From assembly GCA_965214605.1 (NCBI GenBank), contig OZ243961.1, positions 3,104,001 to 3,168,000 on the forward strand: DNA of 64,000 nt. The letters run 5' to 3'. The number at the start of each line of letters is the position of its first letter. Position 1 is the first letter of the stretch. Below the pieces are notes generated by a model. It was not told the origin of the DNA. It saw only the letters and a program-made list of their open reading frames with translations, and ran no database searches. Of this stretch, positions 1-64,000 are shown one piece after another. Source of the stretch: an uncultured Candidatus Binatia bacterium. GTDB taxonomy: Bacteria > Desulfobacterota > Binatia > Bin18. Made by a program: the position numbers and the translations under genes.

Positions 1-1095
1 GCCGCCACAATGGTCACGGCCGGGATTTACCTGATCGCCCGCCTCCACTTCCTGTACGCGGTGTCGCCCACCGCACTGGCCTTGGTGGCCTATATCGGGG
101 CGGGCACGGCCCTGTTTGCGGCTACGATTGCGCTGGTCCAAACCGATATTAAAAAGGTGCTGGCCTATTCGACCGTGAGTCAGCTGGGCTATATGTTCCT
201 GGGCGTGGGCGTGGGGGCGTATGGGGCGGCGGTGTTTCACCTGATGACCCACGCCTTCTTTAAAGCCCTCCTCTTTCTGGGTGCCGGCAGTGTTATCCAC
301 GGCATGAGCGATGAGCAGGACATCGCGAAGATGGGCGGGCTGCGCAACACCATGCCGACCACATATTGGACGTTTGCGGTCGGCTGTCTGGCTATTGCCG
401 GCGTGCCCCTGCTGTCTGGATTCTTTAGTAAAGATCTAATCCTGGAGGAAGCCTACGCCGCCCCGCACGGTTCAGCCGTGCTGTGGCTGCTTGGCACGCT
501 AGGGGCCGGTCTGACCGCTTTTTATATGTTCCGACTGTTGTTTGTGACCTTCTGGGGCGAGACTCGGGCGGACCGCGCGGTGGCCGACCACATCCATGAG
601 TCGCCCTCGGTGATGACCACCCCGCTGATTGTGCTGGCCGTACTGTCGGTCATTGGCGGCTACTTCTCGGTGCCCCATTTCTTACAAGCGGTGTTCGAGC
701 AGTCCCACCCTGCACACGTGTCGTTTGTGATTCGCTATGTCCCAACGCTCGTCGGTCTGGGCGGCATTTGGCTGGCCTATGTCTTGTATGTGCGCGATCC
801 GGACCGGGTTGCACGGCTGAGCCGGCAGCTCGCCGGGCTGCACGCGTTGCTGCTGAACAAATACTATATTGACGAAATCTATCAGGCCGTCTTTGTGCGG
901 CCAACGCTCGCCGCCTCGCAGTGGCTGTGGCAGGTGTGGGACACGCGGGTCATTGACCGGGCGGTGAACGGCACGGCCGAAACGACCGATGCCAGCGGTT
1001 CGACGCTGCGCCTATGGCAGACCGGCAATGTCCAAAACTACGCCCTCTCGTTTCTGGCCGGAGCTCTGCTCATTCTGGGGTATTATCTATGGTAA
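1..1095 (+). CDS. nuoL: NADH-quinone oxidoreductase subunit L (5'-truncated by window edge)
   Basis: Open from base 1 with AATMVTAG; DIKKVLAYSTVSQLGYM and FHLMTHAFFKALLFL motifs; multi-TM; precedes nuoM. Confidence 0.97.
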   Translation, partial: AATMVTAGIYLIARLHFLYAVSPTALALVAYIGAGTALFAATIALVQTDIKKVLAYSTVSQLGYMFLGVGVGAYGAAVFHLMTHAFFKALLFLGAGSVIHGMSDEQDIAKMGGLRNTMPTTYWTFAVGCLAIAGVPLLSGFFSKDLILEEAYAAPHGSAVLWLLGTLGAGLTAFYMFRLLFVTFWGETRADRAVADHIHESPSVMTTPLIVLAVLSVIGGYFSVPHFLQAVFEQSHPAHVSFVIRYVPTLVGLGGIWLAYVLYVRDPDRVARLSRQLAGLHALLLNKYYIDEIYQAVFVRPTLAASQWLWQVWDTRVIDRAVNGTAETTDASGSTLRLWQTGNVQNYALSFLAGALLILGYYLW

Positions 1096-2624
1096 GCACG
1101 CTTGTCTTTCTGCCCTTGTTGGGCGCCCTGTACGTGCTCTTTGTGCCCAAGGAGCAGGAGGTCAAGATTCGCTACGCGGCCCTGGCCACCGCGCTGCTGA
1201 CCTTTGTTGTCTCGCTGGGCGTGTTGGCCGGTTTTGATAGCAAGACGGCCGACTTCCAGTTTGTCGAGCAATACGTCTGGATTGAGGATTTTGGCATTCA
1301 GTACTATATCGGTGTGGACGGAATCAGTCTGTTTCTGGTGCTGCTGACCAGCTTTCTGACTCCGCTGGTACTGCTGGCCAGCTGGGGCGAGGTGCACAGC
1401 CGGGTCAAGGAGTACCAGTTCTTTTTTCTGGTTTTAGAGACCGGCATGCTGGGCACCTTTGTGGCCATTGACCTCTTCCTGTTCTACGTGTTCTGGGAGG
1501 TCATGCTGATCCCGATGTATTTCCTGATCGGCATTTGGGGCGGGCCACGCCGTATTTATGCCGCCCTGAAATTTTTGCTGTATACCATGGTCGGGAGCCT
1601 GCTGATGCTGGTCGCCATCCTGTATTTGGCCTACCTGCACGATAGCCAGCAGCAGGTCGTGACCTTTGATCTCCTGCGGTTGTACCAGCTGGCGATTCCC
1701 CTGGAGACCCAGCGCTGGTTGTTTGCGGCCTTTGCCCTGTCGTTTGCGATTAAGGTGCCGCTGTTTCCGTTTCATACCTGGCTGCCCGACGCGCACGTTG
1801 AGGCACCGACCGGCGGCTCGGTTATTCTGGCCGGGGTACTGCTGAAAATGGGCACCTATGGTTTTGTCCGCTTTGCCCTGCCGCTCTTCCCCGCCGCCGC
1901 CATAGAGGCGGCCCCGCTGATCATGGCCCTGGCGGTGGTCGGTATTATCTACGGCGCTTTGGTGGCCATGGTCCAGCCGGATCTGAAGAAACTGGTCGCC
2001 TATTCCTCGGTCAGTCACCTGGGTTTTGTGATCCTGGGTCTCTTTGCCTTCAATGTGCAGGGCACCGAGGGCGCCATCTATCAGATGCTCAACCACGGCC
2101 TGTCTACCGGCGCCCTGTTTTTGCTGGTCGGTGTTATCTATGAGCAGCGCCATACGCGGCTGATCAGCGAGTATGGGGGGTTGTGGAAACAGGTGCCGGT
2201 GTACGCCTCGGTCTTTCTGTGCGTGATGCTGTCCTCAATTGGCCTGCCCGGCCTGAATGGCTTTGTGGGAGAGTTTCTTATTCTGCTCGGGGTGTTTAAA
2301 GCGAGTCCGCTGGCCGGCGTGCTCGCCGTTTCTGGAGTCGTGCTGGGGGCGGTGTACATGCTGTGGATGTTTCAACGCGTTATGTTTGGACCGGTCAAGG
2401 TCGAGGCCAACAGCGGTTTGCGGGACCTCAACCGCCGCCATATGTTGATCTTTGCGCCGATGCTGGCCCTGATGCTTTTTATGGGGCTGTATCCGCGGCC
2501 GTTCCTGACCCGCATGGAAAAGTCGGTTGAGGCGACCCTGGCCCGGATGGACCGGGTCTCAACCCAGACCGCGGCCGCGAGCAGTGGGCAGCAGCGAGAA
2601 GTGGGAAGTGTGCAATGGAGATGA
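1089..2624 (+). CDS. nuoM: NADH-quinone oxidoreductase subunit M
   Basis: FYVFWEVMLIPMY, HTWLPDAHVEAPT, LLKMGTYG motifs; ATG 1089 overlaps nuoL end. Confidence 0.97.
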   Translation: MVSTLVFLPLLGALYVLFVPKEQEVKIRYAALATALLTFVVSLGVLAGFDSKTADFQFVEQYVWIEDFGIQYYIGVDGISLFLVLLTSFLTPLVLLASWGEVHSRVKEYQFFFLVLETGMLGTFVAIDLFLFYVFWEVMLIPMYFLIGIWGGPRRIYAALKFLLYTMVGSLLMLVAILYLAYLHDSQQQVVTFDLLRLYQLAIPLETQRWLFAAFALSFAIKVPLFPFHTWLPDAHVEAPTGGSVILAGVLLKMGTYGFVRFALPLFPAAAIEAAPLIMALAVVGIIYGALVAMVQPDLKKLVAYSSVSHLGFVILGLFAFNVQGTEGAIYQMLNHGLSTGALFLLVGVIYEQRHTRLISEYGGLWKQVPVYASVFLCVMLSSIGLPGLNGFVGEFLILLGVFKASPLAGVLAVSGVVLGAVYMLWMFQRVMFGPVKVEANSGLRDLNRRHMLIFAPMLALMLFMGLYPRPFLTRMEKSVEATLARMDRVSTQTAAASSGQQREVGSVQWR

Positions 2625-4060
2625 TCGCCCTTCCACAGATCAATTGGCTGGCCGTCCTGCCGTCTGGGCTGCTCGTCCTGACCGGACTGCTCGTCCTTTT
2701 CTGGGACCTCTGGATTCAGGATGCAGACCGCCCCCAGCTCGCCTGGCTGGCCGTCAGCGGCTTTGTGGCAACCGGCGCGGTGTCTTTTATGCTGTGGGGA
2801 GGCGCGGATGCGTCCGGTCCCTTAGCCCTGGATTCCTACGCGCTGTTTTTTAACGTGATCTTTTGTCTGGCCGGGGCGCTGACCGTGCTGATGTCGGACA
2901 GCTATCTGGACATGACGAAAATCCGCCAGGGGGAGTATTACGCTCTGCTGCTGTTTGCCGCGGTCGGCATGGTCCTGATGGCCGCGGCGACCGACCTCAT
3001 TACGATCTTTCTGGGTCTCGAAACCATGTCGGTTGCGGTCTATGTGCTGGCCGGGATTTGGCATCAGCGTTTGGCGTCGAATGAGGCGGCACTCAAATAC
3101 TTTCTGCTCGGCGCGTTCGCCAGCGGTTTTCTGTTGTATGGGATGGCTCTGATTTACGGGGCGACGGGCAGTCTGCAGTTAGCCGTGATTGCCGAGCAGG
3201 TTGCGGCCCAGGGGTCCTCGACCCTGCTCGTTGTCGGCATGGGGCTGCTCCTGGTCGGCTTTGGCTTTAAGGTTGCCGCCGCTCCCTTCCACGTCTGGAC
3301 TCCTGACGTGTATGAGGGCTCGCCAACCACGATTACCGCATTTATGGCGGTCGGGGTGAAGGCCGCGGCCTTTGCCGCTTTTGCCCGTGTCTTTTTACAT
3401 ACGCTCGACGCGGTCCACACCGAGTGGCAGGGCGTGGTGTGGGTGATTGCCGCGCTGACGATGACGGTCGGCAATCTAACAGCCCTGCCTCAGACCAATA
3501 TTAAGCGTATGCTGGCCTATTCGAGTGTGGCGCACGCTGGCTATGTGTTGATGGCGATGGTGGCTGGCAAAGACCTGGGCGGTGCGGCCCTAATGTATTA
3601 TTTGGTCGCGTACGGCTTTATGAACCTGGGCGCGTTCGGGGTGGTGGTGAGCCTCAATCGTCAGGGACAGCCTAACGAAGAGCTGAACGATTATGCCGGT
3701 CTGGGCTTTCGCTATCCGGCCCTGGGCATGGCCATGGCGATCTTTATGCTGTCGCTCACCGGCGTTCCACCGCTGGTCGGCTTTACCGGTAAGTTCTACG
3801 TCTTCAGCGCCGCGGTCGAGGCTGGGTATATCGGTCTGGCGATCATTGGCGTGCTCAACAGCGCGGTTTCAGCCTACTACTACGTCCGGGTGATCGTCAC
3901 CATGTATATGCAGGAGGATGAAAAAGCTTTGGAGATTGCCGCGCTGCGCCCCACCCTGAGCCTAGCGATCATCATTGCCGCAGCCGGCACGGTCCTCCTC
4001 GGCGTCTTTCCCTCGGCCTCGATTTCAATCGCACGCGAGTCGTTTTTGTCCCTGGGCTAA
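2615..4060 (+). CDS. nuoN: NADH-quinone oxidoreductase subunit N
   Basis: EAALKYFLLG, FKVAAAPFHVWTPDVYEG, KRMLAYSSVAHAGY motifs; overlaps nuoM end. Confidence 0.97.
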   Translation: MEMIALPQINWLAVLPSGLLVLTGLLVLFWDLWIQDADRPQLAWLAVSGFVATGAVSFMLWGGADASGPLALDSYALFFNVIFCLAGALTVLMSDSYLDMTKIRQGEYYALLLFAAVGMVLMAAATDLITIFLGLETMSVAVYVLAGIWHQRLASNEAALKYFLLGAFASGFLLYGMALIYGATGSLQLAVIAEQVAAQGSSTLLVVGMGLLLVGFGFKVAAAPFHVWTPDVYEGSPTTITAFMAVGVKAAAFAAFARVFLHTLDAVHTEWQGVVWVIAALTMTVGNLTALPQTNIKRMLAYSSVAHAGYVLMAMVAGKDLGGAALMYYLVAYGFMNLGAFGVVVSLNRQGQPNEELNDYAGLGFRYPALGMAMAIFMLSLTGVPPLVGFTGKFYVFSAAVEAGYIGLAIIGVLNSAVSAYYYVRVIVTMYMQEDEKALEIAALRPTLSLAIIIAAAGTVLLGVFPSASISIARESFLSLG

Positions 4061-4188
4061 GCTGGGCCTCAAACGCGGGGTGCCGTGAAGGCTCTTGAGC
4101 AATACCACTGGCCAACTCTTGGAATGTGAGCCGTGCTCAGGGATCCGCTCAGCAGGACAAAGACGCGGGGTCGGCAAGTCGGGGGGGA

Positions 4189-5769
4189 CTAGGGAGTCAC
4201 CTGCCCGTAGCCTAAATACGTTTTGACCTGACCCAAAACAATGTGCGGAATATCTTCTCGGCGCTGGACGGAGAACACCTGGGCGTTTTTCCAGCGGGCG
4301 GTTTCTTTTTTGAATATGGCAGCCGAGTCGGTATCGCCGATATGCACGGCGGTAATCCGGCCGGTCAGCTCTGACAGATAGTCGATGAGGCTCTGCAGAT
4401 TGGGAATCTGCATGTCGGTAATAAAGAAGATATCCGGCATGTCATGCCCGACAAGGCGCAGCAGCTCGTCGAGTTCTTCAAACGAAAAGACCGTGCCTCC
4501 GCCAAAGTAGCGACACAGGGCCTGATAGACCTGCTTGCGTTCGTTGTTAAAGTCGAGCAACAGCTTGTCACCGGCCGGGACGTCACTAAAATTGTAGACC
4601 GCAACCTGGGCACCGGCCCGCAGATAGGCGTCGGCTGCACAGCCCGCGCCAAGAATCGCATGACTGAGCAGGTAGCGCGGATTGGCCATGCTGCCCGAGG
4701 AATCTAGGATGATGATACAGTCCGGCACGCCTTCCCGACGGCCGTAAATCAGACCGTTTTGATACAACCAGGCTTGGGAGAGACCGGGGAAGATCTTGCC
4801 AAAACTCGTCCACACGTCCAGGTCTTGAATCGGTTTCCCCAGCTCCCACGGGGTGTGCATATGCGGGTCTGAGGAACTGCTCCGGTGCAGCGGTGCTTCG
4901 GACACCGGCAGTTGGTACTGCTCGGTCAGCTTCATATAGTAGAGCAGGCCGGTGTCAATCCGCTCGCCGCGCCCCCGCCCCATGCCCTCCTGCTCTTCGG
5001 TGTGCCCCTGGGCCACCAACTCCTCGTCGAAATCGGCAATCGTGGTCCGAAATTCACGCGGATTGTCCACGTGGAGAGCAAAGGCTCGCAGGCCACGTTC
5101 GACCTCGTTGTGTGAATGATTTGACAGGCCGTGGCGGCCGAGCAGGGCGGTTGGCAAAATCTCTGAGTGTCGGCGCTCTTCGTCAAGGACCGGATGGATC
5201 AGACGGCAGAAACGCCGCACGCTCTCTTCCCAACGCCGGCGGTCGAGGTAGGGAATCCGCGCCAGGCGCCGTAACAACGGCTCGGGCCCGCTGGCCTCGA
5301 GATCCATGTCCCAGATCACGCTGTATAAGGCGGTCATCAGCCGGTCGAGGGGGCGAGCGCTGAGGTGCTGCAGGTGACGATAGAGCTGTGGCAGAGCGGT
5401 TTCAAAGTCTTTGACACAGTGGGTGTTGACCACTACGTCGATAAAAATATCGGTTGCCCGCTGGGCGTAGTCTCGGCGGCCAAGTTCGCTTTTGGCGGCC
5501 GCGTAGAGCCGTAGATAGGTGGCAAAGTCCCACGGGCAGCGGGTGTAGTGGGCAATGCCGTGGTCGAGCAGGGCTTCGACCACATCCTCAACCGGCAGGT
5601 ACTCGGCGAGCTGCTGACAAAAGCTGGGATTGAGAATAATCTGCCGCTGCTGGATTTCCACCGCTTCCTGGCTGAGCCCGTCGGTGATGTGCGGCTGGGG
5701 CAACTCGGGAAAAAAATGTTTGCGTCGGGCACGTGGCCAGACCTCGGTGAGCACCGTTTGGAGATTCAT
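4189..5769 (-). CDS. vWA-domain protein with N-terminal metallopeptidase-like region
   Basis: MIDAS motif DSSGS...GGGT...ITD in C-terminal part; N-terminal LLDHGIAHY resembles HExxH lacking the Glu; last gene of MoxR operon. Confidence 0.85.
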   Translation of the reverse strand: MNLQTVLTEVWPRARRKHFFPELPQPHITDGLSQEAVEIQQRQIILNPSFCQQLAEYLPVEDVVEALLDHGIAHYTRCPWDFATYLRLYAAAKSELGRRDYAQRATDIFIDVVVNTHCVKDFETALPQLYRHLQHLSARPLDRLMTALYSVIWDMDLEASGPEPLLRRLARIPYLDRRRWEESVRRFCRLIHPVLDEERRHSEILPTALLGRHGLSNHSHNEVERGLRAFALHVDNPREFRTTIADFDEELVAQGHTEEQEGMGRGRGERIDTGLLYYMKLTEQYQLPVSEAPLHRSSSSDPHMHTPWELGKPIQDLDVWTSFGKIFPGLSQAWLYQNGLIYGRREGVPDCIIILDSSGSMANPRYLLSHAILGAGCAADAYLRAGAQVAVYNFSDVPAGDKLLLDFNNERKQVYQALCRYFGGGTVFSFEELDELLRLVGHDMPDIFFITDMQIPNLQSLIDYLSELTGRITAVHIGDTDSAAIFKKETARWKNAQVFSVQRREDIPHIVLGQVKTYLGYGQVTP

Positions 5770-5784
5770 GCGTGGGTGTGCTCC

Positions 5785-6561
5785 TTATGAAGCGGGCGGT
5801 GATATCTTCCCGCCCGGAGGGGGGTCGGCCCCGCCGCTCCTCGCTTGTGGCTCGCTAGGAGCAGGAGCGACGCGCCGCTGGCCTAGATAGACGCTGCCGC
5901 CGCGAACCTGGCCAATGCCTCGGATACGGCCGCTGAGGACGCGGATTTCTCCGCCGACCATACCGTGGCCGACGTCTTCACCGGCGTTGTCAGAGATCGT
6001 GATCGTGCCCTGTCGGAGGTCAAACCCAACGCCATAAAAGGCACTGCCCTGCAGACGGATTTCTCCGCCCGCTAGGGCCATGCCGAGGAAGTCGCCGCAC
6101 AGGCCCTCAATGTTGAGACACTTGCCTGCCGGTAATTGGTAACCCAATAAATGGACCCGCGCTGGCATCCATTGCAAGCGCAACTGCAGCTGGCTGCTGG
6201 TGGTCTGGTTGCACAGAGCCGATAGGTAGAGACCGGATAAGCCCCATAAACTCGGTGACTCGTCCGGCAGCTCATGGGCACGTGTCGGCGTGTGGAACTG
6301 TTCTAGGCTAAAGCAGAAATCCTCAATATCGTCGTGGTCATACGTCAGCCCGGCCACGTGCTGCAGCGCGGCTGTATAGGCTCGGTCAACGAGCTGGCGG
6401 TCTGGGAGCCGATCCCAATCTAGCTCGGTCTGGGCGATGTAGGCCGTGTAGCTGCCTAGGAGCTGTTCGAGAATCGCATCCCGAACGGCAATGATGCGGT
6501 CAAGCGGTAGGGCTCGCTGGCGCGACCGGTAGGTCTGGAACTCGGCAAACGGGTTTACCAT
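5785..6561 (-). CDS. Hypothetical protein with C-terminal GXGXG (FwdC/GltB-C-like) beta-helix repeats
   Basis: Repeats IEGLCGDFLGMALAGGEIRLQGSAFYGVG / ISDNAGEDVGHGMVGGEIRV; overlaps MoxR stop. Confidence 0.75.
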   Translation of the reverse strand: MVNPFAEFQTYRSRQRALPLDRIIAVRDAILEQLLGSYTAYIAQTELDWDRLPDRQLVDRAYTAALQHVAGLTYDHDDIEDFCFSLEQFHTPTRAHELPDESPSLWGLSGLYLSALCNQTTSSQLQLRLQWMPARVHLLGYQLPAGKCLNIEGLCGDFLGMALAGGEIRLQGSAFYGVGFDLRQGTITISDNAGEDVGHGMVGGEIRVLSGRIRGIGQVRGGSVYLGQRRVAPAPSEPQARSGGADPPPGGKISPPAS

Positions 6562-7898
6562 GCTGTCTCAATTCCTAAGTCCCGCTGAATCTCGGCAAAG
6601 ATGGGATGATCCCCCTGGCTCGGCTGCACGTCCTCTCCGGCCAGGATCCGAGCCGCGACCGCCAGCGCTCCCATAATGTCTTCGCGTTGCTCGGCAAACC
6701 GCCGCCAGCTTTCGTCCGTGGCCTGCTTGGCCAGATGGAGGGGGAGCGGGTCACGGCGCGACTCCCGCTCTCGAGCGGCGACATAGGCGTCGCGCCATTG
6801 GGTTCGGTGGGCGAGGACAAAGGGCAGGATCCAGCGCACGTGTTCGGCCCCGACCTGCTCGGCACCCAAAAACCAGACTAGCGCCTGGGCGTAGCGCCGC
6901 AGCGCAATCGGCAGGCGGTTCGAGGCGCAGTTTTGGACCTGGTAACACAGATAGCCGGTATAGTGGCAGCCTTCGGGACACTCTTCGTTTGAGCGTTTTT
7001 GTCCGTATAAACAACAGAACGAAAACTCGGCCAGGGCCGTCCGGGCGAATGCGCTGGCGTCCTGGCTAAAGCCGATGCTGGCAATATCTTGACGCAGGGC
7101 TTGCCGTTGGGTCTTGTCGAAAGTGCTCAGGCCGTGTTGATACGATAGCCACTTCGCAAACCGCTGACAGGCGTCTTCTAGCTGGGCGTCTTGGCTTGTC
7201 GGTGCCTGGCCGCTGCTCAGCACGGCATAGAAGGCCTGCTCTTGTTCGGGATCACGGAGCAGGGCTTCTTTGTGCTCCTGTTGGCCGATGAAAAAAGCCA
7301 GGTTTGCACCGGGATGTTTGGACTCGATCATCACGTCAAAGCGGTCGAGCAGGGGCGGGATCAAGGGGTGGGTCCCGGGGTCCTGATAATTGGCGGTGGC
7401 AAACAGACAGTACTCGTCGTGGAGGAGGAATTGGTTGAGGTACTCCCAGTTGCCACGGTCGACGCCGTCGAGGATGAGGCTCTGTTTGGTTTCGGGCAGG
7501 CGGTTGATTTCGTCAATAATCTTGACCGGCAGTTGGGCAAAATTACTCCACACCACCTGCTCTTCGCCCTGGTTGAGTTTGCCCAGGTTTGGGCGGCCGA
7601 TAATTTTCTCCTCGGTCTGCTCAGGGTGGCCGGCGACCTGGCTGCCCCAGATGACCCCGAGCGGAATGCGGTACAACAGGGACGCGATATATTCGGCTGA
7701 GGTGGTCTTGCCCAGACCCGGCTCGCCAATAATGAGGGCTTTCCCGCCAATCAGCGCGGTCAGCAGGCTCAGCAGCAGGGTCGAATTTAACTTCTCGCCG
7801 TTGAGGTCGAGGTCGGGGCGGTTCAGGTAGAGGTGCTCGCCGATAAAGTCATATACATCACGGACGGCATGTCGGGTCTGCTCACGGGTTTCAGCCAT
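6555..7898 (-). CDS. MoxR-like AAA+ ATPase with Cys/His-rich insert
   Basis: Walker A GEPGLGKTT, Walker B IIDEINR, FATAN, LLDRF; CC-x10-C-x3-CH-x5-C-x5-C cluster; GGAG RBS. Confidence 0.88.
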   Translation of the reverse strand: MAETREQTRHAVRDVYDFIGEHLYLNRPDLDLNGEKLNSTLLLSLLTALIGGKALIIGEPGLGKTTSAEYIASLLYRIPLGVIWGSQVAGHPEQTEEKIIGRPNLGKLNQGEEQVVWSNFAQLPVKIIDEINRLPETKQSLILDGVDRGNWEYLNQFLLHDEYCLFATANYQDPGTHPLIPPLLDRFDVMIESKHPGANLAFFIGQQEHKEALLRDPEQEQAFYAVLSSGQAPTSQDAQLEDACQRFAKWLSYQHGLSTFDKTQRQALRQDIASIGFSQDASAFARTALAEFSFCCLYGQKRSNEECPEGCHYTGYLCYQVQNCASNRLPIALRRYAQALVWFLGAEQVGAEHVRWILPFVLAHRTQWRDAYVAARERESRRDPLPLHLAKQATDESWRRFAEQREDIMGALAVAARILAGEDVQPSQGDHPIFAEIQRDLGIETAW

Positions 7899-8064
7899 GC
7901 GTTCACTCCCAGCTCTTCACGTGTTGGGACGACCCCGGATGGTCGATCCGAGTCTGCGGTTAGCGTTCAGCGGATTATCCTGTGAAAAGCAGAGGCGTGT
8001 CAACAAAGTGGTTTCGGTCAGGGGGGAGGGGGGTCGTGTTTGACAACATTTTGAGAGGACGGCT

Positions 8065-8655
8065 ATGAAAGGGGAGATGGCTGACGATCCAATCCGCCGC
8101 TTCGGACGCTGGTTTGCCACGGCCACCCGCAAGGGGGACCCACAGCCCGAAGCCATGGCACTCGCAACGGTGAATGAGGCGGGCCTCCCCTCGGTCCGCT
8201 TTGTGTTGCTCAAACACTTTGGGGCAGGCGGCTTTGTGTTTTTTACCGACAGTCGCAGCCGTAAAGGGCGGGAGCTGCACGCCATCCCCCATGCCGCCGC
8301 CACGTTTTATTGGCACCGCCTTGGCAGGCAGGTGCGGCTTGAGGGCCGAATTGAACGGGTAGAGGCGGGCGTTGCCGAGGCATACTGGCAGGTCCGGCCC
8401 CGCGCTAGCCAACTCTCGGCCTCAGCCTCACGCCAGAGTGCGAAGCTGGCCGACCGCGCGCTCTTAGTGACGCGTCGCCAGCAGCTCGCCCGGCAGTACC
8501 GGGGCAGGGCAGTCCCCCGTCCATCAAGCTGGACGGGTTTTCGGCTTATTCCCGACAGTGTGGAATTCTGGACCCACCGTGACAATCGCCTCCACCACCG
8601 GGAACGCTTTGTCCGCACCGAGCAGGGATGGCGGATCGAGCTGCTGTCGCCCTAG
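8065..8655 (+). CDS. pdxH: Pyridoxine/pyridoxamine 5'-phosphate oxidase
   Basis: MALATV, RFVLLK, SRKG, RQVRLEG, EFW...RLHHR motifs. Confidence 0.92.
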   Translation: MKGEMADDPIRRFGRWFATATRKGDPQPEAMALATVNEAGLPSVRFVLLKHFGAGGFVFFTDSRSRKGRELHAIPHAAATFYWHRLGRQVRLEGRIERVEAGVAEAYWQVRPRASQLSASASRQSAKLADRALLVTRRQQLARQYRGRAVPRPSSWTGFRLIPDSVEFWTHRDNRLHHRERFVRTEQGWRIELLSP

Positions 8656-8684
8656 GGAGAGGGGACAAGCGCACGCCTGCCTGG

Positions 8685-9335
8685 TCACGCCCTGGTATTG
8701 CCCCACTCGTCCCAGTGAATCACTTCTTCAACCGGCTTGCGGGTGACCGGGCCAAACTTGCCCTGGGGGTAACCCATCGGGATCAGCGCCGCCACTTCCA
8801 TCTCGTCCGGAATATTGAGCTTTTCCTTGAGGTGGTCCTCAAAGAGGCAGTGTATGGTCGTCAGCGTTGCCCCTATGCCAAGGGCACGACAGGCCAATAA
8901 AATATTCTGAACAGCGGGAAAGATGGAGCCGTAAACGACGATCTTACTCGCCCGTTCGTTGCCGAGTGAGGAGATGGGCGGGTAGTGATCGCGGGTACAG
9001 GCCAGCAGCAGGGCCGGCGCTTCGTCTAGGTGGGCGGCCAGATGCGCCGCCGCGTTGAGCATGCGCTGCTGGGGGGGCGGTATATCATCATAGTTGAGCG
9101 TCCCGCTGCCCCGCATCTGCTGCCAGGTATTCCAATAGTAGTCTCGGATAAAGCGTTTGCGCTCTACGTCCTGGACGATAAGAAATGCCCAGTCCTGCAT
9201 ATTGCCGCCACTGGCACACCGAATCCCGGCATCCACAATTTTTTTGAGGGTTGCTTCCGGGATGGGGTCTGGTTTGAGTCTGCGCATGGCGCGGGTGGAG
9301 TACATGATTTCAAAAATTCCAGGTTCATCAGCCAT
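8685..9335 (-). CDS. Nitroreductase family protein
   Basis: TRAMRRL, ASGGNMQDW, QNILLACRALGIG, IPMGYP; AGGAGG RBS. Confidence 0.92.
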   Translation of the reverse strand: MADEPGIFEIMYSTRAMRRLKPDPIPEATLKKIVDAGIRCASGGNMQDWAFLIVQDVERKRFIRDYYWNTWQQMRGSGTLNYDDIPPPQQRMLNAAAHLAAHLDEAPALLLACTRDHYPPISSLGNERASKIVVYGSIFPAVQNILLACRALGIGATLTTIHCLFEDHLKEKLNIPDEMEVAALIPMGYPQGKFGPVTRKPVEEVIHWDEWGNTRA

Positions 9336-9424
9336 GAGTGTTTCCTCCTTAACTTGGCGAGTCTTAGCCTTACTCTATAGCTGTCCCGAGCCGAACTGAA
9401 CAGCAGAGAGGGTGAGGGTGGCTT

Positions 9425-10732
9425 TTAAGAGAGAGAGCCTATCCCGCTGGATTTATCATCATAACCGGCCTCTTGTGCATGAGTCTCGTCAGTCTCATGG
9501 TCGGTCTCGGAGGTTGCTCTGAGCCCGGTTTCTTTCAAGCCCAGAAACAGAATGCCCGACAGCGCATAGCAGCCGCCCCAAAAGACAAAGCCGGCCAGGG
9601 GGGTGCGCTCGACTAGGCTCATACCGATAATCGGTGAGAGCATTCCACCGAGATAGCCCGCGGTCAGCGCCACGCCAACCGCCGAGCCGGCTAAAATCGG
9701 ACCGACCCTCTCCATCTCTAGAGGAACGACAAAGGCAATCGGAGCCACCCCGCCAAGAAGTCCCCACATAATGGCCACAATCCACAGGGATACGCCGGTG
9801 GCATAGGCGGCCAGAACCATACAGATGCCAGTGAGGAGCATGCCGGGGATATAGAAGATTTTCCTGAGGCCAACGCGGTCGGACAGGGCGGGGAGGACAA
9901 GGCTGCCCACCACAAAGGCCCACATCAACAGGGACAGCACGAAACCCGAAGCGGTTGGGGTCATATCCTGCTCCTCAACAAAATAGGTCGGTGCATAGCC
10001 AATAATGCCAATATAGCCGCCCAGAAAAAACATATAGCAGATAGCGAGCAGCCATACGTCCCGGATCCGCAAAACCTGCTGGATTGCCGCAAGGGCTCCC
10101 GGCCCCGATTGCTCTGCGTCGGTCGTGTCTGGCCCGTCAGCCGGAGGCTCGTCCGGCGTGCGGTCTTTGACCGTCATGAACCACAGCACGCCTAGAGTAA
10201 TTGACACAAAGCCGAGCACATAGGTCAGGTTGCGCCAGCCGCCGAGCGCTCCGATCACCAGCGGAGTCAGAACGGTGGCGAGAGCTCCGCCCATGCCGTA
10301 GCCGGCCTGGGTCACTCCGTTGGCGAGACCGAGCTCTTGGGGTGGGAACCACATGCCGAGGGCTTTGGGGACGTTCGGGAAGGTCAGAGCCAGGGCAACC
10401 CCAAACAGAAACATCCAGACGTACATGGAGGGAAAACCGGACGCAGTGGCGCGCAAGAGCAGGGTGGTGCCCATCAGGACCACCCCCAATCCGACAGTGC
10501 GCTGAATGCCAAAGCGGTCGCCTAGGGCCCCACCCAAAATGGCTGCCAGGGTGGTGCCGAACGCAACCGCTGACCACAACGAACCCCAGTCTGCCAGGCT
10601 GATGTTAAGGTCGGCCCGAACCTGAGGGACAACCATGACGATGTAGGTCCAGCCCATGCCAAACGTAAAGGTGAAGACGAGAACGCTCGTGGCCAACACC
10701 CACCAGCGGTACACGGGCTTTTCCTCTACCAT
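9425..10732 (-). CDS. MFS transporter
   Basis: About 12 TM segments, GALGDRFG and LSDRVG motifs; ATG 10732 has AAGGAGG RBS. Confidence 0.9.
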   Translation of the reverse strand: MVEEKPVYRWWVLATSVLVFTFTFGMGWTYIVMVVPQVRADLNISLADWGSLWSAVAFGTTLAAILGGALGDRFGIQRTVGLGVVLMGTTLLLRATASGFPSMYVWMFLFGVALALTFPNVPKALGMWFPPQELGLANGVTQAGYGMGGALATVLTPLVIGALGGWRNLTYVLGFVSITLGVLWFMTVKDRTPDEPPADGPDTTDAEQSGPGALAAIQQVLRIRDVWLLAICYMFFLGGYIGIIGYAPTYFVEEQDMTPTASGFVLSLLMWAFVVGSLVLPALSDRVGLRKIFYIPGMLLTGICMVLAAYATGVSLWIVAIMWGLLGGVAPIAFVVPLEMERVGPILAGSAVGVALTAGYLGGMLSPIIGMSLVERTPLAGFVFWGGCYALSGILFLGLKETGLRATSETDHETDETHAQEAGYDDKSSGIGSLS

Positions 10733-10792
10733 ATGTCCTCCTTGATTTTGGTCTCCCCTCCTCCTATACTGCTCAGAGATTGGAAACAAGCG

Positions 10793-11488
10793 ATGACAGA
10801 CAACCATCAGCACCTCACCGTCTGGGGTGGAGGGACGACCCGCACGATGCGGGTCCATTGGGTTCTACACGAACTCGGCATCACAAACTATGAAAGACGT
10901 CTGATTGGCTCCCGCACGGGAGAAACGCAGACCCCAGAGTACCTAGCCCTAAACCCGCGGGGGAAAATTCCGGTCTTGTGTGATCGAGATCTGGTCCTGG
11001 CCGAGAGCGCGGCCATTATCAGTTACGTGGTTGATGCCTACGGTCGGGATACGGACTTGGTGCCAGCGCCACGTTCACGCCTGCGGGCGGTGTACGATCA
11101 GTGGTGTTTTTTTATGATGACCGAGCTTGATGCCCACACCCTGTACGTGATACGGCGCCACCGAGACCTTGCTAAAGTGTATGGCGACGCGCCAAATGCG
11201 GTCAAAGCGGCAGAAGAAGGTTTTGCCCGACAAGTGTCCGTGATTAGTCAGGAGTTGCGGACCGGTGGGCCGTATCTGTTGGGCAAGACGTTCAGCTGTG
11301 CCGACATTATTCTCACCTCCTGTTTGACCTGGGCGGATTTCTATAAACAGCCCTTGGATAAGACGCTCTTAGACTATACGGCACGGCAGACCGCACGTCT
11401 GGCCTATCAAAGCGCGGCCGCTCTCAACTACCCGGCCGCGATGCGGGGCACGCCGTTCTACCCGGCTCAGGACGGTGAAGAGCGATGA
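10793..11488 (+). CDS. Glutathione S-transferase family protein
   Basis: LNPRGKIPVL, LAESAAII, YLLGKTFSCADI; divergent from MFS across a 60-bp gap. Confidence 0.92.
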   Translation: MTDNHQHLTVWGGGTTRTMRVHWVLHELGITNYERRLIGSRTGETQTPEYLALNPRGKIPVLCDRDLVLAESAAIISYVVDAYGRDTDLVPAPRSRLRAVYDQWCFFMMTELDAHTLYVIRRHRDLAKVYGDAPNAVKAAEEGFARQVSVISQELRTGGPYLLGKTFSCADIILTSCLTWADFYKQPLDKTLLDYTARQTARLAYQSAAALNYPAAMRGTPFYPAQDGEER

Positions 11489-11564
11489 GGGAGGGGGTGG
11501 CTGAAGCGGGTGAGTGTGGTTATCCCTCCGAGGCCGACCGCGTCGAAGCCGGCCTCGGGTCGGA

Positions 11565-12677
11565 TTAGGCGTCTAGCCCATAGAGGTTGGCCGCGTTGCC
11601 GGCCACCATTTGATACACCTCGGCTTGCGGAACACCAAGAAAATCTTGTGCGACCTGCTCCTGGGAATACGGAAACGTCCCCTCGGTGTGGGGATAGTCC
11701 GAGCCCCACAGCAAGCGATCAACTCCAACAAGCTCGCGGGTCAGAATGCCGGCCCGGTCGTCTTCAAAAGTGGCCCAGAACTGGCGTTTGAAATAGGTGC
11801 TCGGGAGTTCGTCTGTCTGGGGCTCCATCCAATGCTGGTGATCTGACCAATAGTGATCCATGGTTCGCAGCACGGACGCCAGCCACCCAATACCACCTTC
11901 GGCCAAGACAAAACGGAGCGTGGGAAAACGCTTGGCCACCGCTCCCCAGATCAGGCCCGCCATAGCCCGTTCCATCGAACAGATCTTGCTATCAACAAAG
12001 GCAACGCCGAGCCCGAGGCGCTCAGCCTTGGTGTAGAAGGCTTCATCGGTGCCGACGTGCAGGGAAACGGGCAACCCCAGCTCTTGGAGGGCCGCCCACA
12101 GCGGATCGTAGCCTGAGTCGCGATACGATCCTCCCGCTATTTCGGACGGGATTGACACTGAGCGCAGTCCCTTTTTGGCGACCCGTTGAGCCTCGTCAAT
12201 CGCCCACGCAATCGGCCCCTTCATCGGCAGCAGGCCAACCCCTAAGAGACGGTCCGGGGCGGCTGTGCAGAACTCGCTGAGCCAGTCGTTATACACCCGG
12301 AAACATTCGCGCTGATAGTCAGGGTCGGGCGCCACGCTCAAAAACAGGCCTGCTCCGGGGTAAATGACCTCAGCCCGCACATGATCCCTATCCTGGTCCA
12401 CCAAACGCGCCTGGGGATCATTGGCCCCCGGGCGGGTCTCGGCGTGACGGCCGATGAACTTGGTGACCTTCCCTGCGAGCTTTTCTTCCATGGTCACCCC
12501 TTCGAGTCCGACCGGCAGCGGCTCTAGACCGTCAATGATATAATAATCGCCCTCTGGGCGGGATTCGACGTGCGGAGCCCGGTCGCGAAACCGCTTGTCC
12601 ATACGCGTGGTCCACAGATCGGCCGGTTCAACTACATGACCGTCAGCCGAGACATATCCGTCCGCGATAGTTGTCAT
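11565..12677 (-). CDS. Amidohydrolase_2 family protein (tandem paralogue 3)
   Basis: SADGHVVEP, YNDWLSEFC, EGGIGW, WGSDYPH; GAGGAG RBS. Confidence 0.92.
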   Translation of the reverse strand: MTTIADGYVSADGHVVEPADLWTTRMDKRFRDRAPHVESRPEGDYYIIDGLEPLPVGLEGVTMEEKLAGKVTKFIGRHAETRPGANDPQARLVDQDRDHVRAEVIYPGAGLFLSVAPDPDYQRECFRVYNDWLSEFCTAAPDRLLGVGLLPMKGPIAWAIDEAQRVAKKGLRSVSIPSEIAGGSYRDSGYDPLWAALQELGLPVSLHVGTDEAFYTKAERLGLGVAFVDSKICSMERAMAGLIWGAVAKRFPTLRFVLAEGGIGWLASVLRTMDHYWSDHQHWMEPQTDELPSTYFKRQFWATFEDDRAGILTRELVGVDRLLWGSDYPHTEGTFPYSQEQVAQDFLGVPQAEVYQMVAGNAANLYGLDA

Positions 12678-12690
12678 TTTTCTCTCCTCA

Positions 12691-13812
12691 CTACAGCTTA
12701 AGTCCGTACAGCCCGGCGGCATTGCCAACGACCATCCGGTAGACCTCGCCCTCAGGCACTCCGACAAAGTCCTGCATGATTTGCGCTTGAGAGTGGGGAA
12801 ACGTTCCCTCGGTGTGGGGATAGTCCGAGCCCCACATGAGGCGGTCCACGCCGAGCAACTCGCGGGTCAGAATACCGGCCCGGTCGTCTTCAAAAGTCGC
12901 CCAGAACTGGTGCCGAAAATAGTGGCTCGGCAGCTCCTCAAGTTTGGGTTCCATCCAGCGATAATGATCCTTCCACCAGTGGTCCATCAGGCCGAGCAAC
13001 GAGGCGATCCAGCCGATGCCGCCCTCAACGATGACAAATCTCAGCCGCGGATAGCGCTGCGGGACCGCTCCCCAGATCAGGCCGGCCAAGGCGTTCATGG
13101 GAAGGCTGATCTTGGTGTTGACAATTCCCATGCCCATCCCAATCCGCTCAAACTTGGTGGTAAACGGCTCGCCGGTTGTGGTGCCGGAGTGAATGGACAC
13201 GGGCAGGCCGAGGTCTTGCAGGGTCTCCCACAGTGGGGTGAACTGCGGATCGGCATAGGATTGATTGGCGACCTCGGCCGGGATGGAAAGCGAACACAGC
13301 CCCTTTTGTGCTGCCCGCCGCGCCTCCTCGCACGCCCACGCAATCGGTCCTCTGAGCGGCAACAGGCCCGCCCCCAACAAGCGCTCCGGGGCCGCGGCGC
13401 AGAACTCGCTCAGCCAGTCGTTATAGACCCGAAAGCATTCGCGCTGGTAGGCGGCATCGGTAATTGTCCAAAACTGGAGGCCAAACGCGCCGGGATACAA
13501 GACCTCGGCCCGAAGGTGGTCGAGCTGTTGGTCGGCGAGGCGCGCCTGCGGGTCCCAGGCGCCGGGGCGGGTCTCACTGTGACGATGGCCGATAACCGTC
13601 GTGATCTCCCCGGCAATCTTATCTTCCATGGTCACCCCTTCGAGCCCAACAGCAAAGGGGGCTAAGCCGTCGATTACATAGTAGTCCGCCTCCGGGCGTG
13701 ACTCAATGCGCGGAGCGCGATCACGGAAGCGGGTATCCATGCGGGTGGTCCACAGATTGGCCGGTTCGACCACATGCCCATCGGCAGACACATATCCATC
13801 GGTAACTAGCAT
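12691..13812 (-). CDS. Amidohydrolase_2 family protein (tandem paralogue 2)
   Basis: Same motifs as neighbours; AAAGGA RBS before ATG 13812. Confidence 0.92.
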   Translation of the reverse strand: MLVTDGYVSADGHVVEPANLWTTRMDTRFRDRAPRIESRPEADYYVIDGLAPFAVGLEGVTMEDKIAGEITTVIGHRHSETRPGAWDPQARLADQQLDHLRAEVLYPGAFGLQFWTITDAAYQRECFRVYNDWLSEFCAAAPERLLGAGLLPLRGPIAWACEEARRAAQKGLCSLSIPAEVANQSYADPQFTPLWETLQDLGLPVSIHSGTTTGEPFTTKFERIGMGMGIVNTKISLPMNALAGLIWGAVPQRYPRLRFVIVEGGIGWIASLLGLMDHWWKDHYRWMEPKLEELPSHYFRHQFWATFEDDRAGILTRELLGVDRLMWGSDYPHTEGTFPHSQAQIMQDFVGVPEGEVYRMVVGNAAGLYGLKL

Positions 13813-13838
13813 AGGGTTCCTTTCTTGGTGTGCCATGA

Positions 13839-13868
13839 GTCATAACCAACTTCATCGGGAGGTGTCAA
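13839..13868 (-). promoter_or_regulatory. Putative sigma70 promoter
   Basis: TTGACA-18 nt-TATGAC on the minus strand just upstream of the amidohydrolase start. Confidence 0.5.
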
Positions 13869-13926
13869 ACTCCTGCCCACAATCTTGGGCCGGATCTCAG
13901 CGGGGCCACGAGATTTGTATGCGCGC

Positions 13927-14360
13927 GGACAACACGCTGAAAAGCCGGACCGGACGGGAGTGGAGAGAGCAGGGGGCCCGTCGGAGGGAAGGGGGAAACA
14001 GACCTGCTCTAGGCGTCACGGCCCTGAGATTTGAATCTCCGGCGCCCGACTCTTGGCTGGGCCGACGGCGCCCCGCATATGGCTATCGTCTGCTTCCAAG
14101 GCCCGAGGCCTCCCCGTACGACTCCGCACCCATAATATCGGCAAGGGAGAACGTTTTTTGCGTTGCCGGACCCGTGAGCGGGATTAAAGAGAACCGACAA
14201 GGCGAAGAAGGCCGTGAGGGCGTTTTTCAGGAGCCGTACCTAGAGGGGCTCAGGCTCCCTGAGGGACCAAGGTCCTGGCCCAAAGAAACCGCCGGTCTCC
14301 AACAGGTGCACCAACGTTTTAGGCTCTGGCAGAGGGACAACGGCTGATCAGGTGTTGTCC
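13927..14360. repeat. 434-bp segment bounded by imperfect inverted repeats (MITE-like or structured element)
   Basis: GGACAACACGCTGAAAAGCCG (13927-13947) versus reverse complement of 14341-14360 GGACAACAC-CTGATCAGCCG, 18/21 match. Confidence 0.45.
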
Positions 14361-14414
14361 CCCGGCTTCATTATGTCCCCTGGCGCTGTTGCCTGATGGG
14401 AGGTTGCATCGGCT

Positions 14415-14435
14415 CCCTCTCCCTGGGGGAGAGGG
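14415..14435. repeat. REP-like palindrome
   Basis: CCCTCTCCC-TGG-GGGAGAGGG perfect 9-bp stem downstream of amidohydrolase; related motifs near 8650 and 45928. Confidence 0.55.
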
Positions 14436-14454
14436 CAGAGACAAAGGGCGTGTT

Positions 14455-15582
14455 TTAGTTGTCAAGGCCGTACAGTTTGGCGGCGTTGCCACGGACCATG
14501 AGATCAACTTCCGCCTCTGGTACGCCCATGAAGTCACGCATGATCTGCTCCTGCGAGTAGGGAAAGGTGCCCTCGGTATGGGGATAGTCCGAACCCCACA
14601 TGAGCCGATCAACCCCAACAAGTTCACGGGTCAAGATACCGGCCCGATCATCCTCAAAGGTGGCCCAGAACTGGCGTTTGAAATAGGTGCTGGGCGCTTC
14701 GTCAAGTTTGGGCTGCATCCACCGATGATGGTCGTTCCACCAGTGATCCATGAAGCCAAGTAGTGAGGCGACCCAACCGATGCCGCCTTCGACAATCACA
14801 AAGCGGAGTTTGGGGTAGCGTTGCGGAACCGCGCCCCAGATAAGATCGGCCATTGCCCGCATGGGTTGAAAGATCTTGTTGTCGGTCACCCCCATGCCCA
14901 TGCCAATGCGGTCAATCTTGGCAAAAATCGACTCTTCCGTGCCGGTTCCGGAGTGGGTTGCCACTGGGAAGCCGATATCCTGGAGGGTTTCCCACATGCG
15001 GTTGTATTCGGGCCGGGCGTAGGATTGCTCGACCTCGGCCGGAATGAGCACTGAGCTGATGCCTGTGAGTTTGGCCACCCGCTCGGCTTCTTCGACGGCC
15101 CAGTCAATCGGCCCCCGCATTGGGAGGAGGGCCGAGCCCAAGAGCCGATCGGGGGCGGCTGCGCAGAACTCGCTGATCCAGTCGTTATAGACTTTGATGG
15201 CGGCACGCTGGTAGTCGGCGTCGTGAATATGGAAAAACTGAAGGCCAAACCCACCCGGATAAATAACTTCCGCGCGCAGATGGTCACGTTCTTGATCGAC
15301 CAAGCGGGGCTGTGGGTCCCAGGCGCCGGGCCGCGTTTCGGCGTGCCGGCGGCCCTTTGGGGTCGTGACCTGGCCCTGAATTTTTTCCTCGATTGTCACC
15401 CCTTCGAGTCCGACCGGAAACTCGCTCACTCCCTCAATAACGTAGTAATCGGCGTCTTCGCGCGACTCCACTCGTGGGGCCCGGTCACGGAACTTGTGGT
15501 CCATGCGGGTGGTCCACAGGTCTGCCGGTTCGACCACATGGCCGTCGGCGGACACATAGCCGTTTGTGAGATTGTCTTGCAT
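14455..15582 (-). CDS. Amidohydrolase_2 family protein (tandem paralogue 1)
   Basis: SADGHVVEP...WGSDYPH; AAAGGAG RBS. Confidence 0.92.
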   Translation of the reverse strand: MQDNLTNGYVSADGHVVEPADLWTTRMDHKFRDRAPRVESREDADYYVIEGVSEFPVGLEGVTIEEKIQGQVTTPKGRRHAETRPGAWDPQPRLVDQERDHLRAEVIYPGGFGLQFFHIHDADYQRAAIKVYNDWISEFCAAAPDRLLGSALLPMRGPIDWAVEEAERVAKLTGISSVLIPAEVEQSYARPEYNRMWETLQDIGFPVATHSGTGTEESIFAKIDRIGMGMGVTDNKIFQPMRAMADLIWGAVPQRYPKLRFVIVEGGIGWVASLLGFMDHWWNDHHRWMQPKLDEAPSTYFKRQFWATFEDDRAGILTRELVGVDRLMWGSDYPHTEGTFPYSQEQIMRDFMGVPEAEVDLMVRGNAAKLYGLDN

Positions 15583-15636
15583 TGCTTCTCCTTTCTCTGA
15601 CATGAGTGCTCCCACCATCTCGCCTGCGACGTGTCT

Positions 15637-15679
15637 AAAAAAACGGGGAATCGGAAAGGAAGTCTCCGATGCCCCGTTT
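15637..15679 (-). terminator. Rho-independent terminator
   Basis: AAACGGGG.ATCGGA / TCCGAT.CCCCGTTT stem with T-run on the minus strand after the 15719 gene. Confidence 0.7.
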
Positions 15680-15718
15680 GCTTAGGATAGATAGGAGGAA
15701 TGCGTAGCAGAAGCGAGC

Positions 15719-17461
15719 CTAGCGGGCCGCACCGTTACGGAGCAGCGTACCCGGGGTGGCTCCCGTACACTGGCCGTCGTTGAAGGTCAGTTCGCCGTTG
15801 ACCATGATGTGCTTGTACCCCTCAGCCCGTTGCACGCGCCGCCACTCGTTGGCCGGCAGGTCATGTACAATCTCACTTGGCAGCGATTTGACGCTATTGG
15901 GGTCATAGACCACGATGTCGGCTGCCAAGCCTTCCCGCAAGGTCCCCCGATCCTTGAAGCCCGCCGCCCATGAGGTCAGACCGCTCAGTCGGAAGTGTGC
16001 CTCTTCCAAACTCATGATGCCTTGTTCACGCACCAGCCACGACAGCACTTCAGTCGGAAAGATACCGGGGGTGGCGAACTTCACGTGGGCACCACCGTCG
16101 GACACGCCCGGCAGGGTGTACTGCGAGTTCATCAGCTCTTTGTAGCCCTCAATATTACCGTTGGCGATCGGGCCGGCCCACTCGGTCCGCAGGTCGTCGG
16201 CCACCGACAGATCCAGCATCGCGTCAATGACGTGCTTGCCTTCCTTCTCGGCGATCTGCTCGACCGACAGTCCCTCGTACTGCAGCTTGAGGTCAGGGTT
16301 GTGGATTTTACGGGCAATGTACTTGGGGAACTCGCCCAGGACAACATTCAGAGTATCCATGCCGCCGTTGTCGTAGTCCTCGCGCATCTCTTTGCGCAGT
16401 TCAGGCCTGGACAACTTGGCTTTCCGCTCTTCGGTGGTCCCCAGCGTGGCTTCCTTCCAGGCTGGCACGCTGTCAAACAGGTTCCAGTCTTCCAGCGTCA
16501 TCCGAATCGGAGCCCGCACCGTCGCCGCCTGACCGAAGATCCGCACGCCACGCTCGTTGGCCGCCCGGACCCAGTCAAGCTGGGCCTTGTGCGACTCGGG
16601 ATGTTTGTCGCTGATCAGAATCGCGTTGTACAGCAAGGGACGGCCGGCGAGCGAGGTCATCTTTTCCAAGAACCGGAAGTCGGCCTGAATGCCGAAGGTA
16701 TGTTCGGTCGCCCCGGACTGCGTGAACTGAATGCAGCCTTCCCCAACCTCACCCATTGCCTTGGCCATGGAGTGATAGAACTCGTCGGGCAGAATATCGG
16801 TAATCATCGGGGTGCCGTCGTAGTCCCGTTGCACCGACGCCCGGCTCTCGGGGACCAAGCGCTGAGCCGACCACCCGGCCGCTCCGGCTCGCACCGCCTC
16901 TTTATAGTGACCGATGATGGTGTCCATCTCCTCCCTGTTGGGGAAGCGTTTCTTGGCGTCGTCAAAACCGCCCATCACATACGCCACTGCCGGTGAAATC
17001 GGGAACAGATGCGAGACATTGACCCCGAGTGGCATCCGCGAAACCCGGTCCATATATTGCGGGAAGGTTTCCCAGTCGACCTTCATGGAGACCCGCATGG
17101 GTTCCAAAGGGATAGCTTCCGTGCGGGACAGGGCAAGCATCGCCCGGTCGGCATCCTGTTGGTGCAGCGGTGCAAAGCCAAACCCGCAGTTGCCGATGGT
17201 CAGAGAGGTCACTCCGTGCCAGCTAGAGATGCTCAGATACGGATCCCAGTGCAGTTGGGCATCGTAATGGGTGTGGAGGTCAATGAAGCCCGGAGCCACG
17301 ACTAGGTCAGTGGCGTCGAGCACCTTGGTCGCATCGCTGCTGTTGAGCTTGCCGATTTCGGCAATTTTGCCGCTCTTGATCCCAATATCGGCCTGATAAC
17401 GCGGGACCCGTGTTCCGTCAACAACGGTTCCACCTCTCACAATAGTATCGAACTGTGGCAT
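15719..17461 (-). CDS. N-acyl-D-amino-acid deacylase family amidohydrolase (paralogue B)
   Basis: APGFIDLHTHYD, GNCGFG, SDGGAH, ADIVVYD; 580 aa. Confidence 0.92.
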   Translation of the reverse strand: MPQFDTIVRGGTVVDGTRVPRYQADIGIKSGKIAEIGKLNSSDATKVLDATDLVVAPGFIDLHTHYDAQLHWDPYLSISSWHGVTSLTIGNCGFGFAPLHQQDADRAMLALSRTEAIPLEPMRVSMKVDWETFPQYMDRVSRMPLGVNVSHLFPISPAVAYVMGGFDDAKKRFPNREEMDTIIGHYKEAVRAGAAGWSAQRLVPESRASVQRDYDGTPMITDILPDEFYHSMAKAMGEVGEGCIQFTQSGATEHTFGIQADFRFLEKMTSLAGRPLLYNAILISDKHPESHKAQLDWVRAANERGVRIFGQAATVRAPIRMTLEDWNLFDSVPAWKEATLGTTEERKAKLSRPELRKEMREDYDNGGMDTLNVVLGEFPKYIARKIHNPDLKLQYEGLSVEQIAEKEGKHVIDAMLDLSVADDLRTEWAGPIANGNIEGYKELMNSQYTLPGVSDGGAHVKFATPGIFPTEVLSWLVREQGIMSLEEAHFRLSGLTSWAAGFKDRGTLREGLAADIVVYDPNSVKSLPSEIVHDLPANEWRRVQRAEGYKHIMVNGELTFNDGQCTGATPGTLLRNGAAR

Positions 17462-17506
17462 AACTACCCCCCTTCTTTCGGTGTTTGTGACATGCCTCAG
17501 TTCTGA

Positions 17507-17535
17507 GGCTTACTCGCCTGAGGGCTGAATGTCAA
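17507..17535 (-). promoter_or_regulatory. Putative sigma70 promoter
   Basis: TTGACA-17 nt-TAAGCC upstream of ATG 17461. Confidence 0.55.
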
Positions 17536-17549
17536 GCTTTGCAGTCCAC

Positions 17550-17588
17550 AAAAAAAGGGCGGTAGAACATATGTTCCGCCGCCCTTTT
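17550..17588 (-). terminator. Rho-independent terminator (possibly bidirectional)
   Basis: AAAAGGGCGG..GAACAT/ATGTTC..CCGCCCTTTT hairpin flanked by A and T runs between the two deacylases. Confidence 0.75.
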
Positions 17589-17628
17589 GGAGAGTGCACG
17601 CTCAGGACTGAGGGTTGAGCGTTGTAGC

Positions 17629-19371
17629 TTAGCGAGCCGAACCGTTGTACAACAGCGCGCCCGAAGTGTTTCCTGTGCACTCGCCATTATGGAATGTCTC
17701 TTGGCCGTTCACGAGGATATGGTGATAGCCATCGGCCCTTTGGACACGCCGCCATTCGTTGGCCGGCAAGTCGTGGACGATCTCACCGTCAAGAGCGTTG
17801 ACCCTATTGATGTCATAGACCACGATATCGGCCGCCATGCCCGGACGCAGCGTACCACGGTCCGCGATGCCAGCCGCCCAGGCCATCATCCCGCTCAGGC
17901 GGAAGTGGGCTTCTTCCAGAGACAGGGTGCCGGTCTCACGAACGAGCCAGGACAGGACTTCGGTCGGGTAGATCGCCGGGGTGATGAACTTCACATGCGC
18001 GCCACCGTCCGACACACCTGGCATGGTGTAGGGCGAGCTCATCAGTTCTTTGTAACCCTCAATGTTCGAGTTGGCGACTGGGCCAGCCCACTCGGTCCGC
18101 AGGTCGTCGGCCACAGAGAGGTCAAGCATGGCGTCGATGACGTGTTTGCCTTCGGCCTCAGCAATCTGCTGCACCGACATGCCTTCGTATTTCAGCTTAA
18201 GGTCGGTGTTCCTGACTTTCCGAGCGATAAACTTGTCGAATTCACCAAAGACCACATTTAAGGTCTCCATGCCGCCATTGTCATAGTCTTGGCGCATTTC
18301 AGCCCGCAGTTCAGGCTTCGACAGTTTGGCTTTCCGCTCTTCAACCGTTCCGATCGTGGCCTCTTTCCAGGCTGGCACGCTGTCAAACAGGTTCCAGTCT
18401 TCGAGCGTCATGCGGACCGGGGCACGGGCGGTAACGCCCTGACCGAACACACGGGCGCCACGTTCGTTGGCGGCGTTGACCCAGTTGAGCTGGGCTTTGT
18501 GCGATTCGGGATGCTTGTCACTGATGAGGATGGCGTTGTAGAGCAGCGGTCGGCCGGCTGCCTTGGTCATTTTTTCGAGGAATTTGAAGTCGTCATCAAC
18601 GCCAAAGGAACTATCGGCAGCCCCGGACTGGGTGAACTGGATGCAGCCCTGACCAACCTCGGCCATCGCTTTGGCCATGTCGAGATAAAACTCGTCGGGC
18701 AAGATGTCGGTAATCATCGGGGTGCCGTCATAGTCGCGCTGCACCGACGCCCGGCCCTCGGGCACTAGGCGCTGGGCCGACCAACCCGCCGCGCCAGCCC
18801 TCACGGCTTCTTTGTAATGGCCGATGATGGTGTCCATTTCTTGTTTGTTGGGGAAGCGCTTCTTGGCGTCGTCAAAACCGCCCATCACATACGCCACGGC
18901 CGGCGCAATCGGAAAGAGGTGGGAGACGTTCACGCCCAGCGGCATGCGGGAGAGACGGTCCATGTATTGCGGGAAGGTTTCCCAGTCGACCTTCATGGAG
19001 ACCCGCATGGGTTCCAGAGGGATAGCTTCCGTGCGGGACAGGGCCAGCATCGCCCGGTCGGCATCTTGCGGACGGAGCGGAGCGAACCCAAAACCGCAGT
19101 TCCCAATAGTGACGGTGGTCACTCCGTGCCAGCTCCCGATCGTGCAGTACGGATCCCAGTGCAGCTGGGCATCGTAGTGGGTGTGAAGATCAATGAAGCC
19201 GGGAGCAACGATCAGCTCATAGGCATCAATGACCTTGGTAGCATCGCTTTCATTGAGTTTGCCAATTTCGGCAATCTTTCCATCTTTGATACCGATATCA
19301 GCCTGATACCGTGGAACTTTTGTCCCATCGACAATTGTTCCGCCCTTTAGAATCGTGTCGAACTGCGGCAT
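17629..19371 (-). CDS. N-acyl-D-amino-acid deacylase family amidohydrolase (paralogue A)
   Basis: Same motifs and same length (580 aa) as 15719-17461. Confidence 0.92.
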   Translation of the reverse strand: MPQFDTILKGGTIVDGTKVPRYQADIGIKDGKIAEIGKLNESDATKVIDAYELIVAPGFIDLHTHYDAQLHWDPYCTIGSWHGVTTVTIGNCGFGFAPLRPQDADRAMLALSRTEAIPLEPMRVSMKVDWETFPQYMDRLSRMPLGVNVSHLFPIAPAVAYVMGGFDDAKKRFPNKQEMDTIIGHYKEAVRAGAAGWSAQRLVPEGRASVQRDYDGTPMITDILPDEFYLDMAKAMAEVGQGCIQFTQSGAADSSFGVDDDFKFLEKMTKAAGRPLLYNAILISDKHPESHKAQLNWVNAANERGARVFGQGVTARAPVRMTLEDWNLFDSVPAWKEATIGTVEERKAKLSKPELRAEMRQDYDNGGMETLNVVFGEFDKFIARKVRNTDLKLKYEGMSVQQIAEAEGKHVIDAMLDLSVADDLRTEWAGPVANSNIEGYKELMSSPYTMPGVSDGGAHVKFITPAIYPTEVLSWLVRETGTLSLEEAHFRLSGMMAWAAGIADRGTLRPGMAADIVVYDINRVNALDGEIVHDLPANEWRRVQRADGYHHILVNGQETFHNGECTGNTSGALLYNGSAR

Positions 19372-19418
19372 AGCTACCCTCCTTGCGCTAAAGATTGTTT
19401 TAAGAGTGTCTTACTTCC

Positions 19419-19447
19419 GGCATACGCACAGTTGTCTCAGATGTCAA
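19419..19447 (-). promoter_or_regulatory. Putative sigma70 promoter
   Basis: TTGACA-17 nt-TATGCC upstream of ATG 19371, same layout as the paralogue's promoter. Confidence 0.55.
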
Positions 19448-19556
19448 GCCGTTTCACTAAAAAATTTTTCCATAAAAACGTTTAGCTGTCTCCGGCATCT
19501 TCTCCCCGTAGCAAGAGTGCTGTAAGGAAATAGACTGAATGAGTGTTCACTTTATC

Positions 19557-20582
19557 TCATCGGAATCGGGGCATGACCTGACGGGCGAACAGCTCAAGGC
19601 TGCCCAGCACTTTCTCTGGTGCCAAGCCGGGCAGATGCATACCCATGGCCAAGTGGCTCACCCGGGTTTCCTGTTGATAGCGTTCAATGGCCCGAATGCA
19701 GTCGGCCGGCGTGCCGACAATGGGCGTCCCACCTGGAATGGTCGGGTCAATATGACGCAGCTGCTCAAGGCTCGGGAGTGCTGACATGGCCCGGTCGGCG
19801 GGTAAATCTCCGGCTTTTTTTAACAGCGGAAAGGCCGAGCTGAACAGGTAATACAGATGTTCGCCAACTTCTTGCCAGGCTTGTTCTCGTGTGGCGGCAA
19901 CATAGACCCACCGCAGCTGACACAGATAGTAGTCTTTGGGATTCCGCCCCTGGCGCTCAAGTTCCCGATCATAGGCACGCTGCTGCTCGACCTCGCCGGT
20001 CCCAATCAGGTGAAAACCCATTCGGGCGGCACGCTCAACCGCCCGCTTCCCGCGGGCACCAATCCAGATTGGTGGATGGGGTGTTTGAACCGGGCGCGGG
20101 GTCAGCTCAACGTCCTGCAGTTGATAATAGTCGCCGTCATACGAGAAGGTCTTCTCGGTCCATGCTTTTTGGATGACCTCGAGACCCTCTTCGAGTTGGG
20201 CACTGCGGGTCTGGCGGGGGATCCCAAAGCCGGCAAATTCATTGACCCGGTAGCCCTTGCCTATGCCAAGATCAAAACGGCCGTTTGACAGAATATCAAC
20301 CGCCGTCGCGTCCTCGGCGACACGCAGCGCGTTCTGAAACGGCAGAATCAGAATACAGGTACCGATCCGAATCCGTTGCGTGCGAGTGGCAATCCCGGCG
20401 GCAAGCGGCATCAACGAGGGGGACCACCCGTCTTGATCAAAATGATGCTCGGTCAGCCAGACGGTATCGTAGCCAAGCTGCTCGGCCGTGGTGATGTGTT
20501 CGAGGTGCTGTTGATAGAGCTCTGGAAACGGCCGCGCCCAGCGGGCCGGGTTTTGAAACGGCATCAGTAGACCAAAATCCAT
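19557..20582 (-). CDS. LLM-class flavin-dependent oxidoreductase
   Basis: GYDTVWLTEHHF, RVAEDATAVDILSNGRFDLGIG, GTP motif; GGAGG RBS region. Confidence 0.92.
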   Translation of the reverse strand: MDFGLLMPFQNPARWARPFPELYQQHLEHITTAEQLGYDTVWLTEHHFDQDGWSPSLMPLAAGIATRTQRIRIGTCILILPFQNALRVAEDATAVDILSNGRFDLGIGKGYRVNEFAGFGIPRQTRSAQLEEGLEVIQKAWTEKTFSYDGDYYQLQDVELTPRPVQTPHPPIWIGARGKRAVERAARMGFHLIGTGEVEQQRAYDRELERQGRNPKDYYLCQLRWVYVAATREQAWQEVGEHLYYLFSSAFPLLKKAGDLPADRAMSALPSLEQLRHIDPTIPGGTPIVGTPADCIRAIERYQQETRVSHLAMGMHLPGLAPEKVLGSLELFARQVMPRFR

Positions 20583-20720
20583 ATCCTTACACCTCCCTCC
20601 GGCGCCCCAGCCTAGCGGCTTCTTGACAAACCGCAAGGGCTCGGCAGACAATGCAGACTTGAGGGGCTGAGATCTCTATGAGAGTGATACTTTTGCACAC
20701 ATTGTTAAGGAGGCAAACGC

Positions 20721-21851
20721 ATGCGTGTAGTATCTGCAGATTCACATATGATGGAGCCGGCCGACCTGTGGCAGACTCGCCTGGATGCAAAATATCGGGA
20801 CAGAGCACCCCGTGTTGTTGAGGGCTATAACGGGAAGAAGGGCCATTTTTTCTGTGTCGAGGGCTTACGACCGTTTCCGGTGGCAGGTGGATTTGCTGCG
20901 GGCAACAAACCGGAGGATCTGCCCAAAGCCTGGGAGAAAGGCTATGAGGGCGCTCGGCCGAGCGGCTGGGACCCGGCCGAACGGATTAAGGACCAGGATA
21001 TTGACGGGGTTGGAGCCGAAGTGCTGTACACTACCCTGGGCATGTCGCTGTTCGGCTTGGACGACGCCGAGTTTCAGCAGGCGTGTTTTGCGGCCTATAA
21101 CGATTGGCTGAGCGAGTTCTGTCGCTACGACACAAAACGCCTATTCGGTATCTCCCTGATTTCGCTCGAAGACATTCAGGCCGGTGTCCAAGAGCTCGAG
21201 CGGGGGGCAAAAAACGGGATGCGAGGGGCCATGATCTGGGGGTCGCCGCCCCGCGAAAAGCCGTACAGTAGCCCTGAGTACGATCCCTTCTGGGCGGCCG
21301 CCCAAGATCTTCACATGCCGGTCAGCCTCCATGTGGTTACCAGCAAAAAAGGCAACCGGGAGAAGAAAAGTGCCGGGCAGCGCCCGCCGGCCAATCCTGT
21401 CCGCAGCGGACGCCAGAGCGTGTATATGCGCCTCATCCATGAGGTGCAGCAGTCGATCACGGATATTATTCTGGGCGGCGTCTTAGAGCGTTTTCCCAAG
21501 CTGCTGATTGTGTCGGCCGAGAATGATACCGGTTGGTTGCCGCACTATATGTACCGGGCCGATCATGCTTGGGAGAAGTTTCGCTATTTTGACAAAGACT
21601 CCTTACCCATGGCGCCCAGCGAATATGTACGGCGTCAGCTGTACGCGACCTTCCAAGACGATCCCATCGGTCCCTCGACCTGGGAGTATTTTGGCGAGGA
21701 CAATTATATGTGGGCCTCCGACTTCCCGCATACCGACTCGACCTGGCCCGAGTCGCAGGCGGTGATCAAGAAGGACTTTGCCAAGGTTCCGGAGCATATC
21801 ACGCAAAAGATTGTGGCCGATAACGCCATCAAGCTCTACAGAATGGAGTAG
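20721..21851 (+). CDS. Amidohydrolase_2 family protein
   Basis: SADSHMMEP, YNDWLSEFC, WASDFPH; AAGGAGG RBS. Confidence 0.92.
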   Translation: MRVVSADSHMMEPADLWQTRLDAKYRDRAPRVVEGYNGKKGHFFCVEGLRPFPVAGGFAAGNKPEDLPKAWEKGYEGARPSGWDPAERIKDQDIDGVGAEVLYTTLGMSLFGLDDAEFQQACFAAYNDWLSEFCRYDTKRLFGISLISLEDIQAGVQELERGAKNGMRGAMIWGSPPREKPYSSPEYDPFWAAAQDLHMPVSLHVVTSKKGNREKKSAGQRPPANPVRSGRQSVYMRLIHEVQQSITDIILGGVLERFPKLLIVSAENDTGWLPHYMYRADHAWEKFRYFDKDSLPMAPSEYVRRQLYATFQDDPIGPSTWEYFGEDNYMWASDFPHTDSTWPESQAVIKKDFAKVPEHITQKIVADNAIKLYRME

Positions 21852-21959
21852 GCGCGGGAAGCCGCCCGGCTCTGCTCACAGCCCGGCTGGGGGCCTTCAG
21901 GGGCCGAAGTCGAGAGTCGTATTAACGCAGCGAGCGCCCGCTGTGTCACCAGGCCAATG

Positions 21960-22647
21960 GGGCGCTCACCCCCGTGCGGCAGCGCTTCGGCAGAACTTCC
22001 CGATTGCCGTCGCGTCCCGGCCCGTCAAGCCTGTTCGTATCCGCCGACAGGCTGCCGAAGGTCCTGCCGGACTCGATTCTGAGTGGGATTGGCGTCCCCA
22101 AGGTCAAATGCCTTGCCGACCCCTTCCCGATATCGTCGTCATTGCCCGTCGGGTTTGCCTGAGTTCGAGAATCCGTCATTATCAATACAGCCCAGTGTCC
22201 GCCCAGGCTCATTTCCGTCAAGGGGTCCCCGCGTGAGCATCACTAGGAGCCCAAGGACTGCTCGACGGAACAACCACTTCGAGGCTTCTCTTTCATAGTC
22301 ATCTCCCTGGACTGCTTACGGAGGTGAGCGAATGCCTGTTGCTGCGGCAGTGGACGCGAGGCTCGTGCTCTAGCCCGGCCTGGCAAGAAATACCTCTTTG
22401 CTCCGAAGTATTTCATCCTGAGCGCGGCGGGACCGAGTTGGATACGCCATGTCTCGCGCACCAGCCGCGGGCGGAAAAATGGACGGGCTGGGGGGCAGAT
22501 GTCCGTACACTCCTGTTTCTCGCCGTACCACAGCGAATCGAAAGCCGCTCGACCAGCACGCAGATGTCTGGAGCGGGGCCCGATGGATTGGACCTCACCC
22601 TGTGTGTCCCGGAAGAAATCGAACAGCGAGAACAAGCCGTATTCCAC
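21960..22647 (-). pseudogene. Degenerate LLM oxidoreductase remnant
   Basis: MEYGLFSLFDF...AFDSLWYGE...TWRIQLG N-terminal motifs, then loss of similarity; GTP...REVLPK-like C-terminal traces in another ORF. Confidence 0.55.
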
Positions 22648-22790
22648 ACGGCATTGTCTGCGTGTCGGGACCGTCCTGACGACACCGGGGAGGGGGCGGG
22701 AACGCCTGCCGAGAACAAAGCCGCCTCCCCCCGGCGACTCTTGTCGGGAGAAAGCGCATTTGGCAGGATGAAAAAAATGGAGGATCCCGA

Positions 22791-23891
22791 ATGATTCAGA
22801 CTGACGAGACTCAGATCGACGAACCGCAGATCGAAGGTCTGGAGGAAGGCTCAGGATTGTTCTGGCGTGACTACCCGATCGACACCCTCTTGATTCGAAA
22901 CGAGAGTCGCACGGTGCACGAGGTCCTACGCCGGATCGGCAAGGGGCAATTCATCATGAATCCCGAATTCCAGCGCGATTTTATCTGGAAGGAGGACAAG
23001 CAGAGCAAGCTCATTGAGTCTGTCATTATGCGAATTCCGCTTCCGGTGCTCTATCTTGCGGAAGACGAACAGGGACGGATGATCGTCGTGGACGGGTTGC
23101 AGCGACTCACGACGTTCAAGCGCTTCGTGAACAATGAACTCAAACTCAAGCTTCCGGATCGAGATAAGCTCAATGGGAAACGTTTCCAGGACCTCTCGCC
23201 GAAAATTCAGAACCGTGTCGAGGATTGCAACCTTATTCTCTATGTCATCGACCAGCGCGTACCGGAGCAGGCGCGGCTCGACATCTTTGACCGTGTCAAT
23301 TCGGGGGAGCCGCTCACCAGACAGCAGATGCGCAACTCTCTGTACATGGGCGACGCAACCCGTTTTCTGACGTATGAGTCACGGACCGAGGTCTTCTTGC
23401 AGGCTACCGGAGACAGTCTGAATAAACAGTTGATGCGGGACCGTGAGTTCGTCAACCGATTTTGTGCTTTTCAGCTTCTTGACCTCGACGATTACCACGA
23501 TATGGACGAATTTTTGGCTAAGGCACTGAAGCAGATGAACGCCGCGCCGGAGTCCCTCGTGGCATTGTCCTCCCAGTTCAGGCTGGGCCTTGAGAACAAC
23601 TTTCGTCTGTTCGGCAGGCACGCGTTCAGAAAACACACACCAGCCCAGCAGAATCGCAGCGTCATCAACGCGTCGCTCTGGGATGTCATGTCCACCGGCC
23701 TCTCTCGATACGAGACGCCCATCGTTGAGGAGCGAGAGAGGGCCTTGAAGCGTGTTTTCTACGGGCTCATGTCTGATGAGACTTTTCTGGACGCGATCAC
23801 CTACAGTCCGAATCAGCCAAAGAAAGTCAAATGCCGTTTTTCCATTATGCAAAAAAGCCTTCGGGAGGTGGTCGGTGCTGACCCGGCTTGA
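22791..23891 (+). CDS. nsnA: DUF262 (ParB/Srx-fold) protein, Menshen NsnA-like
   Basis: PEFQRDFIW, VDGLQRL, IFDRVNSG DUF262 motifs; first gene of an overlapping triplet. Confidence 0.8.
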   Translation: MIQTDETQIDEPQIEGLEEGSGLFWRDYPIDTLLIRNESRTVHEVLRRIGKGQFIMNPEFQRDFIWKEDKQSKLIESVIMRIPLPVLYLAEDEQGRMIVVDGLQRLTTFKRFVNNELKLKLPDRDKLNGKRFQDLSPKIQNRVEDCNLILYVIDQRVPEQARLDIFDRVNSGEPLTRQQMRNSLYMGDATRFLTYESRTEVFLQATGDSLNKQLMRDREFVNRFCAFQLLDLDDYHDMDEFLAKALKQMNAAPESLVALSSQFRLGLENNFRLFGRHAFRKHTPAQQNRSVINASLWDVMSTGLSRYETPIVEERERALKRVFYGLMSDETFLDAITYSPNQPKKVKCRFSIMQKSLREVVGADPA

Positions 23892-25014
23892 GCTTCGTCT
23901 GTTTAAATGTTTCGAGGTATTAAAACTGCCTCTCGCACCACTGACCTTGCTCTCCGGCCTCAATTCATCCGGCAAATCCTCCGTGCTGCAGGCGCTCGTG
24001 CTCCTGCACCAGACAATGCGCGAGCACGAGTGGGCGACACGCCTGGCGCTGAACGGGGCGGACGTACGCCTAGGGACGGTCGTGGACGTGGTGAACGAAG
24101 TCCATGGGCGGACCGGATTTGAGGCCGGCGTGACTGATGACACGTCCGCTTGCCAGTGGGTGTTCAAGGGAGACCGACGTGAGATGTCCATGCAGGTGAC
24201 TCAGGTGTCGCTCAATGGTCGCAAAACGGAGAACCCGCAGGTATTGCGACACCTGCTCCCGCCAAACGCTAATGGAAGCGTCGTCCCTCTGGCCGACCGA
24301 ATCCGCGGGCTTACCTATATCACCGCCGAGCGGGTAGGCCCGCAGGAGACATATCCGCTCGAAGATCCGTACGATGCCGACTTGGTTGGAGCTAGAGGCG
24401 AACACACGGTCAGTGTGTTGCATTGGAGACGGGACGAATCCGTCCCGTCTCTGCTTGCCCTGTCGGGCACGCCGCCCACGCTGCTGCGGCAAGTTGAAGC
24501 CCGCATGCAGACGCTGTTTCCAGGCTGCGGTCTGGATTTGCAGCAGGTGGCACAGACAAACGCCGTGACGCTCGGGTTACGCACCTCCGACGCCACCGGC
24601 TTCCACCGTCCGATCCATACCGGCTTCGGTTTGACCCAAATTCTGCCCATCCTCGTCGCCGCATTGTCGGGTCCGGCCGGCCGGCTTCTGTTGATCGAGA
24701 ATCCCGAAGTCCATCTACACCCCGCGGGTCAAGCATCGCTAGGCGGTTTTCTGGCGGACGTTGCAGGGGCCGGCATTCAGGTCATCGTGGAGACGCACAG
24801 CGACCATGTCCTCAACGGCGTCCGCCGTGCGGTCAAGGAAAACCGCCTGAGGCCGGACCACGTTGCCATCCACTTTTTCAAGCCACACTCGGACGAGGGC
24901 GCCCAAGTGCACAGCCCGATGCTGGATGCCGAGGGAAATATCGACGAGTGGCCAGAAGGGTTTTTCGATCAGTTCGACAAAGACATGAACTATTTCGCAG
25001 GATGGGACGGCTGA
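23875..25014 (+). CDS. nsnB: ABC-type ATPase with C-terminal DUF3696, Menshen NsnB-like
   Basis: GLNSSGKSS, IENPEVHLHP, ETHSDH, WPEGFFDQ; GTG start with GGGAGG RBS inside nsnA. Confidence 0.82.
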   Translation: MLTRLELRLFKCFEVLKLPLAPLTLLSGLNSSGKSSVLQALVLLHQTMREHEWATRLALNGADVRLGTVVDVVNEVHGRTGFEAGVTDDTSACQWVFKGDRREMSMQVTQVSLNGRKTENPQVLRHLLPPNANGSVVPLADRIRGLTYITAERVGPQETYPLEDPYDADLVGARGEHTVSVLHWRRDESVPSLLALSGTPPTLLRQVEARMQTLFPGCGLDLQQVAQTNAVTLGLRTSDATGFHRPIHTGFGLTQILPILVAALSGPAGRLLLIENPEVHLHPAGQASLGGFLADVAGAGIQVIVETHSDHVLNGVRRAVKENRLRPDHVAIHFFKPHSDEGAQVHSPMLDAEGNIDEWPEGFFDQFDKDMNYFAGWDG

Positions 25015-25976
25015 CTGTGGAGTTACTCTTCAACGAACTCTCGCTCCACGGACAGTTCCCTGACGTGACGACGTTCAAAGCTTCCGTTGGACGTGTGATG
25101 CGCATACGCAAGGTTATGCGGAGGTTTGGGCGAGATCTCTATTGTCGTCGGAACGTCCCCTCCTGTCAGGTGACGTCGGACAAGACCATGCAGCAGGTGA
25201 TCGGAGCCTTCGATCCGAACAGCAAGCGTGCGTTACTGGGATGGCTGACGGGGCGCGGCCCTTTTTGGGAAGACGAGCGGGAACATAGCGGGGAGGAATG
25301 GTTTGAATACAACGGTGAAATCGTGACCGACAGCGCGCTGGGAGAGGCCGCGTATAAATATTTTTGCGGCCTCTCCCAAGGCGTTGTGAGCATGGCCCCG
25401 TCAGCCTGGTTGTCTTCGCCTTTGTTGGTCAAATGGGTCCAAAACAGAGAAACGTCGAGTGCGACTATTCCGAACTACTGGGATGTCGACACGCTGCGCG
25501 CTGTCCTTGACGCGGCGCCCGCCCCGATCAGGTCTTGGACGGAGTTAGAGACGATGGCGCGTGAGCGCTGTCCGGACCTGATGTTTGCGCAGGACAGTTT
25601 TAAGCCGTTGGCCGGGCATCCGTTCCACGAGGGCACTGCCAAACGCCTGCTAGACCGCTTCTCTCGCCTCCACGATCTAAAGAACTGTTTTGACGAGCGC
25701 GGGGAGCGCACCTCTGAAGGGCACCGATTATACAAAGCGCATTTCACTGGTGACGGAGCGCATTTCTCAGATTCGTCGGATACCGAGAAGAGGACCTTTC
25801 GGACGGAACTGACATTCCCACATCCCCAGGTGCCCGGCACGTCTTTGTTCTGCACCTGGCACGGCAAGGTGGTCACAAGGTCACGGTTGCAGCTTCGGGT
25901 GCATTTCTCCTGGCCGGTCCGCAGAGATGACCCCCTGTACGTCGTCTATGTTGGACCGAAAATCACCAGGCGATAA
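25002..25976 (+). CDS. nsnC: Putative effector, Menshen NsnC-like (C-terminal RelE-like region)
   Basis: Coupled to nsnB end; C-terminus WHGK...RVHFSW...YVVYVGPK; start 25002 or 25017. Confidence 0.65.
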   Translation: MGRLTVELLFNELSLHGQFPDVTTFKASVGRVMRIRKVMRRFGRDLYCRRNVPSCQVTSDKTMQQVIGAFDPNSKRALLGWLTGRGPFWEDEREHSGEEWFEYNGEIVTDSALGEAAYKYFCGLSQGVVSMAPSAWLSSPLLVKWVQNRETSSATIPNYWDVDTLRAVLDAAPAPIRSWTELETMARERCPDLMFAQDSFKPLAGHPFHEGTAKRLLDRFSRLHDLKNCFDERGERTSEGHRLYKAHFTGDGAHFSDSSDTEKRTFRTELTFPHPQVPGTSLFCTWHGKVVTRSRLQLRVHFSWPVRRDDPLYVVYVGPKITRR

Positions 25977-26202
25977 CCTCAATCCTTGCCTTCGTGCACG
26001 GCCTGCCGGAGAGGTTGAGGGTCGTGCCTGCGCCGTCCGCCTCGGCTCAGGCATCAATAGAATAGCTTTCGAGGGAATCCGGGCCCGGACGCTCTGCAGC
26101 GTTTCGGCTAGTATCAGACCGAGCACGACGGGGCTCATGTCGGCGAGCCGCCGCCAGAAACTTTGCCTGCGCATCCATCAGAGGGAGGAGGGAGGCCGTG
26201 GG

Positions 26203-27686
26203 TCAGGTGTCGTCTTGGTTGGGCCGCGTCAGAAGTTCGGGCGACGAGACCGGCCGCACGTCCACCTCGATCGGGGCGGCCGTGGAGATCCGCTGGCGAG
26301 CGGCCGCGGCCCCGAGGTCTTCAAGGCGGCGTGCCTGTACCAATACCCGTGATTCGAGCGACCCAACGCTCTTATTGTAGGACTCGACCGCGCGGTGCAG
26401 CGCCTTGCCGACATGCCCACGTATTCACCGTAAACGCGGAGGCGGTCGTACAGTTCGCCTGCGGCGTCGGCGATCTGTTTGGCGTTTTCCTCCACCTTGG
26501 CCTGTTGCCAATCGCAATGGTACGCAGGAGTGCGATAAGCAGTCCGGGCGTAGCGATCAACACGCGGTGTTGCCGCCACGTTTGGTCCCAAACACCGTTT
26601 TTGGCGCGCTCCGCGGCATCAAGAATGGCGTCGTGCGGCACGAACATGACCGTGAAGTCGAACGAACCCGCCACGCTGCTGATGCGGCTGGCCAGCTCTT
26701 TCGCATGCGCGCTGAGCGCCTCAGCATGGCACCGAAAAGGGGCTGCTGCTGGCGTTCGTCCTCGGTCTCGAATGCCTTGATGTAGGCATTCATCGGCGCT
26801 TTGGCGTCGAGCACGATGCGCTTGTTCCCAGGGATGGTGATGACCATATCCGGCCGCCGCTGATCGGTGCCAACGCCACCTGCTCGACGAACTCGACATG
26901 CTCGAGCATGCCCGCGGCTTCGACCACGCTGCGCAACTGCTGCTCGCCCCAATCTCCTCGTTCACGGGTCGAGCGCAGCGCGCGGTGCAATTGGCTGGTC
27001 TCGCTGCGAAGCTGGACAATCTCCTGCCGCGCCTGTGACACAGCCTGGTGTACCCGCTCGTACGCTCCGACGCGGACCTGCTCTAGTTCGGCGACTTTCT
27101 TGTCAAGCTTGTTGAGGTTCTCGCCGAGCGGCTTGACGAGGTTGTCGACCGCAGTCTGCCGGGCTTCGAGGTCCTTGGCGGCGAGTTCGCGCTGACGTTG
27201 AAAGCGCTCGTCCGCCTGCTCGCGGTCCTGCCGGAAGCGTGTTTCGGCCTGTTTGCGAACTTCGTCGTTGCTGGTCTTGAGCGCCTCCAATGCCGCACCT
27301 CTGAAGCGCTCCTCCAGCGTCGTGCGGATGTGGTTCAATCCCTGGGCGCGGGCGTCGTACGCCTCTTTGAGGCCCGCGACCTGGGCACGGGCCTCTGTGA
27401 GCTGCTTTCGTAACTCCCCGGCTGTCTGGTGCGATTCCTGTCGCTCGCGGGTGCGCTCCTCCTCCAACGCGGTGATGCGTTTGTCACGTTCCTGGAGCGT
27501 GGTTTCGGCGCGGGCCAGCGCGTCGGTCTGCTTGGCCACGTCGGTCCGTAGTTGGTCGCGTTCGTGAGTGAGTTCCCGGACCGCGGGAGCGTACACCGCG
27601 GGGTCGGCGACTTGCCGGAAAAGGATCCAGACCGCGATGACGAGCCCCACACACAGCAGGGCGAGAACGAGGAGCGTGATTTCCAT
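26203..27686 (-). pseudogene. rmuC: DNA recombination protein RmuC, split by about four frameshifts
   Basis: TM plus coiled coil, RGDWGEQQL; then RPDMVI..VLDAKAP; FTVMFVP...LIATP; WQQAKVEENAKQI; SYNKSVGSLESRV in successive frames. Confidence 0.88.
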
Positions 27687-27779
27687 GTGAGTTTGTGCGA
27701 GCCGCGGCCTTCCCGCCTACTCTCTCCTGTACGATTCGGGACCAGAAATTTCCTTGGCGCGTCTTGAGGCCTGCTCCAG

Positions 27780-28625
27780 GATGGTTCACCGCGGACGGCG
27801 TCCGAGCGCGTGGTCCATGCTGATGGGGTGCTTGGCTGGCACGCTATATTCTCCGATCTCAAGGGCGAGCGATTTGTTCAGAGAGTTGCCCCCGGCTGTG
27901 GCCACGCTATACAGCTGTGACCCCAAGCCAGCCTCGATCCCCGCGACGCTGGCCGTACTGACTATACCGACTGAGTGCTGGCACTTCACGGTCGGCACGC
28001 GTGCGTAATGCCCCAAAAGAAGCTCTTCAGCAGCATGTCGAAGGGCATATCGCCCTCTTCCACGCTGGTGCCCTCAATCGGCCCCAACACCCCGCCCCAG
28101 GTCGTATGCGACCTCGTACCTCTTGTCCTCCTGCATACCTCCACGACCTATGCCCCTCTGCGGCGAGCGGTTGGACCGTCACCGTTCATGAGGTCGTTGA
28201 GATCGTCCGTCACCGGCGCCACCTTGTCTCGCCAGCTTTCCCCATACGTGCCTCCGTTTTCACTGTCCCGGTGTGTTCGCCCGATTCTGTACCCGGTCGG
28301 CGAACATCCTCCATGCCCCCGGAGAGCCAGCCGTCCTCTAGCGGAGTCAGGCATCCGGAGCACGCCTGCTGGTGCCCCTCAATCGTTTCGCAGTTCGCTT
28401 AACAGCGTCCGGTCCAGGGTGTTGCGGAACAGACCGTGCCGGGCGTTCCACCTCGGCTTGAGCAGCATCGCGGTATCCTACCTAGCCGTGGCTCGTGCGA
28501 AGCCAACCGGCCGTCGTCCGGCAGCGTCACGGCTTTGTGTCTGTCCCTCCATTTCGTAGACGTTGGCCCTGCTTAACGAATGGCCTGAGCCCGGCTTTGA
28601 GCAGGGCCTTGCCGGCGTTCATGGA
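27780..28625 (-). pseudogene. Remnant of Swt1-like HEPN / DUF499 AAA+ ATPase
   Basis: Fragments GKALLKAGLRPFV, *DTAMLLK..W....LFRNTL...LSELRN, SWRDKVAP match the DUF499 protein N-terminus; many stops and indels. Confidence 0.6.
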
Positions 28626-28639
28626 CTTCCGCAGGCGGC

Positions 28640-30214
28640 TTACAGTCGCCTCCAACTGTTGATTTGCTCTTTTAGCTGCTCTAGCAACTCCGCGATGTTC
28701 TCCTCAGGGCGCTTTTCTGTCTCGCAGCGGCCGACGATCCTGCCGAGGTGTGAAATGGGTTGCTCTACCCTGGCAGCAAATGCTTCTAGGTTGGCCTTGG
28801 AGGCAGGCTGCTGGGTTATCGTCGTCCCTTCCATCATCTGTGCGCTCTCCCGCATCTGCTTTGCCATGTCCATGGCGGATAACTCTAGCAATGTGGCGTA
28901 GTCCTGCGGGTGCTGTTGCAAAGTCCTCCATATCCAATCTTCTGGTGGTGCCGTTCCGGGAAGGAACAAGGGTTGTAAGCGGTGTCCGTATTCTTCGGCG
29001 ACGCTCTTAATGGAAGCCTCCATAGGGCGCGAGTCGCCGTCCAAGACGACGACGAAGTCCTTCAGCTTTCCGAACTTGCCGAGCGTCCTGATATGAGACG
29101 GAAACTCGTCCCGCCTCGTGTTGCTGCCGATGACGAAATGATCAGGACGAAGATCCAGTTGGGATTGCAGCACATCCAGCACCCCAAGTATCACTCCTTC
29201 CGTGATCGCGTCCTCGCATAGGATTGAGAGTTGATCACGGGACTGTCCGTAGAGAGATTTCTGGAAAATATCCCGGTAAGCCGGCATTAGCCGGACTTCT
29301 CCGGTTTGCTCGTCGCGGTCTAGGAATATCCGCCCCTCGGGAGGCACACTGTCCAAAATCACCGGACTGTGCGAGGCAACGACGATTTGCAGTCTTTGTC
29401 GCAGCGCAGTCCGCTGCAATTCCAGCATCAGTTGCTGCTGCGTGTATGGATGGAGCCCGGTATCAATATCGTCGATAAGGATCAGGGCGTTCTCGAGACG
29501 AGCAATGTCTTTGGATATCCGCAGGATCGTGCGTTCTCCAGAGGACATGTGAAATTCAGAATAGCGAACGGCTCCGCTCCCCTCGACTTCTGCGAACAGC
29601 AGGTTGCGGGATTGCCCGCTGATGACCGCCAGCCTGCGGTAGCGATGACGTAAGATGCGGTGGGCGAAGATAAGCAAGTCGGAAGTTAGAGGTTCGATCA
29701 AAACGGGTTTTCGCGCGAGTTGGAGAATCCCCCGGATCTCGGACGGATTGGTAAGATTGGCAAGAGCGCGAAGGTAGAGATGTCGCTGCGGTTGGTAACC
29801 CGCCCTCCGGCCCATGAAGCCCTTGTGCCACTTCCACGACTTGCCCCGTTTCCAGACCATGGACAGACGATCGTCCTCATGCAGATAGTAGAACTCCAGT
29901 TCCGTTTGCTCGGTCGGGTCCGACATTTCCCCGGTAGATTGGTGCCTAAAATTAGGAAAAAAGCTGCTGGGAGTAAACTCCTGCGACGCGCGGCTCGGGG
30001 CACGGTAGGCGCAGGCACAGGCACAGAGCACCGTGGACTTACCGCATCCGTTAGGACCGGCAAGGACACAGACGGGATAATTAAAGGGAACCCGCAGATT
30101 CCGGATACCCCGTAGATTTCTGAGATGCACTTCCAGAAGGGCGGAGCGGCGTTGCCTATTGCTCGCCCGTAGCGCGTCCCATGTCTCCTGCAGCTGCCTA
30201 GCAATCAACGACAT
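28640..30214 (-). CDS. ABC-type ATPase fused to TOPRIM-like domain (OLD-like)
   Basis: GPNGCGKST, MSSGE, ILIDDIDTGLHP, ASHS; C-terminal ILCED...VLDGD; AAGGAGG RBS. Confidence 0.8.
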   Translation of the reverse strand: MSLIARQLQETWDALRASNRQRRSALLEVHLRNLRGIRNLRVPFNYPVCVLAGPNGCGKSTVLCACACAYRAPSRASQEFTPSSFFPNFRHQSTGEMSDPTEQTELEFYYLHEDDRLSMVWKRGKSWKWHKGFMGRRAGYQPQRHLYLRALANLTNPSEIRGILQLARKPVLIEPLTSDLLIFAHRILRHRYRRLAVISGQSRNLLFAEVEGSGAVRYSEFHMSSGERTILRISKDIARLENALILIDDIDTGLHPYTQQQLMLELQRTALRQRLQIVVASHSPVILDSVPPEGRIFLDRDEQTGEVRLMPAYRDIFQKSLYGQSRDQLSILCEDAITEGVILGVLDVLQSQLDLRPDHFVIGSNTRRDEFPSHIRTLGKFGKLKDFVVVLDGDSRPMEASIKSVAEEYGHRLQPLFLPGTAPPEDWIWRTLQQHPQDYATLLELSAMDMAKQMRESAQMMEGTTITQQPASKANLEAFAARVEQPISHLGRIVGRCETEKRPEENIAELLEQLKEQINSWRRL

Positions 30215-30376
30215 AGCTGGCGGCCTCCTTTCAGTGAGGGAATCCGGACCGAAAGGATCCAGCCCCTGTGGTACCATTGACAGTATATCTCCCTCTGCTC
30301 CTCTAGGGGGACGGCGTGGGCATACGACCTCCTGTCCCGCTCCGCACCAGGAGTTGCACGATGGGGCTGCGCGCGG

Positions 30377-30703
30377 CTAGGCTGCCAGCTTGGGCGAATC
30401 TCCTCCGCAGGCTGCGCAGCACGTCAACGTTGGTCGTGGTCTCCCCCACTTCGTCACCGCCTTGATGATGCCGAACAATCGCCGTCGTTCCTCATCCTCT
30501 CCTCCTGAGGTGGGGGACACGTCCGCCTGTAGAGAAGGGGTGTCCCCCATTTGGACAAAGAGCAGGGCGCGGGAGTGTCGCGTCCACCAGGGATGGAGCG
30601 TATTTGGGTGGCCGTGCCGGGTGGACTTTTCTCGCGCCGCGGCGGCGTTGACGGCCTTCGGCATTGGTGCCACTTCGATGAACTCCCTATGCAGTGCAAG
30701 CAT
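30377..30703 (-). pseudogene. Remnant of DUF1156 DNA methyltransferase (N-terminus only)
   Basis: FIEVA...VNAAAAREKSTRHGHPNTLHPWW, the DUF1156 signature; truncated to about 100 codons. Confidence 0.8.
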
Positions 30704-30721
30704 CGGTGGGCCTCAACCAAG

Positions 30722-31189
30722 CTACTCCAAATCAAAAGCGTCTTTCAGCTTCTGGCTGCAACGAATCAATCTGATTTGTTTCTTCTCGCCACGGAGGACG
30801 ATTTTTTTCTCACGAAGGGTTTCCCTCTCTATTGGCGAGATCCCTTTCCCATGAGCAAGAACTGGGACGAATTGAAAAGATCCACTGTTCGGTAGCCAAG
30901 CCTCTGCGGTTTTGGCTCCTCCCTGAAGTTGGGCAACGACGTCCGAGGCTCTGACTCTCCCACTTTTCAACTCAACGAGAGCTACCCAGGCTTTCGTATT
31001 CTTCTCGCCGACGAACACATAGTCACAGCGCTTCTGGTCGGGCGGAATTTGAAGCATGTCGCAATCAAGATCGACCAGGACAGACTTGATTGAAGAAGGG
31101 ACGGACAGGGAACAGCCGTCCTTCTTGCAGGAATGGGAACGGCAACAGGTGGGAACCTTGTTGGAGACAGCGGCGACGAGGCCCCTCAT
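30722..31189 (-). CDS. Small PD-(D/E)xK-like nuclease
   Basis: KRCDYVF...VALVELKSG...QL motif; ATGA overlap with the upstream ATPase stop. Confidence 0.7.
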   Translation of the reverse strand: MRGLVAAVSNKVPTCCRSHSCKKDGCSLSVPSSIKSVLVDLDCDMLQIPPDQKRCDYVFVGEKNTKAWVALVELKSGRVRASDVVAQLQGGAKTAEAWLPNSGSFQFVPVLAHGKGISPIERETLREKKIVLRGEKKQIRLIRCSQKLKDAFDLE

Positions 31190-32694
31190 TGGCCGATGCT
31201 TTCCTGCCTGCGGTTAAAAATGACGGCGCTCTCGTTATACAGCGTCTCGCTCACGCTCTCATAATCGGTGGGATACAGGCCGGTTTCGGGATCGAACAGC
31301 ACCTGCTTCACGATCGAACCTTTGGGGCGTTGAGTGGACTTGAACAGCCATGCCCCGACCTCGTCCGTACTGAGTGCAACGTCGGCGTCCGCAAGCCCGG
31401 TCTGCCGCTCCTTCGGCAACGTGGAAAGTTGGACGAGATTGCCAATCTGTTCGAGAAACCATTCGCTGTGCGTCGTCATAACAACGCGAACGCCTTTGCG
31501 AACCAGCCGCGCGAGTTCACGGGCAAAGGCAGCCTGCATGGCAGGATGCAGGTGGGCTTCTGGTTCCTCGATGATGAGCACATCACCGGGCCGGATGATA
31601 TGCCGTAGGTAGAGCACGACGGGCGCCAACTCCGAAACCATGGACGACGCCCGCATCAGCGGGAGATCGTCCTGCCATCCCTCGGGGCGGTAGGCAAAGG
31701 TCGGGTAGTTCATTTCGGAGGGCTCCAGCAGAATCTTGCCCTTGAGAATGTTGTGCTCCAATCCCGCCTCGAATTTGCTCGACGATTTTTGGTGAAACCT
31801 GCGAATTCCTCTCCTCGCACTTATCCCAATCAATTGATTCAGAAAGTCGGCCAATACGCCGGACAACATCGGAACGTCGCGGGAAGGACGGAGTCCGGCC
31901 ATTGCCGCACTCTGAACCAATGCACTCACGACAACCTGATGGCTGTGCATGACGCCGGTACGATCGGCCGGTAGGTAATAGGCGCTTTTTTGGGAGAGTG
32001 GTTGAAGCAGAGCGTTGAACAGGTCTCGTGACAATCTGAACAGGTGTCTGAGATCGTTCGCGTCAACTTTCGCGTCTTCAATTATTTTGAATAGCAAAGG
32101 ATCTTTTCTGTCCTTGGGGGGAATCTGCGGGGTAAGGGGAATGGTCTCGGGAATCTCGCCGGATAGCTGAGTTCCTTGTGGACCGAATTTCAGCTGGTAC
32201 TGAACCGTCCCTTCATTCTGGGGCACGTGCAGATCTATGCGTGAGACGCGGTGAGAGCCGGGCCGGCGCACCAATTTATCAAGACGATCAATACCGAAAC
32301 ATCGGCCAATTTCTTGCTCTAAAGCCTGGTCAAGTCCTTCGGCTTTTTCAAGCGCTTTTCGGATGTGTGTCTCCAAATTCTCGGGCAATGTAGGAGAGGG
32401 CCCTTCTGTCGAGAACCAGTCCGTAAGCCAGTCCGTAAGACTGTTCCGAAGAGAGGGGCTGAGACGACTAGCGCTGAACATAGGCGCTGCTAGAGACCAT
32501 TGTCGAAGCAGATCCTCGAAACACCGGTGCAAAGCGTAGATAAGGATCGCTAGATAGGACTTCCCCGTATTGCTCGGACCGACGAACACGGTAAGGGGGC
32601 GCAGGTCCACGCTGGCTTTTACGATCGGTCCGAAATTCGCCACGTCGAGGCGATAGCCGCCCGTGATCTTTGCTTTACCCGGAGGGGCGCTCAT
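31186..32694 (-). CDS. AAA_15/AAA_21-type ABC ATPase
   Basis: GPSNTGKSY, ASSMVSELAP, IIEEPEAHLHP, TTHS; GGAGG RBS before ATG 32694. Confidence 0.85.
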   Translation of the reverse strand: MSAPPGKAKITGGYRLDVANFGPIVKASVDLRPLTVFVGPSNTGKSYLAILIYALHRCFEDLLRQWSLAAPMFSASRLSPSLRNSLTDWLTDWFSTEGPSPTLPENLETHIRKALEKAEGLDQALEQEIGRCFGIDRLDKLVRRPGSHRVSRIDLHVPQNEGTVQYQLKFGPQGTQLSGEIPETIPLTPQIPPKDRKDPLLFKIIEDAKVDANDLRHLFRLSRDLFNALLQPLSQKSAYYLPADRTGVMHSHQVVVSALVQSAAMAGLRPSRDVPMLSGVLADFLNQLIGISARRGIRRFHQKSSSKFEAGLEHNILKGKILLEPSEMNYPTFAYRPEGWQDDLPLMRASSMVSELAPVVLYLRHIIRPGDVLIIEEPEAHLHPAMQAAFARELARLVRKGVRVVMTTHSEWFLEQIGNLVQLSTLPKERQTGLADADVALSTDEVGAWLFKSTQRPKGSIVKQVLFDPETGLYPTDYESVSETLYNESAVIFNRRQESIGQ

Positions 32695-32884
32695 AGACCC
32701 CCTCCATATCAATCCTCTGCCGCTGCTGCTAGGCCTTCCCCTAGGAGTGTGGGTGGGATGCTCGCCCCGCTGACGAGGTGTTCGGCCCGGTTGAGTTCCT
32801 CCCTCACCATAGTGCGTCGTCACCGTGCGATACCGGTTCTCCGCACTCTCGGAGACCACCTACCGCATTCAGGTCCGACGTGTC

Positions 32885-33062
32885 CGGGTACTGTGGAACG
32901 GTAGCCCCCGAGCCTATGATCGACCGTATCTTGACTCTGGGCGAAGCTGGCGCGGATTATGATGTGTTGCGACTTGAACGGTACACGGACGCCGAAACCT
33001 TCCGGGCCGAGAGCGAGCGCTTTGCCACTCAGGTGATCCTCGAAGTCGGCTGGCCGCCGTAG
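32885..33062 (+). pseudogene. C-terminal fragment of an LLM oxidoreductase
   Basis: CGT..PEPMIDRI..LGEAGADY...ESERFATQVI resembles an LLM C-terminus; no 5' part. Confidence 0.45.
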
Positions 33063-33109
33063 GGAGAGGTTTATGCTGTTCGGTTGGCTGCGGCCAACCG
33101 ACGGCCGGG

Positions 33110-33520
33110 AAAGTTGATGCCGTCCCATCTAGGTCGAGGAGACGGCGCATTTCCCCTGGTTCGTTGATGGTCCACACATACATTTCGGCGTCGGATCGGG
33201 GTGCCGCGGTGAGCGTCGCCTCTGTGACTAGCGGCAGACCCTCAATAGTCGAGTGGGATCTGGAGTGCCTGGCCGGGCGGGCGATAATCCGAAAGCCGAC
33301 TAGGCGCCTGAAGCCGGCCGTCTCCTGATAGCCGAAGCTTGTTGCAATTAGGAGGCACGGAGCCGGCACCGCGTCGTGTTCGGGGGCAGGGAGCACGTCG
33401 TTGGCTTTGCCGCAGGCGTTGACTACAGCCAATACCGCTCCGTCTAAGGGGCTTGTCGCCCCCGGCGCTCACCAGACCGGTATCATCTCCGAGGCTTCTC
33501 TGATCATCTTGCCGAACTGC
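33110..33520 (-). pseudogene. Glycerophosphodiester phosphodiesterase remnant
   Basis: LVTEATLTAA....MYVWTINEPGEMRRLLDL matches a GDPD C-terminus; rest disrupted. Confidence 0.6.
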
Positions 33521-33566
33521 CATGCAAGGGAGCAAACGCCTGCTGCTGCAGCACCGGACACAATGC

Positions 33567-34685
33567 CTAGCGCCGCAGCCCGGCCTGGCGCATTAAGGGC
33601 AATACCTTTTCTCCGAAGTATTTCATCTCTTCGTTATAGTCGAGCCAGCTCAGAATCATGCCCTCCAGGCCAATCTGGGACAGTTTGCAGAGTTCGTCGA
33701 CCACCTGTTCGGGCGTACCCACTAGTGGATAGCCGCCCCAGCCGGCGATAAACCGCTCGGCAAACTCGGTCAGGTGCTGCTCGGAGAAGGACTCACTCTC
33801 AATGCCCAGCAGGCCTAAAATCGTGCGGGCCGCCTCCCAGTCGCCTTTTTCAACAATGGAACGATACTTCTGCTGGGCTTCTTTTTGGGTATCGCAGCAT
33901 ACCACCAAGCCGTAGGTCATGACCCCAATCTCGCGCTGATACTGACGGGCTAGCTGTTTGATCTCGGTGGTAATGGCTCTGCCGTTTTCAAGCGTATCGA
34001 CCGCCATAAAATTGAAATCAACCTCGCGGGCGGCAAAGTCCTTACCGGCTGGGGAAAAGCCGGCGTTGATCAGCGTGGGGTAAGGCTTTTGGACGGGTTT
34101 GGGCAACAGATAGCCGTCTTTGATCTGAAAAAATTCCCCCTGATGATCAAAGCCCTGTTCGGTCCACATCCGTTTGATGACCTGAATCCACTCCGAGGCA
34201 TAGCGGTAGCGCTCGGCGTGCTCCATCTGTTTGGCGCCAAACATTTCCATTTCGGGTGTAAACCAGCCGCACACAATGTTGAGCCCCCAGCGACCGGTGG
34301 AGATATGGTCAATCGTTGCGCCCTGTTTAGCGGCCACAACGGGGTGGATGGTCGGCGCATGAGAAGTCGAAAACAACATGATGCGTTCGGTCTGGGCCGC
34401 CAGGGCGGCCGCCCAAGTATAGGTCTCCATGCAGGTCCCGTTAAAGTCGGTTGAGCCGCCAAACCCCCGCCACCGGCCGACCGGCACCAAGAGTTCAAAG
34501 CCGAGCCGGTCGGCCTGTTGGGCGATCGCTAAGGTGTGCTCGTAGGTTGCTTCATACGTCGTTTCCGCGTGCGTAATGGTGCAGCCGTTGCTACAGTTTG
34601 AGCCAAACACCCCTAGCTTCATCTTGTTGTCGTTGAAAACCGGGACAGTGGCACGGCGGTATTCCATCAGCTCGCTGGCATGCAT
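33567..34685 (-). CDS. LLM flavin-dependent monooxygenase (RutA/SfnG/SsuD-like)
   Basis: GRWRGFGG, TIDHISTGRWGLNIVCGW, NAGFSPAG, LVGTPEQV; AGGAGG RBS. Confidence 0.9.
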   Translation of the reverse strand: MHASELMEYRRATVPVFNDNKMKLGVFGSNCSNGCTITHAETTYEATYEHTLAIAQQADRLGFELLVPVGRWRGFGGSTDFNGTCMETYTWAAALAAQTERIMLFSTSHAPTIHPVVAAKQGATIDHISTGRWGLNIVCGWFTPEMEMFGAKQMEHAERYRYASEWIQVIKRMWTEQGFDHQGEFFQIKDGYLLPKPVQKPYPTLINAGFSPAGKDFAAREVDFNFMAVDTLENGRAITTEIKQLARQYQREIGVMTYGLVVCCDTQKEAQQKYRSIVEKGDWEAARTILGLLGIESESFSEQHLTEFAERFIAGWGGYPLVGTPEQVVDELCKLSQIGLEGMILSWLDYNEEMKYFGEKVLPLMRQAGLRR

Positions 34686-34718
34686 AGCGGTCTTTCCTCC
34701 TGAGGACATGGCCGAGGG

Positions 34719-35315
34719 TCAAACGGCTGAGGGCGGCACGTCCCGGCGCAAAAACGCAACAACCTGGTCCGTCAGCTCATCCGCCCTGGCATCTAGCTCG
34801 GCCTGGCTCAGATTGGCGATCGGATGGGGAGTGACGACAAACGCATAGTCTGGTGCCCCCCAGTTTTTGGCCATGGCTTGGCCAGTGGCGATAAACGGCT
34901 GGGTGATAATGGCCACGGCCGGAATACCGATTTTTTCCAGTTTCATACCGTCGAGCACACTGCTCGAACTGCACGAGCCTCAATCGCCGACGCCGGACAG
35001 CACGAGATCGGTCTGTTGCCGAAAGCGGGCCAGAGCATCCTCACTCACGCTGTGGCCGGAGGACTTTTTGCGGGCCAGATGCACCATGGTCGTGCCGTAG
35101 CGCTCGTGTAAACGGTGGGCAATTTTCAGCAGCAGGACGTCGGAGTTAAACTTTGTGTTTTCGACCAGGCCGAGCCGCAGCCCGTCCAGCGAGCGTGGAC
35201 GCGGGGCGTAGGAAAAAGAGGTCGGTGATATCTTCCCTGGAGAGGGGGCCTCGCCAATATCTTTTCCGGCCGGGTGTTGGGGCGAGACGGTTGGGTCAAA
35301 GACGGTGCGAGGCAT
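34719..35315 (-). CDS. UGSC-family selenoprotein (in-frame UGA at 34980-34982 read as Sec), 198 aa
   Basis: ORFs 34980-35336 and 34719-34958 are one frame: VLSGVGD-TGA-GSCSSSVLDGMKLEKIGIPAV; SECIS-like hairpin follows; AGGAGG RBS at 35315. Confidence 0.9.
34950..34969 (-). promoter_or_regulatory. Bacterial SECIS-like hairpin
   Basis: G(U bulge)UCGAGCA-GUG-UGCUCGAC; the 7-bp stem starts 12 nt after the UGA and the loop starts with G. Confidence 0.75.
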
Positions 35316-35332
35316 GGCGGTCCTCCTATGGT

Positions 35333-36376
35333 TCATTCAATCGGGACGGTCACACTGCGGGTCCATTTATTCCCCCAGCCCGGCAGGCAGGCCGACCAGC
35401 TGCCGGCCCGGCCACCCGCACACACGATGAGCAGGTCTTCGGGCTGGCGCATGACATACCGCCAGGTGGTTTCGTCGTCCGGCGTGATCTGTCCGGGCAG
35501 ACGCGCCGCGCGTTTAAAATCGGCCACCGTCCGGCGGGCGTGTTGAACCAGGAATTCTTGGACGCGGTGTTTGCTCCAGCCGCTCTTGGCCAGCACCTCG
35601 GTGTGTTCTCCGGCCAAAACAAGCAGGGTCTGGTTAAAACCGTACACGTTCGGCGTGGCCAGGTTGCACACGGCATCGGCAAATTCGAGCAACAGGGGTT
35701 CTGGACGGCTGGCGAGTTGGTTGTAGACACCGCTCAGGCTATTGGAGGCGTAGAGCGTTACGGTGCTGTCGTGGGGCTGAAAGCCGCGCTCGACATGGAG
35801 CGGTTGCCACGGCGTATTGGCCTCGTCCTCGGCAAAACACAGGGTGTATTTCCCTGGGGTGCCAAGCGTGGCACGGTCCAACAGGCCGGGTCTCGTATTG
35901 AGGACGTTCATCATCACCAGTCTGAGGGTGCGTCCAATCGTGGCATTGGCACGATGACCGGGGCCGAACAGATTGTTGCCCGAGTTGATGCCGAGGGCCG
36001 GACCGAGAGGACCGTTGACAATAATGGCCAGGGCCGAGCCGCCAGTGCTCGTCGCCGGATTATGATAGCTGAAGTCCGGGTGACACAGGGCTTTCACCGC
36101 GGCCAAGACGAGCGGAAAGTAGTCGGGCAAACAGCCAGCCATAACTGCGTTAATGGCGACCTTTTCCGCGGGAATTCGGGCGTTGCGTTCGGGAATCGTG
36201 CCGATGATATCGACCGGGCCAAGCTTTCCGGCGTCGAGCATGGCCCGGACCGAGTCTTCGGTTGGCGGGACAAGGGGCAGACCGTCGCTCCAGCCCTGCC
36301 GATAGTAAAACTCAATCCAGGCCGCGGCCTCGGCTGGGTCAGAGCGCGGCGGATTGTTCGCAGTGCTCACAGGCAT
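35333..36376 (-). CDS. Conserved hypothetical protein, partner of UGSC selenoprotein
   Basis: WSDGLPLVPPT, EKVAINAVMAGC, RANATIGR motifs; directly upstream of the UGSC gene. Confidence 0.8.
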   Translation of the reverse strand: MPVSTANNPPRSDPAEAAAWIEFYYRQGWSDGLPLVPPTEDSVRAMLDAGKLGPVDIIGTIPERNARIPAEKVAINAVMAGCLPDYFPLVLAAVKALCHPDFSYHNPATSTGGSALAIIVNGPLGPALGINSGNNLFGPGHRANATIGRTLRLVMMNVLNTRPGLLDRATLGTPGKYTLCFAEDEANTPWQPLHVERGFQPHDSTVTLYASNSLSGVYNQLASRPEPLLLEFADAVCNLATPNVYGFNQTLLVLAGEHTEVLAKSGWSKHRVQEFLVQHARRTVADFKRAARLPGQITPDDETTWRYVMRQPEDLLIVCAGGRAGSWSACLPGWGNKWTRSVTVPIE

Positions 36377-36403
36377 GAGCTTCCCTTGTGGGTGAACGGG
36401 CCA

Positions 36404-37165
36404 CTACTGGGCGATCAAACCGCCGTCAACCGCCATTGGCAGACCGGTCACAAATGAGGCGGCATCGGAACACAACCACGCCACCGCTTCGGCAATTTCT
36501 TCGGGCTGACCGAGGCGCCCGACCGGCTCGATCGTAGCCACCCCCTCTTCCATGGCGGGGCTTTTTTCAAAGGCGCGCTTCACCATCGGCGTTTCAATCA
36601 CGCCCGGACACACGGCATTGACCCGAATCCCGGCTTTGGCGTATTCCAGGGCGGCCGTTTTCGTCAGGCCATTCACCCCGTGTTTGCTCGCCACATAAGC
36701 GGAAAGACCCTGAAAGCCAACCAGACCGGCGACCGAAGCGGTATTCACAATAGCCCCGCCGCCGTTTTGCAGCATGACCGGGATTTCGTACTTCATGCAC
36801 AGCCACACTCCGGTCAGATCAATGGCCACAACCCGGTCAAAATCCTCTTCCGTATAGTCAACCGTTGAACACACCGGCCCTTCAATACCGGCATTATTAA
36901 ACGCGCAGTCGAGCCGGCCATAGGTTTCGACCGTCTGATTGACCATGGCTTCCACTTCGGACGCCTGTGAGACATCGGCCTTGATAAAAATCGCCTCGCC
37001 ACCGGCCTCCTTGATCAGTCTGACCGTCTCCTGGCCACCCTCAACAACAACATCGGCAACCGCTAGCTTCGCATTTTCTCGGGCCATTGTCAGACAGGTG
37101 GCCCGACCAATGCCCGAGCCTCCTCCGGTGACTAATGCAACTTTTCCATCCAAACGACCAACCAT
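36404..37165 (-). CDS. SDR family oxidoreductase
   Basis: TGGGSGIG, NNAG, YVASK catalytic YxxxK. Confidence 0.95.
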   Translation of the reverse strand: MVGRLDGKVALVTGGGSGIGRATCLTMARENAKLAVADVVVEGGQETVRLIKEAGGEAIFIKADVSQASEVEAMVNQTVETYGRLDCAFNNAGIEGPVCSTVDYTEEDFDRVVAIDLTGVWLCMKYEIPVMLQNGGGAIVNTASVAGLVGFQGLSAYVASKHGVNGLTKTAALEYAKAGIRVNAVCPGVIETPMVKRAFEKSPAMEEGVATIEPVGRLGQPEEIAEAVAWLCSDAASFVTGLPMAVDGGLIAQ

Positions 37166-37212
37166 AAGTGATACTCCTTTCTCTCCATCGTCGCTCTGTG
37201 TTAAGGGGGTTC

Positions 37213-37905
37213 CTACCTGTCCGTCTCCAACAGGGCCACCTGCAAGGCCGCGACCTCCTGTCGCAAGGCTCTCACCTCACGCAACAGCGTCTCAGACTGA
37301 GGATCGGCGTCGCGTTGCAGATAGCCAGACTCAAGAATACGGATAAATTCTTCGGCAACGGTTTCTGGCGTCCACTCGCCACCCGGTCGGTACCAGCGGT
37401 GCATCCAGTTCCACATGCCGATCAGGGCATAGGTAAAACGTTTGGGGTGGACCGGGATCAACACGCCGGTGCTCACCCCCTCTTCGATGACTTTCTCAAT
37501 AACCTGGCCAAAGGCCCGGTTGGCCCGCGTGACCGAGCGTCCCATCTCGGCTGGGAGATTGAAAATTTCCGAGAAAAAGACCTGGGCCAGAGGCATATGG
37601 GAGGCAAGGTAGTGAACATGGTGACGGGTGATGCGGCGCAGTTTCTCTTTGACCGGCAAGTCCTCGGCCGCAATACGCTCAAGCGCCGTTTGGGTCGAAG
37701 AAATGACTTGATTATAGATCTGGCGCAAGAGTTCTTCTTTGCTCGGAAAATAGGAATAAAACGCGGCTCGGGAGATACCGGCGGCAACCGCAATATCGTC
37801 TAGCGTGGTGGCGTGATAGCCGCGCTGGCTGAACATATCGGTCGCCACCCTGAGGATTTCTCCCTCGACCGCAGCGCGTTTACGAGATCGCTTGCCCGTC
37901 AGCAT
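37213..37905 (-). CDS. TetR/AcrR transcriptional regulator (KstR2-like C-terminal domain)
   Basis: HTH TTLDDIAVAAGISRAAFYSYFPSKEELL; GMWNWMHRWYRP. Confidence 0.9.
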   Translation of the reverse strand: MLTGKRSRKRAAVEGEILRVATDMFSQRGYHATTLDDIAVAAGISRAAFYSYFPSKEELLRQIYNQVISSTQTALERIAAEDLPVKEKLRRITRHHVHYLASHMPLAQVFFSEIFNLPAEMGRSVTRANRAFGQVIEKVIEEGVSTGVLIPVHPKRFTYALIGMWNWMHRWYRPGGEWTPETVAEEFIRILESGYLQRDADPQSETLLREVRALRQEVAALQVALLETDR

Positions 37906-37956
37906 GTCGCGTCCTTAGTAGCCTTTCTGGTACGGTCCAGGCAAGCCCTCTCTTGC

Positions 37957-37999
37957 TTGACACCGGTGGGGTGCTAGGCATATACACGCCAGAGTATAT
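37957..37999 (+). promoter_or_regulatory. Putative promoter with overlapping palindromic operator
   Basis: TTGACA-18 nt-TATACA; ATATAC-N8-GTATAT (37980-37999) overlaps the -10 box, between divergent TetR and LLM. Confidence 0.5.
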
Positions 38000-38065
38000 A
38001 ATGTGGACTGCGTAATATGTAGAGGAGAGAAGACGCACCGCGCAGGCTATTTGAAGGAGGAGACC

Positions 38066-39202
38066 ATGTCGTTACATGTTGGCTATGCCCCGGTTTTTCA
38101 GAATCCCGGCAACGCGCTGTCGGACGCCGAAGTATATCAAGAGGAGCTGCGTTTGGCCGAGCTGGCCGAGCCGCTGGGTTTCGACTCCGTGTGGTCGATT
38201 GAGCATCATTTTACCGACTATACCATGTGCCCGGACGCGGTCCAGTTTCTGTCCTACATGGCTGGCAAGACTAAGCATATGAAGTTAGGCACGATGGTCA
38301 TCGTCCTGCCGTGGCACGATCCGATCCGGGTTGCTGAACAAATCTCGCTGCTTGATCATCTGTCGGACGGTCGGATGATTTTAGGCTTTGGCCGAGGCTT
38401 GGCTCGGGTTGAATACGAGGGCTTCCGGATCGATCAAAACGAGGGCCGCAACCGTTTTGTTGAATACGCCGAGCTAGTTATTAACGGCCTGAAAAACGGC
38501 TATGTGGAGGGCGGCTTGGAGACTCAGCAACCGCGCCGTGATATCCGGCCGTATCCCAAATATTCCTTTGAAGGCCGCACCTATGCCGCGGCGGTGTCGC
38601 CGGAGTCGATGCCGATTATGGCCAAGCTAGGGATTGGCCTGCTGGTTATTCCGCAGAAACCGTGGGAGGTCGTGCAGCAGGATTTTGAGGTCTACCACAA
38701 GGTTTGGAAGGAAGAGCACGGGGCTGATTCCACCCCGCCCCAGCCACTCTGTGGGGGCTTCTTTTATGTGGACGAAGATGAAAAGCGGGCCGAGGAGAAC
38801 GCTTACAAGTGGATTGGTGCCTACTACCATACCGCCATGCGCCACTATGAAATGACCGGCCAGCATTTCGGAACGCATAAGAGCTACGAGTTCTACAGCA
38901 ACGTTGGCAAATATATCAGCAAACACGGCATGGACGGTGCGGCCAGAGACTTTGTCAAGCTGATGCCGTGGGGGACGCCGGACCAGGTGCTGCGCAAAAT
39001 TGAAAATATGCGCACCATGATCGATATGAACGGCATCATGTGTAACATGAGCTATGCGGGGATGCCGTACGCTGAGGTGGAGCGCAGCCTGAAGTGCTTT
39101 GCAAAACACGTCCTGCCCGAACTCAAGAAGTGGGACACTACTCCGTTGGCCGCGCCTCAGCCGCTGACCAACATGCCGGCGCCTGCTTCCAAGGCTGCCT
39201 AA
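38066..39202 (+). CDS. LLM-class flavin-dependent oxidoreductase
   Basis: GFDSVWSIEHHF, RVAEQISLLDHLSDGR, WGTPDQV; AAGGAGG RBS. Confidence 0.92.
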   Translation: MSLHVGYAPVFQNPGNALSDAEVYQEELRLAELAEPLGFDSVWSIEHHFTDYTMCPDAVQFLSYMAGKTKHMKLGTMVIVLPWHDPIRVAEQISLLDHLSDGRMILGFGRGLARVEYEGFRIDQNEGRNRFVEYAELVINGLKNGYVEGGLETQQPRRDIRPYPKYSFEGRTYAAAVSPESMPIMAKLGIGLLVIPQKPWEVVQQDFEVYHKVWKEEHGADSTPPQPLCGGFFYVDEDEKRAEENAYKWIGAYYHTAMRHYEMTGQHFGTHKSYEFYSNVGKYISKHGMDGAARDFVKLMPWGTPDQVLRKIENMRTMIDMNGIMCNMSYAGMPYAEVERSLKCFAKHVLPELKKWDTTPLAAPQPLTNMPAPASKAA

Positions 39203-39231
39203 GACGTGTCCTCATTCCCGGGAATGTCTGT

Positions 39232-39264
39232 GGCGGGGCGGCCAAGCGGTCGCCCCGCCTTGTT
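39232..39264 (+). terminator. Rho-independent terminator
   Basis: GGCGGGGCG.CC / GG.CGCCCCGCC stem followed by a T-rich tract. Confidence 0.65.
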
Positions 39265-39363
39265 GTCTGGCTTTCGTCTTTTTTTGCTATCAGCTACACT
39301 CACCCAGGCGGTCAAAGGAGCAGCCCGGCCGGCTCTCACCGCTTAGTCGAGGAGGATTGAGCA

Positions 39364-40554
39364 ATGGCCGATCTTGAAACCTTTCGTGTCAACACTCGAC
39401 AATGGCTCAACGACCATGCCCCGGCATCCCTTATCGGGACGGCGTCAAACGAGCTGGAGGGCAACTGGGGGGGACGCAAGGCGCGGTATAGGAATCCAGA
39501 CGCCAAGGTGTGGCTTGATCGCATGGCCGAAAAGGGCTGGACCGCACCCGAATGGCCGGCCCAGTACGGCGGTGGCGGGCTGTCAAAGGCAGAGGCCAAG
39601 ATCGTGCGCGAGGAAATGGCGTCACTAAAGCTACCGGTGCCGTTGATCGGATTTGGCCTGACCATGATCGGTCCGACCCTGCTGGAGTATGGGACTGAAG
39701 AACAAAAACACGAACACCTGCCCAAGATCGTACGTGGTGAAATTCGCTGGTGTCAGGGCTATTCAGAGCCCGGCTCGGGCAGCGATCTGGCCTCGCTCCA
39801 AACCCGAGCCGTGCGAGACGGCGACTTCTATGTGATCAACGGGCAGAAGATCTGGACCTCCTATGCCAATTTCGCCGACTGGATGTTTCTGCTGGTCAGG
39901 ACCGACCCGGACGCCCCCAAGCACCGGGGCATCACCTTCATCCTGATGGACATGGAAACTCCTGGGGTTGAAACCCGACCGATTAAGCTGATTAGTGGAT
40001 CTTCGCCGTTCTGCGAGACCTTCCTGACCGACGTCAGAGTGCCGGTCGACAATGTGATCGGCCATGTGAACGAGGGCTGGAGCGTGGCCAAGGCGCTCCT
40101 GAACCACGAACGTTCGATGATCGCCACCGCTTTTGGCGGCGGGGGGGGCAAACGCCGTGGGATGCGGGACTGGGCCAAAAAATATCTCGAGTTTGACGGG
40201 GAACGGATCGCCGATGCAGCCCTGCGGGATCGGATCGCCCGTTTTGAGATGGATAATGCGGCTTTTCGGCTGACCTCCGACCGGAGCCGTGACGCGGCTA
40301 AGGCGGGCCGGCCGCCGGGCCCGGAGAGCTCAATGTTTAAGATCTACGGCACCGAACTCAACCAACGGCGGCAGGAACTGCTGCTGTCAATTGCCGGTCC
40401 GCAGGCCCTGGGCTGGGAAGGCCCGGGGTTTGAAGCACGTGAGTTAAGCCTGACCCGCGACTGGCTGCGTTCACGGGGCAACACGATTGAAGGCGGGACA
40501 AGCGAGATTCAACTCAATGTGATCGCCAAGCGGGTGCTGGGACTGCCGGATTAG
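39364..40554 (+). CDS. Acyl-CoA dehydrogenase, catalytic-type subunit
   Basis: WCQGYSEPGSGSDL, NGQKIWTS, LNHER, TIEGGTSEIQ. Confidence 0.93.
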   Translation: MADLETFRVNTRQWLNDHAPASLIGTASNELEGNWGGRKARYRNPDAKVWLDRMAEKGWTAPEWPAQYGGGGLSKAEAKIVREEMASLKLPVPLIGFGLTMIGPTLLEYGTEEQKHEHLPKIVRGEIRWCQGYSEPGSGSDLASLQTRAVRDGDFYVINGQKIWTSYANFADWMFLLVRTDPDAPKHRGITFILMDMETPGVETRPIKLISGSSPFCETFLTDVRVPVDNVIGHVNEGWSVAKALLNHERSMIATAFGGGGGKRRGMRDWAKKYLEFDGERIADAALRDRIARFEMDNAAFRLTSDRSRDAAKAGRPPGPESSMFKIYGTELNQRRQELLLSIAGPQALGWEGPGFEARELSLTRDWLRSRGNTIEGGTSEIQLNVIAKRVLGLPD

Positions 40555-40557
40555 GAG

Positions 40558-41715
40558 ATGGGACAAGTGACTCAGCAGCTCGTTCTCACCGAAGATCAAG
40601 AACTCCTGGCCCAAACCGCCTTCGACTATGTGCGGGCCAACTCGCCCGTCTCACGCGTGCGGGAATTACGCGACTCCGGAGACCCGGTCGGCTTTTCTCG
40701 TTCGCTGTGGCAAGACATGGCCCAACTGGGCTGGGTCGGTATTCTGATTCCCGAGGAGTATGGCGGGGCCGGGATGGGCATGGCCGATTTTGCCGTTGTC
40801 ATAGAAGCGCTGGGCCGCAACCTCGCCCCTGAACCGTTTCTCTCGACTGTGCTGCTGGCCGGACAGTTGCTGTCGATCGCCGGCAGCTCTGACCAAAAAC
40901 AGGCCTGGCTGCCGGGTATCGCTGCGGGCGAAAAGATTCTCACTGTGGCCTACCAAGAGGCCAACAGCCGCTATAACCTGAATCGGGTCAGCACCACAGC
41001 CAAGGCCGAAGGCGGGGTGTGGCGGATTGAAGGCCAAAAGGTTCAGGTCCTAGACGCCTTTGCCGCGGACGCACTGATTGTCTCGGCCCTAACATCTGGG
41101 AGGAACACCGCTCCTGACGGCATCAGTCTGTTTCTGATTCCCAAGGACGCGCCCGGTGTCGGCATCATACCCCAGTCTCGGGTTGACTGTCGGCCCGTTG
41201 CTCTGGTAGGATTGAGAGACGTAACGGTTGGGATGGAGAGTATGGTTGGTGCTGTTGGGGGGGGAGGGCCGTTCCTTTCTCAGGTCGTTGATCAGGCGAC
41301 TGTTGGGTTATGCGCGGAAATGCTCGGCGGGATGACCCAGATCTTTGAGACCACCCTGGATTATTTGAAAACGCGGACCCAATTTGGGGTGCGGATTGGC
41401 AGCTTTCAGGCACTCAAGCACCGGGCGGCCCGGCTGTTCATGGATCTTGAGCTGGCTCGCTCCGCGGTCATGGCCGCGGCCCGGGCTGTTGACAGCGGTG
41501 ATGCTGAGGCGGAAGCGTTTATCTCGCTGGCCAAGGCGCGCTGCTCCGATACGTTTGTGTTGGCTGCCAACGAAGGCGTTCAGATGCACGGTGGTATCGG
41601 GATGACGGATGAGCATGATGCGGGGTTGTATATCAAACGTGCCCGGGTGGCCGAGATGACCTTTGGGGATGCGGCCTGGCACCGTGAGCGCTGGGCGCGG
41701 CTGCGGGAGTATTAG
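40558..41715 (+). CDS. Acyl-CoA dehydrogenase, second subunit
   Basis: RTQFGVRIGSFQALKH, QMHGGIGMT; 3-bp gap after the first ACAD. Confidence 0.92.
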   Translation: MGQVTQQLVLTEDQELLAQTAFDYVRANSPVSRVRELRDSGDPVGFSRSLWQDMAQLGWVGILIPEEYGGAGMGMADFAVVIEALGRNLAPEPFLSTVLLAGQLLSIAGSSDQKQAWLPGIAAGEKILTVAYQEANSRYNLNRVSTTAKAEGGVWRIEGQKVQVLDAFAADALIVSALTSGRNTAPDGISLFLIPKDAPGVGIIPQSRVDCRPVALVGLRDVTVGMESMVGAVGGGGPFLSQVVDQATVGLCAEMLGGMTQIFETTLDYLKTRTQFGVRIGSFQALKHRAARLFMDLELARSAVMAAARAVDSGDAEAEAFISLAKARCSDTFVLAANEGVQMHGGIGMTDEHDAGLYIKRARVAEMTFGDAAWHRERWARLREY

Positions 41716-41762
41716 CCAAGAGCGCCTGCCTGAGTATAGGTTTGACCTGTAAGGGGGATCAG

Positions 41763-43952
41763 ATGAAAGCGTTGTTCCAAGCAAAAGCTGGTGTGTTCCT
41801 GATCGTTGTCTCGGTCCTTGTGGCGTGGCCGCTCATGGCCGCTCGGCCTGCTCTGGCGCAAGCTCCTTCCTGCCCAACTAGTACCACCCTTCGTACGATT
41901 ACGTTTGATGAGGATACTGAGACCACGATAAATGAGCAGCATGACGATCTCACTGATCCGAATAATCCTGACAGCTATGATATCGGGGACGGGTTCAGCA
42001 CGACACTAAAGGGCGAGATTGAGGATACGGGTAACCCACGTACGTATGACCGTAATTACTTCAAAATCAGAGTCCCGGCCTTTGTTGTTGGGGATCTGAC
42101 CGTGGAATCTGCCACGAGTACGACGCCCGGAGCAATCCAACTCACTACTGCAGTCGCGTCTCTCTGTCGGGGAACTAGACGGATTGCAACGGACGATCCC
42201 GACCCGGATGGACATTTTATGATTTCGAAAGAGCCGGTCACACCGGGGGATTATTTTGTGGTGGTGAGAGGAAAGGGCACCGCTACAGGACAGTACGACT
42301 TGCAGGTTGGGTTCGTCGGAGCGATGCCGACCATGGGGGGGACATCAGACAGCGGCTCATTGACGAGAAATAATGAACGGGACGAATACGATATTACCAT
42401 CTCCGCAGCTGGGCTCATGACTTTAGAGACGACAGGGGGGACGGCTACGATGGGAGAATTGTTTGAGACTGGTGGGGGGGCGGAACCGCTGGCGAAGGAC
42501 GAGGATAGTGGGGGTACTGGGGACAATTTTCGTATTGTCGTGCCGCTCGACGACGCTACCGATACCTACATTCTGTATGTTCAGGGACAGAGTCCGACCG
42601 AGAGAGGGGATTACAAGGTAGTCATGGACTTCAAAGTCGCCGACAGCGATCTGTCATATCCCTCAGCCTCACTCCCTGATGGCAACCTTGAGGAGAGGGG
42701 AGACGAGGAGTACTTCTTTTTTACTGTTCCTGCCGATAGGTACGGGTTCCTGACCATAGAGACGGAAAAGCATGCGGATATAGCGTCGGGAACAAGGGAG
42801 ACGAACACGAAAGGGACGCTCTATGGGCCAAATGGCGAGATTGCGACGGACTCTAACAGTGGGGGTGGCTCCAATTTTCTGGTCACAGCGCCGGTCTCAC
42901 CGGGAGACTATGTTGTGAAGGTGGAGGGGGAGAGTTCATCTATCACAGGAAAGTATAGCTTAGAGCTGACCTCCGAAACAGCTAGCATGAGGGCCGTTCC
43001 TTCAACTACGGCCGAGCGTACAACTGATCAGTCAATTGCTGCGGCAACGGGCAGCGACCCCCTGCAAGTGGATCACTACGTGCTTGATATCCCCAAATCA
43101 GGTCGCCTGGAGATGGAGACGCAAGGGACCACAGACACGGTTGGGTATTTCTATGGGCCGGATGGCCGGCAGATTGCGACGAACGATAATGGTGGCGAGA
43201 GCAACAATTTCAGAATTATCCAGGATATCCGTGAGGCGGGACTCTATCTTGTGACGGTGGAGGGGAGGACACGACAGACGGCCGGGACCTACCGGTTGCT
43301 AGTGGACTTCGTAGAGCGTCCGGTCGACGCTCGTGAGCCTGATCCCGAGCCTGATCCCGAGCCTGATCCCGAGCCTGATCCCGAGCCTGATCCCGAGCCC
43401 CCTCCTAGTGGGGTGCCGGCGGGCTTCTTAGAGGACCCTGCTCCCAATTCAGTCAGAAACGGCATTGGGATCATCCGGGGCTGGGTGTGTCAGGCCAATC
43501 GTGTCCAGGTCCGGATTTTTGACGCCCAAGAAAATCAGGTCCGACGTTTGAACATTCCGTATGGCTCATACCGGCGAGATACGAGAGCAGCTTGTCCGGC
43601 TGACCGTACGGCCAATACCGGGTTTGGGGTGACGTTTAACTTCAACACGTTGGAGGAGGGGCGGTACACGGCCCAAGTCTTTGCGGACGGGGTCATGTTT
43701 GATGCGCACGATTTTGAGGTCGTCCGTGTTACAGATCAGGAATTTGTGCGGGGATTGAGCGGCGAATTTCAGGTCGACAATTTCCCCAACCCGGGTGATA
43801 CGGCCACGATTAAGTGGGAAGAAAGTCTCCAGAACTTTGTGGTTACAGAGGTGGAGGAGTGCCCGCACTTGAACGTTGATCCTAATGATCCAAACGTGGG
43901 ACGAGCGAGGTGCGGGGAAGATGGTCCTGAGCTGTTGCGGCCCAGATTCTAA
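41763..43952 (+). CDS. Secreted protein: signal peptide, four PPC-like beta-sandwich repeats, (EPDP)5 linker, unnamed C-terminal domain
   Basis: Signal peptide ending ALA-Q; repeated G.L.GP.G..IAT...GG..NF...PGDY.V.V.G motif; C-terminal domain shared with 45458-45853. Confidence 0.8.
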   Translation: MKALFQAKAGVFLIVVSVLVAWPLMAARPALAQAPSCPTSTTLRTITFDEDTETTINEQHDDLTDPNNPDSYDIGDGFSTTLKGEIEDTGNPRTYDRNYFKIRVPAFVVGDLTVESATSTTPGAIQLTTAVASLCRGTRRIATDDPDPDGHFMISKEPVTPGDYFVVVRGKGTATGQYDLQVGFVGAMPTMGGTSDSGSLTRNNERDEYDITISAAGLMTLETTGGTATMGELFETGGGAEPLAKDEDSGGTGDNFRIVVPLDDATDTYILYVQGQSPTERGDYKVVMDFKVADSDLSYPSASLPDGNLEERGDEEYFFFTVPADRYGFLTIETEKHADIASGTRETNTKGTLYGPNGEIATDSNSGGGSNFLVTAPVSPGDYVVKVEGESSSITGKYSLELTSETASMRAVPSTTAERTTDQSIAAATGSDPLQVDHYVLDIPKSGRLEMETQGTTDTVGYFYGPDGRQIATNDNGGESNNFRIIQDIREAGLYLVTVEGRTRQTAGTYRLLVDFVERPVDAREPDPEPDPEPDPEPDPEPDPEPPPSGVPAGFLEDPAPNSVRNGIGIIRGWVCQANRVQVRIFDAQENQVRRLNIPYGSYRRDTRAACPADRTANTGFGVTFNFNTLEEGRYTAQVFADGVMFDAHDFEVVRVTDQEFVRGLSGEFQVDNFPNPGDTATIKWEESLQNFVVTEVEECPHLNVDPNDPNVGRARCGEDGPELLRPRF
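43335..43399 (+). repeat. Perfect 12-bp tandem repeat (GAGCCTGATCCC)x5 plus a partial unit
   Basis: Encodes the EPDP linker. Confidence 0.97.
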
Positions 43953-44129
43953 CACACAGTAGCAACAACTTTTCCAAAAGAGGGGGTGCAGGGAAGATGG
44001 GCAGGCCGTGCCTGTCTACTCTCACACCCTCTTGCTCACTCATGCACCTGCATGGCTTGCTTACCTGGACACGAATGAACGTAATTTGGTGACAAATAAG
44101 GCAGCATGACTCCCCGGTGCTTCTCCTGC

Positions 44130-44345
44130 TCAATGTAGCGATCTCGCTCACGGTAGATCACGCGGAGAAGCAAGGGTCTTGCGGTTTTGTTGGGTAGGCG
44201 CCGACGCAGCCCTGTTTGAGATTGACCACAAGTTCTCAGTCCCCCTCGTATAGCCATGGTGCTCCTTGGCGCTGTGGGCGGACCACCTCACGGTTATCGA
44301 CCCAGTCATAGCCGTTGTGTTCGCCCCAGGGCCCGTATTCAATAG
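44130..44345 (-). mobile_element. Decayed IS1595-family transposase fragment
   Basis: Across frames: EHNGYDWVDNREVVR / HSAKEH.GYTRGTENLWS / LKQGCVGAY, resembling the IS1595 DDE core DEH..Y..V.HS..EY..HTNGIE.FWS.LK. Confidence 0.55.
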
Positions 44346-44823
44346 GAGTACGATACTAAGAAGAGGAAGAAGTGTGTTCGTCCCTGGAGAGACCTTCGTC
44401 CCAGGGCCGGCCACAAACCCGTTCAGTGCCTAGGCGACTTCCTCTGGTGTGGCGTCAACGCCCATATCCGCTTTAAGCTCTACTGGTAGGCGTGGCGCGT
44501 GACAGTGACGACTGGACGGTCTGTTGTCTCCCTACGCGCAATCCTTACAGCCGTCCGGCATTTGCTGCACCGTTACGGTACACTTTCTCTCCGACTGCAA
44601 TTGATTTTCGTCTTACACTCGAGCACGATAACGTGCGTTTGCATCCGTGGCATGGCCGCTCGCCCGCTCTGGGTCGGGCTGTGTGTCGAACAGCCTCTCT
44701 CGGGCGTGGGGTCGCTTCCCATACCTGACACATAGGCAGGGTTTCCCTCCAACCATGCTTGTGTGATGCGAACACGGCCCGGTACTCCCACCCGTCGGGA
44801 TCCGCGTTCACAGGAGTAGTATT

Positions 44824-45886
44824 ATGAGCGTTTGGCGTGGTCTTGTTATGCTGTTGTTGTGTTATCCGGTCTGCCTGTCACTGATGAGTGGCCGGGCAGA
44901 TGCCTAGACGCTCTATTACCAACCCTTCCCGGACGGCCACGCCACGGTGTTGTTGCACCGCTTTTGTCTTCTCTCTCCCTGTGCCTATGATCGCACCTTT
45001 TCCAATGACGGCCCTAGTAGAGCAGAGTGGAGCAGGGCCATACAAAACTCCGCGCGGGCATGGGATACGGCGGGATCAACCTTCAGATTCACTACCGCAG
45101 CGGCATACACGAATGCCGGTCCTGGCGTCCCCGGACGGGGAACGTTTACGTGATTCTGGCCTCCCCAGACCGGCTGTGTGCAGGAGACGGCCCTCTCAGA
45201 GCCGACGCCCGCACGGAATTTGGGCTGGGCTGGGCTGGGCGCGGGTCTACATCAATACCAACAGTGCTGTGTCCAGAGACAGCATCCGTATCCAGCGGAT
45301 GCTGTCGCACGAATTTGGGCATGTGGTCGGGCTCGGCCACCCGGACGAAGCCGGGCAAAATGTGGAAGCCGTGATGAACAGCCGGGTCCTCTATAATACC
45401 TTGCAGCCTGACGATATCGCCGGCCTGCACGCACTGTACCCCCCGCCCACGCGCCTGGGCATGCTGGAGAACCCGGGTCCCGGTTCATTCTAGAGCGGGC
45501 TCGGCCTGATCTCCGGCTGGGTCTGTGAGGCACAGCAGGTGATGATCGAAATCAATGGCACGGAACAGGAAGCTGCCTACGGCACGGAGCGTGGGGATAC
45601 TGCTCAGCAGTGTGGGGATACGGACAACGGCTTCGGGCTGCTGTTCAACTGGAACCTGCTAGGTGACGGGCAGCATACGGTGACGGCGTTTGCTGATGGA
45701 ATCAGATTGGGACAGGCAACGGTGACGGTGACGACGCTCGGTGAGGAATTTCTGAGAGGAGCCTTCGGGACGTGGACCATAGACAACTTCCCAGACTCTG
45801 GTCAATCGGTGACGATTGAGTGGTCAGAGGAACTTCAGAACTTTGTCATCACGCACAGCACTACGCCGCCGTACAGATCCCCCTAA
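44824..45886 (+). pseudogene. Disrupted secreted matrixin-like Zn metalloprotease with the shared C-terminal domain
   Basis: Signal peptide (AGGAG RBS); HEFGHVVGLGH and Met-turn AVM; in-frame TAG at 44905 and 45491; frameshifts near 45100 and at (TGGGC)4 45221-45240. Confidence 0.85.
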
Positions 45887-45922
45887 CGGTTGCAACGCTC
45901 ACTGTTGCTTCCCTTCCAACTG

Positions 45923-45953
45923 CAGGGCCCTCTCCCTTTGGAAGAGGGCCCTG
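45923..45953. terminator. Hairpin between convergent genes (terminator or REP-like)
   Basis: CAGGGCCCTCT / AGAGGGCCCTG 11-bp stem. Confidence 0.55.
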
Positions 45954-45958
45954 GCCGT

Positions 45959-47371
45959 TTAGTGGTGTACCGGGCACTGTCCCGCGGCCGCGCCGTGAGG
46001 CACTGCTGCCTCACGGGGAGTCTTCTCTCCCTTTGGCACTCCGTAGCGCCGCTGATAGCTCACCCGGCACGGGCTGGCCGGCCACTTGGTGGCCGCGCCG
46101 GCTACGGGCTGGGGATCAGGATTAAGCAGGCTGAACTCATAGTGCTGGAACAAGAGAGAGAGCGCCACTTTCATCTCTAGATAGGCAAAGTTGACGCCGG
46201 CGCAGCGATGAACCCCACCGCCGAATCCGATCAGACTGTGCGGGGTGCGGGACTCGTCCCGGTCTGGAGAGAACCGCTCCGGGACATAGCGATCAGGCTC
46301 AGGAAAGACATGGGGCATGCGGTGAGAAATTGACGGGGCGGCAAACACCCGGCTGCCCTGTGGCACCCGAAATCCCTCAATCTCCAGATCCTCGGCTGCG
46401 GTGCGCATCAGAATATAGGCGACCGGGTGGAGCCGTTCGGTCTCCTTGACAGCCCAGTCGATGCGCGACAGCTGGCGCACATCGGCCATCGTCAGATCCT
46501 GGCGGTCGCCGATCAGTTCGTCCTGTTCATCAATCACAGTGTGCAGATAATCCGGATGCTGCAACAGGTCGATCAGCGCCCAGCTGATATGACCGGCAGT
46601 CGTTTCGTGACCGGCCCACACCAGGAGCAGAATCAGATTGATAACCATTTCATCATCAATCGGCCGGCCGTCAGAGAATCGGGCCTCGACCAGAGTCTGA
46701 AGAAAATCAGCCTCCGCCGGTGGCTGCCGGCGACGCCTCTGGATCAGCTCGCCCAGCACCCGGTGCAGCTTTTTCTTCGCCTTCTGGCTGCGGATCAGCT
46801 TGGGTAGGGGCAGCCACAGCGGCAGAACCGGCTCCATACCGCCCGAGAAATGTCGGAAGTCGGTGAAGAACTCGCCGCCTAGTCGACCCCGGAACTCTGG
46901 GCCTAAGAACGCATGGGCGGCGATATTCATCACGAGCGGGCCGAGGGTTGGAATCAGATCAAACGAGCCGCTCTCACCGAGCTGCTCAATGAGGTCACAC
47001 GTCTCCTGGGCCATCGTTGACACATATTGGTTCATCTGCCGGCCCTGGAAGCGGGGCAGGACAATGGCCCGCTGCTCCAGATATTCTTCAAACTCGGCAA
47101 AAAAGTAGAACCGTTCGTGGAACATCTTGATGAAGAACGGATAGCCCTCCCGGATGGACAGCAGCTTGTCGGTCTCGGTAAAAAAGAAGCGGTTGTTCTC
47201 GGGGCCGAGGAGAACGACCGCGGGCTTGGGGCCGAGCCGGAGAGAGAACACCGAGCCGTGCTCCTGATAGCCGCGTTCGAGGAGTGGAATCGGATCTCTG
47301 AGAAATTGGAACGCGTGTCCAATAACCGGGGTCGAACCGCTGACTGTTGGGGGTAACGAAGGTGTCGCCAT
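45959..47371 (-). CDS. Cytochrome P450, CYP51-like
   Basis: AGHETT I-helix, KETERLHP, PERF, FGGGVHRCAG heme Cys; overall resemblance to bacterial CYP51. Confidence 0.9.
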   Translation of the reverse strand: MATPSLPPTVSGSTPVIGHAFQFLRDPIPLLERGYQEHGSVFSLRLGPKPAVVLLGPENNRFFFTETDKLLSIREGYPFFIKMFHERFYFFAEFEEYLEQRAIVLPRFQGRQMNQYVSTMAQETCDLIEQLGESGSFDLIPTLGPLVMNIAAHAFLGPEFRGRLGGEFFTDFRHFSGGMEPVLPLWLPLPKLIRSQKAKKKLHRVLGELIQRRRRQPPAEADFLQTLVEARFSDGRPIDDEMVINLILLLVWAGHETTAGHISWALIDLLQHPDYLHTVIDEQDELIGDRQDLTMADVRQLSRIDWAVKETERLHPVAYILMRTAAEDLEIEGFRVPQGSRVFAAPSISHRMPHVFPEPDRYVPERFSPDRDESRTPHSLIGFGGGVHRCAGVNFAYLEMKVALSLLFQHYEFSLLNPDPQPVAGAATKWPASPCRVSYQRRYGVPKGEKTPREAAVPHGAAAGQCPVHH

Positions 47372-47374
47372 AGT

Positions 47375-48523
47375 CTACTCCTTTCCCCGTGATGACGCCC
47401 GTGACGGGAGCCGAATGGTGGCCGTAGCACCCACAGACAGTTCGTCATTTTGATTCTTCGCTGTCTGGGTGATTTCAACGTAGTGGGCTTGGTCTTGCTC
47501 AAAAATTCGCCTGACCTCACCGCTGATATACAGGGTGTCTCCGACCGGATTATGGCGCCGAATTTCGACATGAATATGGTGCAGGAAGCCGTTATCGCCC
47601 ATCCAGTCGGTCAGGTGGTGGGTCATCCACGAGGTGCGTTCCGGTCCGTAGTCATACGCGTCGGGCGTGCCGACCAGGGTGGCGAGGTCGCCGTCCCAGT
47701 GTACCCGCTCTGGCACATCGGGGATGCCGAAGCGGTCCGGGATCCCTAAGCCGGGATGTTTCTTGAGCTGCTTCCAGGCCAGACGGTTGGCCCGAATATA
47801 CAGACCGCCCCAGCCCTGGGCGTAACAGATAAAGCCCGTCACTGTCATGGGACCTTTGACCATGGTGGGCAGTGTGTCGCCGACCTGAACATCTTCAATA
47901 TAGCGTGGGGTCGCCCCCCGAATTTTTTCCTCGGCGTACTGGGCAAAGATCTGAGCAATATCGTCGCGTGAGTAGTGGACGGGTTGGCGGTGTTTGACCT
48001 CGGTGTATTTGGTGCCCTGCTCGCGGGCGGTGTCGCGCTCGGTCCGAAAGCACCAGCTGTCGCCGCTGGCGACCAACGCGTTGTGCTGATTGTAGTAGTC
48101 GACGTGGTAGACCTGCTGAATTGCCCGACCGGCAAAGCGGGTTTCGTGCTCGATGAGGTCTTTAAGCCAGGCTGTGGTGGTGAACACGTCGCCGCGTAGC
48201 ATGGGGGTACGCCAGCTGATATCGGCCCCGGCCCACATGGCGTGTACGCCGGGCAGCCCGCCGACATAGCCGCTCAGAATACGGTTCAGAGGAAAAACAA
48301 ACGAGGGCGGAGCGACCAGTGTTCCGTACGCTGTTGTGGCGGCATAGTCGGGGTCACACCACAGCGGGTTATCGTCACCGATACCGTGGGCGTAGTGGCG
48401 AATGTTGTCTCGGGTGGCCTCATGGCACCACGGTTCCAGCGAGTCCTCAATCGGCACGTCAATCAGGCGCCGGAGGGCGGCTAGGGATTCATCGGTAATC
48501 AGGGAAAAACGTTGCTCTGCCAT
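47375..48523 (-). CDS. Double hot-dog MaoC-like dehydratase
   Basis: NIRHYAHGIGDDNPLW...APP; second domain VGDTLP...HWD...YDYG; 3-bp gap to the P450. Confidence 0.8.
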   Translation of the reverse strand: MAEQRFSLITDESLAALRRLIDVPIEDSLEPWCHEATRDNIRHYAHGIGDDNPLWCDPDYAATTAYGTLVAPPSFVFPLNRILSGYVGGLPGVHAMWAGADISWRTPMLRGDVFTTTAWLKDLIEHETRFAGRAIQQVYHVDYYNQHNALVASGDSWCFRTERDTAREQGTKYTEVKHRQPVHYSRDDIAQIFAQYAEEKIRGATPRYIEDVQVGDTLPTMVKGPMTVTGFICYAQGWGGLYIRANRLAWKQLKKHPGLGIPDRFGIPDVPERVHWDGDLATLVGTPDAYDYGPERTSWMTHHLTDWMGDNGFLHHIHVEIRRHNPVGDTLYISGEVRRIFEQDQAHYVEITQTAKNQNDELSVGATATIRLPSRASSRGKE

Positions 48524-48674
48524 GTTGGGTTCTTTTTCCTTCCGTATAGTTTCTGCATAGCAGCTTGGTCAGAGCATTCAAGACCAAGCCGGACGGTGAG
48601 TGTTGAAAAGTCAGAGGAGGACAGTCTATCATAACCAGTGCCATCTCTGGAGATAAGAAAGAGGGGGATACAGC

Positions 48675-51074
48675 ATGCAGGGACTTGAAGGTGTCAAGGT
48701 TGTAGAATTGGGAGAGCTGGTCTCGGCCTCATACGCTGGCAAAATCATGGCTGACCTCGGGGCCGACGTGATCAAGGTCGAAGAACCGGGTGGAGACTTG
48801 GCCCGGCAGCGCGGACCGTTCCCCGGCGGTGTGGCCGACCCGGAAAAGAGCGGCCTGTTTCTGGCCCTGAATACCAATAAGCGTGGAATCACGCTCGATT
48901 TGGCCCGGCACCAGGACGGGCTTGCCCAGCTCGTCGCCTGGGCCGATATTGTGGTCCACAATTATCCGGCCGCCGAGATGGCGGAGCGGGGCATCAGCTA
49001 TGAAGCCTTTCGACAGCTCAACCCCCGGTTAGTCATGTGTTCGATCACGCCTTTTGGCCTCACCGGGCCGTACAAAGAGCATAAGGCCTATGAGTTGAAC
49101 GTTTCCCACGGCGGCGGCTGGGGCTGGCTGAGTCCCGGCGCGTCGGACTTTCCAGACCTCCCGCCGTTGAAAGTCGCCGGCCATCAGTGCGATTTCCAGG
49201 GCGGCGTGTCCGGCGCTATGGTGGCCCTGGCCGCCTATCATCGGGCTTTGGAAACCGGCTATGGGGAGCATATCGACCTGTCTACCCAGGCGTTCATCGC
49301 CGCTTTTTTAGAGCAGAATTTTGTCTACTACTCGTACAGCGAGCGGATTGCGTCGCGTTTGGGAAAACGCTTACTGTATCCGTGGGGCATCTTTGAGTGC
49401 CAAGACGGGCTGATCTTCATTGTGGCGGTGGAAGAAGACCAGTGGGAGCGGATTGTCGAACTGATGGGCAATCCTGAGTGGGCCAGCTGGGAGATCTTTG
49501 AGAACGTGACCGAGCGTTCCAAAAATCAGGACGTGATGAAGATGTATCTGGACGAGTGGATCAAGGACCGGAAGGTCGAAGCCCTGTGGCACGAGGCTCA
49601 GTCGCGACGGATCTGTTTTGCCCCGGTCTTCGGCATGGAACAAATGAGCAAGCAGGAACAGCTGCGGTCCAGAAATTTCTTTGTTGATGTGAGCCACCCA
49701 AAAGCCGGGACCGTCACCCAACTTGGGGCCCCCTATCAACTGCGTGAACCGTGGTGGCAGATCCGCCGTCCAGCCCCGCTCCTAGGCGAGCATACCGACG
49801 AGGTCTTTCACGCGCTGCCCCCGGCCCCCACTCCCCACCCCCCGGTTGCCGTTCCCAGAACGCGCCGTCCCCTTGAGGGCGTGCGCGTTGCCGACTTCAC
49901 CTGGGTATGGGCCGGACCGTACGGCACGATGTATCTCAGTCACCTGGGTGCCGAGGTCATCAAAATCGAGTCCAACACCCGCATTGATGTCACCCGCCGC
50001 TTACCGCTGTATCCCAAGGGTATGAAGGCAGGAGTGAACCGTTCGGGGCTGTTCAATCAGTGGAGCCTGGGAAAAAAGAGTGTGCTGATCAATTTCTCCA
50101 AGCCCGAGGGTCTCGCCGTGGTCAAGGAGTTGATTCAAAACAGTGATGTGGTGGTTGATAATTTTGCGACCGGGGTGATGGAGCGTCTGGGGCTGGGTTA
50201 TGACGACCTAGTCAAGATCAAGCCGGACATCATTATGGCCTCAATCTCCGGCTATGGCCATAGCGGCCCGCTGAAGAACTATATGGGCTATGGTCCAGCC
50301 ATTGCGCCGCTGACCGGGCTGTCAACCATGACCGGCTATGCGGGCGGCTCGCCCCAGGAGGTCGGTATTTCGTACGGTGACCCCAACAGCGGTATCCATG
50401 CTGCGGTGGCCATTACCGCCGCGCTGGCCGCCCGCAAGCGGACCGGCAGAGGTCAGTATATTGACGTCTCGCTGTGGGAGTCGGTGGCCGCGCTGGTGCC
50501 CGAGGGCTGGATGGACTACGCCATGAACGCCAACGAACCCACCCGGCGTGGCAACCGCGACCCGCTCATGGCCCCCCATAACTGTTTTCGATGTGCGGGC
50601 ACCGATGAATGGGTGTCGATTGCCTGTGGGAGCGACGCGGAGTGGCAGGCGCTGTGCCGAGCCACGGAGCAGGCCGGGCTGGGTACAGATGCTCGTTTCC
50701 GAACCGTTCAAGACCGCAAGGCCAACGAGGACGAGCTGGAGAAAATCGTGACCGCCTGGACCGAAAAACGCGACAAGTGGCAGGTGACAAAGATCTTACA
50801 GGCCGTCGGCGTTGCCGCCTTTCCGTCAATGAACAGCAAAGACCTGGCCGACGACCCGCATCTCAAGCAACGTGGTTTCTTTGCCGAGCTGCCGCACGAC
50901 GAGGTCGGCGTCCGCAAACATACAGGCATTCCCTGGCTGCTGACCGAATCGCCAAACGGGGTGCAGGCCCAGGCCCCGCTGCTAGGGCAGCATACCGATC
51001 AGGTCATGCGGGATGTCTTGGGCTACTCTGATGAACACATCGCTCAGCTCAAGGAGGGGAAGGTGTTGTACTAG
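48675..51074 (+). CDS. Family III CoA-transferase with two fused CaiB/BaiF domains
   Basis: LGADVIKVE / LGAEVIKIE, two APLLG.HT motifs, GEHIDLS / GQYIDVS; 799 aa. Confidence 0.93.
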   Translation: MQGLEGVKVVELGELVSASYAGKIMADLGADVIKVEEPGGDLARQRGPFPGGVADPEKSGLFLALNTNKRGITLDLARHQDGLAQLVAWADIVVHNYPAAEMAERGISYEAFRQLNPRLVMCSITPFGLTGPYKEHKAYELNVSHGGGWGWLSPGASDFPDLPPLKVAGHQCDFQGGVSGAMVALAAYHRALETGYGEHIDLSTQAFIAAFLEQNFVYYSYSERIASRLGKRLLYPWGIFECQDGLIFIVAVEEDQWERIVELMGNPEWASWEIFENVTERSKNQDVMKMYLDEWIKDRKVEALWHEAQSRRICFAPVFGMEQMSKQEQLRSRNFFVDVSHPKAGTVTQLGAPYQLREPWWQIRRPAPLLGEHTDEVFHALPPAPTPHPPVAVPRTRRPLEGVRVADFTWVWAGPYGTMYLSHLGAEVIKIESNTRIDVTRRLPLYPKGMKAGVNRSGLFNQWSLGKKSVLINFSKPEGLAVVKELIQNSDVVVDNFATGVMERLGLGYDDLVKIKPDIIMASISGYGHSGPLKNYMGYGPAIAPLTGLSTMTGYAGGSPQEVGISYGDPNSGIHAAVAITAALAARKRTGRGQYIDVSLWESVAALVPEGWMDYAMNANEPTRRGNRDPLMAPHNCFRCAGTDEWVSIACGSDAEWQALCRATEQAGLGTDARFRTVQDRKANEDELEKIVTAWTEKRDKWQVTKILQAVGVAAFPSMNSKDLADDPHLKQRGFFAELPHDEVGVRKHTGIPWLLTESPNGVQAQAPLLGQHTDQVMRDVLGYSDEHIAQLKEGKVLY

Positions 51075-51097
51075 TCTCCTCTTGAGGGATGGGCTCT

Positions 51098-51859
51098 TTA
51101 CTGGGCCACAAACCCGCCATCGACCGGCATCTGAGTGCCGGTTACAAACGACGCCGCGGCGGAACACAGCCAGACCACGGCCCGGGCAATTTCCTCCGGC
51201 TGACCAATCCGTCCGATTGGGTGGGAGGCGGCAAAGCGCTCTTCAAGGCGTGGGTTCTTGTGCAGCCCACGCTCAAACATCGGCGTCCTGATGACCCCGG
51301 GACACACGGCGTTGACCCGAATGCCGGCTTTGGCGTATTCGAGTGCCGCAGTCTTGGTGAGGCCGTTTACCCCGTGCTTGCTGGCCACATAGGCCGGGCC
51401 GTAGCGAAAGCCAACGAGACCGGCGACCGAAGCGGTGTTGACAATCGCCCCGCCGCCGTGGCTGAGCATGTGCTGGATTTCATACTTCATGCACAGCCAA
51501 ACGCCTTTGAGATTGATGGAGATGACCTGAGCCCAGCGATCTGCATCATACTCGCCGGTCTTGGCCATGCCGCCTTCGATGCCCGCGTTATTAAACGCGC
51601 AATCGAGGCGGCCATAGTTCTCAAGCGTTTGCCCTACCAGGGCTCGGACCTCGGGCGCCTGAGTCACATCGGTTTTGACAAATGTGGCTTCGCCTCCGGC
51701 AGCTCTGATGAGCTGAACCGTCTCGTGTCCCGCCTCAACGAGTAGATCCGACACCACGACCTTGGCTCCCTGGCGGGCGAACTCCAGCGAGGTCGCTCGG
51801 CCAATGCCGCCGCTGGCGCCCGTCACTAGCGCAACTTTGCCCTCAACAGCTCCTGCCAT
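51098..51859 (-). CDS. SDR family oxidoreductase
   Basis: TGASGGIG, NNAG, YVASK; paralogue of 36404-37165. Confidence 0.95.
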   Translation of the reverse strand: MAGAVEGKVALVTGASGGIGRATSLEFARQGAKVVVSDLLVEAGHETVQLIRAAGGEATFVKTDVTQAPEVRALVGQTLENYGRLDCAFNNAGIEGGMAKTGEYDADRWAQVISINLKGVWLCMKYEIQHMLSHGGGAIVNTASVAGLVGFRYGPAYVASKHGVNGLTKTAALEYAKAGIRVNAVCPGVIRTPMFERGLHKNPRLEERFAASHPIGRIGQPEEIARAVVWLCSAAASFVTGTQMPVDGGFVAQ

Positions 51860-51889
51860 ATGACGTTGCTCCTTTCTCTTGCCTGTGCC

Positions 51890-53296
51890 TCAGCCTTTTG
51901 ACTGCTCCTCGGCCGCCGCCGGTTGGGCACCAGCGCGGAGTTCCTCAACATCGTCCGGGTCAGGCATGATCACGAACTCGGGGTAGGCTTCGATGCCGAG
52001 TTCCATTGAATCTTGGCCGACCTCTTCGACAGCAGGCGAGACTCGGACCCCCATTGTCTTTTCGAGGGCCAGCCACACTAACCACGAAGCCCCAAACGCG
52101 AACACCCCCACCGCCAGCACTCCGAGGAGCTGTACGCTGAGGTTGCCGCCAGCCGCAATACACACCGCTAGCGTCCCCCAGATACCGGCGAACAGATGGG
52201 CCGGGACCGCGCCGACCACGTCGTCTAGCTTCACGACTTCCAGCAGTTTCATGCCCCCCACGCACAGCACGCCGCCAATCGCTCCAATGATCACTGCCAA
52301 GTACGGCTCTACAATGTCGGGTCCCGCGGTAATTGAGACGAGGCCCGCAATTGCGCTGTTGAGGATAGCCAGCAGGTCGACCCGCCCGAGTATGGGGCGC
52401 GAGACAAACAGGGCGGTCACGACCCCCGCGGCCGCGGCAAGGTTGGTGTTGGCCAGCACGTTGCTCATTGCCACCGCGTCGAGCGCACCGCCCAAGGCGA
52501 GCTGTGAGCCGCCGTTAAAGCCGAACCAGCCAAACCACAGAATGAGGACGCCTAAGGTAACGAACGGGACGTTCGAGGGCGGCGTGGGTTTGACACTGCC
52601 GTCAGGCCGGAACTTGCCCGCTCGTGGTCCCACGACCAAAGCACCGGCCAGCGCCGCCCAGCCACCGGTCGAATGCACGATGGTGGATCCGGCGAAGTCC
52701 TGGAACCCCATCTTACTGAGCCAGCCTTCACCCCACGTCCAGGCGCCAACAATGGGATAGATGATGGCCGTCAAAACGGCTGTGAAGGTGAGGAACGGCC
52801 ACAGCTTCACCCGCTCGGCCAGGGTGCCGGAAACAATGGAGGCGGCGGTTGCGACAAAGACCATCTGAAAGAACCAGTCCGACATCGTGGAGTAGCCGTT
52901 CTTAACGACCGCGGCCAGCGCCCCTTCCTTGTCGGACAACAGGGCTAGCTCATCGGCTGACGGACCGTAGAAGAGGGTGATGGAGCCGATCAACGCCCCA
53001 ACGTCAACGTACATGAGGTTATAGCCAATGCCGTAGTAGGTCAGCCCGGCGATTGAGTACAGGCCGATGTTCTTGAGACAGATCACAGAGGCGTTCTTTG
53101 TGCGCACCGAGCCGGACTCCAGCATGGTAAAGCCCGCACACATCCACATGACGAGCGCCCCCCAGATAAGAAATGAGAAGGTGTTCAGGACAAACTGGGC
53201 CTCTTCGCCTATGGCAGCCTGCGCGGTGCTTGGCAGCAACACGAGCCCGAGTCCCGCAAGAAGCCGACTCCCTCTGCCTAGTCCGTCTATATTCAT
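51890..53296 (-). CDS. amtB: Ammonium transporter
   Basis: FQMVF...SGTLAER, DFAGSTIVH, WFGWFGFNGGS, DDVVGAVPAH (twin His retained). Confidence 0.95.
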   Translation of the reverse strand: MNIDGLGRGSRLLAGLGLVLLPSTAQAAIGEEAQFVLNTFSFLIWGALVMWMCAGFTMLESGSVRTKNASVICLKNIGLYSIAGLTYYGIGYNLMYVDVGALIGSITLFYGPSADELALLSDKEGALAAVVKNGYSTMSDWFFQMVFVATAASIVSGTLAERVKLWPFLTFTAVLTAIIYPIVGAWTWGEGWLSKMGFQDFAGSTIVHSTGGWAALAGALVVGPRAGKFRPDGSVKPTPPSNVPFVTLGVLILWFGWFGFNGGSQLALGGALDAVAMSNVLANTNLAAAAGVVTALFVSRPILGRVDLLAILNSAIAGLVSITAGPDIVEPYLAVIIGAIGGVLCVGGMKLLEVVKLDDVVGAVPAHLFAGIWGTLAVCIAAGGNLSVQLLGVLAVGVFAFGASWLVWLALEKTMGVRVSPAVEEVGQDSMELGIEAYPEFVIMPDPDDVEELRAGAQPAAAEEQSKG

Positions 53297-53337
53297 GCCT
53301 GCCTCCAAGTTCGCAGTGGACCGCTCTCTGTGATCCC

Positions 53338-53814
53338 TCAGGCATCAGGCGGCTCTGTTAAGGCGTCTAAAACCTTTTGGGGATGTGTTGCGGCTTTGGC
53401 GACTCTCTTCCAGTGCTTCTTTACTTTCCCGTTTGGTCCCACCCAGACCGTCGAGCGAATGACGCCAAGCGTCTTTTTGCCGTACATCATCTTCTCGCCG
53501 TAGGCACCGTACTTGGTCATGACTTTTTTGTCGGGGTCGCACAACAGGGGAAACGGCAGATTGTACTTGGAGACGAACTTCTGGTGTGAAGCCTCATCAT
53601 CGGGCGAAATGCCGAGCACGGTTGCGCCGCGCTGCTGAATGTCTTCCCAGACATCACGAAACCCACACGCTTCTTTGGTGCAGCCGGGGGTGTCGTCCTT
53701 GGGATAAAAGTAGACAATCACATCCTGACCTTTGAAATCTTCGAGAGAGACCGTATTCCCGGCTGTGTCTTTGAGGCGAAAGGCCGGGGCGGCTTTTCCT
53801 ACTTCAACCGGCAT
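53338..53814 (-). CDS. bcp: Thioredoxin-dependent thiol peroxidase (BCP/PrxQ)
   Basis: YFYPKDDTPGCTKEAC motif. Confidence 0.95.
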   Translation of the reverse strand: MPVEVGKAAPAFRLKDTAGNTVSLEDFKGQDVIVYFYPKDDTPGCTKEACGFRDVWEDIQQRGATVLGISPDDEASHQKFVSKYNLPFPLLCDPDKKVMTKYGAYGEKMMYGKKTLGVIRSTVWVGPNGKVKKHWKRVAKAATHPQKVLDALTEPPDA

Positions 53815-53948
53815 CGCGTTGTCCTCCTTGTTGTCCGGCGTGTTCAGACGCCGCTACTTGTAGCAGCTTTTCTTCTTCCAGATCAATTGCTCGCAACTCA
53901 GGCCTGAGCGCTGTTCACTCGTGGCCCAACAAGGTGCTTCTGGAACGC

Positions 53949-53976
53949 AAAGCGCCGGGTGAGAACCCGGCGCTTG
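53949..53976 (-). terminator. Hairpin, probable terminator
   Basis: AAGCGCCGGGT-GAGA-ACCCGGCGCTT downstream of the deacylase; weak T-tail. Confidence 0.5.
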
Positions 53977-54012
53977 CATGAGTGAGAGCAGGAGAACCCC
54001 TGCTCGGATGGC

Positions 54013-55755
54013 TTACTCGGCGGCCATGTCGGAACTGCGCAGCATCTTGCCCGGCAGGGCACCGGTGCACTGCTGACCCTCGAAAGTGATCCCTCCGTTC
54101 ACGATCGTGTAATGGTATCCCTCTGCCTTTTGGACCCGCCGCCAGTCGTTGTTGGGCAGGTCAGTGATGGTCTCCATCGGCAACACTCGGAGCTTCTCCA
54201 AATCGTAGACAACGATGTCAGCCGGCATTCCTTCACGCAGCCAGCCACGGTCGCGGATGCCAATGGCCCAGCCCAACATGGTAGATAGCCGCCAGTGCGC
54301 CTCTTCCAGTGACATAATCTGCCTATCGCGGACCCAGTGTCCCAGAAAATGGGTTGGATAGCGACCGGTGGTCAAAAATTTGGTATGGGCCCCGCCGTCC
54401 GAAGCGCCGATCAGAGTCAACGGGTGCTTGACAATCTCGCTGACCGCTTCCTCGTCGCCATTGATGAAGTCCTGCAGGGCAAATTCGGTTCCCAGGTTTT
54501 CCTCGACCGCCAAGTCCAGCATGGTATCAACCGGATGTTTGCCCAGCTCTTTGGCAACCTCGGCGATAACCCGGCCCTCCAGATGCTTGTTCTTTTCCAG
54601 ACACACCTCGGCAATCGTTGTCTTGTCCCAATTGAAGAGGGAGATTTGGGCAGCCTCCCCATCCTGGCGCCTCTTCTCCATCACCGTCGGGGTATTTTCC
54701 ATATCCCGCCTGAGGGCTGGCCGCCGACCCGGGTCAGACAGCTTGGCTTTGCGCTCTTCGTGGGTACCTACCGTGGCTTCATTCCAGGCCGGCAGCTGGT
54801 CAAAGAGCCCAACGGTCTCGAATTTGAACTCAAATTCGATCGGCAGGCAGATATTGACCGGGAGCACAACGGCCTCACGAAAAACCTCTTCTGTCCAGTC
54901 CAGCTGGTTGCGCCAGGCGTCCGGGTTAGTCGGATCATAGATAATGGCGTTCCAGTTCACCGGCCGGCCGCTGGTTTTGGCGAGTTCGACAAGAAAATTC
55001 CGTCCCAGCCCTTGCAGGGCATGACCCATGGTCCACTCGATGGAGCCACGGTTGAACTCGCGCATGACCTTGGCCATTTCCAGGAATTCTTCGCGCGGGG
55101 CCACGTGAGTCGGCAGATAGCCGCCATCGTAGTCACGGTTGGCCATGCTAAAGCTGGCCGAGAAGCCAAAGCCGCCGGCTTCCATGCCTTCCCGCACCAG
55201 GTGCTTCATCTGGTCTACCTGGTCTTGGGTGGCCTTGTAGTTCGGATCCCGGGCCGCGTCCGTGCCCATCACCCAGGCGCGCAGCGGGGAGTACGGAATG
55301 AGCGAGGCCGCATTCACCCCTATTCCGTGGCGTTCAATGCTGTCCAAGAATTCGGGAAAGGTCTCCCAGTCCCAACGCATCGATGCCTGCATAATGGACA
55401 AGGGAATCGTCTCTGTCCGTTCCATGCGCAACATCGCCCGCTCGCGATCCTCTGGATGGACCGGCGCAAAGCCAAAGCCGCAGTTGCCGATGGCAACGGT
55501 CGTCACTCCGTGCCAGCCTGATAGTGTCGCGTACGGATCCCACCCGGTCAGCGCTGCATCATAGTGAGTGTGAATATCCATAAACCCCGGTGCCACGATC
55601 AACCCGGTAGCATCGATAACGCGCTGGGCACTCCCCTGAATATTCCCCATAGCGGCGATCTTTCCGGCCTGGATCCCGATATCCCCGCGGTACGCGGGCA
55701 TCCGCAAGCCGTCGATGATTGTGCCGTTTTTAATAAGCAGATCATAATCAGCCAT
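54013..55755 (-). CDS. N-acyl-D-amino-acid deacylase family amidohydrolase (paralogue C)
   Basis: APGFMDIHTHYD, GNCGFG, SDGGAH; AAGGAGG RBS. Confidence 0.92.
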   Translation of the reverse strand: MADYDLLIKNGTIIDGLRMPAYRGDIGIQAGKIAAMGNIQGSAQRVIDATGLIVAPGFMDIHTHYDAALTGWDPYATLSGWHGVTTVAIGNCGFGFAPVHPEDRERAMLRMERTETIPLSIMQASMRWDWETFPEFLDSIERHGIGVNAASLIPYSPLRAWVMGTDAARDPNYKATQDQVDQMKHLVREGMEAGGFGFSASFSMANRDYDGGYLPTHVAPREEFLEMAKVMREFNRGSIEWTMGHALQGLGRNFLVELAKTSGRPVNWNAIIYDPTNPDAWRNQLDWTEEVFREAVVLPVNICLPIEFEFKFETVGLFDQLPAWNEATVGTHEERKAKLSDPGRRPALRRDMENTPTVMEKRRQDGEAAQISLFNWDKTTIAEVCLEKNKHLEGRVIAEVAKELGKHPVDTMLDLAVEENLGTEFALQDFINGDEEAVSEIVKHPLTLIGASDGGAHTKFLTTGRYPTHFLGHWVRDRQIMSLEEAHWRLSTMLGWAIGIRDRGWLREGMPADIVVYDLEKLRVLPMETITDLPNNDWRRVQKAEGYHYTIVNGGITFEGQQCTGALPGKMLRSSDMAAE

Positions 55756-56090
55756 GCGATCCTCCTTTTCGCTCATGCGAGCAGACTAATGGTGAAACCA
55801 AAAAATGACGCTACAATTAAAGACCAACACTTGTTGACAATGCCCCCAGGCGGTCTGCCGCGTAGCTGAACAGACGCCTACTCTCCGGCTTCTAGCACAA
55901 GACTCGCCACTTTTACAATGGACACAATTGAGGAAATGTTCGGTTGGGAAAAGAGGCGGCGTCTTTCATTTTTCCAAGGAGGAGGACACGCCAAACAAGG
56001 AAACTTCCGCAACAAAGATATTCGTGGACTGTGTTTGCCAAAAACACGGAAGATCTCTATAAAGGGTCCGACTATGTGAGGAGGGAAGAT

Positions 56091-56699
56091 ATGAAGAAAC
56101 GTACCACATCCATCGTATCGCTGATAGCAACCGCCACCATCCTCGGCTCCGCCCTCCCAGCCTCCGCATTGGTCCATCCCCGCAGCTACGACGAAACAGT
56201 TAACCTGCTTCTGCGGGGCTATGATTACTTCGTGAATCTCATTTCCTATTATGAGGACCGCCTTCCAGACTATGACGCCAGAATAGAGGAGGCACGGAGC
56301 AAATATCGGCAAACAAGGAGCCAATCAGACAGGCTGAGCATCGTCTATCACAAGCTCTTCGCGGGGCTCATCTATGAAACTGTATCAAGCAACCGTCAGG
56401 AATTCAATTTCTTGCTAGGAGTTAACGAAGATCCCGGAACCGACGTATATGATGTCTATGATTACTCCTTCAAGTTGCATATCGCAAAGCTCAACTACCT
56501 CGGTGCGAAACTAGAAGAGCTAGATAAAGAACTGCAAGTCCACGAAACAAGCCTGACGGAAGCAGAACTCAACGTCATCTCTGGACCAAAGAACGCCTTT
56601 AGCGACGACGATACCCTGATTGAACAAAAGGCCAAGCTGGAGAGGCAACTCTTAGCCATAGAATCCAAGCTGATACGCCTGAGAGTCTGGGGGGAATAA
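56091..56699 (+). CDS. Hypothetical secreted helical protein
   Basis: GAGGAGG RBS; signal peptide MKKR...ASA; more AT-rich than flanks; no recognised domain. Confidence 0.7.
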   Translation: MKKRTTSIVSLIATATILGSALPASALVHPRSYDETVNLLLRGYDYFVNLISYYEDRLPDYDARIEEARSKYRQTRSQSDRLSIVYHKLFAGLIYETVSSNRQEFNFLLGVNEDPGTDVYDVYDYSFKLHIAKLNYLGAKLEELDKELQVHETSLTEAELNVISGPKNAFSDDDTLIEQKAKLERQLLAIESKLIRLRVWGE

Positions 56700-56909
56700 C
56701 ACCTACGGACTGCTCCGTCCGAGGTGGTGCTTCCTGCACCCGGCTCAACGCGACCTTGGCAAGCGACAGTGCAGGAATTGTGGCTTTGTCGAGTCTTGGC
56801 ACGCCCTAGGAGGGGAGGGCTGATTATGGGGGCAAGACAAAAGGCTGGCGAACACCTCGGCAGAGATAGACGTTGTGAGGCGTGACTAGTCAGACTGTTT
56901 GAGGACCAA

Positions 56910-57113
56910 CTCATATCGCACCGGGCTACTCTGCCGCCAACCAAGAAGAGTGAGCAATGGAGCTGGAAGCCCACGGAACCGAGCCTTACGGCAACGGGGG
57001 ATGACGCCAAAGCCCTGCCTTCAGCGACAACGATACCGTGGTTAATATTCAAGGAGTAAGCGGAAGAGGCGTCTCTGAGCCTGGAGCCCAAGCTGATACC
57101 CAAGGAGGAATAA
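56910..57113 (+). pseudogene. Degenerate duplicate of the 3' part of 56091-56699
   Basis: Colinear matches such as CATATCGCA, GCCTT.AGCGAC.ACGATACC, CCAAGCTGATAC, GGAATAAC. Confidence 0.7.
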
Positions 57114-57397
57114 CGACGGAGACGGACGAAGGGCTACTCCGCCCCAGGGGTGGCTTGCATGCGGCTCCGGCCGCCTGGCCTGGAGCTGTGGATTGATTGA
57201 AGCCTGAGAGGCTTGTCAAATCCTCTCGTGTGAGAATGTGACAAAAACTCGTGCATGAAGCCCCATGATGAACGCTAAGCGCCTCCTTGCATCCCTCATG
57301 GCAACCGCGGCAACTGCCGGCCCGGCATGACAAATGACTTGGCGTCGGCAGCCTTGAGACTGACAAGCGGCTGCCGGAGCTTTAACTGCTTCGGCAG

Positions 57398-58165
57398 CTA
57401 CCCTAGCGGTGGCAGATCCGATAGTGTAATTCCCCGGAGGTTGCCGCTTGACGGGTGTGCCTTTTTCGCCGCTCGGATGATCATTTTTCGCATCGCTTCT
57501 TCTAGGAACTCGCGTTCAGCTGGTGTCAATTCGGCGGAAACCCCCGTAGATTTCCTTGCGCCCGTCCTACCGCCCTTCGTGGAGGAAAGACGACCGATTG
57601 CTGAAAGAACTTTTTGGGCAATGCAATAATGCTTTGCCGCTTCTTTGCGTTTTGTCGTAGGGAGTTCCAACATGGTCCGGCAGAAATAGGCCATAGCCGT
57701 TAACGTTTCTGGTTGTTGTCGAGAGATCATATAGCGGTGGAACATGATCTTGACTTTGTCGTCGTCAGGATCGAAATCCATGTCTGACGGCGGTGAAGGA
57801 TATGTAGGACGAGTGGTAATCTGGAGAGAGTCCGTTAGCTTGAGTTTCTCCCCCGACCCTATATGCCTCGTCCCCGGTGAGGGGGCTCTATTGATAATAT
57901 CCGCGCATTCGAGTTCCAGCCGAAAGGAGTCCGGGCCTCTTTTCAAGCGGATACAGAACTCCCAGTTGGCGATATATTCCTTAAGGGCTGCTTGCGCACT
58001 CTCCTGCGTCGGGAAATGCTCCTTCATTTCGAAACGAGCCTTCCCTTTTTCGACAGTAAGCCGAAAGCTCGATTCCTCGACTTCGAGAGTCTTCGCATCA
58101 CTGTAGTCAAACGCGCTTTCGTGTTCGATGCGATAGACCAATGCGTTGACATGGGGGTCGTTCAT
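57398..58165 (-). CDS. Hypothetical protein (possible ApeA/MauJ-like HEPN-related architecture)
   Basis: Long ORF with AGGA RBS; beta-rich N-terminus and helical C-terminus; family call tentative. Confidence 0.6.
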   Translation of the reverse strand: MNDPHVNALVYRIEHESAFDYSDAKTLEVEESSFRLTVEKGKARFEMKEHFPTQESAQAALKEYIANWEFCIRLKRGPDSFRLELECADIINRAPSPGTRHIGSGEKLKLTDSLQITTRPTYPSPPSDMDFDPDDDKVKIMFHRYMISRQQPETLTAMAYFCRTMLELPTTKRKEAAKHYCIAQKVLSAIGRLSSTKGGRTGARKSTGVSAELTPAEREFLEEAMRKMIIRAAKKAHPSSGNLRGITLSDLPPLG

Positions 58166-58586
58166 TGCCGTTCCTGTTTTCATTCCGGGTCCTTGCGCTC
58201 AAGTCCGCCGATATCTGTCTGCCGCGTCTGATGGGCAGGAAACTACCCGTCCTTGCCTCTTCTGGGGCTTCACACTGCAGCGGTGGCTGAGGCTGACGGA
58301 TTCGAGACATCCTCTTTAGAGCAGATCGTAAAGTAAGACTCCATGCGATGTGGGAAGAGTTGGACAGGAGAAGCCCTCTTTAAGATGAGGACCCCCCCCC
58401 CGAGTTCCTGCTCTACGCTATGTGGCAGACATGGCGAGAGCAAATTCGGATAAGACCGTTCTTGGAATACAGGCCGATCTGAAGGAGAGAGAACTGACGA
58501 AGACCTTGACAGCACCTCACACATCAGGGTGGAGTGTGTCGCAAAGCAAGGACGCATGATCAACTCCGGTGGAATCGGTCCCAAGT

Positions 58587-59894
58587 TTATTCTTCCTTGT
58601 TTTGGAGAAGATGGAGGTTCAGGCTCACCCACACCGCAGTGCCTAGACAGCACGCCCCGGTAAGCGCGACGGTGAGAGGGGCACCGATGGAGGGGGCTAA
58701 GAGTCCTGACAGCAGACTGCCCACCGGAGCGGCTCCCATGATCATCATAAAATACAGGCTCATGACTCGCCCGCGCAGGTGATCTGGAGCAATCGTTTGC
58801 AGCAGGGTGTTGACGGCGGCCATCGGGACCATAAAGCCTGATCCCACCAGGGGCAGGACTAGCAGAGAGAGCCACAGGTGGCTGGAGGAGGCGAACAGAA
58901 TCAGCCCAAGGCCGAACCTGATCAGAGCAAAAGCAATAGCCCGACCGAGCATATCCGTCCCGCGATGCCGGGCCAGAAAACTGACGCCAACCACCGCACC
59001 CATCCCAGCCGCACCCATGAGCAGGCCCATGCCGCTTGGGCCACTGTTGAGAATATCTTTGGCAAACACTGGCATAAGGACGGTATAGGGGGTACTGAGC
59101 AGACCAACGAGACCGATTAAGAGTAGGGGAAGACGGATCGACGGGGTTCTGACAGCATACCCAATCCCCTCGTGGATAAATTCCGAAACGGACCTGTTCG
59201 AAGAAGCAGGGTGTGTCCGAGGAGGCAGCCGCATAGCCAGAAACCCCCCGATGATGGCCAAGTAGGACAGTGCGTTCACCGAAAAGCACGCCCCTTCCCC
59301 GGCTTGGGCCACAATAATACCGGCTAGTGCCGGACCCAGAATCCGGGCTCCGTTGACGAGGGCGGAATTCAGGGCAATGGCGCTGGGCAGATCGTCTTTG
59401 CCAACAATCTCCATCAAAAAGCTCTGCCGGGCTGGCATCTCAAAGCTCTGAACCGTTCCGGCAAACAGCGCCAGAAAAAACACCTGCCAGGCCGTAACCC
59501 AGCCGCCTAGGGTCAAGACGCCTAACACTGAGGCCTGGAGCATGGCCAAAACGAGCATGAGCAGGATGACGTGGTAGCGGTTAAAGCGGTCGGCTACAAC
59601 GCCTGCGAGTAGGCCCAACAGCAGGGAGGGAAACTGCCCGGCAAACGACACGAGGCCGAGCATCAATGCGGACTCGGTCAACCGGTAGACCAGCCAGCCC
59701 TGGGCCACCCACTGCATCCAGAAGCCGGTCCGGGAAACAAACTGGCCAATAAAGAACAGCCGAAAGTTGCGGTGCTGGAGTGCGCGGAGACTGTAGGGAA
59801 GCTGCCAACCGGAGCCGCGAGTCGGAGTTGGTGGGGCGACAGGGGCAGGTGCTTGGAGTTCTTTGTGGGCAAGAGGTGTTGGATTCGATAACAC
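58587..59894 (-). CDS. MFS transporter (MFS_3/DUF894 type)
   Basis: RNFRLFFIGQ..S.TG.WMQ, GVVADRF, PARQSF, RGRVMS. Confidence 0.92.
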   Translation of the reverse strand: MLSNPTPLAHKELQAPAPVAPPTPTRGSGWQLPYSLRALQHRNFRLFFIGQFVSRTGFWMQWVAQGWLVYRLTESALMLGLVSFAGQFPSLLLGLLAGVVADRFNRYHVILLMLVLAMLQASVLGVLTLGGWVTAWQVFFLALFAGTVQSFEMPARQSFLMEIVGKDDLPSAIALNSALVNGARILGPALAGIIVAQAGEGACFSVNALSYLAIIGGFLAMRLPPRTHPASSNRSVSEFIHEGIGYAVRTPSIRLPLLLIGLVGLLSTPYTVLMPVFAKDILNSGPSGMGLLMGAAGMGAVVGVSFLARHRGTDMLGRAIAFALIRFGLGLILFASSSHLWLSLLVLPLVGSGFMVPMAAVNTLLQTIAPDHLRGRVMSLYFMMIMGAAPVGSLLSGLLAPSIGAPLTVALTGACCLGTAVWVSLNLHLLQNKEE

Positions 59895-60038
59895 GGCTTG
59901 ACCCTATGCGCCGTGCCCCAGGCTGTCAATGAAAAGGGCCTGGGGCAGAGGGCTGTCCGGTCGGTTAGTGTATTGCCCATCGTATTAACAATCGCTATAA
60001 AACACCCGAGTGAGGCTGCACGAAAGAAGGAGAGGCAT

Positions 60039-60920
60039 ATGGAAGTTGGCGTTTTAGTGACTGCCACTGCGCAGAGTGGGGATCTCGCCGCGGTGGCCCG
60101 ACGGGTCGAAGCCGAGGGGTTTGATTCGTTGTGGATTCCTGAGCATCCAGTCATTCCGGTTGGCCACAAGACCCCGTTTCCGGCCGCCGCGGATGGACAA
60201 CTCCCGGAGCATTACAACCGCTGGGCCGACCCGTTTATCGCTCTGACCGTAGCGGCGACGGTGACCAACAAGGTCAAGCTGGGAACCGGCATCTGTCTGC
60301 TGCCCGAGCGGGAGCCACTGGTAACGGCCAAGACGATAGCCAGTCTGGATCTGTACTCTGGGGGCCGGGTGATAATCGGAGCCGGAGCGGGCTGGTTGCG
60401 GGAAGAGACCGAGGTATTGGGAACGGAATTTCGGTTGCGTTGGAAGCGCATGCGGGAGACGGTTGAGGCGATGAAAGTGCTGTGGACCCAGCGTGAAGCG
60501 GGCTATGAGGGGGATTTGGTCCGTTTTCCGGCTGTTCGCTGTGAACCCAAGCCTGTGCAGCCCGGCGGCCCACCGGTCTTGCTAGGCGCGCACGGCCCAA
60601 AGGCATTGGAGCGGGTGGCGCGTAGCTATGACGGCTGGTTTCCGTTGGTCCAGAGCCCAGACGCTTTTAACAAGCAGATGGCAACGCTGAGGGAGATGAC
60701 AAGAGAGGCGGGCCGCGATCCAGACGGCTTAAACATCACGATTATTGTTGACCCAGGAGAAGACGGACCGTCACAAGATGCTCTCAAACGCTACCGCGAT
60801 GCCGGGGCGAGGGGCGTCGTGACCTTCTCTCAGCAGATGGGTACAGAGATTGCGGATGGCAAGGTCATGGCCTGGATTGACCGGGCGCTGCCAACGGTAG
60901 AGCGGGCCCAGCGGCTCTAA
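60039..60920 (+). CDS. LLM-class probable F420-dependent oxidoreductase
   Basis: GFDSLWIPEH, DPFIAL, AKTIASLDLYSGGR, PKPVQ; AAGGAG RBS. Confidence 0.88.
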   Translation: MEVGVLVTATAQSGDLAAVARRVEAEGFDSLWIPEHPVIPVGHKTPFPAAADGQLPEHYNRWADPFIALTVAATVTNKVKLGTGICLLPEREPLVTAKTIASLDLYSGGRVIIGAGAGWLREETEVLGTEFRLRWKRMRETVEAMKVLWTQREAGYEGDLVRFPAVRCEPKPVQPGGPPVLLGAHGPKALERVARSYDGWFPLVQSPDAFNKQMATLREMTREAGRDPDGLNITIIVDPGEDGPSQDALKRYRDAGARGVVTFSQQMGTEIADGKVMAWIDRALPTVERAQRL

Positions 60921-61041
60921 GAGCCATCTCCTTCTGTGCTTGCCTTGGAGGGCGAGGCTTGGCTGTTCCCCAACTTGTTTTTTCGCCTGGGCCTAGTTAC
61001 AGTTCGCGAAGTCCTAAGACACTGAGGAGGAGGTATTCGTT

Positions 61042-63672
61042 ATGTGGAAGAGAAGGTTATGGCAACTTGGACTAACGACAGGGCTAGTCATAGCCGTCGG
61101 AATGTCTGCGGCTGACGCGCAGGACACAGGCCAGCAAGAGCCGGCCCAAACGCAAACGACGGAGCAGGAAGAGCAAGTCATAGAACTCGGAGAACTCCAG
61201 GTGGTCGGCTCTCGCGTGGCTGGGCGTTCGGCCCAGGATTCTGCGGTGCCGGTGGACATCATCCGGGGTGAAGATCTGCAGAGCTACGGCATCCGCGACA
61301 TGGATTCGCTGTTGGCAGCGACCGTGCCGTCCTACAACGTCGGCCAAGAGCCCATCAGCGACGCAGCGACACTCATTCGTCCGGCCAACCTGCGTGGGCT
61401 ATCGCCGGACCAGACCTTGGTGCTGGTCAATGGCAAGCGTCGCCACCGTGCCTCGGTGATTACCTGGCTGGGCGGCGGCATTTCAGACGGCTCGCACGCG
61501 CCCGATATTTCGGTCATTCCGTCCATTGCGTTGGAGCGGGTCGAAGTGCTGCGTGACGGGGCGGCCGCCCAGTACGGGTCGGACGCCATTGCTGGCATCC
61601 TCAACTTCCGCCTGCGGGAAGATCGGGAGGGGTTGGAGGTGCAGACGAGCTACGGCCAGACCTACCACGGCGACGGCGACAAGGTGCAGGTGGCGGCGAA
61701 TCTGGGGCTGCCGCTGACCGATTCGGGTTTTGCCAACTTCAGCTTTGAGTTTGTCAATGCGGACGAGACGAGCCGCAGCCGGCAGCGGACGGACGCCCGG
61801 GGATTGATTGAGGCGGGCAACATGGATGTCCGTCGCCCGGCGGCCCAGATTTGGGGAGCGCCGGAGGTGGAGTACGACTACAAGTTTTTCGGCAACCTCG
61901 GGTTAGACCTTGAAGACCTGAAGGCCCGGCTGTACGCTTTTGGGAACTATGCTGAGCGCAGAGTTGAGGGGGGCTTCTTCTTCCGCAATCCCAATACCCG
62001 TGGGGGAGTCTTTGACGGTCCGGGCGATACGCTCAAGGTGGCCGACCTGTCGGGCATGGGTCTCGGCTGTCCTCCTGTTCCGATTAATGCCGCGGCCGAC
62101 TACACGGACGCGCTGGCTGGCTTGCCCGAGCACTGTTTTGCCTTCAACGAGCGCTTTCCGGGCGGGTTTACGCCCCGCTTTGGCGGTTACATTCAGGACT
62201 GGAGCATTGTCTTTGGCCTGCGCGGTGAGGTAGAGAGTGCGTTTACGTTGCTGGACGGCTGGTTCTACGATGCTAGCGCCAACTTTGGTCACAACAGCGT
62301 AGACTTCTTCATGTTCAACACCATCAACCCGCAGCTGGCCGGCATGCGCACAGAAATTCCAACAGCTTACCGGCCTGGTGGCTATACGGAGTTCGACAAA
62401 GTGTTCAACTTCGACATCTCACGGCCGTTTGACGTCGGGCTGTTCTACTCCCCGCTGCACTTCGCCTTTGGGCTGGAGTACCGGGAAGAACAGTTTGAGG
62501 TCGAAGCCGGGGGTGAGAACTCTTGGTACGTCGATGACGGCCCCAACGGCTTAGCGGCCCAGGGGTTCGGTATTGCCTCCAACGGCTTTCCGGGTTTCAG
62601 GCCGGATATCGCCGGCACCTTCGAGCGCAACAGCTACGCCGGCTATATCGATATGGAGACCGAAGTCATTGAGAACATCACGATTGGCCTTGCTGGGCGG
62701 TATGAAGATTTTGAGAGCGTGGGCGATACCGTCAATGGGAAGGCGTCAGCCCGTTGGCAATTTCTCCCCGGCTGGGCGCTGCGTGGTTCGGTCAGTTCAG
62801 GGTTTCGCGCTCCGACCGTAGGGCAGGCCCATGTCCGCAATGTGACGACCGCCTTTGACGCCGGCCGGCTGGCAGACCGGGCCACCCTACCGCCGGACCA
62901 TCCGATTTCTGTCCTGAAGGGCGGAAAAAGCCTGGACCCGGAAAAGTCCGTTAACTATTCGGTCGGGACGGTGTTTGGCCTGGGCGACCTCAGCGTCACT
63001 GTTGACTATTACCGCATCAAGGTGCAGGACCGCATCGGGCAGACCGCCTCACAGACATTGTCCGATATGGATAAGGCTGCACTGCTGGCCCAGGGGGTCA
63101 CGGATGCGTCGAGTTACTCAAGTGTCAGGTTTTTCGCCAACGCTTTTGACACCACGACTCAAGGAGTGGATGTTGTAGCAACTTACCCCTTGCAGACGGT
63201 TGCCGGTGACACTCTGTTTACGTTTGTGGGCAACTGGAACGACACCGAGGTTGACCGATTCGACCCGAATGTCATTGGCTCACTGCGGCTCCTTCAGCTT
63301 GAAGAGGCCCTGCCGGAGTTCCGCTTCTCGCTCATGGCCGACCACACCTGGGGGCCGTGGCGGCTCCTGACCCGGCTGCATTTCTATGATGAGTTCTTTG
63401 AGCCTCACCTCGACTCGGCGAACCCCGATGGCAGCCCGACGTTTCCTATTGATGCAGGCGAGCGCTGGCTTGTGGACATGGAACTCTCCTACACGCTGAT
63501 GAATCTGCCGTTCGTCAGGGCGACGACCCTGGCCTTTGGCGTGGAAAACCTGTTCGATACCTACCCGCGCAGAAACCCGTACGCTGGCGTTGTCGGTGCG
63601 AAATACCCGGAATCCTCGCCCTACGGCTTTAACGGCGGTTTCTACTATCTCCGCGCCGCTTTCGAGTTCTAA
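61042..63672 (+). CDS. TonB-dependent receptor
   Basis: Signal peptide, LRGL...LVLVNGKR, ERVEVLRDGAAAQYGSDAIAG plug, GFRAP, C-terminal Phe. Confidence 0.95.
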   Translation: MWKRRLWQLGLTTGLVIAVGMSAADAQDTGQQEPAQTQTTEQEEQVIELGELQVVGSRVAGRSAQDSAVPVDIIRGEDLQSYGIRDMDSLLAATVPSYNVGQEPISDAATLIRPANLRGLSPDQTLVLVNGKRRHRASVITWLGGGISDGSHAPDISVIPSIALERVEVLRDGAAAQYGSDAIAGILNFRLREDREGLEVQTSYGQTYHGDGDKVQVAANLGLPLTDSGFANFSFEFVNADETSRSRQRTDARGLIEAGNMDVRRPAAQIWGAPEVEYDYKFFGNLGLDLEDLKARLYAFGNYAERRVEGGFFFRNPNTRGGVFDGPGDTLKVADLSGMGLGCPPVPINAAADYTDALAGLPEHCFAFNERFPGGFTPRFGGYIQDWSIVFGLRGEVESAFTLLDGWFYDASANFGHNSVDFFMFNTINPQLAGMRTEIPTAYRPGGYTEFDKVFNFDISRPFDVGLFYSPLHFAFGLEYREEQFEVEAGGENSWYVDDGPNGLAAQGFGIASNGFPGFRPDIAGTFERNSYAGYIDMETEVIENITIGLAGRYEDFESVGDTVNGKASARWQFLPGWALRGSVSSGFRAPTVGQAHVRNVTTAFDAGRLADRATLPPDHPISVLKGGKSLDPEKSVNYSVGTVFGLGDLSVTVDYYRIKVQDRIGQTASQTLSDMDKAALLAQGVTDASSYSSVRFFANAFDTTTQGVDVVATYPLQTVAGDTLFTFVGNWNDTEVDRFDPNVIGSLRLLQLEEALPEFRFSLMADHTWGPWRLLTRLHFYDEFFEPHLDSANPDGSPTFPIDAGERWLVDMELSYTLMNLPFVRATTLAFGVENLFDTYPRRNPYAGVVGAKYPESSPYGFNGGFYYLRAAFEF

Positions 63673-64000
63673 CCGGATGACCCGATGCGGTGGCTGGACG
63701 TTCGGGCAAGATCGGGAGAAGCAGCGTGGCTGATGCGGAAGATGGGTGCAGCGCGAAGACAGCGGATTCGCTCCGACTTTTCCACACTCAGGAACACCAT
63801 GACTGAACTCAAGACGGCTCTGATCCAATGCCACCGCTTCGGAGAACGCTCCGACAATCGTGGCTTCCTTCACGAAGCTCAGCATCAATATCTTGCCGGG
63901 AGTCCGCTCTAGCCGAAGGGGCCTTAACATGGCTGATGCGGCCCCGATATCGCAGGCCATTCGTGCCGCCGTTCGACATGAGCAAGAACATTGTAGCCAA

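Follow-up and report, generated by a model that had tools for sequence, protein, structure and literature searches.

A UGSC-family selenoprotein and its 347-residue partner as a putative two-gene, selenium-dependent unit in an uncultured Candidatus Binatia bacterium

Introduction

Is a TGA codon in the middle of a compact bacterial gene cluster read as selenocysteine, and which of the surrounding genes belong to the same system? These questions are raised by five minus-strand genes in a 64,000-nucleotide stretch of contig OZ243961.1 (assembly GCA_965214605.1, positions 3,104,001 to 3,168,000), hereafter termed the window, from an uncultured Candidatus Binatia bacterium. A sequence-only reading had joined two listed open reading frames into one UGSC-type selenoprotein, likened it to the reductase components GrdB and PrdB, and placed it together with a 347-aa neighbor, a short-chain dehydrogenase (SDR) and a flavin monooxygenase in an undescribed catabolic system, possibly for C-N or C-S cleavage, a role that is a guess. 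As a whole, the system cannot be called undescribed: two papers (PMC1976440, PMC2398784) catalogued the UGSC family in 2007–2008, and the 2008 supplement (PMC2398784, Fig. S1A) contains a UGSC-fused domain, 'Unknown_1'. A literature search that covered few subscription papers returned no UGSC function and no name for the partner beyond 'Unknown_1'. Because annotation breaks the UGSC gene in two at its UGA, each half, like the partner, remains 'hypothetical'.

Results and Discussion

Translating TGA as selenocysteine merges the two listed frames into a single 198-aa frame that runs from 35315 to 34722 on the minus strand, with one internal TGA (34980..34982 (-), residue 112, GVGD-U-GSC) and a TGA stop at 34719-34721. 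The complete gene (34719..35315 (-)) carries the motif U112-G-S-C115 and is recognized by the UGSC profiles NF041046 (148.7 bits, cut-off 125) and PF24696 (181.4 bits, cut-off 25). Its ATG at 35315 is preceded by an AGGAGG ribosome-binding site; the listed start at 35336 would overlap the stop of the 347-aa partner. The selenocysteine site is TGA in all seven paralogues of the genome. Among 78 related loci with a UGSC match it is TGA in 75, the remaining three being one TGC codon, one frameshifted copy and one copy truncated at a contig end. Cys forms occur among the search matches, and the U/C112 and C115 columns are invariant across 71 aligned sequences. Comparison of positions 33000-38002 with public-run contigs gave one contig with 0 differences and another with 6 differences and 1 gap, support that is not fully independent because it comes from the same study as the public run that best covers the window. 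The TGA is neither chance nor an assembly error, and the single interrupted frame proposed from sequence is borne out. A longer motif, U-x-x-C-x-x-C, is retained in five of the seven paralogues; the window copy reads UGSCSSSSVLD and is devoid of the third Cys, in whose place entire subfamilies have Ser, Gly or Trp.

Downstream of the UGA and within the coding region, we located a covarying bacterial SECIS hairpin (34951..34967 (-)) with a 6-bp stem that begins 13 nt past the UGA and an AGUGU loop 18 nt past it, in agreement with the bSECIS model quoted in PMC13188914. Across 74 sequences, from which the stem had itself been selected, 97.7% of cells preserve pairing and 30 cells changed on both sides; none of 500 shuffles matched this value, and slid controls pair at 15-51%. 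In folding energy the hairpin stands out only to a moderate extent (z -2.59 for 66 nt, z -0.53 for 38 nt). An Rfam search of positions 32000-40000 gave no match, and a promoter and terminator scan yielded nothing decisive, its top promoter-like site facing a divergent gene. Genome searches recovered a tRNA-Sec (72 bits, TCA anticodon) with an adjacent selA-like ORF, and selB (382 bits) together with selD (388 bits). Judged by these matches, with selA identified by sequence and position and not by a profile, the genome carries selA/selB/selC/selD, the machinery that the earlier reading had called for, and the TGA at U112 is a predicted selenocysteine codon. The stop codon at 34719-34721 is in register with the downstream monooxygenase, which raised a second-TGA fusion of the two proteins as a candidate. 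We rejected it: in three congeners the UGSC frame closes at a TAA or TGA, after which come spacers of ~130-420 bp, the monooxygenase has its own ribosome-binding site, and RNA after the TGA is no better folded than shuffles (z 0.85).

Immediately upstream lies the 347-aa partner (35333..36376 (-)), characterized by WSDGLP and AINAVMAGC motifs. It shares an A-[VI]-N-[AG]-V-M-A-G-C-x-P-x-Y-x-P segment with the published 'Unknown_1' alignment. That domain was described in 2008 as a UGSC fusion, whereas here it is mostly a separate, adjacent gene of a large family (at least 7062 matches among 8000 scored; 5137 representatives) that is multiplied within genomes. No Pfam or NCBIfam family covers the partner, and a Pfam scan of 100 homologues gave weak matches only (best E 0.005). 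The ESM Atlas returned unnamed clusters and no named match once UGSC was excluded, PDB sequence searches with partner and UGSC (single and profile) reached a best E of 0.08, and a Foldseek search with the partner gave no match at E<=0.001. The best fold matches (Z 5.9-6.3) are chorismate-mutase-like and concern residues ~211-334 only, the searches bearing little on the N-terminal half and giving no demonstration of a new fold. Against the alpha subunit of Fe-S class I fumarase, weaker alignments (178-188 residues, rmsd 5.4) have Z values of 4.6-4.8, a range that the tool calls common. Conservation across 163 domains is high for D31 (99%), E183 (99%), C82 (96%), H258 (88%), C180 (87%) and H194 (81%).

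The two families travel together. In the genome, each of the seven UGSC genes sits directly behind a partner gene, with no surplus copy of either family. UGSC is present in 78 of 80 partner-selected loci (one exception lies at a contig edge, the other, L075, is genuine), and a partner occurs within ~1.5 kb in all 30 UGSC-selected loci (29 places, three from this genome); the linkage proposed earlier for the partner is thereby supported. In 33 of 150 partner representatives a UGSC sequence is found in the same chain, and fusions occur in both orders. The pair has been co-duplicated into 7-11 ancient paralogous pairs per genome, and the UGSC and partner trees are concordant (Mantel r 0.896, 0/2000 permutations, 52 loci), an agreement that linkage alone predicts. 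Distant genomes place the pair beside transporter, CoA-transferase, glycyl-radical and molybdopterin genes or encode it as a fusion free of oxygenase neighbors. Possible electron donors appear sporadically as fusions of the partner to thioredoxin/peroxiredoxin-like or ferredoxin-thioredoxin-reductase (FTR) domains: 27 of 54 long partner representatives were scanned, revealing five with AhpC/TSA-type domains and two with the FTR catalytic chain, i.e., 7 of 150 partner representatives with a Pfam call. In 7 of 80 loci MsrB comes next after the pair, and GST, DsbA-like and FTR genes lie near three of the six other paralogous pairs; the window's own gene cluster has no thioredoxin-system gene. By gene neighborhood, the conserved unit comprises two genes, UGSC and partner, not five.

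How close is this unit to known selenoproteins? With the UGSC family the window protein shares the UGSC motif, a predicted selenocysteine with SECIS and Cys homologues, and no family-level difference emerged, although its subfamily has no counterpart to the later Cys and His. The predicted model (pLDDT 90.7) has strictly alternating strands and helices, and U112 sits where helix 113-128 begins. The matches listed are Rossmann/flavodoxin/receiver-like (Z 8-10). PMC2398784 guessed a thioredoxin-like fold; the model is an alternating, Rossmann/flavodoxin-like α/β domain, although a family outside the listed matches may also fit. The second-ranked match, 8s7v_H of the methyl-CoM reductase activation complex (Z 9.9, rmsd 4.0, 136 aligned), ties with generic Rossmann-like rows. 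In profile comparisons UGSC matched four GrdB (probability 66%, E 5.6e-5) and 25 PrdB-like sequences (41%, E 2.8e-4), with pairwise E-values and over 78-84 columns only. The aligned segment is UxxC(xxC)...E..GIP, where the window copy has the Cys motif in its UxxC form only; PMC13188914 gives U-x-x-C-x-x-C for GrdB. Of the proposed GrdB/PrdB likeness, the UxxC...E..GIP.V segment stands; the protein scores far under the PrdB cut-off (TIGR04483, 16.6 bits versus 300), and the partner is unrelated to PrdA/GrdE, a homology rejected at 0.1% profile probability against four GrdE/PrdA. A genome search with PF07355 listed two other genes and none of the UGSC copies; PF09338, detected in 3/3 control genomes, was not found in this one, and grdA, grdC and prdC are absent from the gene cluster. 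A PDB sequence search found no solved GrdB or PrdB-like chain. The likeness is real but short, confined to the surroundings of UxxC. GrdB+GrdE and PrdB+PrdA are likewise two-part enzymes with a selenocysteine subunit, and selenocysteine as the attacking nucleophile is the mechanism model for Stickland reductases (PMC11229817).

By a modest degree, we favor the view that UGSC and partner constitute a two-subunit, thiol-recycled selenol reductase for small organic molecules. The partner would bind and activate a small organic substrate via its invariant polar residues D31, N144, R149 and E183, with C82, C180 and H258; the U112 selenolate would attack the substrate, C115 would resolve the adduct to a selenenylsulfide, and a thioredoxin-type dithiol would re-reduce it. 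Such action would resemble that of component B of a Stickland reductase, except that the partner is non-homologous and non-pyruvoyl. The seven deep-branching paralogous pairs of the genome would differ in substrate, and the SDR, TetR regulator and monooxygenase, part of a rearranging catabolic island, may handle related compounds and would not be required parts.

A dedicated pathway in which the pair acts with the window's SDR and flavin monooxygenase, as the sequence-only reading had proposed, seems very improbable. The TetR-family regulator (37213..37905 (-), 230 aa, TetR_N + TetR_C_24), SDR (36404..37165 (-), 253 aa), partner, UGSC and luciferase-like flavin monooxygenase (33567..34685 (-), 372 aa, ATG 34685 supported by a ribosome-binding site) do lie on one strand with gaps of 47, 27, 17 and 33 bp between ribosome-binding-site-supported starts, and congeners keep the SDR linked to the pair in six of seven cases and the monooxygenase in four of seven. 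A luciferase-like gene is found within 5 kb of four of the seven paralogous pairs versus 17.8% of random positions (P 0.02), and a different one recurs in 24 of 80 loci, chiefly in one clade. Yet luciferase-like loci number 96 and SDR-like loci 57 in the genome, and the enrichment is not significant within 0.5 or 2 kb. The monooxygenase orthologue (at least 80%) occurs in two of 80 loci, or one of 45 with both 7-kb flanks. Two congeners, G006 and G007 (97% and 99% complete), retain the pair at 91% identity and have no monooxygenase match at E<=1e-60 and no TetR orthologue found; in G014, pair and monooxygenase are ~780 kb apart. A CoA-transferase gene separates SDR from partner in five congeners, and UGSC-monooxygenase spacing ranges from ~130 bp to 2.1 kb in four. 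No RNA run is among the public runs listed as containing the window sequence. The nearest solved relatives of the monooxygenase are RutA (E 1e-48) and SfnG (E 4e-45), with scores under both equivalog cut-offs (SfnG 231.6 versus 382.95; RutA 195 versus 498.3) and no tie to the pair beyond the genus. The three neighbors form a local, genus-level arrangement that changes even within the genus.

Two other readings keep the pair at their center. One, unlikely in our estimate, holds that UxxC(xxC) and the partner's Cys/His/Asp/Glu residues carry a metal or Fe-S center that would serve as a lyase, as an isomerase or in assembly, with no net turnover of thiol redox states. The conserved partner residues C82, C180, D31, E183, H258 and H194 would fit a metal site equally well, and the long, weak fumarase alignments and the 8s7v_H match point the same way; the fold-match Z values lie, however, in the common range, 8s7v ranks level with generic Rossmann-like matches, entire subfamilies have lost the third Cys, and the dithiol-donor fusions suggest redox cycling. 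The other, for which we see still less room, is a general thiol-redox repair or detoxification module (a reductase of sulfoxides, peroxides, persulfides or electrophiles) unconnected to any catabolic pathway. It would agree with neighbors that vary at nearly every locus, with MsrB, GST, DsbA-like, rhodanese and MauE/DoxX genes beside some copies, and with the statement in PMC2398784 that aquatic selenoproteins are mostly thiol oxidoreductases. A housekeeping reductase has, however, no obvious need for a highly conserved 350-aa partner or for 7-11 ancient paralogous pairs per genome, and the adjoining genes mainly concern small-molecule catabolism and transport.

Conclusions

With the minimal unit defined as UGSC and one partner, and with catalytic residues and electron donors proposed for it, function becomes testable in cultured hosts, among which the 2008 papers list Hyphomonas neptunium, Sulfitobacter and Sphingomonas wittichii, and the adjacent monooxygenase is a misleading lead that offers no guide to the substrate. 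More tentatively than the selenol reductase reading, and at somewhat less than an even chance, the pair may represent a superfamily, so far undescribed, of selenium-dependent enzymes for small molecules that combine a GrdB-like selenol module with a ~350-residue, non-pyruvoyl subunit without clear solved relative, present as 7-11 substrate-specific copies per genome and including fused forms with signal-peptide-like leaders. If true, this would give a function to a selenoprotein that ranks among the most abundant in aquatic settings.

A selenoprotein decoded through an in-frame UGA

The UGSC protein encoded in the window is a genuine selenoprotein and belongs to an established family that is functionally orphan. 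As the sequence-only reading had proposed, two short ORFs form a single gene: reading TGA as selenocysteine (Sec) gives one 198-aa frame (35315-34722(-)) with a single internal TGA (34980-34982(-)) encoding U112, in the context GVGD-U-GSCSSSSVLD. The product passes the cut-offs of both NF041046, 'UGSC family (seleno)protein', and PF24696. Its stop TGA (34719-34721(-)) lies in frame with the monooxygenase ORF, which we judge to be chance. Contigs from public runs span 33000-38002 with 0 and 6 differences to the window, and the Sec machinery is present in the same genome (4.37 Mb, 99.99% complete), where tRNA-Sec adjoins a selA-like gene and selB adjoins selD, itself containing a TGA.

A hairpin (34967-34951(-)) with the loop AGUGU 18 nt 3' of the UGA agrees with the bacterial SECIS consensus quoted in PMC13188914. 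Across 74 distinct TGA-bearing sequences, a set that excludes one TGC copy and one frameshifted copy, the stem pairs in 97.7% of cells and three of six pairs have changes on both sides; none of 500 shuffles matched either the paired fraction or the covariation score, and pairing in slid controls was 15-51%. Folding energy gives a weaker signal (z -2.59 for 66 nt, -0.53 for 38 nt). Ser codons within stem and loop are almost invariant, those upstream variable. In the window's subfamily, a Cys has become Ser and a His has become Leu through changes to both partners of a single base pair (UGC/CAC to AGC/CUC), and the protein motif is therefore shaped by RNA structure.

The likeness to GrdB and PrdB, subunits of the Stickland reductases for glycine and D-proline, stood for a local segment and failed for family membership. 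A UGSC profile of 71 proteins aligned with four GrdB (66%, E 5.6e-5, 84 columns) and with 25 PrdB-like proteins (41%, E 2.8e-4, 78 columns), confined to the D-x-V...UxxC...E..GIP segment and what comes after; UxxCxxC, the GrdB motif given in PMC13188914, occurs in five of the seven paralogues of this genome. However, UGSC scores 16.6 bits against the PrdB family, whose cut-off is 300, and its partner has no likeness to GrdE or PrdA. The genome yielded neither a PrdA/GrdE match nor a PF09338 gene (control genomes matched 3/3), and a sequence search of the PDB gave no GrdB/PrdB structure. PrdB-like selenoproteins that stand alone are widespread in this class; two short PrdB-like genes lie elsewhere in this genome (G000:C1:1557449-1557703 and C1:475661-476029), one of which (L164) reads U-P-V-C.

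An obligate-looking companion

The 347-aa partner gene (35333-36376(-)) matched no Pfam or NCBIfam family in profile searches. Its AINAVMAGC segment agrees with the alignment of 'Unknown_1' published in PMC2398784 (Fig. S1A), a 2008 paper that reports a UGSC/Unknown_1 fusion, so the association is not new. Searches of the openly accessible literature turned up no work on the function of either protein.

The expected linkage of the two genes proved to be conserved. UGSC is present at 78 of 80 partner-selected loci; one exception is a contig edge, and the other (L075:7001-8011, partner 73% identical) has no UGSC within 7 kb. Conversely, when 30 loci were picked from the phylum with NF041046, at 29 places and including 3 in the window's genome, all 30 had a partner within ~1.5 kb. 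The window's genome holds exactly seven UGSC and seven partner genes, always ordered partner to UGSC and with TGA in all, and the partner occurs in 30 of 31 related genomes at up to 11 copies each. UGSC sequence shares a chain with 33 of 150 partner representatives, whole at the N-terminus (n=9), as the post-UGA half (n=20) or C-terminal and cut at the UGA (n=4). The two trees agree (r 0.896, 52 loci), as gene linkage alone predicts, and the seven paralogous pairs fall in separate branches. We conclude that the partner is a real, obligate-looking companion of UGSC, first glimpsed in 2008; fusion and linkage suggest that the two chains may be in physical contact. Both genes are frameshifted together at two loci (L125:7001-8452; L198), and the partner domain is tandemly duplicated in seven representatives of 616-741 aa (P0157, P0158, P0161, P0164, P0165, P0180, P0223).

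The UGSC model (pLDDT 90.7) alternates five strands with five helices, placing U112-C115 at a helix start; its listed matches are generic Rossmann, flavodoxin and receiver-like domains (Z 8-10). The predicted structure thus probably differs from the thioredoxin-like fold that the 2008 paper had guessed (PMC2398784). The partner was modelled with confidence (pLDDT 94.8, pTM 0.93), but Foldseek gave no match at E<=0.001; the best Z for its C-terminal part is 5.9-6.3, and weak, longer structural alignments reach class I fumarase and cyclic amide hydrolases. Its near-invariant polar residues are D31, C82, R142, N144, R149, N157, E183 and W190, with C180, H194 and H258 conserved at 81-88%.

The surrounding genes

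An operon of five genes, joining the pair to the SDR (36404-37165(-)), TetR (37213-37905(-)) and luciferase-like monooxygenase (33567-34685(-)), found no support past genus level. Seven of seven congeners keep the pair (84-92% identity). A family III CoA-transferase gene lies directly or nearly directly upstream of the partner in five of them (G001-G005), and no orthologue was found in the window's genome (best 35%). In the two others (G006 and G007; 97% and 99% complete), the monooxygenase is unmatched at E<=1e-60 and the nearest TetR is a paralogue at only 40-42%. Where the monooxygenase comes after UGSC in congeners, the gap is ~130 bp to 2.1 kb, versus 33 bp in the window; in a related genome (G014), partner and monooxygenase orthologues lie ~780 kb apart. 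Among the 80 loci, 45 of which have both 7-kb flanks, orthologues at ~80% or more number two for the monooxygenase, two for the SDR and one for TetR, all in the three closest loci, probably overlapping congeners. On these findings, the tidy array would most simply be the product of deletions in a single lineage.

Farther away in the phylum, the pair is often fused and has TRAP/ABC/TTT transporters and CoA-transferases around it, with a glycyl-radical enzyme and molybdopterin enzymes also nearby; in 12 such regions with 119 ORFs, 44 neighbours were scanned and no luciferase-like monooxygenase was among them. Some fused genes bear leaders that by eye appear hydrophobic or twin-arginine-like (L217:8614-9984, L217:11383-11781, L219:7965-9662, L220:6618-7019), which suggests exported forms; one such cluster includes MauE/DoxX and rhodanese genes. 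A second TetR_C_24 regulator stands right behind another pair (L013:8366-9055; G000:C1:623365-624057), paralogues lie near pairs in G002, G006 and G007, and solved relatives of the window TetR include KstR2, hinting at possible acyl-CoA sensing.

A divergent luciferase-like gene and a pair of PimC/PimD-like acyl-CoA dehydrogenase genes that score below cut-offs (38066-41715(+)) keep their synteny with the cluster in most congeners. Paralogous genes that by eye resemble amidohydrolases and N-acyl-amino-acid deacylases form a run (11565-21851), a block that directly follows the monooxygenase or UGSC in congeners. Several ORFs lying just downstream of the cluster (22791-25976, 28640-32859) are AAA-ATPase-like or, as judged by eye, DUF262-like, and look like defence or mobile cargo. 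Solved relatives of a cytochrome P450 (45959-47371(-)) include CYP51-like ones (E 1e-75), but another solved P450, 9wat, is far closer (E 6e-165).

A candidate two-subunit selenol enzyme

We lean towards the pair being a two-subunit selenol enzyme, by analogy with the selenol chemistry of proline reductase (PMC11229817). The partner would bind a small substrate, Sec would attack it, C115 would resolve and a thioredoxin-type system would re-reduce the enzyme. This electron-donor step is proposed because of redox neighbours and redox-domain fusions to the partner: 27 of 54 long representatives were scanned, giving five AhpC/TSA-type and two FTR-chain fusions, and further extra domains comprise three CxxC-bearing ones without a called family and one CPTC domain. 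The FTR catalytic chain domain is fused in P0240 and P0268, and an FTR catalytic chain gene lies ~1.1 kb from another pair (L015:5287-5763; G000:C1:2059283-2059762).

The pair might instead hold a metal or Fe-S centre, which we consider unlikely, or serve general redox repair, to which we give rather little credence. Most doubtful is an oxygenase pathway of all five genes, possibly for C-N or C-S cleavage. SDR linkage in six of seven congeners speaks for it, as do another luciferase-like gene that turns up at 24 of the 80 loci, chiefly within one clade, and a luciferase-like gene within 5 kb of four of the seven paralogous pairs (random 17.8%, P 0.02). That enrichment, however, loses significance when the distance is cut to 2 kb or 0.5 kb, the genome has 96 such loci, and G006 and G007 keep the pair without the monooxygenase match. 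The conserved unit is the pair; the other three genes are local.
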